DNA of 63,189 nt, the filler included, from Reclinomonas americana ATCC 50394 (lineage: Eukaryota), in the NCBI GenBank assembly GCA_048213135.1. It is 13 parts of 13 records of this genome, joined end to end, with 100 filler letters (N's around TTAATTAATTAA, not from the genome) between each part and the next. Parts side by side here need not be neighbours in the genome. Positions count along the whole stretch, not along the records: positions 7,195 to 13,524 come from AFZH01023724.1; 12 more parts are not named here. One strand, written 5' to 3'. The notes under the pieces are model-generated. The model ran no database searches. It worked only from the letters and a program-made list of their open reading frames with translations, and was not told the DNA's origin. Position numbers and translations under genes: made by a program. Below, one piece after another: positions 1-63,189 of this stretch (positions within the stretch are counted from its first letter, which is position 1; the number at the start of each line of letters is the position of its first letter).

Positions 1-77
1 ACATTGTGTTGCGTAGTGATCATGTCTCCAACACGTGAGTGCGTTGCCGTGCTCACCACTCCTTCTCCCCCTTGCAG

Positions 78-650
78 TACCAACGGCTACGGCCTGCAGC
101 GTCTGTGCCTCAACGAGTGCATCAACATGAAGCCCACCATGTTTGGAGCGATTGCCAGGAACTGTCGCCAGCTGGTGTGGTTGGAGTTGAACAAGTGCCC
201 CGGGTACCAGGTGTCGGCGTTTGGTGAGTCGACATGGCGCTGTCCCATGAGTATGGTGAAAACTGTGCTCATCTGTTGCGCAGGCTCCGTGGTCGGAGCG
301 CTGTCGTCGCTGCGCCGCTGCGAGGTGTCGGACTGCGGCCTCACCACCGAAGACGTGGTGTACCTGGAGCGCAAGAACCCCAGCTGCGACATTGTTCGCT
401 TCCTGTTGCGTACTATTGCCTTTGTGTCTTGTTTTGCGCGCCTGTGCATTGCTGACACGAGAGACAGCAATCGGCAACCGGTGTTGAAGATTGTGGTGCG
501 CGAGAAGGGCAGCGGGGCGAAAAAGGGCAAGAAGGGCAAGAAGGGCAAGGGCAAGAAGGGAAAGAAGGGTGCGTTTGATGGAGGATCGAAATCAGTGTGA
601 GCTGGTTGCTGACTTTTTGCACAGGCAAGGGCAAGAAGAAGAAGAAGTAA
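78..650 (+). CDS. Leucine-rich-repeat (F-box/LRR, AMN1-like) protein, 3' exons only, with Lys/Gly-rich tail
   Basis: LRR-like pattern LQRLCLNECINM..FGAIARNCRQLVWLELNKC..LSSLRRCEVSDCGLT. Three GT-AG introns keep the frame to GKGKKKKK-TAA at 650. Confidence 0.7.
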
Positions 651-1052
651 CGAGGCGGCATGCTATGTGGTGTCTATTGTTTTTTTGCATGGCGCATTTG
701 GTGGTCTTGTACACGCGTGTAGAGAGTGAATGCCGTAAAAGGAGTGTTTTGTTTATCCATTGTGTTTTTCTCAAGTATTCCATGATGCTTGCGCGTCAGC
801 CGCTGACCCAGAATCGTCCTCGGTGGTCGTCGCTGCGAGGAGGGGGAGAAAGGGGGAAAGGGGTAAGGAGGGAAAGGGGGAAGCGAAGGATGAGAAGAGT
901 AATCAATCGACTGAACTGTGCTCATCATGACTCTGTGTGCACATCGATGAAATAAGTTGTCTCTCCGCCGTGTAGCTCTCTGACTGTCGCAGCTCCGCTA
1001 AGCTAGCGCGTCATGAAAACAGGTCCAGATGTGCAAAGTTCTCTCTTCGTCT

Positions 1053-1337
1053 TGCAGTAACTCTGACTGTCGCACTCTGCTTGTGTATGAACGTGCGTGC
1101 GCCTTGATTGCCAGTCGCGCTGACTGGCTCTGGTTCTTACTACGTCGAGTAATGTGTACTGTTTCCAGCTGCGCTCAGTTCTTTCTCGCGCGCGCGCTCA
1201 ACCTCGCAGCAACTCTGACTGTCGCACTCTGCCTCTGTGAACACGTGTGTGCGCCTTGATTGCCAGTTGCTCTGACTTGCTCTGCTGATTCCAGCATTGC
1301 TTAGTTTTTCTCTCCGCCTTGCAGTAACTCTGACTCA
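1053..1337. repeat. Imperfect direct repeats (~150-bp period) just downstream of the CSTF1 stop
   Basis: gcag(t/c)aactctgactgtcgcactctgc...gcgccttgattgccagt at ~1054 and ~1206, with partial copies at ~975 and ~1321. Confidence 0.75.
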
Positions 1338-4300
1338 TTCCTCAGAAAACGACGCGCTCGTTGCCACTGATCCCAAATTGCCTCTCTTTCTTCCACAAGC
1401 TGCGACACGAGTGTTGACATCCACTTGGAAGTGCCGCAGTGCTCGATCTAAAGCAACAACTTCACTACTCTCTCCAATTTCTACGAGAACTGCACTGTCG
1501 CGAGCCCACTCCATGCACGCTGAAGAACACTGTGCGCCTCTCATCTCTTGAAATTCTCTTACTCTACACAAAACGCAAAACGATTCCTTCTCTTCCCTCT
1601 TTCTCGTTCCCTTTCTTGTGCACGTGACACACCTTCCAGTCATTACACAGCCATCGACAGGCGATGTGGAGATTGTCTGGATGGCCTGACTGTGACCTGC
1701 TCATTACAAACACGCCCCGTGAGTGATCAACCTGCGTGAAACACTTCCAACACCAACGCACCATCATGCCGACCCAGCATCTTGCCAGTGCCAATGTCCT
1801 GCGTATCAGATGCGTGAGACAATCGCGCTGGTAATGCAAGTGGCCGAGTGCTTCATACGCACCCAAACCAGCAGCGTGTGAGCAATGTCGTCGGTGGACA
1901 GCACCATCGTTTCGACAGCGTTGAGGGAGACGGGAGTTCGTTTCCGGTGCTGCAGCGCGCGAGATGTCAGGACTCGGAGATTGAGATGACGAATATCGAA
2001 CAGCTGCTCACCCCGGCAGAGATGCCGGCAAACGCGCGAACTTCTTGACCTGTGATCAAGAGGGATCGCATGAGGGACAGGGAAAGAGAGAGCAAGAGAG
2101 AGCGAGTGTTGATAAACAGCGCATTCGTGCACAAAATCACAAAGGATTACGAAATAGTGAAGGAGAGAGAGAGAGAGAGGAGAGAGAGAGCACTTAGATT
2201 ACCAGACGAGTCCACTGCAAGAACACGCTCACACATGAAGATTTCAACACATTTAACAACACAAAAGTTATAATCTCAGCCAAGGAGATAGAGAGGAGAC
2301 ACAGAATCGTTGCATGATGTACGGGAAAAGCGATAAAGTTCGCTGCAAGTCGGTAGACGCGCTCAGCAGTAAGCAGCAGAGCGACGAGAATATAGTAGCA
2401 ACCAAGGAGGGAAGAACGCAGCAGAGTATGACGACGGCGTTGGAGCACGCACGGCTTGCGTCACAAGACACGCGATCAAAAGGAAGATACACACCGTGCA
2501 GATCGCACGAGATCTTAGAAAAGAAACGACAAGAAGAGACATGACCCATTCAAGCACACGTCTTCTCCCAACACACCTGTCCTCACATCCCAGCACCGCA
2601 ACGACGAGTCGGCCCCAGTGGAAAACACATGCGAGCCGTTGTCGGAGATGGCCACCGAGCTGACCAGCTTACTGCGATGACCGTTGGGGATTGTGCGAAC
2701 ACGACGCAGTGTTCGTCCGTCCAGCACTTCGATTGTCGAGCCCGATGTGCAAACCACATGCGAACCGTCACCCGATACCTGTGATGGTGACATGTGAGCA
2801 AACGGCGAGAAGAAATGGTACACAAGTGGAAGCTGGAGACAGAAATGCAAGGCGAATCCAGCACCGACTATCTCACTCGTAAGTAAGCCTGCTGACTGTC
2901 TGCCTTCGTGCTTGACCGCGTCGCGAGCACCCAAAGCGCAAGCTCAACTTCGACGTGTCCCTCACTCGGCCTGATTCTTTGTCTGTCTCTCGCTTCCTTT
3001 TTCCCTACTCAGCTCACCCTCACTGCTCCACATGGAACCCTCTCCGGGAATGTGGACACCGCGTGATAAATCCCCGGTCCATCCACCTCGTCGATCTTGA
3101 TCACGGCCAGTGCCGCCGCCGTGCGTTCCGGCTCATTGGTCACGCAAAACACGCACGTGCCGGAGGGATGAATCTGCGAGCCGGAGATGGGGTCGCCAAA
3201 GAAAGCGGCCACCGAGTGTGAGGCGCGCTTTTGCTGCTGCATGGCTGAGTAGCCTGTGCATTGATGAGAGAAGCAAGAGTGTGAGAGGAGAAGAGCAAAC
3301 GAAGGAAGCACGCAGGAAACACGGCACACAAGACAGCGCGAGGGAGAGAGACAGGCGTTGTAATGGGGCACGAGCGAAAGAAAAAAGAAGAACGCAGGAA
3401 ACACGGTGAGAGAGATATACAAAGGGCGGGTTCGGGAAACAGAGCGAGAGGTCGTTGTAACGGGGCATTAGAAAGCAGAACGCAGGAAATACGGAGAGAG
3501 ATACACACACTGAGGAGTCGTTGTGAAAGACATGAGTGAATCGTGCCACGCAACCCATTTGCTGCACGAGGGAGCTGCTGACGCCGTGCGAAAAGTCCCA
3601 TATTTTGAGCTGCCCGTCGAGCGACGAGGAAACAACGAGCGGCGCCACTCGCGAGAACGACACATCGGTGACCGTCTGTGAATCTCCCCCATGAGCAATC
3701 TACGACGTACGGAATGCGGCCTTTGTAAAACAACACCTTGGTGTGATCGTACAGAGTGCGGATCACCGGCCGCGCCATGACCGGATCGTCCAGCTCGACC
3801 TTGTTCAAGTCGTGCGCGCGCATCTTCTCCACGTCGAGGATCTTGAGTGAGGCGTCCTCCGATCCAGTGCACACGAGGCTCCCTGTGGGAGAGAGAGAGG
3901 GTGTAAGCATGGACCCCATATCCCTTCCCCGTTTCCTCTGCCAAGAACCAACCATCGGCACTGAATGCCGACGCCGTGCACGGCTCCTTGTGCGTCGTGA
4001 TGAATCGCGTCTCCAAGTGATACTCGGCCTCTCGCGCTGCACTCGCCCCACTGGCCTCGCCCGCCAACAGGACTCCCTCCACGCCGCCGAAACGCATCGC
4101 CGGTACGTCGTCTGCGAGCGTGGGCGGGAGGAGACTGGAGCCGCAGCCAAAGAGCTGCAGGCGGTCGCTGGCGATTGATCGGAGGGTGGAGCCGAAGCGC
4201 CGGGAGGAGAGTGGCGGTGGTGCGGCGGCGGAGGAGGCGGTGGAGGAAAAGGAGGACGAGGAGGAGGGCATGCCAAAATCGGGGTCTGGTGGGGAGGAAG

Positions 4301-4681
4301 GAGGGGGAAGGGGATGAGGAAGAGAGAGTGAGAGAGACAGAGAGAGAATAAGAGAGGAGCAGACAGTGAATGATTGAAAGGGAGGAGGAACAGGAGGGGC
4401 GAGAAGAGGATGGGAGACGGTGAGGAAGAGTGACACGTGCGGGGTATTAAGCGACACGAGAATGGGAGAGAATGCCGGAGGCAGTGGAAGAGATTGAGAT
4501 AAGAGTGCGTGCACAAATGTGGGAAAGACGAGCAACGAGTGAAAGAGACCGCCACAGCACAGAGAGCGAGGAAGACAACGAGAGTCGATGGGACTGATAG
4601 AAGAAAGGATGAGGAGGAGTAGGAGGAGGAGGAGGAGGAGGAGGAGGGAATGTTGGGACATGGAAAGCGATGTTCAACAAC

Positions 4682-4714
<33 letters not shown>

Positions 4715-5044
4715 ATGAATGCCTCTGCGCCTTGTTAACCCCCACGCAACGTAGTCTGGCCTCCTGCAACACCACTCGCGCCGACTCTGACAACCCGTCA
4801 CTGTCAAGTTGACTGGAGAAAACAACAGGGAGGGTGAGAGAGAGAGAGAGAGAGAGAATGCACCACTCTCACTCAATGCCTCTCAGAGATAAGGACGACT
4901 AAGGTGTCGCCTAACACGACTACAGAGAGACAGAGAGAGGCAGAGGGAGAGAAAGAAAGAGTGAGAGAGAATGCACCTGCATGATGAGAAGGCAGCTCTC
5001 TTTCTCACACAGATAAGGACGACTTAGGTGTCGCGTAACATGAC

Positions 5045-5097
<53 letters not shown>

Positions 5098-5226
5098 TGC
5101 ATGACTTGCATGATGAGAATGCACCTCTCTTGTCTCTCTCACACACATACACTCTCTGTCTCTCTCTCTCTCTCTTGCACACAACTCTGCAATCAGCGAC
5201 AACAGTGTGGCCTTTGAAGCATCCAT
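1335..5226 (-). CDS. CSTF1: Cleavage stimulation factor 50 kDa subunit (WD40), multi-exon; 3'-most junction not fully resolved
   Basis: Spliced N-terminus MDASKATLLSLIADQLDSDGLSESARVV resembles the CstF-50 dimerisation helix. Also FITTHKEPCTASAFSADG, TGSEDASLKILDVEKM, PVIRTLYDH, GHRSKLVSSVAISDNGSHVFSTGADSSLRCWD and GHSQAIRTISTSP WD repeats. Confidence 0.9.
3290..3510. repeat. Intronic degenerate tandem repeat in CSTF1 (~80-90-bp unit, 3 copies)
   Basis: acgcaggaaa(c/t)acgg recurs at ~3310, ~3392 and ~3480; gttgtaa(t/c)ggggca recurs twice. Confidence 0.6.
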
Positions 5227-5292
5227 CTCAACAATCAATTTTCAATCAAACTCTTCTTTGTCCTCTCTCCTTCACATGTCCTCCTCCGTCTT

Positions 5293-6441
5293 TCACGAAT
5301 CATCCTCCTCCTCCTCATCGTCCTCCTCAGGCGGACGGGCATCGACACTGCTTTGCACGCGCGCCTTGAGCTCCTCCAGTCGTCTTTGCAGGCCGCTGAA
5401 GTTGAAGCTGCCACTGAGCTCGCCAAAGGGGTCCTGTGGTGAGAGATGGAGAATGAGGGCGAGGTGTTTTGGCCAACAAGGTTGCTGCCTCTCCTCCTCC
5501 TATCCCCTTTCCCTCACCCATTTCCCCATCTTTCCCTCCTTGTGCACGCAACTCGGAACGACTCCCCATCCTTGGACTTCAGGCGCTCGCAGATACCCAT
5601 GTACCGGTCGAAATGCTCCAGGAAGTTGTCTTCCAGCACCTCGGCGAACTCCGGGTAGCTGCCGCCCACCGCCGACTCCACCATGCCGCACACGGCCACA
5701 CGAATCGTCTCGTGGGCGATGCAGTCGCTGTAGCGGCGAGCCTCGCCCGGAGATGATTCCTGGAGGAGAGGGCGAATCAGAAACAAGAGATTTTCCTCTC
5801 TCTCTCTTTCTCTCTGTCTCTCGGTCTCTCTCTCTCTCTGCTTCTTTCTCTCTCTGCCTCTTCTCTCTCTCTCTCTCTCTGTCTCTTTGTCTCTCTCTCT
5901 CTCTGCCTCATTCTCTCTCTGCCCCTTTCTCTCTGCCTCTTTCTCTCTCTCCCTCTCTCTCTTCTCTTCTCTCTCGTGCTCACCATCTCGTACCCGGGCT
6001 CGTTGTGGTACGGCGTCGGGTTCATAATCATGCTCTGGATCGCGTGCAACACACTGGCCGTCGAGTGGATGGGCGACCACTGTGGGCCCTCCCATGTGCC
6101 GAGCAGACTCAGGCACACTGCGTGGGTGGAGAGAAGTGAGACGACAAGAGGAGGAGGGGGAAGAGAGGGAGAGGGGGGAAGAGCTGACCCTTGCCGCAAG
6201 AGTCTGTGAGGGTGGAGATGGAAGATGTGAGTGAAGGTGGTGATGATGGGAGACGAGGGAAATGGGGATATGACGCAACACAAGTTCGGGTTGAAGCGCA
6301 CGGCGCCGCCGTCGGTGGTCAGCCTGGGGAGGGCGAAAGAGGAGGGTGAGTGAGGAGGGGGGATGCGAGACGGAGCAAGCGGGAGGCGCAACAGCTGCAC
6401 AGCCGGTGGCTTGAACGGGTAGTTGGACGGGTATGTGAAGT
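5293..6441 (-). CDS. UBE2Z: Ubiquitin-conjugating enzyme E2, UBE2Z/BIRC6-type; 5' part missing beyond the repeat intron and gap
   Basis: Spliced [67 protein letters not shown], then [17 protein letters not shown] and [12 protein letters not shown], matching the UBE2Z C-terminal extension. TGA at 5293. Confidence 0.85.
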
Positions 6442-6499
6442 CTGCGCGCGAAAAGAGAGGAGATGTAAGAAAGTCGTATAAAGCACAAGTGAAAACTCT

Positions 6500-6992
6500 G
6501 CAGGAGGCACTCAGCAGGAGACACACAGCAGGAGACAGCAGGAGACGGCACTCAGCAGGAGACACTCAGCAGGAGACACTCAGCAGGAGACACTCAGCAG
6601 GAGACACTCAGCACGAGGCACTCAGCAAGAGACACTCAGCAAGAGACACACAGCAGGAGACACACAGTACGAGACACTCAGCAGGAGACACTCAGCAGGA
6701 GACACACAGTACGAGACACACAGTACGAGACACTCAGCAGGAGACACTCAGCTGGGGGCACGCAGCAGGAGACACAGCAAGAGACACTCAGCACGAGACA
6801 CGAGACACTCAGCAGGAGACACTCAGTGAGCAGGAGACACTCAGCAGGAGTCACGAAGCAGGAGACACTCAGCAAGAGACACTCCGCAACTCAGCAGGAG
6901 ACACACAACACAAGGCACGCAGCAGGAGGCACTCAGCACGAGACACGCGACACTCAGCAGGAGACACTCAGCACGAGATACTCAACAGGAGA
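6500..6992. repeat. Intronic minisatellite, ~14-bp unit (cactcagcaggaga) with variants
   Basis: Dozens of copies of cactcagcaggaga / cacacagtacgaga are directly visible. Confidence 0.95.
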
Positions 6993-7094
6993 CTGCATGA
7001 AAGCAATCTCTTCACACACACTCTTTCCCCCCCCCCTGTCCTTCTCCTTTCCTTCTCCTTCTCCTCCCCTTCCCTTCCCTTTTCCTTTGCCCCC

Positions 7095-7194
7095 NNNNNN
7101 NNNNNNNNNNNNNNNNNNNNNNNNNNNNNNNNNNNNNNTTAATTAATTAANNNNNNNNNNNNNNNNNNNNNNNNNNNNNNNNNNNNNNNNNNNN
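7095..7194. other. Artificial contig linker (N44-TTAATTAATTAA-N44); 11 more start at 13525, 16354, 21069, 26941, 31466, 39766, 44195, 47001, 48561, 52610 and 55264
   Basis: Identical 100-nt spacer with stops in all frames; not biological. Confidence 0.98.
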
Positions 7195-7856
7195 TTCCTT
7201 CCCTCCGCCCTCCTCTTCCTCCTTCCCTCCCTCCCTCCGCTCTCTCTCTCTCTCTCCTCCTCTCTCTCTCTCTCCCCCTTCCTCTTTGTGTGTGTTGTTA
7301 GAGACATGTCGACTTGTGTTTCGACACCTCCCACGCCTTTTTTCCGACTTTTTCAGTCTCATGTCACGTACATAAGAGAGAGATAGTATACATACCGCGT
7401 TATACAGAGAAACAGAGAAAGAGAGCGCGCAAGAGAGAGAGACAAGAAAGCATTTGCAGTGCATATGGTTATTTATAGCACATACCATTTCTGGGTCTTT
7501 TCTTGTTGCTAATCAGAGACAAGTGTGTGGTAAAAGACGGGCGGTGTTTTGCTGTTGATTGTTGTGCAGTTGCAGATCGCGGAAAACGCTGCTTGACTTG
7601 AGTGGCGCGCGCGCGTCTCGCCAAGTAAAATTGCAAGTGGAAAATTCATCGTATCAAATCCGGCGGGACCCACCAGACAATTCCTGTCGGCGTTGGCTTA
7701 CTTTCTTGTCGGATTTGGGATTTGCTTCCTTTTTGTCCGCGTCAACACGCTTTGGTTGTGTGCTCGCAGGTGCGTGCTTCGTATTGCGCGCATTGTTCAC
7801 TTCCTCTGCTCACGCGTCTTGTGTGTACGTGTGCAGGCACGCATGTGCATGCAGCA

Positions 7857-9391
7857 ATGAGGTACGCGCGTGCTGCGACTGATGTTTTGTTTCTCGTCTT
7901 TGGTTGTACCTCCTTCGCTTATGTATGACATGCGTTTTGTGTGTACTTTGCGTGTGTGTGTGTGTGTGCGAGTGTGTTTGATAGTTCTGGGCAAAGGAAG
8001 GCTTGCGACATGGCGAGAAACGGAAAGGTTGAGAAGCTCCGGGAGTTGGTGTTGCGTGAGGGTCCTGGCATTCTACTCAGTCGGGACCACATGGATTCGC
8101 TCGGCGGCTCGGCATTCTTGGTCGCTGCATGCGCGGGCCGTGTAGCAGTGCTGCAGTACTTGATGGACGAGAGTGGCGTTGGCTCGGAACTTGTCGAGCG
8201 AGTCGACGACCGCGGTCGGACGCCGCTGATGGGCGCTGCTGATGCTGACAAGGAGCAAGTGGTGACGTGGCTGCTTGCAGACGAGCGACGATGCCCGCGG
8301 CATGTGGTATTGGCAGTCTCCGGTGACCGCGACACGGAGACATATCCCAAGTCGACGGCGTTACACTATGCTGCCGTGAAAGGCCACCTCAAGATAGTGG
8401 AACTGCTCGTCACCAAGTTTTTCGAACTCGTCTCCATGGTCGACAAGAGCGGCAAGACAGCGGCGGAGGTGGCACGCGATCGCAACAAGCAGGATGTTGC
8501 TCGGTACCTGTCGCAAGCACGTGCGCCGAGGCCTGTGGTGCCACCAGGTGAGTTTCCTCTGTCGTGTGCGCATCACGGAACGTACTTGCTCATGCGAGTT
8601 CCGTGGATGAACTATCATTGTGGTGCGCACAGCTGTGAGGTATGACGATCGGTGTGTTGCAGTTGAAGAGGGAGCGCTCCGTGACCTCAATTGATTTGTG
8701 TGTTGCACAACATGCAGCGCGTCTCCTCCTTCCCCTTCCCCTCCTCCTCCCCCTCCCCTCCTCTCCCTCCTCAGCAAGAGAGGAAGAAAGCGTGGTTGAT
8801 GGCCGAGGAGGGCGACATTGAGGCACTGCGCAAGTTGAATGCGGATGAGAGCCAGGACAACCTGTTGCGCATACTACTGGAAGAGAAAGACGGTTTCGGT
8901 GGCAATGCATTCTACGTTGCTGCTGCCCACGGTCAGCTGCCTGTGTTGGAATTGCTGTGGGTCAGAAGCGGATGTGGTCCGCAGCTCGCCTCAGCAGTCA
9001 CCAACTATGGGTGGACGCCACTAATGGTCGCTGCCAAAAACGGGCATTTGCGAGTGGTCAACTGGCTTCTCGCAGATCCGCGACGATGTCCTGCGAACAG
9101 CGTTCTGGCCGTCGTATATGACAGCGACAAGGAGTTTGCGAAGTCTTCAGCTTTGCATATCGCTGCCATGAGCGCATTACTTATCGACGACGCGGGTCGG
9201 GTGGAAGAAGAAGACTCTACACGAATTGTGGATCGTCTCCTCCGAGCGAGTAGCGGCTTGGACCTGATTCGCTTGGTCAACGGAAAAGGAAAGACAGCAG
9301 CGGCATGGGCGCGCGACCACGGCAAGAAAAGTGTGGCGGAGTTTCTGGACCGGACGCTGCTGCGCATGCAACGCGAAGAAGAACAACTACA

Positions 9392-9422
<31 letters not shown>

Positions 9423-9509
9423 CAACAACAACGGCTGCAACAACAGCGACAGCAGCAGCAGCAACAACAACAACAACAGCTACAACTTCAGCAGCAGCAG
9501 CAACAACAA

Positions 9510-9544
<35 letters not shown>

Positions 9545-11621
9545 GCAGCAGCAACAACAACAACAACAACAGCCAGTGCTGCGAAGTCCTCCACCTTCTC
9601 CGTCATCTCCACCAAGTGCGTCGCCCTTGTTCCCGCACTCTGTGTGGCAATTGTGCTCATCACCTTCTTGTACAAGTAGTGGCTTCGAATTCTGTGGTAC
9701 CGGTGGTACCAGCTGCCGCATCTCCCCCTCGCCAGGAGGTGATCACAATGCTTCGATCCATTTCAGTGTCCTCCGCCACAAGTACTCACCCATCGCGCTG
9801 CTAACAGTCCGTGGTTGACGCACGTGCGCTGGCCGACAAGGACGCACTCGTCGCTCAGCTTCAGCGCGATCTTGCGGCAGCGCATCAGGAGCGAGAGGAG
9901 CAGCAACGAGAGTGGGAACGCCAGCGACGAGACCATGAGGACATTGTCGACGAGACGCTCGGTCGCCTTGCGACTGTGGAGGCTGCCCATGTCGAGGCGC
10001 ACCAGCAACTGGCAGGACTAGAACGGGTTGTCGCCGAATGGCAACGAGCGCATAATGCGGAACAACAGAGATGTTGTCAACTTCAGCGTGCGCTAGATGA
10101 GGCCCACGCTAGCGCTGATCGTTCGCGTGATGCTCAGTCAAGACTTGCCGCTGAACGGCAGCGATCGGAGGAACTCGCCACTGAAGTCGAGCGCTTGCGA
10201 GTTGCCTTGCATGGTGAGGTCGTGCAGCTGGTGCTCGTTCAAATTCCAGATCTTCCTTACAGTATCATTGTGAGCAGCTAGAGAGCACTTTGCGGTAGAT
10301 AATGGACTCCGCATGTACGAGTGGGCCGATATCGTGGAGGCCACCGACTCATTTTCACCAGGCCAGAAGGTTGGCGAAGGTGGTCAGGGACAAGTGTACG
10401 TCGGCTATCTCGTGGATTTTGAAGTTGCGATAAAGGTGCTCGACCGTGACGCACCGTGGACGAAAGAATCGTTTGATGCTGAGGTGAGTTGGTTGGTCGT
10501 GAAGATGATGGTGATGGTGAGGAAGAATATATAATATCACCCAAGAGTTACGGATCCTGCATATGCATACGCAGTTGAGAACTGTTGGGAGTGTGAGGCA
10601 CCGCCGACTGATACCACTACTCGGCTATGCCGAGGGAACTGATAAAGAGCGATGCCTAGTTTATCAGGCCATGAGGTATGTGTGAAAGACGTGACCCGAA
10701 GACAAGAAGCCATGAATGCTCGTGTAATTCTACATGCTCCGATGCGCAGTGGGCAGGATCTGGATGTTCGACTGCTGAATCGTAAGCCCGGTTTGATGCC
10801 ACTGACTGTGACAGAGCGCGTGCAAATTGGGCTCGGCATTGCCGAAGGGCTGGCATTCTTGCATGAGGTGTGTACCTTCACTTGTAAGTCGCATTGCACT
10901 GTAGTCAGTGTGCACTTCCTGGTTTCTATGCTGCTCTGTGCACCTTGTGCAAAAATGCTCACCGACGATTGTTTTGTCACCGAGTGCAGCGGAACATTAT
11001 TCACTGCGACCTGAAGCCCGCCAACATTCTTCTCGGCTTTCGATGTGAGCCACGGATCGCTGACTTTGGCATCGCGCGCATATTGGGTCCCGAAGTGGTG
11101 CGTGCGTGCTCTAATTTTATCCCCGCTGCAAGCTTTGCCCTCACAGAAATCTTGATGGGGCAACAGACCCATGATCGAACCCTGAAGCGTGTAGGCAGCA
11201 AGGATTACGTTGATCCTCGGTACCTCCAGACCTGCAAAATACGCAAGTCGATGGACCTGTACGCTTTCGGAGTCATACTGCTGCAACTTCTTACAGGCTT
11301 GGAATCATCCGTGGTGGTGCGCTGGGCTGCCAAGCATGAAGACGATGTCCACAAAATCGATGCGTCGTCGATGGCCGACATATCTAGTGGTCAGTGGCGA
11401 CCAGATGTGGCACGTGGAATGCTGCAGCTGGGAGTGCGGTTGCGTTCGATTTGATCATGGATGAAGATGTCGAGAGTTTCGCGCTGATCCTGACGACAAG
11501 AAACCGCACTCAACGCAGATGCATGACGCTGTACGAAACGAATCGACCGACCGCGAGCGATGCATGGGACGAAATGAAGCGACTGCGTGAGGCACTTCGC
11601 GACTATTTGCACGAGCTGTAA
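7857..11621 (+). CDS. Ankyrin-repeat / polyQ / coiled-coil / IRAK-Pelle (RLK-Pelle) non-RD Ser/Thr kinase
   Basis: Ankyrin motifs GRTPLMGAA, TALHYAAVKGHLKIVELL and GWTPLMVAAKNGHLRVV. Kinase: YEWADIVEATDSFS..VGEGGQGQVY..VAIK..VRHRRLIPLLGY..LVYQAM..GLAFLH..HCDLKPANILL..IADFGIAR..YVDPRY..DLYAFGVILLQLLTG..CMTLYETNRP. TAA at 11621. Exons between the polyQ and the coiled coil are approximate. Confidence 0.85.
9384..9572 (+). repeat. Coding CAG/CAA polyglutamine tract (roughly 55-60 Gln)
   Basis: Mixed CAG/CAA run in frame with the second ankyrin block. Confidence 0.9.
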
Positions 11622-11843
11622 TTGACAGCGCGGACCTGATTCCACCTGCTCATTTTTGTGCGAGCCGTCGTAGTTTGTTTCTCTTAGCATTGTGAATACA
11701 CATGGACATGAAGTTGTCGCAATCGCTTGTGCGCGGGGCAGCATTTGTCAGTGTGTGATGGTGGCGCGATTCCGATGTGAACGACCAAGATATGTCGGAG
11801 CAACATTGAGATATTCATGCAATTGAATTCGCCCCTGGCACCC

Positions 11844-13380
11844 TCACCGCCCCACCGCCACAATCGTGTGCAACCCGTACCCATCACCCGCATCGAGTCC
11901 ACCCACTCGCACGCGGCACACCGGACACACACCATTCGTCGCCACCACTTGCTCTGCGCATTGCTTGCAGAGCACCTCGTGCGTGCAAGGAACAAGTCTC
12001 GTCTCGCGCGGCAGCCGGTCGCACGCCATGCACGACCGCCGGGACGCCAAAACCGTGAGGTCGACCAGCTCGGAAGCCACTTGCTGCGCCGTGGGTCGTC
12101 GAGCTGGACGGCCATCTAGGCATCTGCGAAGGCGGAAAGTCAATCCACATCTCCAGTTGCTCGTTTCACTCACGCTCTCTCTCTCTCTCTCACAGCGAAA
12201 GAGAACAGAAGCATCTATGTCTTACGATCCTGTGCCTGCTGGGGATTTGCTCTCTGACACACATACAGCTGGGCGAGGGGATGGGATGGGATGAGGAGGA
12301 GAGAGAAGGAGAGTTGTGGTGGTGAAGAGGAGTGCACCCACAGATCGCCTTTGATATGGATAGAGCGATTGAAACAATCTATGTCTCTCTTCTTCCTCCA
12401 TCCCCTTGTTCAGCAAGTTCCCCTTCTCCCTCTCGACCTTCTTCTGCTTCTCCTTGACTTTCTTTCGTTTTTCCTCGCCAACCTTCTTCTCCCTCGACCT
12501 CTTCCTTTTCCTTCTCCTTGCTCATCCCCTTCATCTCCACCACTTGATTGCTCTCACTTGTGTTCTTCTCCTTGTATTGCTCCTCCTCTTTTTTCTCCGT
12601 CTTGTCCTTCTCCTCCTTCAGTTTCGTTATTCCTCGCCAACCTCACTTCTCCCTCAGATCTCTTCCTTCTCCATCCCCTTGGTCATCCCCCTTTCTCTCG
12701 ACCACTTGATTGCTCTCGCTTGTGCTTTTTCCTTGTCTGCTCCTCTTCTTCCTCCTTTTCTCCTTCTTGCCCTTCCCCAGCTTCTCCTTCAGTTTCGTTA
12801 TTCCTCGCCTTCTTCACTTCTCTTCTTCCTCTTTCTCCTTGCTCACCACCTTCCCCTCCAGACCACTCGATTGCTCTCGCTTGTGCTCTTCTCCTCGTAT
12901 TGCTCTTCCGTCCAATCTGCCCTTCTCTCTCCCTTTCCTATTCTTCCTCTCTCTCTCTCTTTGGTCAGTTCCATTCGTTCACATAAGCTGCCTCGCCACC
13001 TAATCCTCTCGATGCACCGTGCCTTTCCCTAAACCTTCCCACTACAAACCTCAGCGCCAGCCGCACAAGGCCTCCACACACAGTCGCCGGCCACGGACGA
13101 CCGACTCGCGCATCGGCAAGCTCCACGGCCGCACGCACCAGTGCCTGCCCGCCGCTGCCGTCGTCGTCGTCGTCCTCCGCACTCTCCACCAACTCCTCCA
13201 ACGACTCCAAGCGCCGATGCACCTCCTCGATCGGCAGTCCGCTCAACACCTGCAGCACAATCAACCCCAGCGTGAACACGTCCGAGCTCGACCGCAGCTG
13301 TGCGTGCATCGCCTTGGGGTCGGTGTACTTTGGGTCGCTCATGAAGGGGACCGTGGCGCGGCTCTGGGAAGCGCAGAGGA
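11844..13380 (-). CDS. IRAK/Pelle-type kinase C-lobe plus C-terminal RING finger (C3HC4, IAP-like); 5' part lost in the gap
   Basis: KYTDP..SSSDVFTLGLIVLQVLSGLP..LADARVGRPWP..LVRLALR, intron ~13048-12124, then CLDGRPARRPTA and CMAC..LVPCTHEVLCKQCA..CPVCR. Stop at 11844. Confidence 0.8.
12430..12920. repeat. Pyrimidine-rich intronic repeat (~165-bp period) in the kinase-RING gene
   Basis: accact(t/c)gattgctctc(a/g)cttgtg at ~12540, ~12701 and ~12862; ccttcagtttcgttattcctcgcc occurs twice. Confidence 0.75.
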
Positions 13381-13624
13381 GTGAGATGGCGAGGAGAAGC
13401 GAGAGGGAGACCGAGATGGGAACGCTGGAAGCAGCGAGAGGGAGCGGGAGCAGCGACAGGGAGCGGGAAAAGCGAGAGGAGCGGGAGCAGCGAGAGGGAG
13501 TGAGCAGCGAGAGGGAGCGGGAGCNNNNNNNNNNNNNNNNNNNNNNNNNNNNNNNNNNNNNNNNNNNNTTAATTAATTAANNNNNNNNNNNNNNNNNNNN
13601 NNNNNNNNNNNNNNNNNNNNNNNN

Positions 13625-16353
13625 GCCGGAAACGTGGTTGTGCACGGTTCGCTCTCGACATGTTCACTAGTTGTGCCAACAGTGTCTGACTTGTTGCCTC
13701 TCTCTCCTCCTCCTCCTCTCTCTCTCTCCCTCCCTCTGTTGTCAACTCTGCAGACTCGATGCTCCAGTTGCAGGGGTCACTGGCGGACACGATCGTACCG
13801 ACCAATAGCACTGTGTCACTCGGCTGGACGTGCAATCGCGCCGACCAGTCGTACGTGCATGTGCTGGCGATTGAGAAGATTGTTGATATCTCGCAGCCCT
13901 CTCTTGCGTCTCGCTATTCATACGTGGAGACGTCGTTGCCTGTCAACAGCGCCTTTGCCAATGTGGTTCGTCTGTCACTCGTCTGAGTTCCACTTGGGGG
14001 AAGCGGCCAGTACTCACGCACACGACACAGGATCCGAGAACCTTGGTGGACTACGACCCAGCTACCGAGCGGGTGACCGCTCTGGTCCTGGGCGGCGCGT
14101 CGTCGTGTGTTGGATCGGATGCCGCGACCGTGTCATCGGTGCCGTTAGATACTGGAGAAGCGGGGTCGTCAGCGTCGCTCGCTCCATTGTCGGTGACGGC
14201 TCGCACAGTGCGAGCTGCTGTCACGAACTCGATCAGTTGGGTGATTTCACCGGACTGGCCACAGACCACATCTGTGCGGCTGGTCGTGGTCGACGCCACA
14301 GCCACGGCAATCAGTGCGGACACTCGCTTCTTCACTGTCGGTATGCTCACTCTACTATGTCGTACTTCGTGGTACGTGTGGTGAGCAGAGACTGACTCGT
14401 TGCGTCCAGGTGCTTCTGTGGCCTCGTTGACGATTGGCGACTGGGATGTGCGTGCCTGCGACAACATTTTCGATTGCTACTGGTACGCAGTGGTGGCTGG
14501 TGCGTGGGTGATTGTGGTGGCTGTGTTGGCGATCTATGCCGTCGTGGTTTGCATTCGGCGTCGCCGTGCCCCCGCTTCGGAGTCGACACAAGCGGCGCCA
14601 GTGGTGTTTGCCGATCTTCAGCCTTCTGTGCCTGCGTCTGCGCGCAAACTCTTTAGTTGCGAATCGGCCTTGCATTTTACTTTCCTACACTCTCGATCTC
14701 ACCGAGATGTGTGTGCAGATGTCATGCCAACACCTGCGCCAATTGTCAAGTGGCCGGTGGTACCCACTCGCGCATGGGAGGAGCCCGATGCTCTTGAGGT
14801 TTCCACGGACGAAGTGGTGGCTGCACGGCAAAAGTTGTTCCCGGAGGACGGTGGTATAACGCAGTGGGGTACTTCGCAGTCTGATGCTCCACCACTCCCT
14901 GCGGTTCGCGCCCTACCGCCAGTCTCCCGTGTGTTGGAGACAGCAGAGTTGTCTCGGCGGCGTCATGTCGCGTTGCTTGTTGCGTTTCGCCGTGATGTGT
15001 GCGAGTCGACAGCAAATCTGTGCTTACCCTACCTGCGCTTTCCTTTTTTTTCAGGATCCGAGCTCAATGTCACAGCCACTTCCGTTACCACCTCCCATCT
15101 CGCTTGCGGCGCAGCAGCGACTGGCGGTGAGTGGTGTTGAGGACGCAGCTGGTGCCGGTGTACTTCTCCCTGGCGCGGTGCAAGAGCCGGTGGCGCCGGC
15201 AGAACAGTCCACCGATGCTGGTGAGGACCAAGTGCTGCCGGGTGCAGAGCGTACTCGCAGTCCCTCGCAACTTCCGTCGCGGCCATCATCCGCTGGCAGT
15301 GGTGGTGAGCGTGCTGCCATTGTGGCTCGACTGCTTGCCCGGCGTTCGTCCGCCGTGTCGCAGCCGGACGACATGTTTGGCGTGGTGCCTGACGGCGAAA
15401 CTGCGCCGTCAACTGTCGCCAGTTCGGTACGCACGTCGCCAGTGCAGGCGTTGGCGGAAACATGGGCCGAGCGCACCGCGGCTTCTCACGCGAGAGCCAG
15501 TCCGAGACCGAGTATCACGCGTCCGAGCCTGGCTGCGCTGTCAGAATCAAGTGCAGTCTCGCTTGTTCTTCGCGAAACTCCTGGTGCTCCACACGACTCT
15601 CGTTCGCGTCAGGCGGAGACTCCGGGTGCCGGCGACATTGGTGACGAGCGAATCGTTTTCATTCCACCAACCGGTGCAAAGCTGCCTCCACCCTCGCCTC
15701 CATCGTTGCGTTACCTTGCCTTTTTTGTCCGCTAGTGAGTCGGTTGTTGCTCACACCCCGTCGTCGTTCACACATGACAGAGGCCCTGCGGACGACAAGT
15801 CGGTGAACGGTTCTGCCACGTCGCTCCTGTCGCGTCTGCGAGTGTCGCGCCCGCGGCCCAGCGGTCGGTCTCGTCGATTTATGATGGCGACTGCCAACTC
15901 TGACTCGGACGAAAATGAGCTGTCGTCGTCGGCTTCGCGAAGTCGATCGCGGGTGAACACTGCCTCGGGCAGCATGAGTTCATCAACAGGTGACACACGA
16001 TCGACGCACACCAGCAGTGCAATCGGCGACACAGATGACGAGGACGCGTGGCGTCGGCGGTCAGGTACGCAAGAAAACAAGCAGGCAGACACGCAGAGAA
16101 AGAAGAAGAAGAAGAAGAAGAAGAGAGGAGGAGCAGACATATGCTGCAGGTGGTTTGTAGTAATTCGTGGATGGAGGCTGAATGCATGTTTGTGTTGTGC
16201 GTGTGTTCTAGTTGCTGCGGCTGGCGTTGCTGGAGAGCGTGCACCTGCTGCAAGCCCTGGAGCTGGCGCTGCGCTGCACTCACCGGAGGTCGCTGCTGGT
16301 CTTTCTCCGCGGCGATATGCGCCGTCGAGACGCGATGAAGATAACGGTTTGTG
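13625..16353 (+). CDS. Orphan single-pass (type I-like) membrane protein, multi-exon, truncated by gaps at both ends
   Basis: Beta-rich exons (13754-14340), a hydrophobic helix WYAVVAGAWVIVVAVLAIYAVVVCI followed by RRRR, then a long Ser/Pro/Arg-rich tail. No family recognised. Confidence 0.55.
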
Positions 16354-16453
16354 NNNNNNNNNNNNNNNNNNNNNNNNNNNNNNNNNNNNNNNNNNNNTTA
16401 ATTAATTAANNNNNNNNNNNNNNNNNNNNNNNNNNNNNNNNNNNNNNNNNNNN

Positions 16454-17176
16454 GACCGTGCACGCACACAAGTCGCGTAATCTAACACAAACCCCTCCGC
16501 CAGCACAGTCTCCAAAAACGTCAGCAGGTGGTCGTAGAAACCACCAGTGTTGAGCAGGCCGACCGGCTTGCGAATGTGGCCCAACTGCTCATGAACGCCA
16601 TGGTGTGTGTGTGTGTATGTGTGCGCGAGAGACGAGCACAGTGCGACAAACACACACCTTGGCCGCACACCACATCTCAAACAGCTCATCAAAGGTACCA
16701 ATGCCACCCGGCAACGTAATGAACGCGTCGGCCTCCGCCTCCATCATGTTCTTCCGCTCGCTCATGCTGCTCACCTCGACCACATTGCCGATGAACTCAC
16801 CCGAGCTGCAAGCAGGCAATAAGCAAATGCAACAGAAAGCAGAAAGAAAGCAAACAACAAACGCAACAGCTCGCGATGAAAGAGACTCGTCGGCACAATG
16901 CCCAACACCTCGCCACCGCGCTCAATGACCGCTCGCGCCACAACGCCCATCAAGCCTACAGTGCCAGCACCGTACACAAGCCGCACTTTGTTGTCGGCCA
17001 ACAGCGCGCCAAGACGCTGCGCAAACAAAAAGCAGGTCAGCAATCACCTGCATGTGTGCGTGTGTTTATGCACATGCCTTGGTCGGCTCCACCAGTGCAT
17101 CACGCGGCATGCACGAGCCACAGAACACACACACGCTGCGCAGAGGCGCAAAGGCACCGCTCTCCTCACTGGCCAT
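16454..17176 (-). CDS. LOG: LOG family (cytokinin riboside 5'-monophosphate phosphoribohydrolase-like); 3' truncated
   Basis: [40 protein letters not shown] and [18 protein letters not shown] motifs. Confidence 0.92.
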
Positions 17177-17444
17177 TTCTATCGCGAATTATTCAGTGAC
17201 TCATACCTCTTTCCGCTCTGCTGCGCGCTCTCTGCTACATAAGCATGCTGTGGTGCTGCTGTTGTGTATCCACGCCACCGGCGGTCAAAGAGAAGCGGCG
17301 ACGCGAGAAGCAACAACAACAGGCGTCATCGGAACAACAACAACCACCAGTCACAGACATGAATTCGTAATAAACTCGACTTTTTGTTTCCGTCATGTTG
17401 TTGTCCCGCGTGTCTGTGAGCGTGTGTGTTAGTGAGAGAGAGCA

Positions 17445-18637
17445 ATGGCGACACCGTATTTACTTGCGTCGTTTCTCTTCTCGCTGATCATCGGCGGCTT
17501 TGCGCTTGTCATGATTCCGTGGACACGCAGGCAAGCACCACTCACACATGCCTCTCTCTCTCATATGCTCTTTCTCTCATCACGTGGGCTCCACTCTCTC
17601 TCTCATTAGTGTGCGACGAAGAGCGATTCGTCGCGTGGTCAAAGCCGCCGCAGAGTTAGCTGCGAAACCGCGTGATGACTTTTCCTCGGCGTCGTCCACC
17701 TCCTCGTCTGTGTGGGATATGCCTGATGAGCATCGTTGAGCACATGAGAGAGAGTGTGTGTGTGAGTGATTGAGTGCGTGCGTGCATTGATGATTGATTT
17801 GTGCAGGAGCTGAGTTTGCAGAAGTCGCGCGCATGGAGACACTAGGTGTGTGCGTGATGGCATTGTTTGCAGCATGCGCGTGCTTTTGTGTTGATGTGTT
17901 TTGTGGCGAGCAGGCAGTGGCAAGTTCACGTGGTCTGAGTTGTTTGCGTGGAACACGCCGAATGTTTCGTGCAGTCACAGTCAATCTGCAATGCGTGTGT
18001 CTGCGACGCTCATCATCGTGGGTAGTTGGAGAAGCGGCTGAGTCGAGAGGCGGTGGTATTCATGGCGTACGAGAAGCGGTTGATTGTGCTGCTGCTCATG
18101 CTGCTGCTGCCGGCCATGTGTGTGACGCTGCCGCTGAACATCACTGGTGACTCCATTGTCCGACGGCAAGACCTGGTGGTGCAAAGGTCTCTCTCTCTCT
18201 CTCTCCCCTCCCCCCGCCTCCCAGCTCGTACTCACAACCCGCGGCGCTGCGCAGCGGACTGAACGAGACGTACACCACATTCGACTATGTCACGATTGAC
18301 AATGTGCTTGCCGATCCGCACCGCCTGTGGGGCCACTTCTGCGTTGTGGCCTTCACCATTGTGGTGATCATGTGGGGCTTCTCGTCGTTTCACGTCCGGC
18401 CTCTGTCGTTCCGTCTGCCGCGCACCCAGTTCCACATGGTGTCGTTGCGTTCCGAGGCCTCGCTCGACACGCGCACACTCGATCCGGGCACATCACCGCG
18501 GACCGTCATGTTTTCGGGTTTGCCACACAAGCGTCTCGCCGAAGTGCGGGAGCTCATTATGGAGAAACTGAGCACGGTGTTGAATCCGCGTTGTGTGCTC
18601 CACGTTGAGGTATGCGCCGTGTTATGCACACACACAC

Positions 18638-18712
<75 letters not shown>

Positions 18713-21068
18713 CGTGGTGCCAGTTACTCAAGTGCCTATCAATGTGGCAGGTCATTCCGCGTCTGGATCGCCTGGTCAAGGCACTGGATTCCTCCACACG
18801 CTTCAAGAACCGCCTCGCTCGTGCACAGATCTTGCGTAGCTTGGACCACAAGATGAGCCATCGGATGACGTACCTCTGCTGCTGTTGTGTGTGCTTTGGA
18901 AAGTGAGTTGCTCCGCTGCTTCACTGTGTTTGCCGCACCTCCGCCAACCATGTGAGGGTGCAATGCGACACAGAGAAGAGCCGGGAGTTGTCGACATTGA
19001 GCATCGGTATCGTCGACGGAAGAACCGGGTGGCGCGCGAGTTCTCCACCGTCGATCTGCAGTCGCCGCACACAATGTGCGGCTCTCGTGCATTTGTGACT
19101 TTTAATTCCGAGGAGGCTGCGCATGCGTGCTTGCGGGTTAGTCGATGCAGCGCGATGCTGCTCTCTTCCCTTTTGCTGCATTCTGACGCGTGCGACCGCG
19201 CAGAATCCTCCCAAGGGCATGTCTGTTAGCCGCGCACCGCGACCGCAGGATCTGGTGTGGCAGAACCTGCATCACTCGTGGTGGATGCGTGCGCTGGCCA
19301 TCATCTTCTGGACGTCGGCATTCATCGTCTTTGTGGTGTTCTTTTCGTCGCCACTGGCACTGCTGACGTCGCTGCAGTCGGTCTGTGCCTTCAATCGCTC
19401 GAGTCGTGCGCTCACGCTCTCCGTGGTCTCACGTTTGCATTCTTGTGCGACGCAGCTGGTGCACGTCGACATTATCAAGGGCACCATCGCACTGCTCGTC
19501 AACGACAATGCTTTCCTGTCGGCGCTCGTCACCAGCGCCGTGCCGACCATGTTTTTGTACTCTGTGAATGTGTTCCTCCCCGGATTCTTCTTGTGGTACG
19601 CCCGCACTGGTCTTGCGTGCCAGTCACGTGCCTCACCTCCCCGCCTCTTGTGGACTGCAGGGTCGCGCGAAGAGAGCGACCAATCTCGACACATGACCTC
19701 CGGCTGTCAGTGCTCACGCGCACCTGTGTGTACCTGACATTTAGCACGGTGGTGTTGCCGTCGCTCACGCTGAGCACCGTGGCTGCGTGGATGTGCGTCA
19801 GTCGTTGCTTGTGGGAGTGATAGTGATGGCATCTGGGACCTCACACCTTTTTGCTGCACGCAGTCAATACGCACAACACCAAGGCTCCTTTGCCAGTGTG
19901 GTCAGAAATGTTGCGTGGGGGATTGATTGCTCGTTGCCTTGTGACTGCTGCTGACCCTATTCCTGCAGATGTTCCTGCCTGACAGGTACCTGTGACTATC
20001 TTCGATGTTTGTGAGTGTGCGTTTGTGGCTAACCCAGTGGGTGTGAGCAGCGGTGCATTTTTCGTGGCGTACTTGATGCAGGCCATGTTGCGTCGCTGTG
20101 CGACCGTGTCGTTGGCGTAGTGTCCAGCTTGCTGACTTGCGCTTTACTGCAGGATCGTTGGCAATAGCTTCGCCCTGGCACAGTTGCCGAAATTCGTGAC
20201 GCTCAACTTTCGGGTGCGCCTCACATATTACCACGTTGCATCGGGTGCGCTGCTGTGCTCACTTTCTGCTGGACAGGCATTCCACGCTGTAACTCCACAG
20301 GAAATGCGGCAGGCCATCGAGCCCATCTCCTTCAACTACAACAGCAACTACTCGCAAGTGTCACTGCTTTTCGGCATCACCGTCGTCTACTCTGTGTTTG
20401 TACCGGTGGTGGTGCCGGTCGGCATCGGCATCCTCCTCTTTCGACTCTACATTCATGTACGTTTGCCGTGTGCCTGACTCTATCTCAACAGGCGACGTCT
20501 CATTCTCTGTCGCCCCCCACAGAAATACAACTGGCTGAGCAAGACAAAGAGCCCGTACGGCCGCGGTGGCCGTCAGCCGCTCTTTTGCACGTCGGAAGTA
20601 TTGCGACGCGTCACGCTCGTCATCTATGGCCTGACCTTGTTGTTTGGCCTGTCGTGGGTCGGTGCGTCGCGTGCACTGCTTGTTTTGGGTGACGGATATG
20701 TGTGCGGAGACTGACTTTCTGTCTGTGACACAGCTTTCTGTTTCTTCCAGCAGGCCATCCCGCTGCTGGTTGTCAGCTGCGTCGGACTCGTCTGCGCGGG
20801 ACTGTACGTGTTGTGGTACGCGTATCGCGGGTTCACCAAGAACCGCATCCCATCTGTTGTGAATCCATCCAAGGTGTGTACGAGACGCGGCACGCTGCAC
20901 CTCTTGCTCCCGCTTCTCCTCATGGTGATGTCGTGGCAGATTGATATTCGCCCGCTTCTCGGGTCGCATCCGAATCTCGCCGACGCACCACCGGAGGTGG
21001 CCGCATCGATGCACGCCGAGCAGTCGGCCGTGTTGGCCGTTCTCGAGGCGCTGCCGCCAGAGCGTCTG
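17445..21068 (+). CDS. OSCA/TMEM63/CSC1 mechanosensitive channel family, many exons; 3' end at the gap
   Basis: N-terminal TM, LPLNITG, AFVTFNS, RAPRPQDLVWQNL, FNYNSNYSQ..ITVVYSVFVPVVVP and several TM exons. Confidence 0.85.
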
Positions 21069-21197
21069 NNNNNNNNNNNNNNNNNNNNNNNNNNNNNNNN
21101 NNNNNNNNNNNNTTAATTAATTAANNNNNNNNNNNNNNNNNNNNNNNNNNNNNNNNNNNNNNNNNNNNCGGGGAACGAGTGCGTCTGTCACGCGTAC

Positions 21198-22727
21198 CAT
21201 AAGGACGGCGATGGCACACGCAAAAACAACTCCGTAGTCGAAGATGGAGGCCCTGCCCACCAGCACCGAGTAGAAGATAAAGTCGCCGAGACCGAGATGC
21301 ACCTTTTCACCTGCGTCCCACTCACTTCTGTCAGATGTGCGAGGCGGTGGAAACAAATGCAGAGAGATGCATGCACGTACCCTTGTAGACCAGTGCCGGT
21401 AGTGTTTCGTTGCGCTCCTGCGCCGTTTCGACCAGCACCTTTAGCGGTCCGCGCGGTGTGAGGACGACGACCAGGTCGTAGATGGCGACCAGTGCCAAGA
21501 ACACCCATGTTGTCCACTCGGGCAGGCGCACCAGCCACCAACCCTACAGTGCGTTCTCAGGAAGAGAGGGGAGGGGGGGGGGGGGGAGGGAGGAGGGAGA
21601 AGGTGAGCAAGACGAACCACCATGGCTCCCAGCAGCACCGTGTAGCAGCGGTTGATAAACACTGGTCCGTGCCAAAATAGTGTCAAGCAGCCGACCTACG
21701 TGTGCACGCAGCGTGAGGGGTGCGGGGTTGTGTGTGTGTGTGCGAGAGAGAGAGAGACGAACCACCGCAAAATTGTACAGAACCAAACTGAAGGTGAGCC
21801 AGTCGCACCGAATGTTGTACGATTGGAGGAACAAGCTGCCGCCGTCGCCCGCATGAGCACTCTGTGTCGTGAAGGAATACAGCAACTTGATAGAGGACGC
21901 AACTACAGCCACGCGAATCCAAACATGAACACCATGAGGATCGCCGAGCCAATCAGCCACACGTAAATGACCTGCCAAAGACAAGCAAGAGATGAGAGCC
22001 GGCAACGGCCTGAGGAAACGCCCGCTCGCACAACACGCAACCTTCATGCAGCGCATCTTGTACAGAATCACCAACAACACCGTGACCAACAAAATGATGC
22101 CGACCAGCACCAAGGCATTCAACAGGGAGCCACCCAGTCGCGTCGACACTGAATCATCCGAGCTCTCCGTGTACACCAGTCCCAGACTACACGCAAGTCG
22201 CACCTGAGCCAGCACTACGCAAGAGCGGCCTCGCGCGACCGCAACTCACCTCGACTGCCCGAACTTTTGCAACGTGGAGAAGAAGGTGCGCACGGCCCAC
22301 AGCACCAGCAACAGACACATGAGCACCGGCATCAGCACAGAGACCACAGAGATGGAGTATGTCTTGACAGTCTTCCACTTGTAGCGCTGTCGCTGCAATC
22401 GTTGCTCGGTCGTCGACACTTGTCTATCATCATCATCATCATCATCAATCAATGCACGATGTGTTGTGTGAGTGTGTGCACAGCCAGACAGACAGGAGAG
22501 ACCACACGCAACGAGACAACAGGAGGAGCAACGAGTGCGTCATCAGCGGCCACCTCTTGTGCCCTCACTGCAACGTGTGTCTGCGGAGGTGCTTGCTGCT
22601 GCTGTTGTGCGACTGCTGCTCCCTCATCCTCATCGTCATCATCCCACTGTCCATGCCACCCAGCCGCCGACTGCGCGCTCATTGGCCGCATCTCGGTGCC
22701 TTCCTCCCCATCACCGCGTCTTCCCAT
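21198..22727 (-). CDS. PSEN: Presenilin (gamma-secretase catalytic subunit); last exon(s) with the PAL motif lost in the gap
   Basis: [48 protein letters not shown] and [16 protein letters not shown] (YD and GxGD catalytic motifs). Confidence 0.93.
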
Positions 22728-22811
22728 TGTGTCTGTGCGTGGCGAGCATGCAAGAGATTGTCTTTCGTGCACTGTTTGGTTTGTACTCTCCTCCCCCGCG
22801 CACACTGACTG

Positions 22812-24193
22812 ATGCTGCGCGTGCTGCTGAGACACTCCTCATCACAGTCACCACCAATGAGCACACTGACAGAGTGGGCGCATCGCATCCTCGCGGAGCA
22901 CAATGTCTTTGAAAAGGTATCTCTTTTCTCACTCCGTGGTGCATGCATTCTCCACTTACACAAGCACGTAGGCTGTGCTGACGGATCAAGCGTACGCGGC
23001 ATGGAGAACAGGCACGTTGCCTGTGGGCGACACACCAGTGCCTGCGTCGCCTGCGCGTCCACTGGATGTGGAGGTGGTGGCGCCGGGCAAGACGCCCAAG
23101 CGCTCGGCCGCTGGCAACGTGAAGAACCGGTGTGCGATGTTGCACTCGTTGGCGCACATTGAGTCGTGGGCCATGGACTTGTCGTGGGACATCGTCGCGC
23201 GTTTTGTCGAGCAGCAGGAGTTGCCGAGAGAGTTTTTCGATGATTGGGTCAAGGTCGCGCATGATGAGAGCAGGGTTCGTCGTCGATACCAGCGTGCGTT
23301 TGTGCTGTCTATGCTGTTGTCGTTGTTGTCGTTGATGAAAGAGGAGAGCAGCATTTCCGCATGCTGCACGAGCGCTTGTCGGCGATTCAGCTGGAGAATG
23401 AGATGACGGAGGGAGCGAGCGGGCGAGTGGGATATGGGAGTCTGCCGGTGCATCAGGCGTTGTGGGAGAGTGCGGAGAGTACGGCGGACTCGCTGCTGGC
23501 GCGGCTGGCGATTGTGCATCTGACGCATGAGGCGCGTGGGTTGGATGTGACGCCGGCGACGATTGCCAAGTTCCGGTCGGCGGGCGACGTGGAGAGCGCG
23601 GAGATGCTCGAGGCGATTCACAAGGTGATCGCAGGAGGTGTGCGTTTATATCATGCTGTGTGCTCACTCGCCGTTGGGCAGGATGAGATCACGCACGTGA
23701 CTGCCGGCATGAAGTGGTTCACGCGGCTGTGCGGCCACGAGGCGCTTGATGACCAGCTCCAGATGTTCTACAGCTTTGTCTGTGAGCGATTCTACGGCAG
23801 TTGCGTGGAGAGCGATCGACAGTCGTCGACAGTCGAGTGTACGCTCAACGCACATGCACAGGTCTCAAGCCACCATTCAACGACGAAGCGCGCCACGAAG
23901 CCGGTGTGTAAATATCGAAACAAAATCTCTCTCTTTCCTCGCTACGTGCTGGCTCATCGCCCTCGCCGCTCTCGCACAGGCATGACCGACCCGTGGTACT
24001 TGCCACTGGCCGAAGTCAAGCAGGCCTACATTGATCGGAAACGAGCGGCCGAGGCCGAGGCGCACGCGTCAGCCTCAGGTCTGCATGTGCCTCGGCGAAG
24101 TTGTGAGCCTGATAACTCACTTTATTGTCGTGCCCAGATCAAGCCTCGTCGTCGAGTACGCCCACCGCTGCAGCAGCTGCCGCCGCCGAATAG
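22812..24193 (+). CDS. DUF455 ferritin-like protein; possible mitochondrial presequence, alternative ATG at 22857
   Basis: MLHSLAHIESWAMDLSWDI, DWVKVAHDESRHF, YGSLPVHQALW, HEARGLDVTP, DEITHVTAGMKWF and GSLKPPFN. Confidence 0.88.
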
Positions 24194-24269
24194 AATGTGT
24201 CGACGTTGCTGTTGAAGTGAAGAGACAGACGTCGCGCAAGTTCGTTTTCGTCCCTTTGTTGCTGTCTCC

Positions 24270-26707
24270 ATGAACGCCACTGCAGTGCGGTGGCGGCGAC
24301 TTGCATCAATTGCACTGCTCATTGTGCTGCTCCTGCTCTTCCTCACACATGTGCATGCCGACGAGAACAATCACTCGGTGATTCCCGCGCGCGCGCGCGC
24401 GCTTCTCAGACATACACACACACACGTGTCAATAGCAATGCTCATCCTGTGCCTCCTCCTCCCTCTCTCCCCTCTGTGTGTGCGCGTGTGTGTGTGCAGT
24501 ATGCTGATGGCGACGAGGTGATTGTGTGGGCGAACAAGATCGGTCCTGTGCACAATCCGCAAGAGACGTACTCGTTGTACTCGTTGCCGTTCCAGCCGCC
24601 CATGGAGATGAAGACCAAGTACCAGACACTGGGCGAGGCACTGGAAGGGAATGAGCTGATTGAGTCACCATTCAAGGTCCTTTTCAAGGAGGAGACGCAG
24701 GATCCGGTGTTCTTGGCCTCGACCATGGGATCGCTGCAGCGCACTACACAGGAGATGCTGCACGATGCGATTGTCGAGCAGTACGTCTATCACTTTACGA
24801 TTGGTGCGTAGGAGGAGGGAACGCAGCGCGGGGATCCGCCCTTTCTATTTCTCACACATGTTGGCATGCATGCAGACGAGTTGCCGGTGTGGGCCTTGTT
24901 GGGCGAGTACGATGGCAAGGCCGACAAGGCGTACCTGTACACGCACCTGGACTTCTCGTTGGCCTACAACGGCTTCCGCATCATCGAGGCCAACCTGACC
25001 ACCATGCAGCCGGAGGATGTCGACAACCTGGACTCGTTCCGCATTTCGTACGCGGTGCGGTGGCACGAGACCGACACGGTGTTCGAGAGGCGTGGAGAGC
25101 GCTACAACGATGAGGCATTCTTCGAGCACAAGGTACATGTGTGCAGCCAGCGGTGCGGTGCCGTCAACAGCAGCGTGCGTCTGACTGGTGTCGTGCAGAT
25201 CCACTGGTTCAGCATCTTCAACTCGATGATGATGGTGCTGTTCCTGGCCGGTCTGGTGGCCATGGTCATGCTGCGCACGCTGCGAAGAGATATCGCGCGG
25301 TACCAGCGTGACGGCGCCTCCAACGGGCTGCTGGACACCGAGCTGGGCAGTTCTGAGGACGGACACTTTGACAAGATTGGCGACGACTCTGGCTGGAAGC
25401 AAGTGTCGCGCGACGTCTTCCGCACGCCACCAAACATGACGATTCTGGGTGCACTGATTGGCACCGGCATGCAGCTCATTCTCATTGTGTTTGTCGTCAT
25501 TCTCGTCGGTCTGGTGGCGTCGAAGCAGTACGCTCGGTGGGCGCCCAATTGCCTCCTGTTTTGTCTCTGTGCTCACAGCATGCGTGTCGACTCACCCCGT
25601 GTTCCCCTGGGGGTGACGCAGCCGCGGGTCAGTGCTGTCGGCCTTCGTAATCGGCTTTGGGTTCACGTCGTTTGTGGCCGGCTACGGTTCCGGCAGCTTC
25701 TCGGCGCGCTTCCCCAATCCCGACTTTTCGCGTCTGGAGGCCATCTTGGTGACCGCCGCGCTCTATCCAGGCATGGCCGCCGCCGTGGCCGTGACGTACA
25801 ACTTGGTGGCCACATTCTACGGCTCACTGAGTGCCATCCCGTTCGGAACCATGGTACTGTGTACACATTGCATAATGGGGAGGAGAGAGAGAGAGAGCAC
25901 TAACGACGTTGCGCAGATGATTGTGTTCTTCTTGTGGGCGCTGATCTCGTTGCCGCTGACCTCGGTCGGCTTCATTGTCGGCCGCTCGCGCAACGTCGAG
26001 CACAAGCACCCGGTGGAGCCAATCCGAACACAACCATTACCACAGCACAAGCGGCACGTGCACCAGCCGTGGTTCCTGCGACGCACCACGCTGATGGTGG
26101 TCGGTGGTCTGCTGCCGTTCGGGTCGATCTTTATCGAGATGTACTTTATCCTGTCCTCGTTCTGGGCCTATAAGTTTTACTATCTGTTCAGCGTGAGTCT
26201 ATGGTGGCCATTTCCCCTCTCTTTTTCGTTGCTTTCTCGCTGAGCATTGTCGCGTTGCGCGCAGGTGATGCTGGTGGTGTACGGCATGCTCATTGTGGTC
26301 GCCGCCTGCACCAGCGTGGTGCTCACGTATCTGCAGCTCAACTCCGAAGATCCACGGTGGCCATGGTTTGCCGGCACGCTTTTTTTGTTGTCTCCCTTGT
26401 CTTTGCCGGGTTTTCACGTGTACACGCAGGACGTGTTTCGGATCGGGCCTAATGACCGGCCTCTATGTCTACTGCTACTCGCTCTACTACTTCCTCTTCA
26501 AGACCAGCATGACGGGCTTCCTGCAGACGCTCTTCTACGTCGGCTACATGGGACTGTTTGCCATTGGCGCCGGCATCCTCTGCGGTGAGAGCACAACAAC
26601 ATGCGTGCAACATCTGCACATGACTGACTCCCTCCACAGGCACCGTGTGCTTCCTCGCGGCCTACGTCTTTGTCAACAAGATTTTCCGCGATCTGAAATC
26701 CGACTAA
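24270..26707 (+). CDS. Transmembrane 9 superfamily (EMP70/nonaspanin) protein, TM9SF3/TMN1-like
   Basis: Signal peptide, WANKIGPVHNPQETY, FEHKIHWFSIFNS, GWKQVSRDVFR, GGLLPFGSIFIEMYFI and C-terminal LKSD-TAA. Eight GT-AG introns keep the frame. Confidence 0.93.
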
Positions 26708-27160
26708 AGAGCAGCCAGTCAATGACTTTCCGACAAAAAAGGAAAACACTTAAAAAGGAAATGCGAGCACTCCCGCCCTTTCCACGCTGGCTGTTGTTCA
26801 CGCGAAAGAATGGAGACAGTCATTTCACTTCTCCATCACTCTCTTAAGCTTCACACTCATCTTCTCCCGCCCGAGAATGCCTGCTTACCGGAGAACAATG
26901 ACGAGGTGTTCAGGCACATGTTCGCGTCACTCTGCGGCTGNNNNNNNNNNNNNNNNNNNNNNNNNNNNNNNNNNNNNNNNNNNNTTAATTAATTAANNNN
27001 NNNNNNNNNNNNNNNNNNNNNNNNNNNNNNNNNNNNNNNNTGGATATCAACGAGAAATATTGCGTCGTTGGACAAGAAGCCAGCCATCGTCGTCGATGCA
27101 GCACTCTTTCCAGGACCGCTCGAGCTGCAGCAATTCTACATACTATTTACTATACTTTCA

Positions 27161-29852
27161 TTATTGTATCTCCAGTTGCGTGCGCTCCACAAACGACGAC
27201 TGCGAGGTGAGGGAGGCGAGCGGTGGTGGCGATGACGAAGACGACAACATTCGTTGCCGTTGAATAAAGTCGCGGTAGGAGGCACTGGTCACGAATCTCG
27301 GTAGAATGTCGGTAATGACCATGCGCAGCACGGCGCGCTCGGTGCTGTCGAAAATCGTGTTGACGGAGGTGCTGCGCAGGGGTTCGTCGCGTGATGGGGG
27401 CATGTCGCCGCGCCAGGAGACCTGACACAGCAGGGTGTCTTCGCCACCGTCGCTGCTGCGGTGCCGTGCCCGGGTGAAGCTCTCCATCACCGGAGCCATT
27501 TCGCGCCTGTACAACTGAGTTAATCCAGTATCACATAGACTTGCACCATCCCTTTGCTTGCACGCAACTCTGACACGTTCAGCACGTGAGCACCCTGCAC
27601 GTATCGCACGCACGTGAGTTGAGAAATGGAAAAGAGTCGCGCGGAGTCGTGACGCAACAGTGGAGAAGAAAAAGTCTTCGCAAATGAGAAGACCGAGGCC
27701 GCGCACGTTGGCTTGCCGCCGAGACAGAGCCAGCACGTCGAGAGGATCGGTCATAAGCAGCCGGGCGGCCGCCAACTTGTACTCACGCAGGCGGATGAGA
27801 AACATGAGATTCTGCGTGGGGGAAATGTAAGCGGAAGCAGAACGTATGCATGTCACCAAGCACAACAGCACCTCCAGCGAGTATTCCAACGTGCAGTGCG
27901 CCCGAAACAGTTCCATGGTTTCGGGGTTGTCGAGCACAGAGTCCAACTCGTTGAAAGCCGCCGTGCTGAACGAGTACGCTCGATTGCGAATCAAGTGCCC
28001 AGAGTCCAGCTACCACCACGATAAGTGAGTGAGTGAGACAAGCGCGACAAAGCACTCTACTGCACATGTAGGTGTGCGTGCGACTGACCAGCGCGGATGT
28101 CAACATGTCTGCGTGATCGCGATAGCTGCCGCTCCGGGAGCTCTTCCCGCTACCGCTGGCATCCGATGCGCGTTGGCCTGCGCTCTCGAATGAAGATATC
28201 TGGCGCAGACGTAGTGATGAACGGCCACGCACGCCGGTGGTGAGGAGCGCCCGGGGAGACACTCACCGACTGCGTTCTTTCCCTCGTCTCTGCATCAACA
28301 GTCTTCCATGGTCTGTGAAGCCGCATTAACCGCCAGGGCCTGGGCGCAGCAGTGGCGCAATCGGATGAGATGATTTCATGAACAGTAATGGGCGGCAGCC
28401 ATCGGCGTACCAAGCAAACAGGGGGGCACACACGGAGCCGAGTTGCGCAATGGCGGTCACCCACAGGATCACCCAGTTGAGTGGATCTTGCCTGCGCACA
28501 CGAAATCAATCAGCAAGAGTCGCCAGCGAGCGAGGAGAGTCACACAACACAGCACGGGCGCACGTGAGCGAGTACTGATCCGAACGGAAGAGGCGGATCA
28601 CACTCAAACAACACCCCTGCAAGCATGAGTGAGAACTCACGCTCGGAGGAGGAAGAGAGAGTGTGCATGGACGCACCAGCAGCGAGAAGCTGAGCGACAC
28701 AAACATTTCGTTGCGAACCTGCGACAATCGGGGTGAGGTGACAGCGACAGAGTGGCGAGCGAGCGAGCGAGCGAGCGACGCACGTTACGGACGTCGGCAA
28801 AATGCCACAGCCGAACCAGCACCACAACGGAGAGGATGACTTCCACCACGAAGAGTGCAAGAATGACGCATCGGCACACAAACAGCGACACGCTGCACTG
28901 CGTGGACGACTCGGTCACGCCGAGCTGCGCACACAACCACAATGAGTCACGGCGACAACGCGCACGCAAACCCACATACAGTACGCAACACCAATGCCGA
29001 CGATCAAGGTCGCCACGATGCAGAAGAGGCAGAAGAGGAGTACGCGCCACTCGCTCAGTCGGCGCTGCCAGCGATACATGTCGTGCTTGTGGGTGAGGCG
29101 AACGACGGCCTTCTTCGAGACGCGGCCATCGTAGAAGCTATTCATCTGCATCCCCGACGACAGAGTGGAGCCCGTGTTGGTGTCTTCGAGGCCAGCTTGA
29201 AGCTGATGTCGAGCGCGGAGAGCAGCCACTTTGATGTCCTCGCTGCGACGGAGCGTGGTCGCCGCCGTCACCAACAACTGGAGCGCTCGAGCACTGCCGG
29301 TGCGCGCCAAAGGGGAGAGCACAATGAGCGACTGGCCAATACGAGTATCGACGATCGCGACACGCAACATGACAAACAGCGTGCGGCCGACGGCACCGAG
29401 AGTGTACCGCTCGACATGCACGACCTACACAAGCTGGTGAGATATCGTGAGAGCGAGAGAAGAGTGGCAAAGGAGGAGGGGACGCAACGCAGACGGAGGT
29501 GGTTCCAAGCTGCGCCTGCATGATGATCCACACAAAGAACACGCCCCACAGAGACCCGGAGATGAAAAATCCGAGTAGCAGTCGCGGAGACAGAGGCTGC
29601 TCTCCAGGTCAGTTTGGTGACTTCCTCTCACGCACACATAGTAGGAGAGACACACACACACCTTGATGGCAGACCATCTCAACATTGGCAACAATGCCTG
29701 CGCCGGAGAGCGCAGTGAGCGAATGCGCGTGTGAGAAGTGTGTGAGAACAGCAACACGACGTCACCAGCGCAAAGATGGTACTGAGCACAGTCTCGAGGA
29801 AGGCGATGCATAGCACCGCCAGCATCTGCTGCTCCGCGGGAGAGAGCCCCAT
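27161..29852 (-). CDS. Multi-pass membrane protein with C-terminal RGS domain (7TM-RGS-like)
   Basis: RGS motifs LDSVLDNPETMELFRAHCTLEYSLENLMFL, HVLNVSE and IFDSTERAVLRMVITDILPRFVTS. Several upstream hydrophobic exons, including IKPLSPRLLLGFFISG. Confidence 0.8.
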
Positions 29853-30723
29853 GGGAGCAGCTGTGTGTCTGCGTGGGCTCTTGTGATTGGTTTTCGAGGA
29901 CGCGATTGGTAAGGACAACAACTGTCGATCAATGGACGACGACGCTGGCAAGGCAGAGTGTTGAATGAGCGTGGAGAGCAGGCCACAACCGCGGAGGAGG
30001 CAGGGGCAGCAGAACCCTGATTTATCCGCAGACTGCAGAAGGGCAAAGCTCCACCAGCCGTGCAGCATTCACCGGCACATGAAGGCCGCTTCTTGCTGCA
30101 GCTCGTGCTCAAGTATCTGCAACAATCCTCAGGCTCTCTCCTGTCTCCCCCCCGTCTCCGTCGTGCTGCACCGAAGCTCAAGTATCTGCACTAAGCATCA
30201 CCTCCACGAGGCACGTCTTGCTGCACCCCTCCTGTCGTTCCTCTCATCTCCGCCAAACGCAAGCGAGTCTACCACCTAGCTGTACACGAGTACTACGATC
30301 TGCAGCATCCTTCCTCCTTCTTCCTGTCTTCGCCAGACACAACGAGTCTCCCATCTTGCTACACACCCGTTGTCGCTGATCTGCAACGCCCCTCCATGTC
30401 TTCCACTCGTCTCCACCTGGCACGACGAGCCTGCCGTCAATCTCAAGAACTTGCTGCACCCCTCCTGTCTTCTTCTCGTCTCTGTATCGCTCTACTGGTG
30501 CTTGCTAACGTGCACCCCTCCTCCCTTCATCTTGCCCAACGCGTCTGCCGTCTTGCTGCATGTCAACAGCTTGCCGCATATCTCCCCTCCTGTCCACCCT
30601 TCTGTCTCCACTCACGCCTCCTTTCTCCCGCCTCCCTGCATCCACCCGCCCCCTCCCTCCCTCCCTTCCTCCCTTTCTACATGTTCCTTCTTTCACTGCA
30701 TGCACATTGTGAGCCGACCGCAT

Positions 30724-31173
30724 TCATCCATTATCATTCCACCGATACGCGCAGCTAACACATCGATAGAACGTCGTCGCCGGCTCATCCGCCGAGCGGA
30801 TTTGCACTTGGAAGAAGAAGGCCCGATTGTGATTGCATTTGGGGCATTTCGCTGCACACAAGCGAAAGCAATCAATGACTGCATCCTCCCCTCTCTCTCC
30901 CCTTTCACACACACCTTCCGTGGCATCGACATTTGCCCACGCATCCTTCCCGCCCAACACATCATCCACGACCTTCTTCTTCGTCAGCAGCTTCTTGGAG
31001 ATCTTTGCGGCAATGTAGCACGTGTACGGACACGTGCGACAGCACAAGCGCATGCTGCCTCCACCGCCCACCACTCCTCCTCCACTGCTGCCTGCACCTC
31101 CCGTGCCATCGTCGCCACCACCGCCACTGGCGTCGGCCAGGAGCAGGTTGGCGCAAAAGGGGCAGAAGAGCAT
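30724..31173 (-). CDS. POLR3K: RNA polymerase III subunit C11 (RPC10/RPC11), one intron
   Basis: MLFCPFCANLL..CRTCPY..VDDVLGG..AW..CPKC..AFFFQVQIRSADEPATTFYRC..CAYRW. Confidence 0.95.
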   Translation of the reverse strand: MLFCPFCANLLLADASGGGGDDGTGGAGSSGGGVVGGGGSMRLCCRTCPYTCYIAAKISKKLLTKKKVVDDVLGGKDAWANVDATEGVCERGERGEDAVIDCFRLCAAKCPKCNHNRAFFFQVQIRSADEPATTFYRCVSCAYRWNDNG

Positions 31174-31565
31174 CACGATGTGTGACAGACAATCATGCTC
31201 GCCTTCTGTGTGTCATTCATTCATTCATTCTCCAGTGTCTTGTGCGTGTGTGTCTGTGTGTGTGTGTGTGTGTCTCTCTCTCGTTCCGCCCGCTTGTGAG
31301 CTGTTGCGAGAATGTCGGCTCCGTATCAGAGCCTGCGAGTTGCGTGCATATGCGTTTTCTTCTCGCACGCACAACAGACACGCACGCACTCCACTGCTTG
31401 TCTCCGCGTCTCTCATCTCACACGCTCTCCACTCTGCTGAATGTGCGGTTTTGCATTCTTTCTCANNNNNNNNNNNNNNNNNNNNNNNNNNNNNNNNNNN
31501 NNNNNNNNNTTAATTAATTAANNNNNNNNNNNNNNNNNNNNNNNNNNNNNNNNNNNNNNNNNNNN

Positions 31566-33848
31566 CATGTCAGCGTACACATGCAACAACACCATCGATG
31601 CGCTTGTCGTACATAACTGAATGGCGCAAAGCAGTTGCACGTGCCGTCGGCGTTGCAAGTGCCCCTGCCATTGCACGTCTCCACCGGCCGACACGAGCAG
31701 AATCTGTGACATGTGTCAGCAGATTACTCACCACACGTAGGGACATGCAGCGAGACGTAACGGTCCGCCGATGCCGGGGAAGCACTGGCAGCTGCCGCCG
31801 ACACATGAGCCATTGTTGGGTCCATTGCACTGTGCAGTGGTGGTGCACTGGCCTCCACCCGGAGTGCTGAGGGTGGCACCCGACGTGGTGCACGTGCGGA
31901 TCGTGCCGCTGAGTGTGAAGTAATCGACGGCCGTGTCGTCTGAATGCGGTGGCATGATGTGAGACGACGACTTGCACGCCCCCCCTCCCCAAGCAAACAA
32001 ACCCTCGACCACAATCTCCAGGCGACCACGCGAGGTAGCCAGTGCCAGCAGTGTGGATCCCCCCATGGTGGCGGTGGCGGCCAGATCAATGGTGAAGTTG
32101 CGTGCTCCCGTGGCCGTGGACCACGCACCGCCGACCAGAGAGGTGAAACGCAGATTGGCAGCGTCGATGATGACGCCGGTCACCGAATCAAAGACGCCAA
32201 TGAGGATGGTGTCGTCGCCGGCGGTGCCGTTGAGGGCGCGGGCGGCGAACGACAGTGTGGCGGTGGCCAGACGATTCGGCACCGCAACGAAACCGTCAAT
32301 GAGGAAGGCGTTGGTCTGCAGGCTGTCAAACGACGTCAGAGTCGGGAAAGTCGGCACAAACGAGCTGACGTAGGCGAGGAGGCCTGCATTGTCGAAAGTC
32401 AGTCAAGTGGACGTAGCAAGGGAGCACCAGGTGCTTGCCTCACCACTGGTGGGGCGCACGGGTTCACCGACGCCACCAAAGTTGTCAACGAGTCCGTGTG
32501 TCACAGCGTACGCCTGCACGGTGCACGGACACGTCTCCAGCACCAGGTCCATATAGTCCACGGCAGTATCGTCTGCAATGGTTGGAGAACAGTGTTGAGT
32601 CTCAGAGATAACACTCTTCCACACGTAGTACACACAAAAACTGACCAAGCACAATGACGTCGAGTCGATTGGCCTGGCGGAGAAGATCGAGCACCGAGAG
32701 CGCTGTGTTGCCAAACGTCAACCGCGTGCTGCCCAAGTCCACCTCGAGAACTACACCAGCGGCTCCCACAAATGTGCTTCGCCACGCGTACGGCACCAAA
32801 GCCGTCGATGACCCTCCAAGGCGATTGTACGAGTAGCCGACAGGCGTACCCGTTGAGGTCCACACGCCGAGCTGCACGCCATCGTTCATGGACAGTGCGT
32901 CCACATCTTCGTGCGCGCAACGGAGGGTCAGGAGGAAGGTAGGGTGGGAGAGAGAGGCAGAGAATCATGCAAGTGGACGTACTCGGCTTGGCAGCGAATC
33001 GCAGACGGGCGCCAGTGAGGTCAGCCGTTGAGGGAACCGATGCCGTGACGTTCTCGTACGAGTCTGCAAACCACCTGTTGCTGCTGTTGTTGTCGAACGG
33101 CTTGAACGGATACAGAGCAGCGAGATCGGGGAACAGGCTGCTGTAGTAGGCCGCCACACCTGGATGCCCAGCGACGTGAGCGCGGCAGCGGGTTACGAAT
33201 ACACAGGTGACCGACGAACCAAGTGATACAGACGCCGGCTCGACATTGCTGGTGGCGAATACATCGTTGACACCATGTCGCACCACAACAGTGGGGCACG
33301 GTGGCACAACCGGGCACTACAGAGGGGCGACACGAGACGTGAATTGTGATACGCTTGTGGACTCATGGCACTGGTCGATGTCAATGCAATACCGGCGTGT
33401 TGCAGGCCGAGCCACACTGTCCGTTGACGCAAACGTCGCAAGTGATTCCAGTCCACTGTGGATGGCACACGCACTCGCCCAATGCCGAGCATGTTCCGTG
33501 CCCGTTGCACGACTCCACCGGCCGGCACTGGCAGTTGGTTCCACCGATACCGGCGAAACACTGCGCACGCATCACGTTTGTCAATCACGTCCTTGTACGG
33601 TAAGACGCGCGCCAGCTCACCTGACAAAACCCATTGACGCACTGTCCACTGGCCTGACCGGGATGGAAGTTGCACTCGTTGTTGGTGAGACACGGTCCAC
33701 CGCCTGCGTCACCGGTGGTCAGTGGTCGACAGACAAGATGTAAGTGAACACACCGCGCCGTACCTTGTGCCAGGGCGCCGCCGCTACACAGCAAGAGCAC
33801 GGCGACAGCAAGCGCGACGAGAGCCGCACGCGTTCCGATTCCCGTCAT
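31566..33848 (-). CDS. Secreted/cell-surface EGF-repeat protein with two tandem copies of an unnamed ~190-aa domain; 3' truncated
   Basis: Signal peptide MTGIGTRAALVALAVAVLLLCSGGALA, EGF pairs (CNGHGTCSALGECVCHPQWTG; CNGRGTCNADGTCNC) and a repeated DDTAVDY motif. Confidence 0.8.
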
Positions 33849-34230
33849 CTACAAATCTATCGGGTGACTGTCTGTGCTCTCCAAACGACACAAGAACACG
33901 AGAGATGCACAAAGAACCCCCCGATGCGACCTGAAGCGAGGATCGCGGAGCGGAGGAGTGAGGAAAAACAGCAGAGGAACTCGCCCGTCGTTACGGATGA
34001 ATCACAATGCTCCTCTGAGTCTCTCACACCAAAAAGAATCGCATGTTGTGGAAATGTGCCTCGCTTCAATACCACAGCAGTAGGTCGACGGAATATCGGA
34101 ATAACAGCAGTAGAAGCGGTGCATTATCGATCATGTTTCCCAAGAACAAACGTCACGACCACTGTCGGAACGAGGCCGAGTAGTGGATCTGGAAGGCACC
34201 CTGCAGGAGATTTCCAATGTTCAGAGACTA

Positions 34231-37200
34231 TCACCAGAGTAGAGGAAGCCGGCAACAGAAATGCGCAACGGGGATCTGTGCGCCAAGGTGGCACACAAAG
34301 GTGAACTCGTAAGGCACCAGGAGCCGCTCTGCGAGCGTTCAAAAAAAAAAGCAGCGGTGAGAATAACAGTGCACGACTGCACGAGAGGTGGGAAGAGGAC
34401 AAGAAGAAGAGAACCGTATACAAGCAGCGGAGTGCCGTCGCCGGCGACCACATTGTCGCTGCCGGTGAAATCCATGGTGTATTCGATGGGCACATCCGAC
34501 AGATTCAGCACGCCGTACGAGAACGTGTAGGCCTGGCCGGCGTCGTAAGAAAACACTCGCAAAGCGCCGCTGTCCTTGGCAGAGCCGCGTTCTTGGATAA
34601 TTTGCGCGTACAACTCATGGATCAACTGCGTTGCGGGCAGATGCAATGGTCAGCAGAAACTGAGGCGTGTGTGCGCGAGACACACAGTCACACACCGACG
34701 GTGAGTCAATCGCGGCAGCGTGAACGCCTCCCGCATGGCCGGGCGGGCCGTGAACGCTGACAACGTACACTCGGTCGTCGAGAGCATTCAGTGCGTGATC
34801 GAAGCCAAGTCGCGACAGCCAACTCCACACAGGTGCTTCTCCATTTGCTTCCATGCGGCGTTGGAAGAACTGGACGAGGCCGCGGCGAGATAGACCCTAT
34901 TCAAAAAGAGCGTGCATAAGTTTTCAGCGTCGCTGCTTCACACGTGCCTTGGCGACATGCGTGCATACCACATGCGTACTGCAGTGCTCCACCAGGATGC
35001 GTGTACGGAACTCGTCCTCGTCGATCCTGTGGCCGGTGATGGTCTCGTGGAAGTGATTGAACTCTGCAGGCAAGCGTGTGTGTGTGTGCGCGCAAGAGTT
35101 CGCAGTTTGTTGTCGTTTACCGACACGCAGTACCTCCGTATGACAAGATCTCGTCCATGTCGAGATCGAAACGCTCGAAGATGTGCTGTGTGTGTAGATG
35201 TGAGGGTGAGCAAGTTCAACTGTTCGAGAACCCTCACAAAGTAAACGCAACAGCAATGGTCGACCGCATCTCGGACACGAGCGAGCCGTCAATCCCCCGC
35301 AAAGCCAGGGCATGTTCTGGGACGTCACCGTGGTAGCGGCATCGCAGGTTCACGCCAGTGGTGCTGCGTGCGCAGCAGGTAAGACAAAGTGCGCGCACAC
35401 GTAGAGAAACAAAAGGCGAGCACACGAAACAGCGGCACAATCTGGTACTCTCCCGGTTCCAGATCGACCGTCACTTGCACGTCGCGTGCCTGACCAGTCA
35501 CGTGCCCGGAGACGAGCTGCCACGATGAGCCGACCCGCCGTCGGACGGCCACGTCTGTCATTGCACGCGCGCTTGAGCACATGCGCATTCAAGGCAACAA
35601 ACTGAAAACACATGGTCAGCGTACCAACATCCACATTGTGTCGTCGATCTTCCACGCCCAGAGAGCGCTCGTCCTCTTGGTGCACGCCAATGTAGAATGT
35701 TCCAGATTGTAGCACATGCAACTCAAACGCGGTGGAATCCACTGCACCATCTGCACGCCGGTGGAAAGAGCCGCGTGCGCGCGACTCGTCCCACTTTTGC
35801 GTCCTTCTCGCAGCATGTTACGGTGAGGCACGGTGGGAGAAGGAAAGGTGCAACGCAACAAGGACGAAACATGCACACGGTAATGTCGCAAAAATAGTTG
35901 ACAAACGAATCAAACGACATCCAGAACGAGCCGCCACTGCGACGGAGGCGCGGGTTGACAGCGTGCACCATTTCCGGTGTCCACCGCTCAGACTCGTCGG
36001 ACCACTCGCCATTCCTACACACACGAGTCAGATGTACGCCCGCCAGGCATCCGTGGAGACGAAAACAAACCATCTGCGTGCACATACAGCAAAGAAAGGT
36101 GAGGCCGTCATACAATGAGGAACAATCGCAGATCAACGCACACTCCATTGCCCCAGGGGTTGCGCAGCAGCACGAGTTGATGTCCATGTGCCTCGACAAC
36201 ACGCAGTAGTGTGTATGCCTGTGGCCTTGAAGATGAGCACGTACATCAACACGGAGACCGAGCACGCGAGACGCACGTGGCCGGGCACGAGGCCCGTTGC
36301 CGCTCGCAGATCATCAATGCCGAGTTGCGTGGAGAATTCGTGTTGATCTGGTGCAACACACAGAAATTTAAGCATGGCGCCGCGAAGCAATCGTGCAGAC
36401 ACGCAGTGAACACTCACCTCTTGTCGCCGTGCACATGAGGTGGTTGCGCGCTAGTGCATCCACCAACTTCTCCCACAACTCGCCCGACGCAATCATGGCC
36501 TGCCCACTCTCTCGGTGCATGTCGTACCTCGCAAAAGGAGCACCGGTCAAGTCGATCAACGCTTCGCGTGTCATACCACCACGGAGCTGCACGCACAAAC
36601 ACCCCACGTTAGCTGGCAAACACGAAGACGGGGATGATGAAGATGACGGGCTCACATTGTCGTAGGTGCCGGCGAGTTTCGCAGCGGCCTTCTCGAGCAG
36701 CATGGGCCACAGCTCCGACTCGTGATTGCGAGTGTACACGGGTCCCGCGCCAGGAAAGCAGGGAAAGTAGTCGTCGAGAGTGACGGTGCGCCAGGCTCCG
36801 TTCTTGCACAATCGCACCTGTCGCTTGGCGTGTGAGGTGCATGCGGAAGGGACGAATGGAGCGTAACAAGGACACGCACTCGGTAAATGCCCTCGGAGGA
36901 CGACTCGGCACTGGGAAAGAGAGCACGGACCAGAGCCGGTTGCTCAGTGAGGGCGGCGACAGCACTCTGTGTCGCACGAGAGCTGTCAACAATCAATGGC
37001 CGCGGCGAACGCAAGACGGCAACGCACCAAAAACCAGCAGTCGCCAAGACTGCCCTGCAAAATGTCGTCGGCCTCGATCTCTCCACAAAACACCTCCGGA
37101 TGCATGCCGGCCATAAAGTCGATCGGTCTGCCGTGGAGCATTGCGAGAGAATAGAGTGTGACGGTGACGCCTGAAGCACATAGACAACAGAGATACGCAC

Positions 37201-39186
37201 CTTCGCCACACAATCCGCTGACCGCTCACAGTGGGCTGCACGCACAATTCCGCGATTCAGTCAGCATCGATCAGCAATGCATTGCAATGTTAGTGCACGT
37301 CAGCGCAACTGTCTCGCTGAGGTTGCCGAGAAGCGACGAGCGGAGCGGCGGAAAATCGAGATCACTGCCACAGCAGCGTCAGTTGATTACCGAAAGGAGA
37401 CACTCATACAGCCACTGGAGACGCACACAAAGCTGCACTGTGGTGCCAAAAGACAGGTCGAACGAATGGCAGTCATGTCGGCGGTGTCGCTGGGGAACGT
37501 GGCAAACTTGAGCTCACCCGCGGATACCTGGCACGCGCGACGCGAGTGAGATGCAGTGCACAGGTCGTTGAAATGATGAGGCCCTTGAGACTCACGTGCA
37601 TCACTGCATTCAGCTCTTCGTCGTCGTGCGCAAATGCGTTGATGAGTGGAGGTGGAGCCTCGGCCACAATGCTGCACGACACCGTGAGTCAGCCATCGCT
37701 TGAGGCCATCAACACCAGCGGTGAGAGACGCACGTCCATCTGATGTTCTCGCCAACTTCCTCAAACATGTTGACCATGCGCATCACCGCCACTTGCGCAC
37801 GAGACCCTGGCTGTACAGTGACTCGAGCTTCGGGGCCCCTTGAATGCAATGCGAGAGAGAAAAGGAGAAGGAGAGAGTGAGTCGTCAAGTCACCACTCTG
37901 GCGCGCTCACTGCCTGGTCTTGCAGTACCCTTCCACCTCCAAGTTCGTGGTGTTGCTGAAGTCCATTGTGACATGCACGATCTTGTAGGTACCATTGTCG
38001 GCCGTCCAGATGAAGCGTGGGTCTGCGTCTTGCACGAAGTTCTGGCGCACCACCAGTCAGAGCAAAGACCTCACATCACATGTGAGTGTACACCACACCT
38101 TGATGAGGTAGATGCCGGGCTCCACTTGATGCTTGTCGAGCACATGTTGCACTTTCGGCGTCGCCGCCGAAGCTGGCCGACTCAGCAACAGCGACATGCT
38201 CGATGGCTGCCGACCACTGCCACTGGCCAGGACTATCCACAACAAAATGTCCATGCATGAGGATGAGGAGGATTGCAAGAACTAGCACGACAGTAGAATA
38301 CACAACATGGCGGCGCGAGCGGAACGGGCGACGGTGACGGCGACCTGTGCATGCCACCTGTGCCAAAACAGAACCGTGTTACTGGCAGAACGACAAATCC
38401 TCGCAAACCCCAAAAAATACACACCCTCGCCACTCCGGTCCACCGCCATTGGACTGGTCGGTGGGAACAGATGGTCCTCGTATCTGGGCGGTGTCTCCAC
38501 CGGTAGTGGAGAAGGCTCGCCCTCGTCTGGTTCCACCTCTGTCGCCCGCCCGCCCCACAGACGACAACCAATGAGCCACACGTGAAACAAGATGACGGGA
38601 CAACACCCAACGACGCAACGATCGCACAGGAAGTCGAGGACCTGTTCTTGCAGCTCGCCTAGCGTCTCCACGACGACGGTGGCACCCGCCGCACTGCATC
38701 TCAAGGGTCAGCAGTCCACACATTGCTCAACAAACACCAAAACAGGAGTGTGTGTGGACACGCAACATGAAATCGTCGCGATCCGCCGCCACCTCTTTGC
38801 TCAACACCACAATGCCCGCCAGCGGGAAGCTCTCTCGCCAGCGCGCCACCATCGCCATTCGCACGGCACGTGCAGTCGGCGTTCTTCCGGACGTCACCAC
38901 AATCACACTCGTGCGATCGGGAACACCCCATTCTTGCACACACTGCCATGAGCTCACTGACACACACAAGAGAGAGAGGGAGAGAGGGAGGCTTACCAGC
39001 AGCTGGTTCGCCCAGATGCAGTGCCTGTGTGAGTGGCAGTGAGAAGAGTGAGTTGTTGCTGCAGCTTATGTACATTACACAGCACACCTCCATGCCCATC
39101 TCCTGCAGATCAGCAAGCACGCGCTGGCAGCTCGGCGGCAGCTGCGCAGAGACCCACACTAGCAGCTTGCCTGGTCGCCCACTCAT
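34231..39186 (-). CDS. Multidomain calpain (CysPc) with receiver-like N-terminus, domain III, EF-hand and EFCAB7-like C-terminus
   Basis: Catalytic triad motifs DILQGSLGDCWFL, GHAY and RNPWG; also TLDDYFPC, ELWPMLLEKA, GSFWMSF and EF-hand FDLDMDEILSYGEF. The link between exons 38200-39186 and the protease rests on a manual in-frame splice path. Confidence 0.8.
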
Positions 39187-39237
39187 TTCTCTTTGACACT
39201 TGTCCGTGTCCTTTGTGTGTCCTCACTCAAGTCAATC

Positions 39238-39765
39238 ATGTCGGTGTTGTTGGGCGGGAAGCTCGGCACTGCCGCCGTCACCTTTGCCGTGTCGTTTGCC
39301 TCCTGCACACTGGCATACAAGCTGCAGTCATCGGTGTGCTCCTCCTGTCTTGTTGTTGCTGTTTTCGCGCGCGCGCTCACGACTGACTGCGTGCAAAAGG
39401 CATCGAGTTGGTGGCGTGGTGCGCTTCTGTTGCAGCCTCTGGCCACGTGCTTGTCGGGTGGCATGCTGCTGGCGGCTGGACTGCACATGGCAGTGGACTC
39501 GGTTGATTCGCTGGTGGACTCTGCGTCGTTGCCGCCAGTGAGTGCGCGACTGTGGACTGTGCTGGTCACGCTGGTCGGCTTTGCGCTGTGCTTTGTGATT
39601 GGTTCGTTGGTGGTGTGCGCGAGGAGGGTGGGAGCAGATTGTGTCCTCACCACTTGGCTTGACAGATCGTCAGTTGCACGGTCACGGTGGTCACCGCCAC
39701 CACCATCATCATGCGCACAGACGGCATCGTGGCAAGGACGACGATGATGATGATGACGAGGGAGC
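39238..39765 (+). CDS. ZIP (ZRT/IRT) family metal transporter, 5' part only
   Basis: TM1, CLSGGMLLAAGLHM and LVGFALCFVID, followed by a His-rich loop HGHGGHRHHHHHAH. Confidence 0.8.
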
Positions 39766-40396
39766 NNNNNNNNNNNNNNNNNNNNNNNNNNNNNNNNNNN
39801 NNNNNNNNNTTAATTAATTAANNNNNNNNNNNNNNNNNNNNNNNNNNNNNNNNNNNNNNNNNNNNGGAGTGTGTCAGTGTCACTCAGCTCTCTCTCTCTC
39901 ACACACACACACACAAGCTCTACTCCTGCGTTATATGCCTTCTTGTTACTCTCCTCGCTCTCTCTGACTCAGCTCCTGTGTTCGACGCTGTCTCTCTCTC
40001 TCACACACAGCTCCTGAGTACTCTGCTTTCTGGTTGCTCTCTCACACTCAGCTCTTGTGTTCTGTGCCTGTTTGTTGTTCTCTCTGTGTATGTATGCGCG
40101 TGTGTCTCTCCCCCTGCTTCTGTATTCGATGCCCTTCTTGTTGCTCTCACTCTCTCCCACTCAGCTCTTGTTCTGTACCTTCTTGTTGCTCTCTCTCTCC
40201 CTCTGCTCCTGTGTAATATGCCTTATTATTGGTGCTCTCCTCGCTCTCTCTAACTCAGCCCCTGTGTTCGACGCTCTCTCTCTCTCACACAGATACGCAC
40301 CCACAGTTCCCGAGTACTCTGCCTTCCGGTTGCTCTCTCTCCTCTCTCTCACACACACACTCACGCAACTCCTCCTGTGTTCTGCGCCTTCGTGAT

Positions 40397-40431
<35 letters not shown>

Positions 40432-40699
40432 TCCTGTATGAGATGCCGTTCTTGTGTTTCTCTCCTTCTTCGCTCTCTTCTGGCTATTGCTCACCGTTCC
40501 CTCCATTCGCAGCAAGAGCGCGCACGAGCGGACCCCGTGGAACGAGCAGAGAAGCCACTGACCGAGTCGCAGGAGGTTGGCTGGCAGAGTCGCACGTTCA
40601 CCCCAGAAAGTTGCGCCCCACCTCTCTCTTTTCTCGCTCGCTCTCTCCATGGATTGTTGCTCATCATCGTGTGCGCAGCATATCGCAAACCGCGCAAGA

Positions 40700-43600
40700 C
40701 CACGCCCATTACACAGTACACCGAGGCCATGATCCTCGGCCCGCGTCACTTCTAGAACCTACACCTTCGCCTGGCGCCTCTTGTAAAGCAAATACATGTG
40801 TACACAATTGTCAACTCATTCGTGTCTCTCTTTTCTCTCTCTCTCTCTCTTTCTCGCTACCTGCCGCCACTGTGACCGGTCGTGGCACTGCTGCGTCTGG
40901 CACGAGCCACCATCACCAGCTGGGCCTTTTCCTCGTGCAGTCGGGCAAATGTGGTTTCCCAGGTGGCCGCCTGTCGTGCACGTGCGTGTGTGTCAGTGGC
41001 ACAACGACACGCCTTCCTTCTCTCTCGCTCTCCTCACGCACCTGGAAATTAATGTCGTCGCGCTCACTCTGCACCTGCTGCAACACCGACTCCCACTTGT
41101 CCATTTGCTCGGCGTACTCGCTGCGGACGCGCTCCAACTCTATCGCCGCTCGCCGGGCCGACTCGGCCAGCTGTTCCTCGTGGAGGCGGCGCTGTACGCG
41201 TTCGTCCAGCTCACGCTACGTGCGGCAGCGGCAGTCAGCTATGAATGAGAGAGTGCAAGTAGTGGCAGTGGGCAGACGACCACACACCTGCAACCGTTCG
41301 GCTTCCGCCTCGGCGCGCTCGCGCTCCGCCATGTGGAAGGCTAACTTGGCGACCAAACCATCCAAATCGTCGTCTGGCACCTCCGGGAAATCGCCTTCGG
41401 GGCTCTCGTGTCCATCGTCACTCACGGGTGGTGTGGGCTCCTCGTCAACTGCACAACCACAATAATCTCAGCATTCTCTCTCTCTCTCTCTCTCCTCGTC
41501 CCCGCTCCGCCACAAATCTCCTCACCGTCCACCTCCACATACGACTCGGTCGGTGGCTCGTCCTCGATGAGCACGCCGTACTCGTTAAAGTCGGCGGTCA
41601 CCACGTACAGGTCGGCGAGTGCCGAGTGACCGTCGTCGCCGCCAAAAAGAATGAGATCCCACTTGGCTGCTGGCGGCTCACCACCACCCTCCGCCTCGTC
41701 CAACTCTGGCGGCGACGGCGGTGGTGGGTACCAGCACACAGCGGTCAGAGTGTGGCCGTTGCGCGGTGCCGGTCGATACAGACCTGCACGCACCAATAAT
41801 GAGCATAGCAGACACGCGAGACACTGTTGTCGTGGGTGGGAGGATCACACCGTCGGGCACACGCCGTGTGGTCTGGAACTGTGGTGGCACCGTGTTGATG
41901 GTCAACTGCTGCCACACGCCAACATTGACGTCGAATGCCCACAGGTCGTCGAAAAACTGCGTGCCGCTGTCGCCGCCAAACACAAACATCAGATGGTCCT
42001 GCACGCACGCCGCCGAGTGCCCGCCTCGTGGTGGCGGTTGCAGCGACGACGGTGAATCGGGAGTCTGCTGCACTTCCGGCTGCGCGCCGTGACGCTGCCA
42101 GTTCGAATGTGTACCCGGGTGCAACAGCCTCCATCGGTGTGTCACTGTCGAAGGGGGGAAACAGGAGAGAGTGAGCAACTCGTGTTCTTTCGAATGTCGC
42201 AGTGTCGGTGCCACACACACACGCACCAAACGAAAAGGCCCACACATCGTTGAAGCGGTGATTGAGCCACCAGCCTCCAAACACCACTGCCGACGGCTCG
42301 CCACCAACCACGGCCTTGACACACGACTGCGCAATGCGCGGTCCCATCTCTAGTGACGGGTCGGAGCCGTCGCCGGCGGTCGACTGATGGCAGGGTGAGG
42401 ATCATCAAGGGAAGAAACGCTGTATCGCAGAGAAATGAGACGCACCACCGAGATCTCCGGTCTTCCTGCGCCATCGATCTGTGCCGTCTCCGTGTGTGTC
42501 GGTTCTTCGTCGTCGTCAGACACGTGACCGCTCATCAAGTAGCCCTCGTGACTGCGTGGGCGGGTGGCGTCCTGCTGCTGCTGTGCGCGCTGGAAATTCA
42601 CAGCCGACACGAGTGAATTTCCGAGCATCCTCGCCGCACTGCCCCACATGACTGTGCGTGTGCGACGTGAGCATGACGATGCCAACTGCGCCGGCAGTGA
42701 TGACCCGAGGAACAGAGTCCGCACCTGATTTGCGACCAGACACGCCAGCCACACTCTTCGAGCGGAGCGCCCGCCGCGCCGGCAACCGACTCCCGTTGCC
42801 GGCAGCAGGCCCCGCCCCACTGCTCGACGCCTCATCCTCCGAGACGCCATCCATCGACTGCGTCATGGTCACCGACGTCGGCGTCTCCACCATCTCATGC
42901 TCCGAATCGCACACGGTCCACTGCCCAGTGCGCGTGTCGAGACTGTGCACAAACGTGGTCAACACTCTCCTTCTCCTGTCCGCGTCGGCAGTGACAGAAG
43001 AGCAAACGCACCAGTGCACATCCTGCAGCGGGAGGGAGCCGTCGAATCCTCCAATAACATACATGCGATGCTCGTGCGCGATGCACGAGTGGAACGAGCG
43101 ACCGGATGGCAAGTGGTCACGACTGGTGACTACCTTGCGCCATCGTACGAGCTCTGGTGCCACCACAGAGACAGATAGGGAGGGAGAGAGGAGAGAGAGA
43201 GAGAGGCAAGAGAGAGAGAGAGAGCGTTAGACTGACATGACAGCGAGTGATGTGGCCGGCGGAAGGAAGAAATACACAACTCGTGTCCAACATCCACGTA
43301 TCGGCAAACAACTGCGCTCCATCGCCGCCTCCAAACAAGTACACATCGTCGCCAACCACACACGTTGAGTGGAAGAAGCGCGCTGGAGGCCGCTCACTGC
43401 TCACATCCAAACGGATCCACTCCAGCGGGTCTCGCGGATTGTCTGGTGTGGAGATGAGCTCGTGTCTTTTGAGTCTCGAGAGTGAGTGTGAGCACACCTG
43501 TTCTTCTGAGTGCGTAGAGGTCGTCGAGAGCGAGTTCTCCGGAACATCCGCCGTGCACCAGAAGCACGCCTTGTTGCTCGAGGAAGGTGCTCGAGTGGTA

Positions 43601-43824
43601 GTACCTGGGTGTGTGAGAGAGTGAGTGTGAGTGAGAGAGAGGGGAGAGAGAGAGAGAGGAGAGGAGAGAGGAGAGGAAGAGTCGGGCACGTGTGTGACGC
43701 GATGATCATCAAAGTGCGCGTGTGTTTGTGCGTGTGTGTGTGTGTGTGTGTGTGCTTACCGAGGGATGGGAGTGAGCCCTGTCTCGGGAGCACGCACGTA
43801 GAACAGCGCAGGGGCGCTGGTCAT
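40700..43824 (-). CDS. Kelch-repeat beta-propeller protein with C-terminal coiled coil; 3' end uncertain
   Basis: PIPRYYHS..VHGG, PPARFFHS..LFGG, PSGRSFHS..VIGG, VFGGWW, PPPRGGHS..VFGG and PAPRNGHT..LFGG, then EQMDKWESVLQQVQSERDD. Confidence 0.85.
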
Positions 43825-45025
43825 GTGTCTGAGGTTGTGCGCAAAACTGGGCCGATGATCGTCGTTGACGTGGTGACGGACAGATACTCGCGCGCATTGT
43901 CTTCCCAGACCAACGAACGCCGAGGAATTGACTTCGCCAACAACAACAACAACAACAACAACTTTACTAATCCAATCAGCAACACAGCTGGATGATGATC
44001 ACCATCTTGAGTGAGCACCAGAAACTCAGACATCACGGAAAAAACGAGAAAAGTCGAGATGGCAAGCATGCTGGCGTTTCTGCAAGAGAAACCACGGCAT
44101 GACAAGCATGGATTTGACGCCGAATTCCACAAAGGAAACGAGAAAGATAGCAAGAGGTGTTGGTGTCAGAAACAATCGACTGCTGTAGCTACACNNNNNN
44201 NNNNNNNNNNNNNNNNNNNNNNNNNNNNNNNNNNNNNNTTAATTAATTAANNNNNNNNNNNNNNNNNNNNNNNNNNNNNNNNNNNNNNNNNNNNAGAGGG
44301 GAGAAGTAGTGCCTGGTGGACAAGTGCAAAATGCAACAAAAGGAAGGCGAGGACGATACGAGAGAGTATCGGTAAGACATGAAAACGGAACAGCAATGCA
44401 TTACTACTGATGTAAAAGAGAATGATGCAAGAAAGGGAAAGCAAACATAAAAGGCGGGGAGAAGAGAGAATTGATGCAAACGAGAAACAGGGACTGCGTG
44501 TAGTGTTGCCCATTGATGAACAAGAGAAGGTGCAAGACAAGGAAGCAAAGACGGAGGGGAGAGGAAAGCGCATTGAAGCAGCGGCGAAATGTGTCAAAAA
44601 GCAGGAACTGCAAGAGAGCGGAGCTTAAATGGTGTGATCAATCCACACTGCTAAGCAGGTAACAGTGCGCACGATGTTGGCGAGAATGTGTCAAACTCTA
44701 CGAAATGTTGCAACCGCACGGCAATGTGCACGAATTCTCTTCCCCTCTGCCACTCTCTGTTGTTGCACTTCTCATGCTCACTCTGTCTCTCTTTCTCATT
44801 GTCGTCGCCTCCCCCCTCTCTTCAATTGTGTTTCTCTCTTTCTGATTATCTTTCTGCCTTTTTGTTCTCGATAAATTATCTCTGGTGTCTATTTCTGTTT
44901 GTTGCGATTGCTCTTTCACTTTTCTCATCTTTCGTTCCCTCTTTCCAATTTTCTATCTTTCAGCATCTCCGTCGTTCTGTTCTCTCTTCTACTGCTCTCT
45001 CACTTCCTCTTCCTCTTCCCCCTCT

Positions 45026-46640
45026 CTACCTTATTCCCTTCCCCCTCTCTACCTCATCCCCTTCCCCCTCTTCCCCTTCTGTCCTCGTGACGCAACTGGC
45101 ATCCACCGGCGACAACATGCTCGTCAGGCGACTCGCCAGCTCATCCCGCTGCGCGGTCATCGCGTCGAGAGACTGCCGCAAGCTGGCCATGCTGGGTATT
45201 GTCGACGATGCGGTCTGCTGCGCCGCTGTCTGGCGCTTGCTGGATTCGCGCAAAGCATCTGCGAGGCACCAAAGTGTTGGGGAAAGAGTAGACATCAAGA
45301 AAAGAGATGAAAACAGAGACGCACCGACTTCCGCTTCCAGGCGCACCACGTGTGACTCTCGATGCTCCGACGCAGCAGTTTGTGCGTCTGCGAATGTGCA
45401 AGTCAGAGAAGACGATGCGAGACAATGCATGGTTGGAAGACGCACCCAGCGCTCGCTCGAGGTCGACAACTTTCCGAGACAGTGACTCCCGATCCGTCGT
45501 CAAGCGCGCTGCGAGTGGTGAGAGTGAATCAGCAGAGATCAAGTTGGTGGTGAAAGAGAAGACTGACAAACCAACAGATGCCTGCAACATCTCCAACTCA
45601 CTCTTGTCGACACTCTGCACCACGATACCATCGTCCAATTGTCGCGTCACTATGCAGTGTGGGAGGAAGAGTGAGATTCCAGAGTCAAGCGGTTCATGGC
45701 GAGTCACGCGCACACCATAGTGTGGTCCGTCGGTGGCCAGCGTGCGCACAACAATGGGTCCTGCAAGAGAGAATAAGATTGACGAGTCACTCTGCGATTT
45801 CCATCAGTGGACGAACCGCCGTCCGTGCGTAATGAGTTGAGCTCGTCGGCAAGTGCCGCTGGGGAGGAAATAAGAATGGCCGCAACGCAGGAGCCCAGTG
45901 GCTGACACACTCACCAGCCTTGTTCTCTGCAGCCATCGCCACAGCGTGCACCGACTCCAGCTGACTCCGCAGTGCATCTGCACATAGCAATTCATAAAAA
46001 CGACAAGAGAATGCGTCCGAATGACACGAGTGCACGAACAAGCTTCCTTGGCATGCTCTGAGAAGGAACAGTCAGCAAGCAATCAGTTTCCAGCAACACA
46101 AGCAGTCAAAATGCACGCACGATCCAGCGCCAGTCGGTGGTCAGTCACCAGGCTCTCGGTTTCATCCACCAGTTTTTGCACTGCAACAATGACGGGTCAG
46201 GAAAGTAGCTTGAGGTGAATCCACAACACGTTGTCACGTACAATGAACTTCGAACACATCGCGCTGCTGGCATGCCTCATCTGCTCGAAGCACGTGATGA
46301 GAAACAGCGCTGTCTCAGCAGCAGCAAGAATGCCACAAACCAGCTTGCTGCCGGACAGCAACGAGTTCTGCCTCCAGCGCAGTTGCCTTGGCTTGCAAGA
46401 TGACTGTGGGAAGAGGCAATGTCAGCGCGCAGCACCGGCAACGATGTCTCGATTCGAGGAAACACTCACCGCATTCTTGTGTCGCCCGCGCACGCTCCGC
46501 ACGAATTCGCACTGTGCGCACGAAGGGAGGTGAGGGGAAACAATCGAAGAGTGACATCGGGGCACCACGAGACGCACCGATTTCCAGCTCGGCAGCATCG
46601 CGTGCTTCATTGGCGCGTTCCAGCTGCGACTTGAGACGAG
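45026..46640 (-). CDS. Coiled-coil protein of unknown function (partial, multi-exon)
   Basis: Helical exons (LEAELVAVRQQA; LRSQLESVHAVAM; LSRKVVDLERALGA; LRQSLDAMTAQRDELASRL) with plausible GT-AG flanks. Ends uncertain. Confidence 0.5.
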
Positions 46641-46881
46641 CTGCGACACACTGTTAGCGATCGGGAACAAAGCGAAGGACATCAATTCACACGTACCGAG
46701 CTCAGTGGCACCAGCAGATTTTTGTGATTGAAGGGCCTCTGTGGTCGCCGTGAATGACGAGGGAGACCAAAAACACTATATCGAGATCAACACGCAACGA
46801 AGCCGTTCCTCCGCTTGTGCGAGTTGCGACGTCAGCTGCTGGTTTGCCATTTGGAGTTCTGTGTGAACGAAAGCATCAGCA

Positions 46882-47000
<119 letters not shown>

Positions 47001-47100
47001 NNNNNNNNNNNNNNNNNNNNNNNNNNNNNNNNNNNNNNNNNNNNTTAATTAATTAANNNNNNNNNNNNNNNNNNNNNNNNNNNNNNNNNNNNNNNNNNNN

Positions 47101-47300
47101 GAGGAACGGGCAGAGCGAGAGACGAGGAACGGGCAGAGCGAGAGACGAGGAACGGGCAGAGCGAGAGACGAGGAACGGGCAGAGCGAGAGACGAGGAATG
47201 GGCAGAGTGAGAGACGAGGAACGGGCAGAGCGAGAGACGAGGAACGGGCAGAGCGAGAGACGAGGAACGGGCAGAGCGAGAGACGAGGAACGGGCAGACC
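47101..47300. repeat. Minisatellite, 23-bp unit gaggaacgggcagagcgagagac, ~9 copies
   Basis: Near-perfect tandem copies are directly visible. Confidence 0.95.
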
Positions 47301-47461
47301 GAGAGAGAGAGAGAGAACGAGCACAGCGAGAGAGAGGGAACGAGCAGGGGGGAACGAGCACAGCGAGAACCCATCACTGCCACCATCGCTCACCAACAAT
47401 GAGAGTCATATCCGACGTATCCGACGAAAGCGGCGACGCCGTGTCTGTCGCTTCAACCCAA

Positions 47462-48872
47462 TCAGCAAATCACAACTGCGCCCACAACGAGCGATGCGTG
47501 CACACCTTCCCCTGCCTCCGCATGACTGTCGCCCAGTGACAGCACCCGGCGATGTGAGGGGGCACTCGTTTCCCGTGTCTGCCTCTCCACCTCGCGATCC
47601 TCGTCGCCTTCATCATCATCTCCCGCCATTAGCTCGCCCGACAACATCATGTCCTTCAGCGCCATCAGCTCCTCTTTCATCGCCACCGTCTCCTGCATCG
47701 CCAGTTCGTACTTGAGCGTGTGCTTGCGCATCACATCCTCAGCCTTGACGGCCCGCGCTTCGGACTCGGCCAGCTTGCTTTCCGCATCCACGGCTCGCTT
47801 CCAGCACACGGTCAAGTTTTGGTGTGTCTGCTCGGCACGCTGATTCGCGGCCACCAGTGCCGACTTGAGCTTCGCCACTTGTTCCACTTCCAGTGAAGCA
47901 CGTTCTGCCGCGAGCTCCGCCGACAGACTGCGGAGGCAAGATACGTGAGCGAAATGCGACTCTGCATGACGTGCGCATTGGAAGCGAGCAAACAAACCTC
48001 TCGAGTCTCTTTCGAGCGGACGCCAGTGCTTCGTCACGCTCAGCGAGCATGGCCGCGACGTCGTCCTTGCTTGGACGACTGGCCAGCTCAGCAGCGAGAC
48101 TGCACAAGATCCTCGTATATGAGTTCAAGCACAAATAAACCCCATGATCTCACGCAGTCACACACCGCTCCACTCGCTGCCGCTCAGTCTGCAAGGCAGC
48201 GTCGCGCTCCGCCAGCATCGACGCCATCTCCTCGGTCTCCACGCGCAGCTCCACAATCTGCAACGCCATGCGATCGCGGTCGGCCTTGAGCCGCATGGTG
48301 AGTCCGCGCACGTGGTCCACTGAGCCTTTCAGAGCGCGCGTCCGCGGCGTGGTCGTGGCGGAGGAGTTGCGGGAGGAGCCGGCGGAGGGATCGCGAATGT
48401 CGATTTCGGCCAGTGACTGCTCCAGCTGCTGTTGCTGTTGTTGCGCTTGTTGCTTGGTGGTCTGTAGTTCGATGGTGAGGAAAAGGAGAAGGGGGATAAA
48501 GGGGAAGGACCAGAGAGGGAAAGAAAGAGAGAGAAAGAGAGAGAGAGAGAAGAAGAAGAANNNNNNNNNNNNNNNNNNNNNNNNNNNNNNNNNNNNNNNN
48601 NNNNTTAATTAATTAANNNNNNNNNNNNNNNNNNNNNNNNNNNNNNNNNNNNNNNNNNNNGTTGCGCTTGTTGCTTGGTGGTCTGTAGTTCGATGGTGAG
48701 GAAAAGGAGAAGGGGGATAAAGGGGAAGGACCAGAGAGGGAAAGAAAGAGAGAGAAAGAGAGAGAAAGAGAGAGAAAAAAGAAAGAGAAAGAAAGAGAGA
48801 GAAAGAAAGAAAGAAAGAGAAAACAAGAAAGAAAGAGAAAGAAAGAAAGAGAAAGAAAGAGAAAGAAAGAGA

Positions 48873-48903
<31 letters not shown>

Positions 48904-50915
48904 TTGGATAGAGGAAACAGGTCGTGCGCAAGGAGATCAAACCTGCAACGCCAGCTGGAGTCGTTCGATTTCCTCGTGTAGCTGTGTGCGCTCCTGAAGC
49001 CATGCGAGCAAGCTGTCGGCGTGCTTGTTGTGGCGCTGCGATCGAAGGAAAAAAGTGAGAACAAGGAGTGTGCATGCTTCCCTTCCCCCTCCGCGTCGCA
49101 ACTCTCGGCGACTGCACGGCCCCTGGCAGCGGCAACGCTGGCCTCGTGTGCAACACGTGCTCCAGGAGGTCAATGTACGAGCGCACAGCACTGGCCACGG
49201 GTCGCAGACTCTCCGACTCGACGTCACCGCGCGTGAGGGTGGCGAGGTGACGCTGCAGGCCGTCGCGCATGTACACCACGGAGGTCTCCGGGATGATGCA
49301 TACTTGATGGAGAATGCTCGCGAGTTCGCGGAGGAGGGTGCCGGTGGAGTCGCCGGTGAACTGGGGGGAGAGGGGAAGGGGGAGAAGGGGGGGAAGGGTG
49401 AGGGGGAGAAAGGGGAAGGGGGAAGGTGAGGGGGAAGGCAAAGGGGAAGGCAAAGGGGAAGGGAGTAAAGGGGGGAGTGAGAAACGGATGCGGATGCGTG
49501 ATTGTGGGGGAGGGGGGAGAAAAGGGGGGAGATGAAAAGGGAAAGGGAGAAAGGAACAGGGGGAAGGGGAAGGAAATGGAGAATGGCGAGGAATTGACAA
49601 GGAGGAAAGGAGAAGGGGAGGACGAAAGCAGCGATGTTGGAGGAGAGCACGGAGAGTTGAGAGGAGAAGATTGACAGCGGAATATCGGTGATGGATGAAC
49701 AAGGATATCAAGACAGCTATTGCTCGTTTGTTGTTGTTCTTGAAGAGTGTTGTAAGAAAGAGACGAGATGGAAGGCGAGACATACGATTGAGAACGAGAA
49801 GAGTGATCGCATTAGGCGCCAAAGCAGTGAGAGGGAAATGATGAGCAGTGTGAGATACTGACAGAACATATGCAGAGAGAAGGAGAGCAGAGAATGGAGG
49901 ACTCGGGGAAACTGACCGAGAAATAATGTAACGCGTGCAAAATGAGAAAGAGTGAGTGAGGAGGAAGAAAGAGGAAGATATGAAAGGAGACAATCGAGAG
50001 AGATTGAGAGACGTACACCCAAAAATCTCTATGACAATTACAGGAAACGTGATGAAGCGGAGAGGAGTAGCACGAAGTACTCAGTCAACCAGCATTCTCC
50101 TTGCACGCAACAATGGATTGTGCATCGCCCAGGTGGCTGAACAGCGCACGCAGGCACCGCCGCAGCATCTTGATGTCCTTTCCCCGCAATCGGTGAATCT
50201 GCTGCGCTGTCTCCATGGTGCACGACAGCAGAGCTCCAAACATGGAGTGCAACTCGCCGAGACGCTCGCTGCAAGAAACGTGATTAGTACAGTCGCCCCC
50301 CCACGCAGCATCGTCATTCGCAAACGCAACTGCATCGGCGCCCCATTCGCTAATCTCTCCGGATGGAACGTCCACTCGGCCAGCAGGTCCTCGTCTTCCT
50401 CCTCCTCCTCCTCTTCTTCGTCGTCCATACTCTCTTCCGCCTCCTCGCCATCGTCACCGCGGCCCTCCTCGTCACTCAACGAGTTCTCCACATCTGCGCG
50501 ACCATTGACGAGGGCGGCGGAGGCTCCGGGTCGATGACGCCGTCGATGCAGGTCTCGCCGCCTCTCGCGGTACTCGCAGAACAGGTCGTAGAGGCGGTTG
50601 ACAATGTCGTCTTGTGAGTAGACGAGCATGGCTGCGCGGAGAAGGGGAAGGGGGATTGAGAGAAAGGGGGATTGAGGGAAAGGGAGGGTGAGGACAAGGG
50701 AGGACAAGGGAAAGGTCTGGAGAAGGGAGGACATGGGGAAGGTCTGGAGAAGGGAGGACAAGAGAAAGGTCTGGAGAAGGGAGGACAAAGAAAAGTGAGG
50801 AGAAGGGAGGAAAGGTGGGAACAAGGGAAAGGGAGGGTGAGAGGAAGGGAGGACAAGGGAAGGGTCTAGAGAAGGGAGGACGAGGGAAGGGGAAACCCAA
50901 GAGAGGGAGAGAGAA

Positions 50916-50956
<41 letters not shown>

Positions 50957-51550
50957 TGAGAGGAAGGGTGAAGAGGGACATGAAACAAGAGAAAGACAGA
51001 GAGTGAGAAACACAGGGAGAGAGAGAGACAATTCATGCAAGGAGAGAAATGCACCGAAGAAATAACGAGAACATGCAAACGAGAAGGACGTCAATTGTAG
51101 AGTCGGTAAACGTCTTGTGGCGAACAGGATAGAAGGGCAAGCGTAAACAGATGCAACGGGGGTAAAGAGAGTGAGCAAAAGGAGCAGCGAAAAAGCAGAA
51201 AACGAGAGAAAGGAAGACACTGAGAAATGCAGAGCCGAGCGGAAGCAAGAGGAAGATAACGGAGAAGCAACAAATATTGAGAGAGCATGAGAGAGAACAT
51301 CGGCGCAGGAAGAGGAAGAGCAATGATATAAGGACAGCACTTACCAGTGGCCACCAGCGCACTCAATTCTGCGTCAAACGTGCCCTCTTCCCTGCTCTCA
51401 TCCCCGCGACTCAGTCCACTCTCCTCGTCGCCAACTTCCCCAACAGCTGCACCGCTCCCTTCTTGCTCCTCATCATCAACTGCATCATCATCGTCGTCGT
51501 CGTCTTCGTCGCTGGGACTGGTCAGTGATGAGGAGCCGCTGTCTGCAGGT
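47462..51550 (-). CDS. Large acidic/helical coiled-coil protein of unknown function, multi-exon, spanning the 48561 linker; 5' end not seen
   Basis: Exons at ~51342-51545, ~50300-50635, ~50090-50270, ~49080-49360, ~48945-49040, ~48165-48475 and ~47462-47925 encode acidic tracts and heptad-rich helices. Confidence 0.6.
50695..50885. repeat. Intronic ~27-bp tandem repeat (gggaggacaagggaaaggtctggagaa)
   Basis: About 4-6 degenerate copies are visible. Confidence 0.8.
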
Positions 51551-52524
51551 GAGAGTTCCGCCTGCGCACGAGAGGGTGAATGAGGCAAAGGGAAAGAGAC
51601 AGGAAAGGGTTATAGGAAAACGGAGAGCGTGAGGAGGACAAGGAAGAGGATAAGGAGGGATCAGGAAACAGAATCGAAAAGGAAGAAGATAGGGTGCAAA
51701 ACGAGTTGGGGAGGGAGAGAGAGAGAAGAGGAGGAAGAGGAGGAGGAGGAGGAGGAGGAGGAGGAGGAGGAGGAGGAGGAGGAGGAGGAAACGGAGGCAG
51801 CTGCGGTATGTAAGGACAAGAATGGTCACAAAACGATGGAAGGAAAGATGCAATGACGCGGCAGAGGCAGACATACAGTGAGGAAGACAAAAGAGGAGAG
51901 AGCCCGAGGATGCGAAAGCACATAGGAAAACAGAGGAAGAAGACAAACGCTGAGAACGATGAGCAGCACGAACAATGGGCAGTGAGGAGGACTGAAGAGT
52001 AAGAAGCAACGAAGAGTAGATAGACAAAGAGAACGAGGTGCAGAGAGCCTGAGGAGGAGAAGCAAAGAACAGAGGGAGAAGGACAGTGAGGAACCTGAGG
52101 CAACTGCTGAAGGAGACCTTGAGAATGAGAAGCAAAGAGGAGGATGAGAAACGCAGGAAAACACAAAAGAATATGAGTTATTGGCATAAGCGATGAAGAA
52201 GAAGAGACGATGAGATGGCGAAGAGAATACCATGTAAAGTGCTTGAAAACGCGAATGCAAGCGATGGAGTGAGAGAGAGAAAGAGGAGAATGCTGTGTAG
52301 AGATTGAAATATGAGGAACAAAGACGATGAGAATCGCAGGAAAACATGAGAGTCCACACAGAGAACATGAGATGGAGGATAATAAAAGGTCATAAAAACC
52401 GATGGAAAACACGAGCAAAAGGGCAGGAGAATGGCACAAGAATGCGAGATGAATGCAAGGAAGGGATGGAGTGAGTGAGTGAGTGAGTGAGTGAGTGAGT
52501 GAGTGAGTGAGTGAGTGAGTGAGT

Positions 52525-52599
<75 letters not shown>

Positions 52600-52769
52600 G
52601 ACGACACACNNNNNNNNNNNNNNNNNNNNNNNNNNNNNNNNNNNNNNNNNNNNTTAATTAATTAANNNNNNNNNNNNNNNNNNNNNNNNNNNNNNNNNNN
52701 NNNNNNNNNGAGAGAGAGAGAGAGAGAGCAGAGAGAGAGAGAGAGAGCGAGCAGAAGGCGAGCTGAACA

Positions 52770-53330
52770 CAAACGCACACCAACACAGCCTTCGAGACAC
52801 AAGGCACACACAAGCAAGCCTTTCTCTTTCTCTTCCACAAACAAAGAGAGGGCAAAGAACAAATCCAAGAGACTCAAAAGCCGCAAACAAGGGACAACGA
52901 GAAGAGTTCATCTACCGGTCTCACAAGCACAGCAAACAACACACAAAACAACCATCACAAGGCAACCACAACAAAGTCTCCCACTCTCTCTTCCACAATA
53001 GAGAGAGACAGGCGGAAAACAACGAGTATCAGCAAGCACCGACACTCCTTCCCCTTCCTCTTTCACGAACAAAGAGAGCGCAACCAGATAACAAGCAACA
53101 AGTATCGGCGAGGAACAAGCTCCACGAAAGGCACACACACCAAGCCATCCTCTTTCTCGTCCACAACAATGAGAGCAAGAACAAATCCAAGAGAAACGAG
53201 CGCCGCAAACAAGGGACAACAACAAGCCCTCCTCTTTCTCTTTCACAAGCAGAGTACACAACAAGTATCGGAGAGGAACAAGCTCCACACCTTTGACAAG
53301 CCTTTCTCTCTCTCTCTCTCGCACAAGCAC
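52770..53330. repeat. Degenerate intronic repeats downstream of PRL exon 1
   Basis: aacaaatccaagaga, gccgcaaacaagggacaac and acaagtatcgg.gaggaacaagctccac each recur. Confidence 0.7.
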
Positions 53331-53460
53331 AGCAAGCAGAGAACACGTTCCACACCAACCAAGCTTTCATCCTCCCCCTTTTTCCTCTCATCCTTTCCCC
53401 TGTATCCTCTCATCCCTTCCCCTCCCTTCCCCTTCCCCCTTCTCCCTCTTGTCACGCAAC

Positions 53461-53655
53461 ATGCACATCAATGTGCTTGGTCTCCAACGACCGCACCGAG
53501 TACGAGCTATTGCAGACGCGCACCACATGCTTCACGCCATTCTTCTCAAACTCCCGAATGTACAGCGGCAAGTTCTGATCCGTCGGCGCATCCAAAATCA
53601 GATACTTGTACCCCGCGTGCGTAATCAGCGTCGGCTTGTTGGGCATGACCGCCAT
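53461..53655 (-). CDS. PTP4A: PRL/PTP4A protein tyrosine phosphatase, first coding exon only
   Basis: KPTLITHAGYKYLILDAPTDQNLPLYIREFEKNGVKHVVRVC..Y matches the PRL N-terminus. The catalytic CX5R exon is not in the visible sequence. Confidence 0.8.
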
Positions 53656-54858
53656 CTCCGCCTCTTCTCCAAAATATCACCAGCAGAAAAAAACAAAAAG
53701 TCGCGATCCCTCTTGTGTGTGTGTGTCTCCCAATCAAAAGAAGATCCCAAGCTGTTGTTGTTGTTGCTCAAGTTGTTTGTTTGTTTGTGGTGGCAGAGAT
53801 CGCGCGCACACACACAAATCAAACGGTTGCTGAAAAGTAAGTGTTGTTGTTGTTGTTTGCTGTTGTTGTTGTTGTTGTTCTTGATTACATTAACCTGCGC
53901 GCACACACGCACACAATGAAAGAGAGAGAGGGCGCGCGCGTGTGTGTGTTGGTATGTGAGCTAAAAATGTCCACTTTGGTGACGTGAGACACACACACTT
54001 TCTTGTCTGTGGACTCACAGGGAAAGGCTGCGTGTGGTGAGCGGATGGCGGAGGAATGCTCTTCCAGCGACCGCCAGTTTCGTTGACTTTCTCTGCGCTT
54101 GCGCGACAACGACGAATTGACTTGGAGGGACACTTGCGTCCCGCGTCTATTCGCACCTGCGTGAGTGAGACAAGGAAGCTCTGGTGGAGAGTGATGAGGC
54201 GTGTAGTGATGGAAGCGTGCGTGGGGAAGGCGAATTCATGCGACGTCGCGGATATTGTTCGTCGACGTCACGCAAATCACCACAATCGCGGTGCATAGGA
54301 TGCGTACTGAGCCCACAAGTTGTGCGCCTAACTCGCCTGCATAGGGCCCGTCACTCGTAGGCGATGTAGCTCGCAGTTATCGACTCAAACAACAAAACAC
54401 TTCGAGTTCATTCACCACATGTCCACGAACCCCCTGCCAACAAAGACCTTGGCACACCAAATATAAAGACACATAAGTACTCTTCTCCAACAGTTATCGT
54501 CCCTTTCAGGAGGCAAAACCAAACGCGCGCTGGCCTCAAAAAATCGAAAAAGCTCGAAGCAGTGCATTCACCAACAAACAAGCAACAGCTTTCTTGATGA
54601 CCAAGTCTAAAACATCAATACAGCCACCAGTCCGGAGCGCAGAAGCGGGTTTTCCTGGTGTGCGATCGCTCTCGGAGCTTCGAACACGTCGAGAACCGAT
54701 CTTCACCACATGAAAACGTTAAAACGCGCAGGAAAAATCAAAAAGCCTGCAAGACTGGTGTGTGCGCTGATGTACTGCATGTGGTTGCACTTGGCCATCG
54801 TTGCTCGTTTATTGGTGAATGCATTGATTACGCGGCAGGACAACGCGCGGGAAAACAA

Positions 54859-56287
54859 ATGCTGCTCATACCAATGAGCAGGCGATGTTTCGCCTCTGCC
54901 GCCGCCGTCTCCTCCATGTCAACCATGACTGCCATGCAGCAGAGAGTGCGATCAGCATTCGTTGCGTTCAACTTTTGCTTCATAAATGTTGGCGGGAAAA
55001 CATGATCACTCAATGTGTGTCTGTGTCTCGTTTTCAAAAGGATCGTGCTTCTCGTGTTGGGTCGACATCGACTGTGGGTGATGATGGTGCGTCGGCGTCG
55101 GCGCAGGAGCGAAGTGCGTTGTTGAGGCCGCCGAGTGATTTCGCGCCACTGGTGCGACGGCATCCGGAGACAGGGCGACTGATTGAGGAGTATTTGGTGA
55201 GTGGGGATGAGAGGGAAGGGTGGGAGGAGGGGGTGAGAAGGAAGGGAGATGGATGGGAAGGGANNNNNNNNNNNNNNNNNNNNNNNNNNNNNNNNNNNNN
55301 NNNNNNNTTAATTAATTAANNNNNNNNNNNNNNNNNNNNNNNNNNNNNNNNNNNNNNNNNNNNAGAGAGAGAGAGAGATCGCAGAGGGCTTGGCTCTCGT
55401 GTCAACTGTCACTGAAGTGGAGGGAGGACTGTGCTTGTGAGGGCTGGATTGTGTTCGAACTGCTGGAGAACACGAGCTGAGGATGACAGAGGAAGTGAAG
55501 TGAGAGGCTTGTTGTTCATTGCTCCGTGCACAGGGTGTGCTGGCCGACAACATGGAGTTTGTTGTGAGTCGGCCGCTGGAGCAGGTGGCGGATCCGCAGC
55601 AGGTGCGTCTCTGCCTCCCTCTTGCCCTTTCTCATCTCCCATCTCGACCCACGTTTCCACAATCCAGATCCACGTCAACCACGAGCTCAACTTGACGCGC
55701 ATCAAGGTGCATGTGCTTGACTCTGCCACCTCCTTCGTCCTCATGCTCACCGCACGCCACTTTGCAGGCCGTCGGTTTCGATTATGACTTTGTTGCGTCA
55801 CCTCAGCGCCCGCCTCTCCTCCTTCATCGCTGCACTCACTCCTCCTCCTTCGCAGACACTGGCGCAATACTCTGACGAGCTGCACCCACTCATCTACACG
55901 CTGGCACGCGACCGACTCATTAATCATTTCGGGTTCGTCGCTCTTTCTCCTCGTTCAGCTTTGCTTCTTTGTCCCTCACTCACTGTTCACCATCTCTCCT
56001 CCTCTTTCCTTCTCCCCGCCAGCTATCCCGCCGAGCTCCGCGAGCGCCAGTACGATCCCAGTTTCGCCATTCGCGGTCTCCACTTTGACATGATCAAGGG
56101 TGTGCTGTTGAAAATGGACCTGCTGCAAAATGTCGATCGGCACTCGGTGCACTTTGGGAGGCAGCAGCTGACGGAGGCCCAGTTGAGCGAGTTGTATGTG
56201 GATCTGCATGTTACGTCAACAATGGGAGAGAGAGACAGAGAGAGGATGACAGGAAGCAGGGTTCCGGGGAGAAGTGAAACAGAGAGG

Positions 56288-56326
<39 letters not shown>

Positions 56327-58953
56327 CAGAGAAACAAAAAGTGTGAGAGTGAGAGAAAGAGGCTGTGGTAGAGACGCGAGAGACGGAAATCATCTCTCAT
56401 TGGCAGGAGACAAAAAGTGTGAGAGTGAGAGAAAGAGGCTGTGATAGAGACGCGAGAGACGGAGATCATCTGTCATCGGCCGGCGACGGAAGATGAGAAT
56501 GAGAGGAAGAGGCTGTGGTAGAGACACGAGAGACGGAGAGACGTTGGATCTCTGCTCTCATCATCGGTCATCGACAGGAGACAAAAAGTAGAGAAAGAGG
56601 CTGTGGTAGAGACGCGAGAGACGTTGGTTCCCTGTGCTCATCATCATCTCGCGTTGGCAGATCTCGCGCGACTACAGCGACGCCAACACGCGTCAGCTGA
56701 CGGACCTGTTTAGCATGTCGGAGGGGTGCTTGATTGCCGATGTGATGGATATGTTGGTGCAGGTGCGGAATACGAGCAAGGGAGGGGAGAGGGATTGTCG
56801 TTGCTGACGCTGGGCGGGTGCAGAAACGGTCGCCGTTTGAGGCTTCGTATGTTGCGGAGGATGTGCGTCAGGCAATTAATGATGTGCACATGTGAGTGGT
56901 GGGGATGGCAGCAGGAGGATAACGATTGAGTGCTGATCTGTGCTTGCGTAGCAACGGCCAAATCCACAATGCCATCGCCGAAGACTTTCCGCGGTACTTG
57001 CGACGCTCTGAACGCCTGGCAGTTTTGTTTTCGACTCTACAGGCGGCTGGCAAGAAGGTCTGTGCACGATTCGCCAAGTTCGAAAAAGAGAGAATGGAAG
57101 AGACAGAAAAGAAAGCAAGAATGTGTCGGGCAGGCTGAATTAAAACAAAGCGAGAGAGGGCTAAGAATTCAACCCCTGCCCTTTCCCCCTTTCCCCCTTT
57201 CCCCCTTTCCCCCTTTCCCCCTTTCCCCCTTTCCCCCGTTCTGCTTTCCACCCTTTCCATCCATTCCACCCCTTCCCCTTTCCACCCTTTCCACTTCCCC
57301 CGTACTGCCCCACATCGCCAACGTGATCAATCCCTCTGTGCAGGTGTTTTTGCTCTCCAACTCACCGTTCGGGTTCCTGGATCGAGGCATGCGGTACATT
57401 GTGGGTCCGCAGTGGCGGTGAGTGCTTGCGATTGAAGGATTATGAAGGCGAGGAGCGCTCACCCTCTGTCGTCGCGCAGCAATTACTTTGACATTGTCAT
57501 GGTATCGCATGATCTCCACAGAGAATGTCCTCATCGCTTCGTCTCACCACCCGTTCGTGCAGGTGAACGCCGGCAAGCCCAACTGGTACACGTGCAAGCG
57601 ACCGTTCCGCGCGCTCGGACGCACCACCGGCAAGATCAAGTGGACGCGCATTCGCAACTTTGAAAAGGGGCGCGTGTATGTACACGGGTGTTTGTCGGTG
57701 CGTGCGTCTGTTATCATCAACAGGGAGATGATGCACTGTCGTAACGGTTGGTGGCGCAGGAGTTTGCGAGGCTGACTGGACTGCTGTCGCGCGAGGTGAG
57801 CCTGAGCTGAGAGAAGCAGGGGGAGAGTCTGGCAGGCTCGCTGACTTGACGCACAGGTGTTGTATTGCGGCGACAATGTGTTCCACGATTCGGTGTCGCC
57901 GCAGCGAGCGGGAGGGTGGCGGACGTGCGTGGTGGTGTCGGAGGTGAGAAGAGGAAAGGGGAAGGGGGAGAAAGGGGGAGGGGGGGGCAGCAGATGAATG
58001 CATTGAGCAAGGGGCTGTGATGTCGTTGCAGCAGAAGATAAATTGCGAAAGGAGGAGTGAGTGATGAATGCAGACTTGTTGAGGGTGTGAGCTTGGGAAA
58101 GAGAGAATAGGAAGAGAAGCGCCTGGATGATACTCTTGAGCTGACTCGCCTCCTTCTTGCAGCTCGAGGCCGACATTTGCAAGCAGAACAGTTGCGTCAC
58201 TCCCCAGTATGGACGCCCCATTCCTCTTGCAACTCACTCCTCCCTCTTCTCATTGCAGCGGTCGAGTACCGCATGCTGATGGCCAATGTTCTCATCCTCG
58301 AGAACTTCATGCAGCGCGTGCAAAACGAGTTGCGCACCAAGCCTGCGGTGGTACGCTCGGCGATGACGGATATGCGCGAGGAGCGCACGAGGTTAAACTT
58401 GGGTGAGTGGGACAGGGAGAGGAGGAGGGGACGAACAGGGAGGCTAGAGAGTGTGCAGTGATTCAAGTAATTGCAGTGGAAGGAAGCTTCTAACACATTG
58501 CGACCGGTACCAGCCATCAAGTCCATTTTCAACAGCCATTTCGGCTCGGTGTTCCGCACACATAATATGGGCACCTTGTTCGCGTACAATATCCAGCGCT
58601 ACGGTGAGCATGTTGCAACTTCCAAACGCATCCACTCCCGTCCTCACGTTGACGCAGCTGACTTGTACACTGCCCGTGTGGAAAATCTCCTCAACTATCC
58701 CATGTCGACCATCTTCCTCCCGGAGCACAGGTCTCTCTCTCCCTTTCCCCATCTCTCTTGCCGAGTATTCTCACTCCCCTCTCGCCTCGACAGATGGCTG
58801 CCGCACGACGTCAAGCCACGCAACATTGGCCTGGAGAACCTCAGCGGCAAGTACCTGCAGACTGTGGATGGCGGCGAGGACATGCCGCAGCCGATTCGGT
58901 CGTTCAGTGGACCTCTGGATGATGATGAGTATTCGCGACATGGAGATGAATGA
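54859..58953 (+). CDS. HAD-superfamily 5'-nucleotidase domain protein (NT5DC2/3-like); the 5' exons before the 55264 linker are attached by inference
   Basis: GFDYDFTLAQY (HAD motif I), YDPSFAIRGLHFD, DLFSMSEGCL, VFLLSNSPFGF, VNAGKPNW..RPFR, VLYCGDNVFHD, FNSHFGSVFRT, RYADLYT and WLPHD. Confidence 0.9.
56330..56640. repeat. Intronic ~75-85-bp degenerate tandem repeat in NT5DC (4 copies)
   Basis: aagaggctgtg(g/a)tagagac(g/a)cgagagacg recurs four times. Confidence 0.85.
57179..57237. repeat. (TTTCCCCC)n intronic repeat, ~7 copies
   Basis: Perfect 8-bp tandem array. Confidence 0.9.
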
Positions 58954-59479
58954 TCATGAGAAGTGTGGTGGGTGACCCAAAGGATGCATCGTTTCATTGA
59001 GTATCCTTGGTGGGTGGGTGGGTGGGTGGCGATGACCGGGGAGTCGCACACGGGGGCGTCTCGAACCCGGCCACCGTTCCGTCGCTCGGGTCGCCTTTCG
59101 GCGAAAAGAATCAGCAGGAGATTACGCAGTAAGGCTACATGCGAGTGTCTGAGTGGAGAAGGGGCGATGGCCGCTTGCCTTATGTCGGTGTGCAGTGGGA
59201 GGCGAGTTGTGGGATGCGTGGTGCGGTGAGTTGACGCGTCGAGGTGGGACGCTGACGGGGGGAGTTGACATGTCGAGCTGGAAATGCGACGTGTCGAAAT
59301 TGGCGTTGACGAGTGATCGGATTTAGGTCTGTTGTGGGAATGGAAGAAGGAAGGGCGGCGATGCAGGGGAAGAGGGGGGAGGAGAGAAGAGTTGCATGCA
59401 GCGGGTGAAAAGGGAAGAGGACATCGATGTGGACTGGGCGACATTGTTCAGCTGGAAACTGGACCGGATTGGTTGATTC

Positions 59480-62400
59480 CTCTCTCGCGACTCTTCCTTC
59501 TCCCGATCACCACCACACGCCGGGTGGTGCGGGGGCGAGCGGAAGCAGCAATGCGTCGGCCTCGGCAAGCGCAGAAAGTACACCGTGCATTATTATTATT
59601 ATTATTAGAGTGAGTTCGAACACTCGAGTGTGAAAGCATAACTGCAAGTCGAATTCCTGTCCGTAGAAACTGTGGCAGAAAGAAATAGTGTCACTGATTT
59701 TCCTATGCACCAGAGCTGCTGCAACTCAGATACGCATTGTGGTTGGGGTGCATCGCTGTTTTGAGTTGTCGGTGTTGAATCACGAGTAGAGAGTGGTACG
59801 TTCAAATTTGTGACGGTGCTGTTCAGTGGTGGACTGGTGGTGGCAGTGGAGGACACTACAATCGGTTGTCGAGACTGATAAGTGTGGAGCAAGCACACAT
59901 ACGGAACTCTCTCCAAACGTAATCAGGAGAGACGCTCAATAATTCACCGAAAACGCAACCACAGTGAATTCGAAGGCGCAAAAAGATAATTGCAAATCGA
60001 ATTTCTGCTCAAAGTAGCTGTCGCGGAAGGAAATAGTTTCATCTGTGCTTCTACGCACAAACGATCCTGCAGTTTATACCCTCGCAATATTTCACCTTGC
60101 TTGACAATTTGTGTAAATTCGACATGTACAAAGAAAGGATAATTGCAAATCGAATTCCTGTTCAAAGTAGCTGTCGCGGAAGGAAATAGTTTCATCTGTG
60201 CTTCTATGCACGAGTGTTTTTTGCAACTCACTCACTTTATAATTCATATGAAATTACCAATGCATGTCCAAGAATCCGTTGAAACGGCGAGTTATTCGAA
60301 TCTTTCACTCGGGCCGCGACGCGGAGACCAACGCACACACACAAACGCAGAGAGACACAAACACACATACCCCCACACTCTTCTCCACAGCAAATGTCCG
60401 CCTCTGACACCACCATTTCATCCTCGTCTTCCTCCAGAGTAAATGCATTTCGAATTTTCATCGTACCTGTGAGAGAAAGAGTTATCACCAATGGTGCTTC
60501 TATGCAAAAGCGTTCCTGCAACTCAGTTGCGCACAATGATTCACCTTGCTTGAAAAACTGAGTAAAAATCGACAGTGAAAAGATAATTGCAAATCGAATT
60601 TATGTTCAAAGTAGCTGTCGCGGAAGGAAATAGTATCACTTGTGCTTCTACGAACAGGCGTTTTCGCAACGCATGCACTTGCAGTAATATATTGCGCTTG
60701 AAAATTGGAGGTAATTCGAATTCAAAAAGGTGCAAGGATAATTGCATATCGAATTCCCGTTCAACGCAGCTGCCACAGAAAGACATAGTATCACTGGTGC
60801 TTCTATGCACGAGCGTTTTTGCAACTCACACACTTTATAATTCACATTGCCAATATCTGTCCAAGAATCCGTTGAAACGGTGAGCAATTCGAATCTTTCA
60901 CTCGGGCCGCGACGCGGAGACCAACGCACACACACAAGCAGAGACACACACCCCCACACTCTTCTCCAGAGCAAATGTCCGCCTCTGACACCACGTCGTC
61001 TTCCTCTCTTGCGACTCTTCCGCCTCCCGATCACCACCACACGCACGCGAGTGAGGGCGGTGCGGGGGCGAGCGGAAGCATCAATGCGTCGGCCTCGGCA
61101 AGCGCAGAAAGTACACTTATAATAAGAGTGAATTCGAACACTCGAGTGTGAAAGCATACATAACTGCAAGTCGAATTCCTGTCCGTAAAAACTGTGGCAG
61201 AAAGAGAAGGTGTCTCTGGTTTTCCTTTGCACAAGCGTTTCTGCAACTCAGATCCGCATTGTGGTTGGGGTGCATCGCTGTTTTGAGTTGTCGGTGTTAA
61301 CGTTGAATCGAGTAGAGAGTGCCACGTTCGACGGTGCTGTTCAGTGGTGGACTACTGGTGGCAGTAGAGGACACTACAATAGGTTGTCGAGACTGATAAG
61401 TGTGTGGAGCAAGCACAAATACGGAACTCTCTCCAAACGTAGTCAATAGAGACACTCAATAATTCACCGAAAACGTAAACACCTGTGGACATTTGTCGCA
61501 TTATTGGAATGTGGTGAATGAAGTGTTTTCTTACAGTGAATTCGAGAATTCGAAGGCGCAAAAAGATAATTGCAAATCGAACTTATGTTCAAAGTAGCTG
61601 TCGCAGAAGGAAATAGTAACACTTGTGCTTCTACGAACAGGCGTTTTCGCAACGCATGCACTTGCAGAAATGTATTGCGCTTGAAACATGGAATGATTCG
61701 AATTCAAAAAGGCGCAAAAAGATAATTGCAGATCGAATTCCTGTTCAAAGTAGCTGTCGCGGAAGGAGAAAGTTTACTGCTGCTTCTACTCACAAACGAT
61801 CCTGCAGCTTATACCCTCGCAATATTTCACCTTGCTTGAACTGTGGAAAGATCTAAATTCGACATGTACAAAGAAAGGATAATTGCAAATCGAATTCCTG
61901 TTCAAAGTAGCTGTCGCGGAAGGAAATAGTTTCACCTGTGCTTCTACGCACAAGCGTTTTTGCAACTCAAACACTTTATAATTCACATTGCCAATATCTG
62001 TCCAAGAATCCGTTGAAACGGCGAGTTATTCGAATCTTTCACTCGGGCCGCGACGCGGAGACCAACGCACACACACAAACGCAGAGAGACACAAACACAC
62101 ATACCCCTTCTCAGCAAATGTCCGCCTCTGACACCACATCGTCTTCCTCTCTTCCGCCTCCCGATCACCACCACACGCACGCGAGTGAGGGCGGTGCGGG
62201 GGCGAGCGGAAGCAGCAATGCGTCGGCCTCGGCAGGCGCAGAAATTACACTGTGCATTACTGTTATAATTCGCTAGTTACCGATTGGTATACTTAGGTTT
62301 CCAGAGTGAGAAACGACCAGGAACCACTTCAATGTCCTTTCAGTTGTCCTGTTCGTTTTCACTCTTCTTTTGCTCTTGGAGGAGGACACAAGCAAATGAA

Positions 62401-62995
62401 AGATGCCCCGTCTTATTGGTGACTGGTCGTTCACTAGTGGAAAGAATTCGAACACGAGTGTGAACACATAAGTGCAATTCCTGTCCGTAGAAACTGTGGC
62501 AGAAAGAGGAGGTATCGCTGGTGCTGCTGCGCACAAGCGTTTCTGCAACTTAGATACGCACAAGAATTCACCTTACGGGAAAACACAGTGCTGCAGTGAA
62601 TTCGAGAATTCGAAGGCGCAAAAAGATAATTGCAAATCGACTTCCTGTTCAAAGTAGATGTCGCGGAAGGAGATAGTTTACTGCTGCTTCTACGCTCAAG
62701 CGTTTTTGCAACTCGCACTCTCATGTAATTCACATTGCCAATATCTGTCCAAGAATCCGTTGAAACGGCGAGTTATTCGAATCTTTCACTCGGGCCGCGA
62801 CGCCAAGACCAACGCACTCTCTCGCACACACAAACGCAGAGAGACACAAACACACATACCCCTTCTCCAGAGCAAATGTCCGCCTCTGACACCACATCGT
62901 CTTCCTCTCTTCCGCCTCCCGATCACCACCACACACACGCGAGTGAGGGCGGTGCGGGAGCGAGCGGAAGCAGCAATGCGTCGGCCTCGGCGGCT
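59480..62995. repeat. Complex satellite: ~12 copies of a ~95-bp core at ~155-bp period plus three interspersed blocks in higher-order arrangement
   Basis: Core gataattgcaaatcgaattcctgttcaaagtagctgtcgcggaagg..tgcttctacgcacaagcgtttttgcaactca at ~59637, 59985, 60138, 60439, 60582, 60737, 61160, 61565, 61721, 61878, 62467 and 62625. Confidence 0.9.
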
Positions 62996-63116
62996 GCTGT
63001 TGTTGTGAAGCGGCATGGGAGGCTGAAGATGCTGAGGAAAGGGTGAGTGCGGGAGGAGGAGGAGAGGGAGAGAGGATAAGGCGAGGATAAGTGGTGGAGG
63101 AGAGGGGAGAGAGAGT

Positions 63117-63180
<64 letters not shown>

Positions 63181-63189
63181 GTAGTGTGT

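Follow-up and report, generated by a model that had tools for sequence, protein, structure and literature searches.

To our knowledge, few single proteins both phosphorylate and ubiquitinate. In animals, Pellino and TRAF6 are the E3 partners of the IRAK/Pelle kinases, while in Arabidopsis, KEG is a RING-kinase-ankyrin-HERC2-like protein whose RING lies at the N-terminus. Biochemical characterisation of the plant kinase-U-box group is only now under way. It is this group (PUB-VI, or RLCK-IXb, with Arabidopsis PUB33, PUB32 and PUB50) that offers the nearest studied analogue of the gene described here. A preprint on PUB33 reports that this protein acts both as a kinase and as an E3 ligase, the two activities being inversely controlled through autophosphorylation, and that PUB33 and its paralogue PUB32 assemble into heteromers which modulate activity. 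PUB32 is described as a pseudokinase among the PUB-VI members, and MAP3K1, a kinase with a RING/PHD-like E3 domain, is reported to have dual activity.

In this study, we have analysed a window of 63,189 nucleotides from Reclinomonas americana ATCC 50394, made of 13 unplaced contigs joined by 12 identical N44-TTAATTAATTAA-N44 linkers. Kinase and RING pieces were found by tblastn with 12 family proteins only at 8103-13372 of the window, and both kinase genes (gene 1 on the plus strand, gene 2 on the minus strand) lie on one unplaced contig of 6.3 kb. We consider it probable that gene 2 is the 3' part of a single IRAK/Pelle-like kinase-RING gene belonging to a kinase-RING family, that its product would be a self-contained enzyme, and that gene 1 is a diverged paralogue derived from an old local duplication. 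Gene 2 has in common with the PUB-VI/RLCK-IXb proteins an RLK/Pelle/IRAK-type kinase followed, in one polypeptide, by a C-terminal E2-binding domain of the RING/U-box fold. There are also clear differences. The ligase domain of gene 2 is a zinc-binding C3HC4 RING (PF13920), whereas that of PUB-VI is a U-box (PF04564), and in place of the N-terminal USP domain of PUB-VI the relatives of gene 2 have ankyrin, CUE or dynamin-like modules. Judged by intron size, by the absence of close matches in plants and by a family cluster made up mainly of haptophytes, the organism is also not a land plant. MAP3K1 and Arabidopsis KEG likewise join a protein kinase and a RING-type E3 domain in one polypeptide, and the ankyrin repeats of KEG recall those of two relatives of gene 2 (P0088 and P0109), but the domain order and the kinase subfamily are different.

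The last exon of gene 2 (11847..12123, minus strand) comprises the third base of a split Arg codon, the helix of kinase subdomain XI (CLDGRPARRPTAQQVASEL), a short linker, the RING and a tail of 23 residues, and is followed by a TGA stop codon (11844..11846, minus strand). Its translation of 92 residues (P0001; window 12122-11847, minus strand) matches the Pfam family zf-C3HC4_3 (PF13920), the RING subtype of IAP, MDM2 and MYLIP, at 44.8 bits (E 1.1e-11; gathering cutoff 27), residues 28-73 aligning to positions 2-46 of the 49 in the profile. No U-box model appears among the 11 Pfam families listed for this translation at E<=1. The finger itself (11916..12032, minus strand, first to eighth zinc ligand) retains all eight ligands (C31, C34, C46, H48, C52, C55, C66 and C69 of P0001) in the cross-brace spacing C-x2-C-x11-C-x-H-x3-C-x2-C-x10-C-x2-C, and in a 26-sequence alignment (A2) seven of these positions are invariant and one is nearly invariant. 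In the PDB, P0001 found RNF38, Arkadia, cIAP2, MYLIP, MDM4 and cIAP1, with 17 sequences at E<=0.01. A complex prediction for two copies of the RING region, made without use of the family alignment, gave a score of 0.00 and no verdict, and so speaks neither for nor against dimerisation.

The exon upstream (13050..13363, minus strand) encodes the kinase C-lobe from the P+1 loop to helix H and covers positions 162-225 of the family kinase profile. Its translation (P0002; 13363-13053), taken alone, stays below the Pfam Pkinase threshold (E 0.19). Its best PDB match is IRAK4 (E 4.7e-6), then SYMRK, IRAK1 and BIK1, and IRAK4 makes up 26 of the 37 PDB sequences listed. A Pelle-like C-lobe had been proposed for this gene in an earlier, sequence-only reading of the locus, and the significant similarity to IRAK/RLK kinases, both in this search and in the profile match of the spliced fragment described below, bears this out. 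Among solved structures, then, animal IRAK4 is the closest to the C-lobe, and the likeness to the animal IRAK/Pelle systems may extend, by analogy, to a functional coupling of a Pelle-type kinase with RING-type ubiquitination. However, animal IRAKs carry a death domain and are proteins distinct from their E3s, whereas gene 2 combines RING and kinase in one fusion; the Pfam domains of the relatives of gene 2 include no death domain.

That the two exons belong together is suggested by the putative intron between them (12124..13049, minus strand; 926 nt, phase 2), which has GT-AG ends (GTTTGT...TTCGCAG) and whose removal improves the profile match. The spliced product aligns with the family kinase profile over positions 162-267 with 43.6 bits (E 3.2e-15), as compared to positions 162-225 only, and about 25 bits, for exon 1 alone or for the read-through, and the spliced junction aligns without gaps with 16 uninterrupted kinase-RING proteins. 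The RING exon opens with CLDGRPARRPT, which fits the subdomain XI motif C-x(5-7)-RP-[ST] and lines up with the Cys (nearly invariant) and the Arg-Pro (invariant) of the relatives. On this sequence evidence we infer that the two exons are spliced into one kinase-RING gene, in which a C-terminal zf-C3HC4_3 RING follows the kinase, via the presumed splice 13050|12123, within the interval of about 10-30 residues seen in this layout. The earlier proposal of a kinase and a C-terminal RING in one gene thus stands, by way of an inferred splice that completes the kinase profile and matches the uninterrupted kinase-RING proteins. One could instead suppose that the RING exon is a small gene of its own, unspliced to the kinase exon, and that the kinase gene reads through to a stop at 12965-12967; the 926 nt between the exons and a read-through frame open for 28 more codons would suit this. 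We nevertheless regard it as highly improbable. Subdomain XI of the kinase, missing from the upstream exon, is supplied by the first 22 residues of the RING exon, which raise the match by 18 bits, whereas the read-through raises it by none; the open reading frame at 11844-12221 has no Met before the RING, except Met32 between the first two zinc ligands; the donor and the acceptor fit in phase; and gene 1 has an intron at the same codon.

At 926 nt, this intron exceeds the four introns of gene 1 in length by a factor of 8-12. It holds a local tandem repeat (12463..12909, no strand assigned) with a 161-nt unit, 2.8 copies and 77% matches, of which no copies were found elsewhere in the window; a dispersed element was rejected, the copies being local only. 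An extra exon within this intron was also rejected, because the alignment across the junction has no residues missing. In the preferred reading, of a single kinase-RING gene, the tandem repeat would have inflated an intron that joins two preserved exons.

Upstream of the C-lobe exon, CT-rich low-complexity sequence (13364..13524, minus strand; a 19-nt repeat in 5.2 copies) precedes a CAG acceptor, reaches the end of the contig and is probably intron. Its open frame upstream of 13363 was considered as coding sequence and rejected: it has no kinase similarity, and the profile match begins at residue 4 of the exon. With the contig ending in this repeat, the 5' half of gene 2 is missing. The gene is cut at the contig end, 13524, so that the exons for VAIK, HRD and DFG and the N-lobe are beyond the reach of reading, and the P+1 loop is therefore the only part of gene 2 that can be called divergent. 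It had been suggested that closing a gap at 13525 would bring these motifs to light. This proved mistaken, since positions 13525..13624 (no strand) are one of the 12 identical artificial linkers of the window, a pseudomolecule linker between unrelated contigs and not a gap within a scaffold. An exact 40-nt search of metagenome contigs for an extension of the contig gave no match, and neither did Rfam over the entire window.

The P+1 loop itself (13316..13345, minus strand) reads FMSDPKYTDP in place of GTxGYxDP in the alignment, and the earlier description of a degenerate activation segment is accurate: gene 2 has FMSDPKYTDPK where the relatives show GTxGYxDPEY. Compared with the pattern G-[TS]-x-x-[YF]-x-x-P-E, gene 2 has a Met for the Gly shared by all members of a 12-protein alignment (A1, G224), one extra residue, and a Lys for the Glu. 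Judged by the loss of this Gly, the kinase part of gene 2 may be inactive or decaying, and the loop parallels the pseudokinase status given to PUB32. Gene 2 could go further and be a decaying remnant of a duplicated kinase-RING gene that no longer expresses a functional protein, and the lost Gly, the one-residue insertion, the intron swollen by its tandem repeat, the low-complexity repeats running to the contig end and the unplaced, repeat-bounded contig all point that way. We find this unlikely. The exons are open frames of 104 and 92 codons, with canonical, in-phase splice sites between them; besides the eight zinc ligands, gene 2 retains the C....RP(T) motif, the conserved Asp in SDVF and the Gly in the FxxG turn; and of the 16 aligned relatives, two (P0021 and P0081) likewise have a divergent P+1 loop.

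These relatives suggest that the layout of gene 2 is not confined to this contig. The RING exon, used as the query of an exhaustive search, had 389 matches at E<=1e-3, the best at 37% identity and 56 bits. Among 30 matches hand-picked as C-terminal and covering the full query, Pfam finds both Pkinase and zf-C3HC4_3 in 16, two of which also have ankyrin repeats. A kinase-profile match lies upstream of the RING in 26 of the best 150 RING-exon matches listed, the profile having been built from 12 of those same 26 proteins. A profile of 12 whole kinase-RING proteins (A1) finds IRAK4, SYMRK, BIK1, FERONIA and BRI1 first in the PDB, through its kinase part, and some relatives have N-terminal ankyrin (P0088, P0109), CUE or dynamin-like modules. 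The Atlas cluster of one relative, P0035, has 97 members, with Pkinase in 100% and zf-C3HC4_3 in 74%, Haptophyta being the commonest phylum. The proteins of this cluster, named only as 'Protein kinase domain-containing protein', resemble gene 2 in domain order, short linker, RING subtype and post-RING tail, with 27-33% identity in the kinase C-lobe and 28-40% across the RING exon; gene 2 differs in being incomplete and in lacking the P+1 Gly invariant in 12 relatives. The structures nearest to the P0035 cluster are plant kinase+U-box clusters, and its Atlas model aligns over both domains with PUB33-like kinase+U-box clusters (TM 0.79 by query), which makes the parallel with plant kinase-U-box proteins, drawn earlier from the sequence, an apt one.

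Based on these similarities, the kinase-RING fusion is an existing and apparently uncharacterised family seen in many other sequences, largely from protists and in part from haptophytes. Word-indexed protein searches with the RING exon or the C-lobe exon, restricted to longer proteins, gave no match, and an Atlas search with the RING exon of the window itself gave none that was usable. As no close relative was found, membership in the family is by distant similarity. A metagenome scan with A1 through a catalytic-loop pattern gave 76 generic-kinase loci, none matching past residue 351 of the 398-residue query, and these have no bearing on a pairing with a second kinase gene. In a phylogenetic tree the kinase-RING rows do not form one clade (4 changes), so this 'family' may represent several independent fusions, or the tree may lack resolution. 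The plant PUB33-like rows form a supported clade of their own, and the nodes placing the window kinases relative to it have UFBoot values of 37-42, so that the convergent origin of RING and U-box fusions put forward in the sequence-only reading gets no support from the tree either way. Our literature search found no account of a protist IRAK/Pelle-like kinase bearing a C-terminal RING, and the available part of a Phytophthora kinome paper contains neither 'RING' nor 'U-box' as a whole word.

Gene 1 differs from gene 2 in how much of the kinase can be read. Its kinase domain (10277..11621, plus strand) is modelled in exons 10277-10483, 10575-10675, 10750-10867, 10990-11438 and 11519-11618 with a stop at 11619-11621, separated by four GT-AG introns of 91, 74, 122 and 80 nt, and carries the Gly loop, VAIK, HCD (non-RD) and DFG. 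It scores 202.8 bits against the kinase profile of the kinase-RING family, and plant RLKs are its best PDB matches. Its 80-nt intron (11439..11518, plus strand) interrupts the same codon, in the same phase (R|C), as that of gene 2. The common intron position noted from sequence is thus real: both genes split an Arg codon after the second base, just before the Cys of C....RP(T), and the two junctions (CG|GTTGCG...ACGCAG|A TGC in gene 1, AG|GTTTGT...TTCGCAG|A TGC in gene 2) fall in the same alignment column. The two kinases are also sisters in the tree (UFBoot 93 / SH-aLRT 85, and 92% of 200 bootstrap trees), with support just under the strong-support mark of the tool, the row of gene 2 filling only 40% of the columns, and with genes 1 and 2 as the only paralogues sampled from this genome; together with the intron, this supports the view that the neighbours are related. 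They are 27% identical over 122 residues and are therefore old paralogues.

The sequence-only reading went further and saw in the two genes a kinase/E3 module. Spelled out further, such a module would have gene 1, an active non-RD ankyrin kinase, and gene 2, a divergent kinase-RING ligase, kept tail to tail and acting together, for example with gene 1 phosphorylating and switching the E3, or with the E3 controlling the turnover of gene 1. The layout is as described: the TAA of gene 1 (11619-11621, plus strand) and the TGA of gene 2 (11846-11844, minus strand) face each other across a spacer of only 222 bp (11622..11843, no strand). Gene 1 does have all the catalytic motifs where gene 2 has a divergent P+1 loop, the two are mutual nearest relatives in the sampled tree, and the PUB33 preprint reports activity-modulating heteromers of the plant paralogues PUB33 and PUB32. 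Against this, the arrangement is a single instance on one unplaced contig, and the evidence for a module is that adjacency. The relatives combine a kinase of their own with the RING in a single, self-contained chain, and therefore need no partner kinase; gene 1 has no RING to pair in a RING dimer; and for a duplication this old, paralogue adjacency is the default outcome of local duplication. We thus hold a dedicated module to be quite unlikely, and an old local duplication best accounts for the adjacency of the genes.

Returning to the single kinase-RING gene that we favour, a possible mechanism can be outlined. The product of gene 2 would be a cytoplasmic IRAK/Pelle/RLK-like kinase followed some 10 residues later by a C3HC4 RING of the IAP/MDM2/MYLIP-like type and, by analogy with PUB-VI/RLCK-IXb proteins such as PUB33, it is most likely a self-contained enzyme. 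The RING would recruit E2~ubiquitin, while the kinase domain could phosphorylate or merely bind substrates and tune the ligase activity through autophosphorylation. Gene 1, an ankyrin/coiled-coil kinase, would be a paralogue that arose in the same lineage-specific expansion and has since diverged, the ancestral intron being common to both.

The finding suggests that eukaryotes other than plants have analogous proteins in which an IRAK/Pelle-like kinase is joined to a true RING and in many cases accompanied by ankyrin or CUE modules. More organisms would then be available for the study of kinase-ligase coupling, and the finding is relevant to the evolutionary assembly of the signalling parts of Pelle-type, innate-immunity-style pathways. 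A bolder idea, to which we give little credence, is that IAP-like RING-fused IRAK/Pelle kinases are a widespread, unstudied protist counterpart of PUB-VI/RLCK-IXb and that the intact gene 1 and its possibly pseudokinase RING paralogue are kept as a working pair; if true, Pelle-type phosphorylation would have been coupled to RING/U-box ubiquitination before plants, or the coupling would have arisen repeatedly. The locus itself is of limited value here, being a gene fragment on an unplaced contig with a pairing proposed from adjacency. In gene 1, the N-terminal part (8685..10210, plus strand; read from ORF translations) has ankyrin repeats (Ank_2, E 1.2e-13), a CAG/CAA poly-Gln tract and a coiled-coil-like region, and a tandem duplicate of its ankyrin module lies on the same contig.

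The two convergent kinase genes, gene 1 (plus strand, an ankyrin/coiled-coil kinase) and gene 2 (minus strand, a kinase-RING gene), lie on the contig at 7195-13524 (6,330 bp, GC 0.551). Their stop codons (TAA at 11619-11621 for gene 1, TGA at 11846-11844 for gene 2) confirm the 222-bp spacer described in the sequence-only reading, which had also taken gene 2 for a Pelle-like C-lobe with an IAP-type RING after it and was correct in this too. The final exon, at 12123-11847 of gene 2's minus strand (translated as P0001, 92 residues), matches Pfam zf-C3HC4_3 (E 1.1e-11, 44.8 bits vs a threshold of 27) and carries all 8/8 zinc ligands in the spacing C-x2-C-x11-C-x-H-x3-C-x2-C-x10-C-x2-C. Across an alignment of 26 sequences, seven of these ligands never vary and the eighth hardly does. 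The PDB matches of this exon (17 sequences, E<=0.01) are RING E3s: RNF38, Arkadia, cIAP2, MYLIP, MDM4 and cIAP1. The kinase C-lobe exon (13363-13050, minus strand; translated as P0002) stays below the Pfam Pkinase threshold (E 0.19) because it is too short; its best PDB match is IRAK4 (E 4.7e-6), which accounts for 26 of the 37 matches listed and is followed by SYMRK, IRAK1 and BIK1.

Several features of the sequence argue that these two exons are very likely spliced together. The intron between them is 926 nt long, GT-AG and in phase 2 (minus-strand donor ...CTG AG/GTTTGT, acceptor TTCGCAG/A TGC), and joining the exons restores an Arg codon. The RING exon itself opens with kinase subdomain XI (first 22 residues, CLDGRPARRPTAQQVASEL...). 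A kinase-only profile made from 12 kinase-RING relatives matches the spliced product at 43.6 bits (E 3.2e-15) over positions 162-267, that is, to the end of the profile. For the C-lobe exon alone, or for the exon with read-through into the intron, the score is about 25 bits and the match ends at position 225. The spliced product also aligns to 16 uninterrupted kinase-RING proteins with no gap at the junction. The length of the intron is 8-12 times that of the four introns of gene 1 (74-122 nt), and a local tandem repeat (161-nt unit, 2.8 copies) that has no copies in the rest of the window makes up about half of it.

Gene 2 is known as a 3' fragment, with its N-lobe, HRD and DFG motifs beyond the contig end. 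A CAG acceptor stands at 13364, and upstream of it a CT-rich 19-nt repeat, in which kinase similarity was not found, runs as far as the contig end. The supposed gap at 13525, which was to be closed to read these motifs, turned out to be a pseudomolecule linker, and the DNA past 13525-13624 belongs to an unrelated contig. The degenerate activation segment proposed for gene 2 was borne out: it reads FMSDPKYTDPK vs GTxGYxDPEY in the relatives, with Met at the Gly that is invariant in 12 relatives, one additional residue, and Lys for Glu. The P+1 loop is also divergent in two of 16 aligned relatives (P0021 and P0081). The remainder of the C-lobe is conserved (Asp of SDVF, the next Gly, LSG, C....RP). 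As read from this half of the domain alone, the pattern would be compatible with a pseudokinase as well as with a changed substrate-binding loop.

When the RING exon was searched exhaustively with HMMER against 1.84 billion representatives, 389 sequences matched at E<=1e-3, the best at 56 bits and 37% identity, so the protein of gene 2 itself is absent from that library. Among 30 matches chosen for a Pfam scan (with preference for those starting near query residue 1 and C-terminal in a longer protein), 16 have Pkinase and then zf-C3HC4_3. Of these 16, P0088 and P0109 also have long ankyrin arrays in their N-terminal part, P0077 includes a CUE domain, and the N-terminus of P0021 is dynamin-like. 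The kinase profile matched immediately before the RING in 26 of the 150 matches listed; it had been built from 12 of those 26, for which the match is circular. The profile of A1, the whole-protein alignment of those 12 relatives, first retrieves IRAK4 from the PDB (E 5e-83), then SYMRK, BIK1, FERONIA and BRI1. A1 shows no variation at the catalytic Asp, Lys or Asn or at the Asp of the DFG position, so the family is for the most part equipped for catalysis. Several relatives are non-RD, with HLD or HWD (P0030, P0088, P0109, P0139, P0056), and DVG, the consensus of A1 at the DFG position, replaces DFG in 5 of 16 aligned relatives (P0035, P0077, P0012, P0031, P0133). In the ESM Atlas, the relative P0035 belongs to a 97-member cluster (Pkinase 100%, zf-C3HC4_3 74%) whose commonest phylum is Haptophyta, and its nearest predicted structures are plant kinase and U-box (PUB33-like) clusters, with both domains aligned (TM 0.79 by query). 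A post-RING tail, G-x-F-x-x-T-F, is common to many relatives and partly kept in gene 2 (G-Y-..-T-I); RINGs of the IAP/MDM2 type dimerise through their C-terminal tails. The same RING subtype also occurs, among the RING-exon matches, on other N-terminal domains (alpha-kinase and RING, WD40 and RING, beta-helix and two RINGs; P0108, P0079, P0007, P0009), and these varied fusions suggest that in these organisms the C-terminal RING is a promiscuous module.

Fusions of a kinase with an E3 are already known, and the kinase-RING architecture is real and apparently unstudied. KEG is a RING-kinase-ankyrin protein of this kind, and plant PUB-VI/RLCK-IXb proteins join a kinase to a U-box, a kinase-plus-E3 design like that of gene 2. 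Gene 2 has a RING and lacks the defining U-box, and our kinase tree gives it no supported position relative to RLCK-IXb; it is thus an analogue of PUB-VI, not a member. By its sequence it does fit an unnamed protist kinase-RING group, for which neither literature searches nor the text passages of the Phytophthora kinome paper gave a description. MAP3K1 is a further kinase-plus-E3 fusion. The best-studied analogue is Arabidopsis PUB33. According to a 2026 preprint, it acts both as a kinase and as an E3, autophosphorylation at Thr333 regulates the two activities inversely, and heteromers with the pseudokinase paralogue PUB32 dampen activity. The product of gene 2 is probably a self-contained signalling enzyme: its RING would recruit E2~ubiquitin, and its Pelle-like kinase domain would recruit, and perhaps phosphorylate, targets and could modulate ligase output. 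The copy found here is a fragment.

The kinase domain of gene 1 can be put together from five exons with four GT-AG introns, scores 202.8 bits against the kinase-only profile of kinase-RING relatives, and has a Gly loop, VAIK, HCD (a non-RD variant; 10990-11010, plus strand) and DFG. The gene ends 14 residues past subdomain XI, without a RING, and its N-terminus combines ankyrin repeats with a poly-Gln tract and a region resembling a coiled coil. The relatives closest to it by shared words are plant RLK/Pelle kinases (21 matches), with PF13920 in none, a U-box in two and one more named PUB33-like. The Gln-rich run (about 65 residues with a few Leu/Arg breaks) is encoded by a mixed CAG/CAA tract at 9380-9570 (plus strand), between the ankyrin and coiled-coil parts. 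From DFG to the P+1 loop, the activation loop is extended by about 20 residues (11087-11146, plus strand). The DNA there contains in-frame GT...AG pairs spanning 45 or 60 nt, and the extra residues could be a very short intron instead of an insertion.

Sequence comparisons support the claim that the two kinases are related. The last intron of gene 1 (11439-11518) and the intron of gene 2, whose shared position the sequence-only reading had noticed, agree in phase within one corresponding Arg codon, just before the same Cys. By our estimate (four introns in about 325 codons of gene 1) codon and phase would match by chance in about 1 case in 250, which points to common descent. The C-lobes share 27% identity over 122 residues. 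Genes 1 and 2 are sisters (UFBoot 93/SH-aLRT 85; 92% of 200 bootstrap trees) in a maximum-likelihood tree that covers 37 kinase domains: those of 14 kinase-RING proteins, the 21 gene 1 matches and the two window genes themselves. Gene 2 fills only 40% of the columns, and these two genes alone were sampled from this genome; their sisterhood may reflect only the same lineage-specific expansion. Their placement among other RLK/Pelle-like clades is without support, and the kinase-RING rows do not form a single clade. Local duplication is visibly at work on this contig: a plus-strand ankyrin frame at 7929-8642 (Ank_2, E 7e-19) shares the stretch 'TPLM...V.WLLAD.RRCP...VLAV' with the starting ankyrin module of gene 1 (8800-9300) and looks like its tandem duplicate, whether as a gene of its own or as additional 5' exons. 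On this sequence evidence we regard genes 1 and 2 as old paralogues side by side; that they work as a paired kinase/E3 module, as first proposed, seems improbable to us.

The window comes from an intron-rich eukaryote (about 55% GC) and consists of 13 contigs of 1.5-8.2 kb. Its 63,189 bases hold 24 N runs of exactly 44 N each, forming 12 identical linkers, N44-TTAATTAATTAA-N44 (7095-7194, 13525-13624, 16354-16453 and nine others), that cut the contigs apart. Because the window is joined from short contigs, adjacency across any linker is meaningless, a point that bears on every finding made in it. In a tblastn search with the 12 kinase-RING relatives, kinase, RING or ankyrin pieces were confined to 8103-13372, with none on the other 12 contigs, and Rfam matched no family in the whole window. 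The other contigs carry pieces of ordinary eukaryotic housekeeping genes (presenilin, EMP70/TM9SF, calpain protease, Kelch and WD40 repeats) at 21547-22245 (minus), 24812-26240 (plus), 36371-36943 (minus), 42519-43226 (minus) and 3136-3699 (minus). Microsatellites of the (CT)n/(GA)n type and CT-rich low-complexity tracts are very common throughout (e.g., 12170-12190, 12950-12960, 13690-13740). They give rise to numerous false 'SLSLSL' open frames, and the ends of several contigs seem to fall within or close to such repeats.
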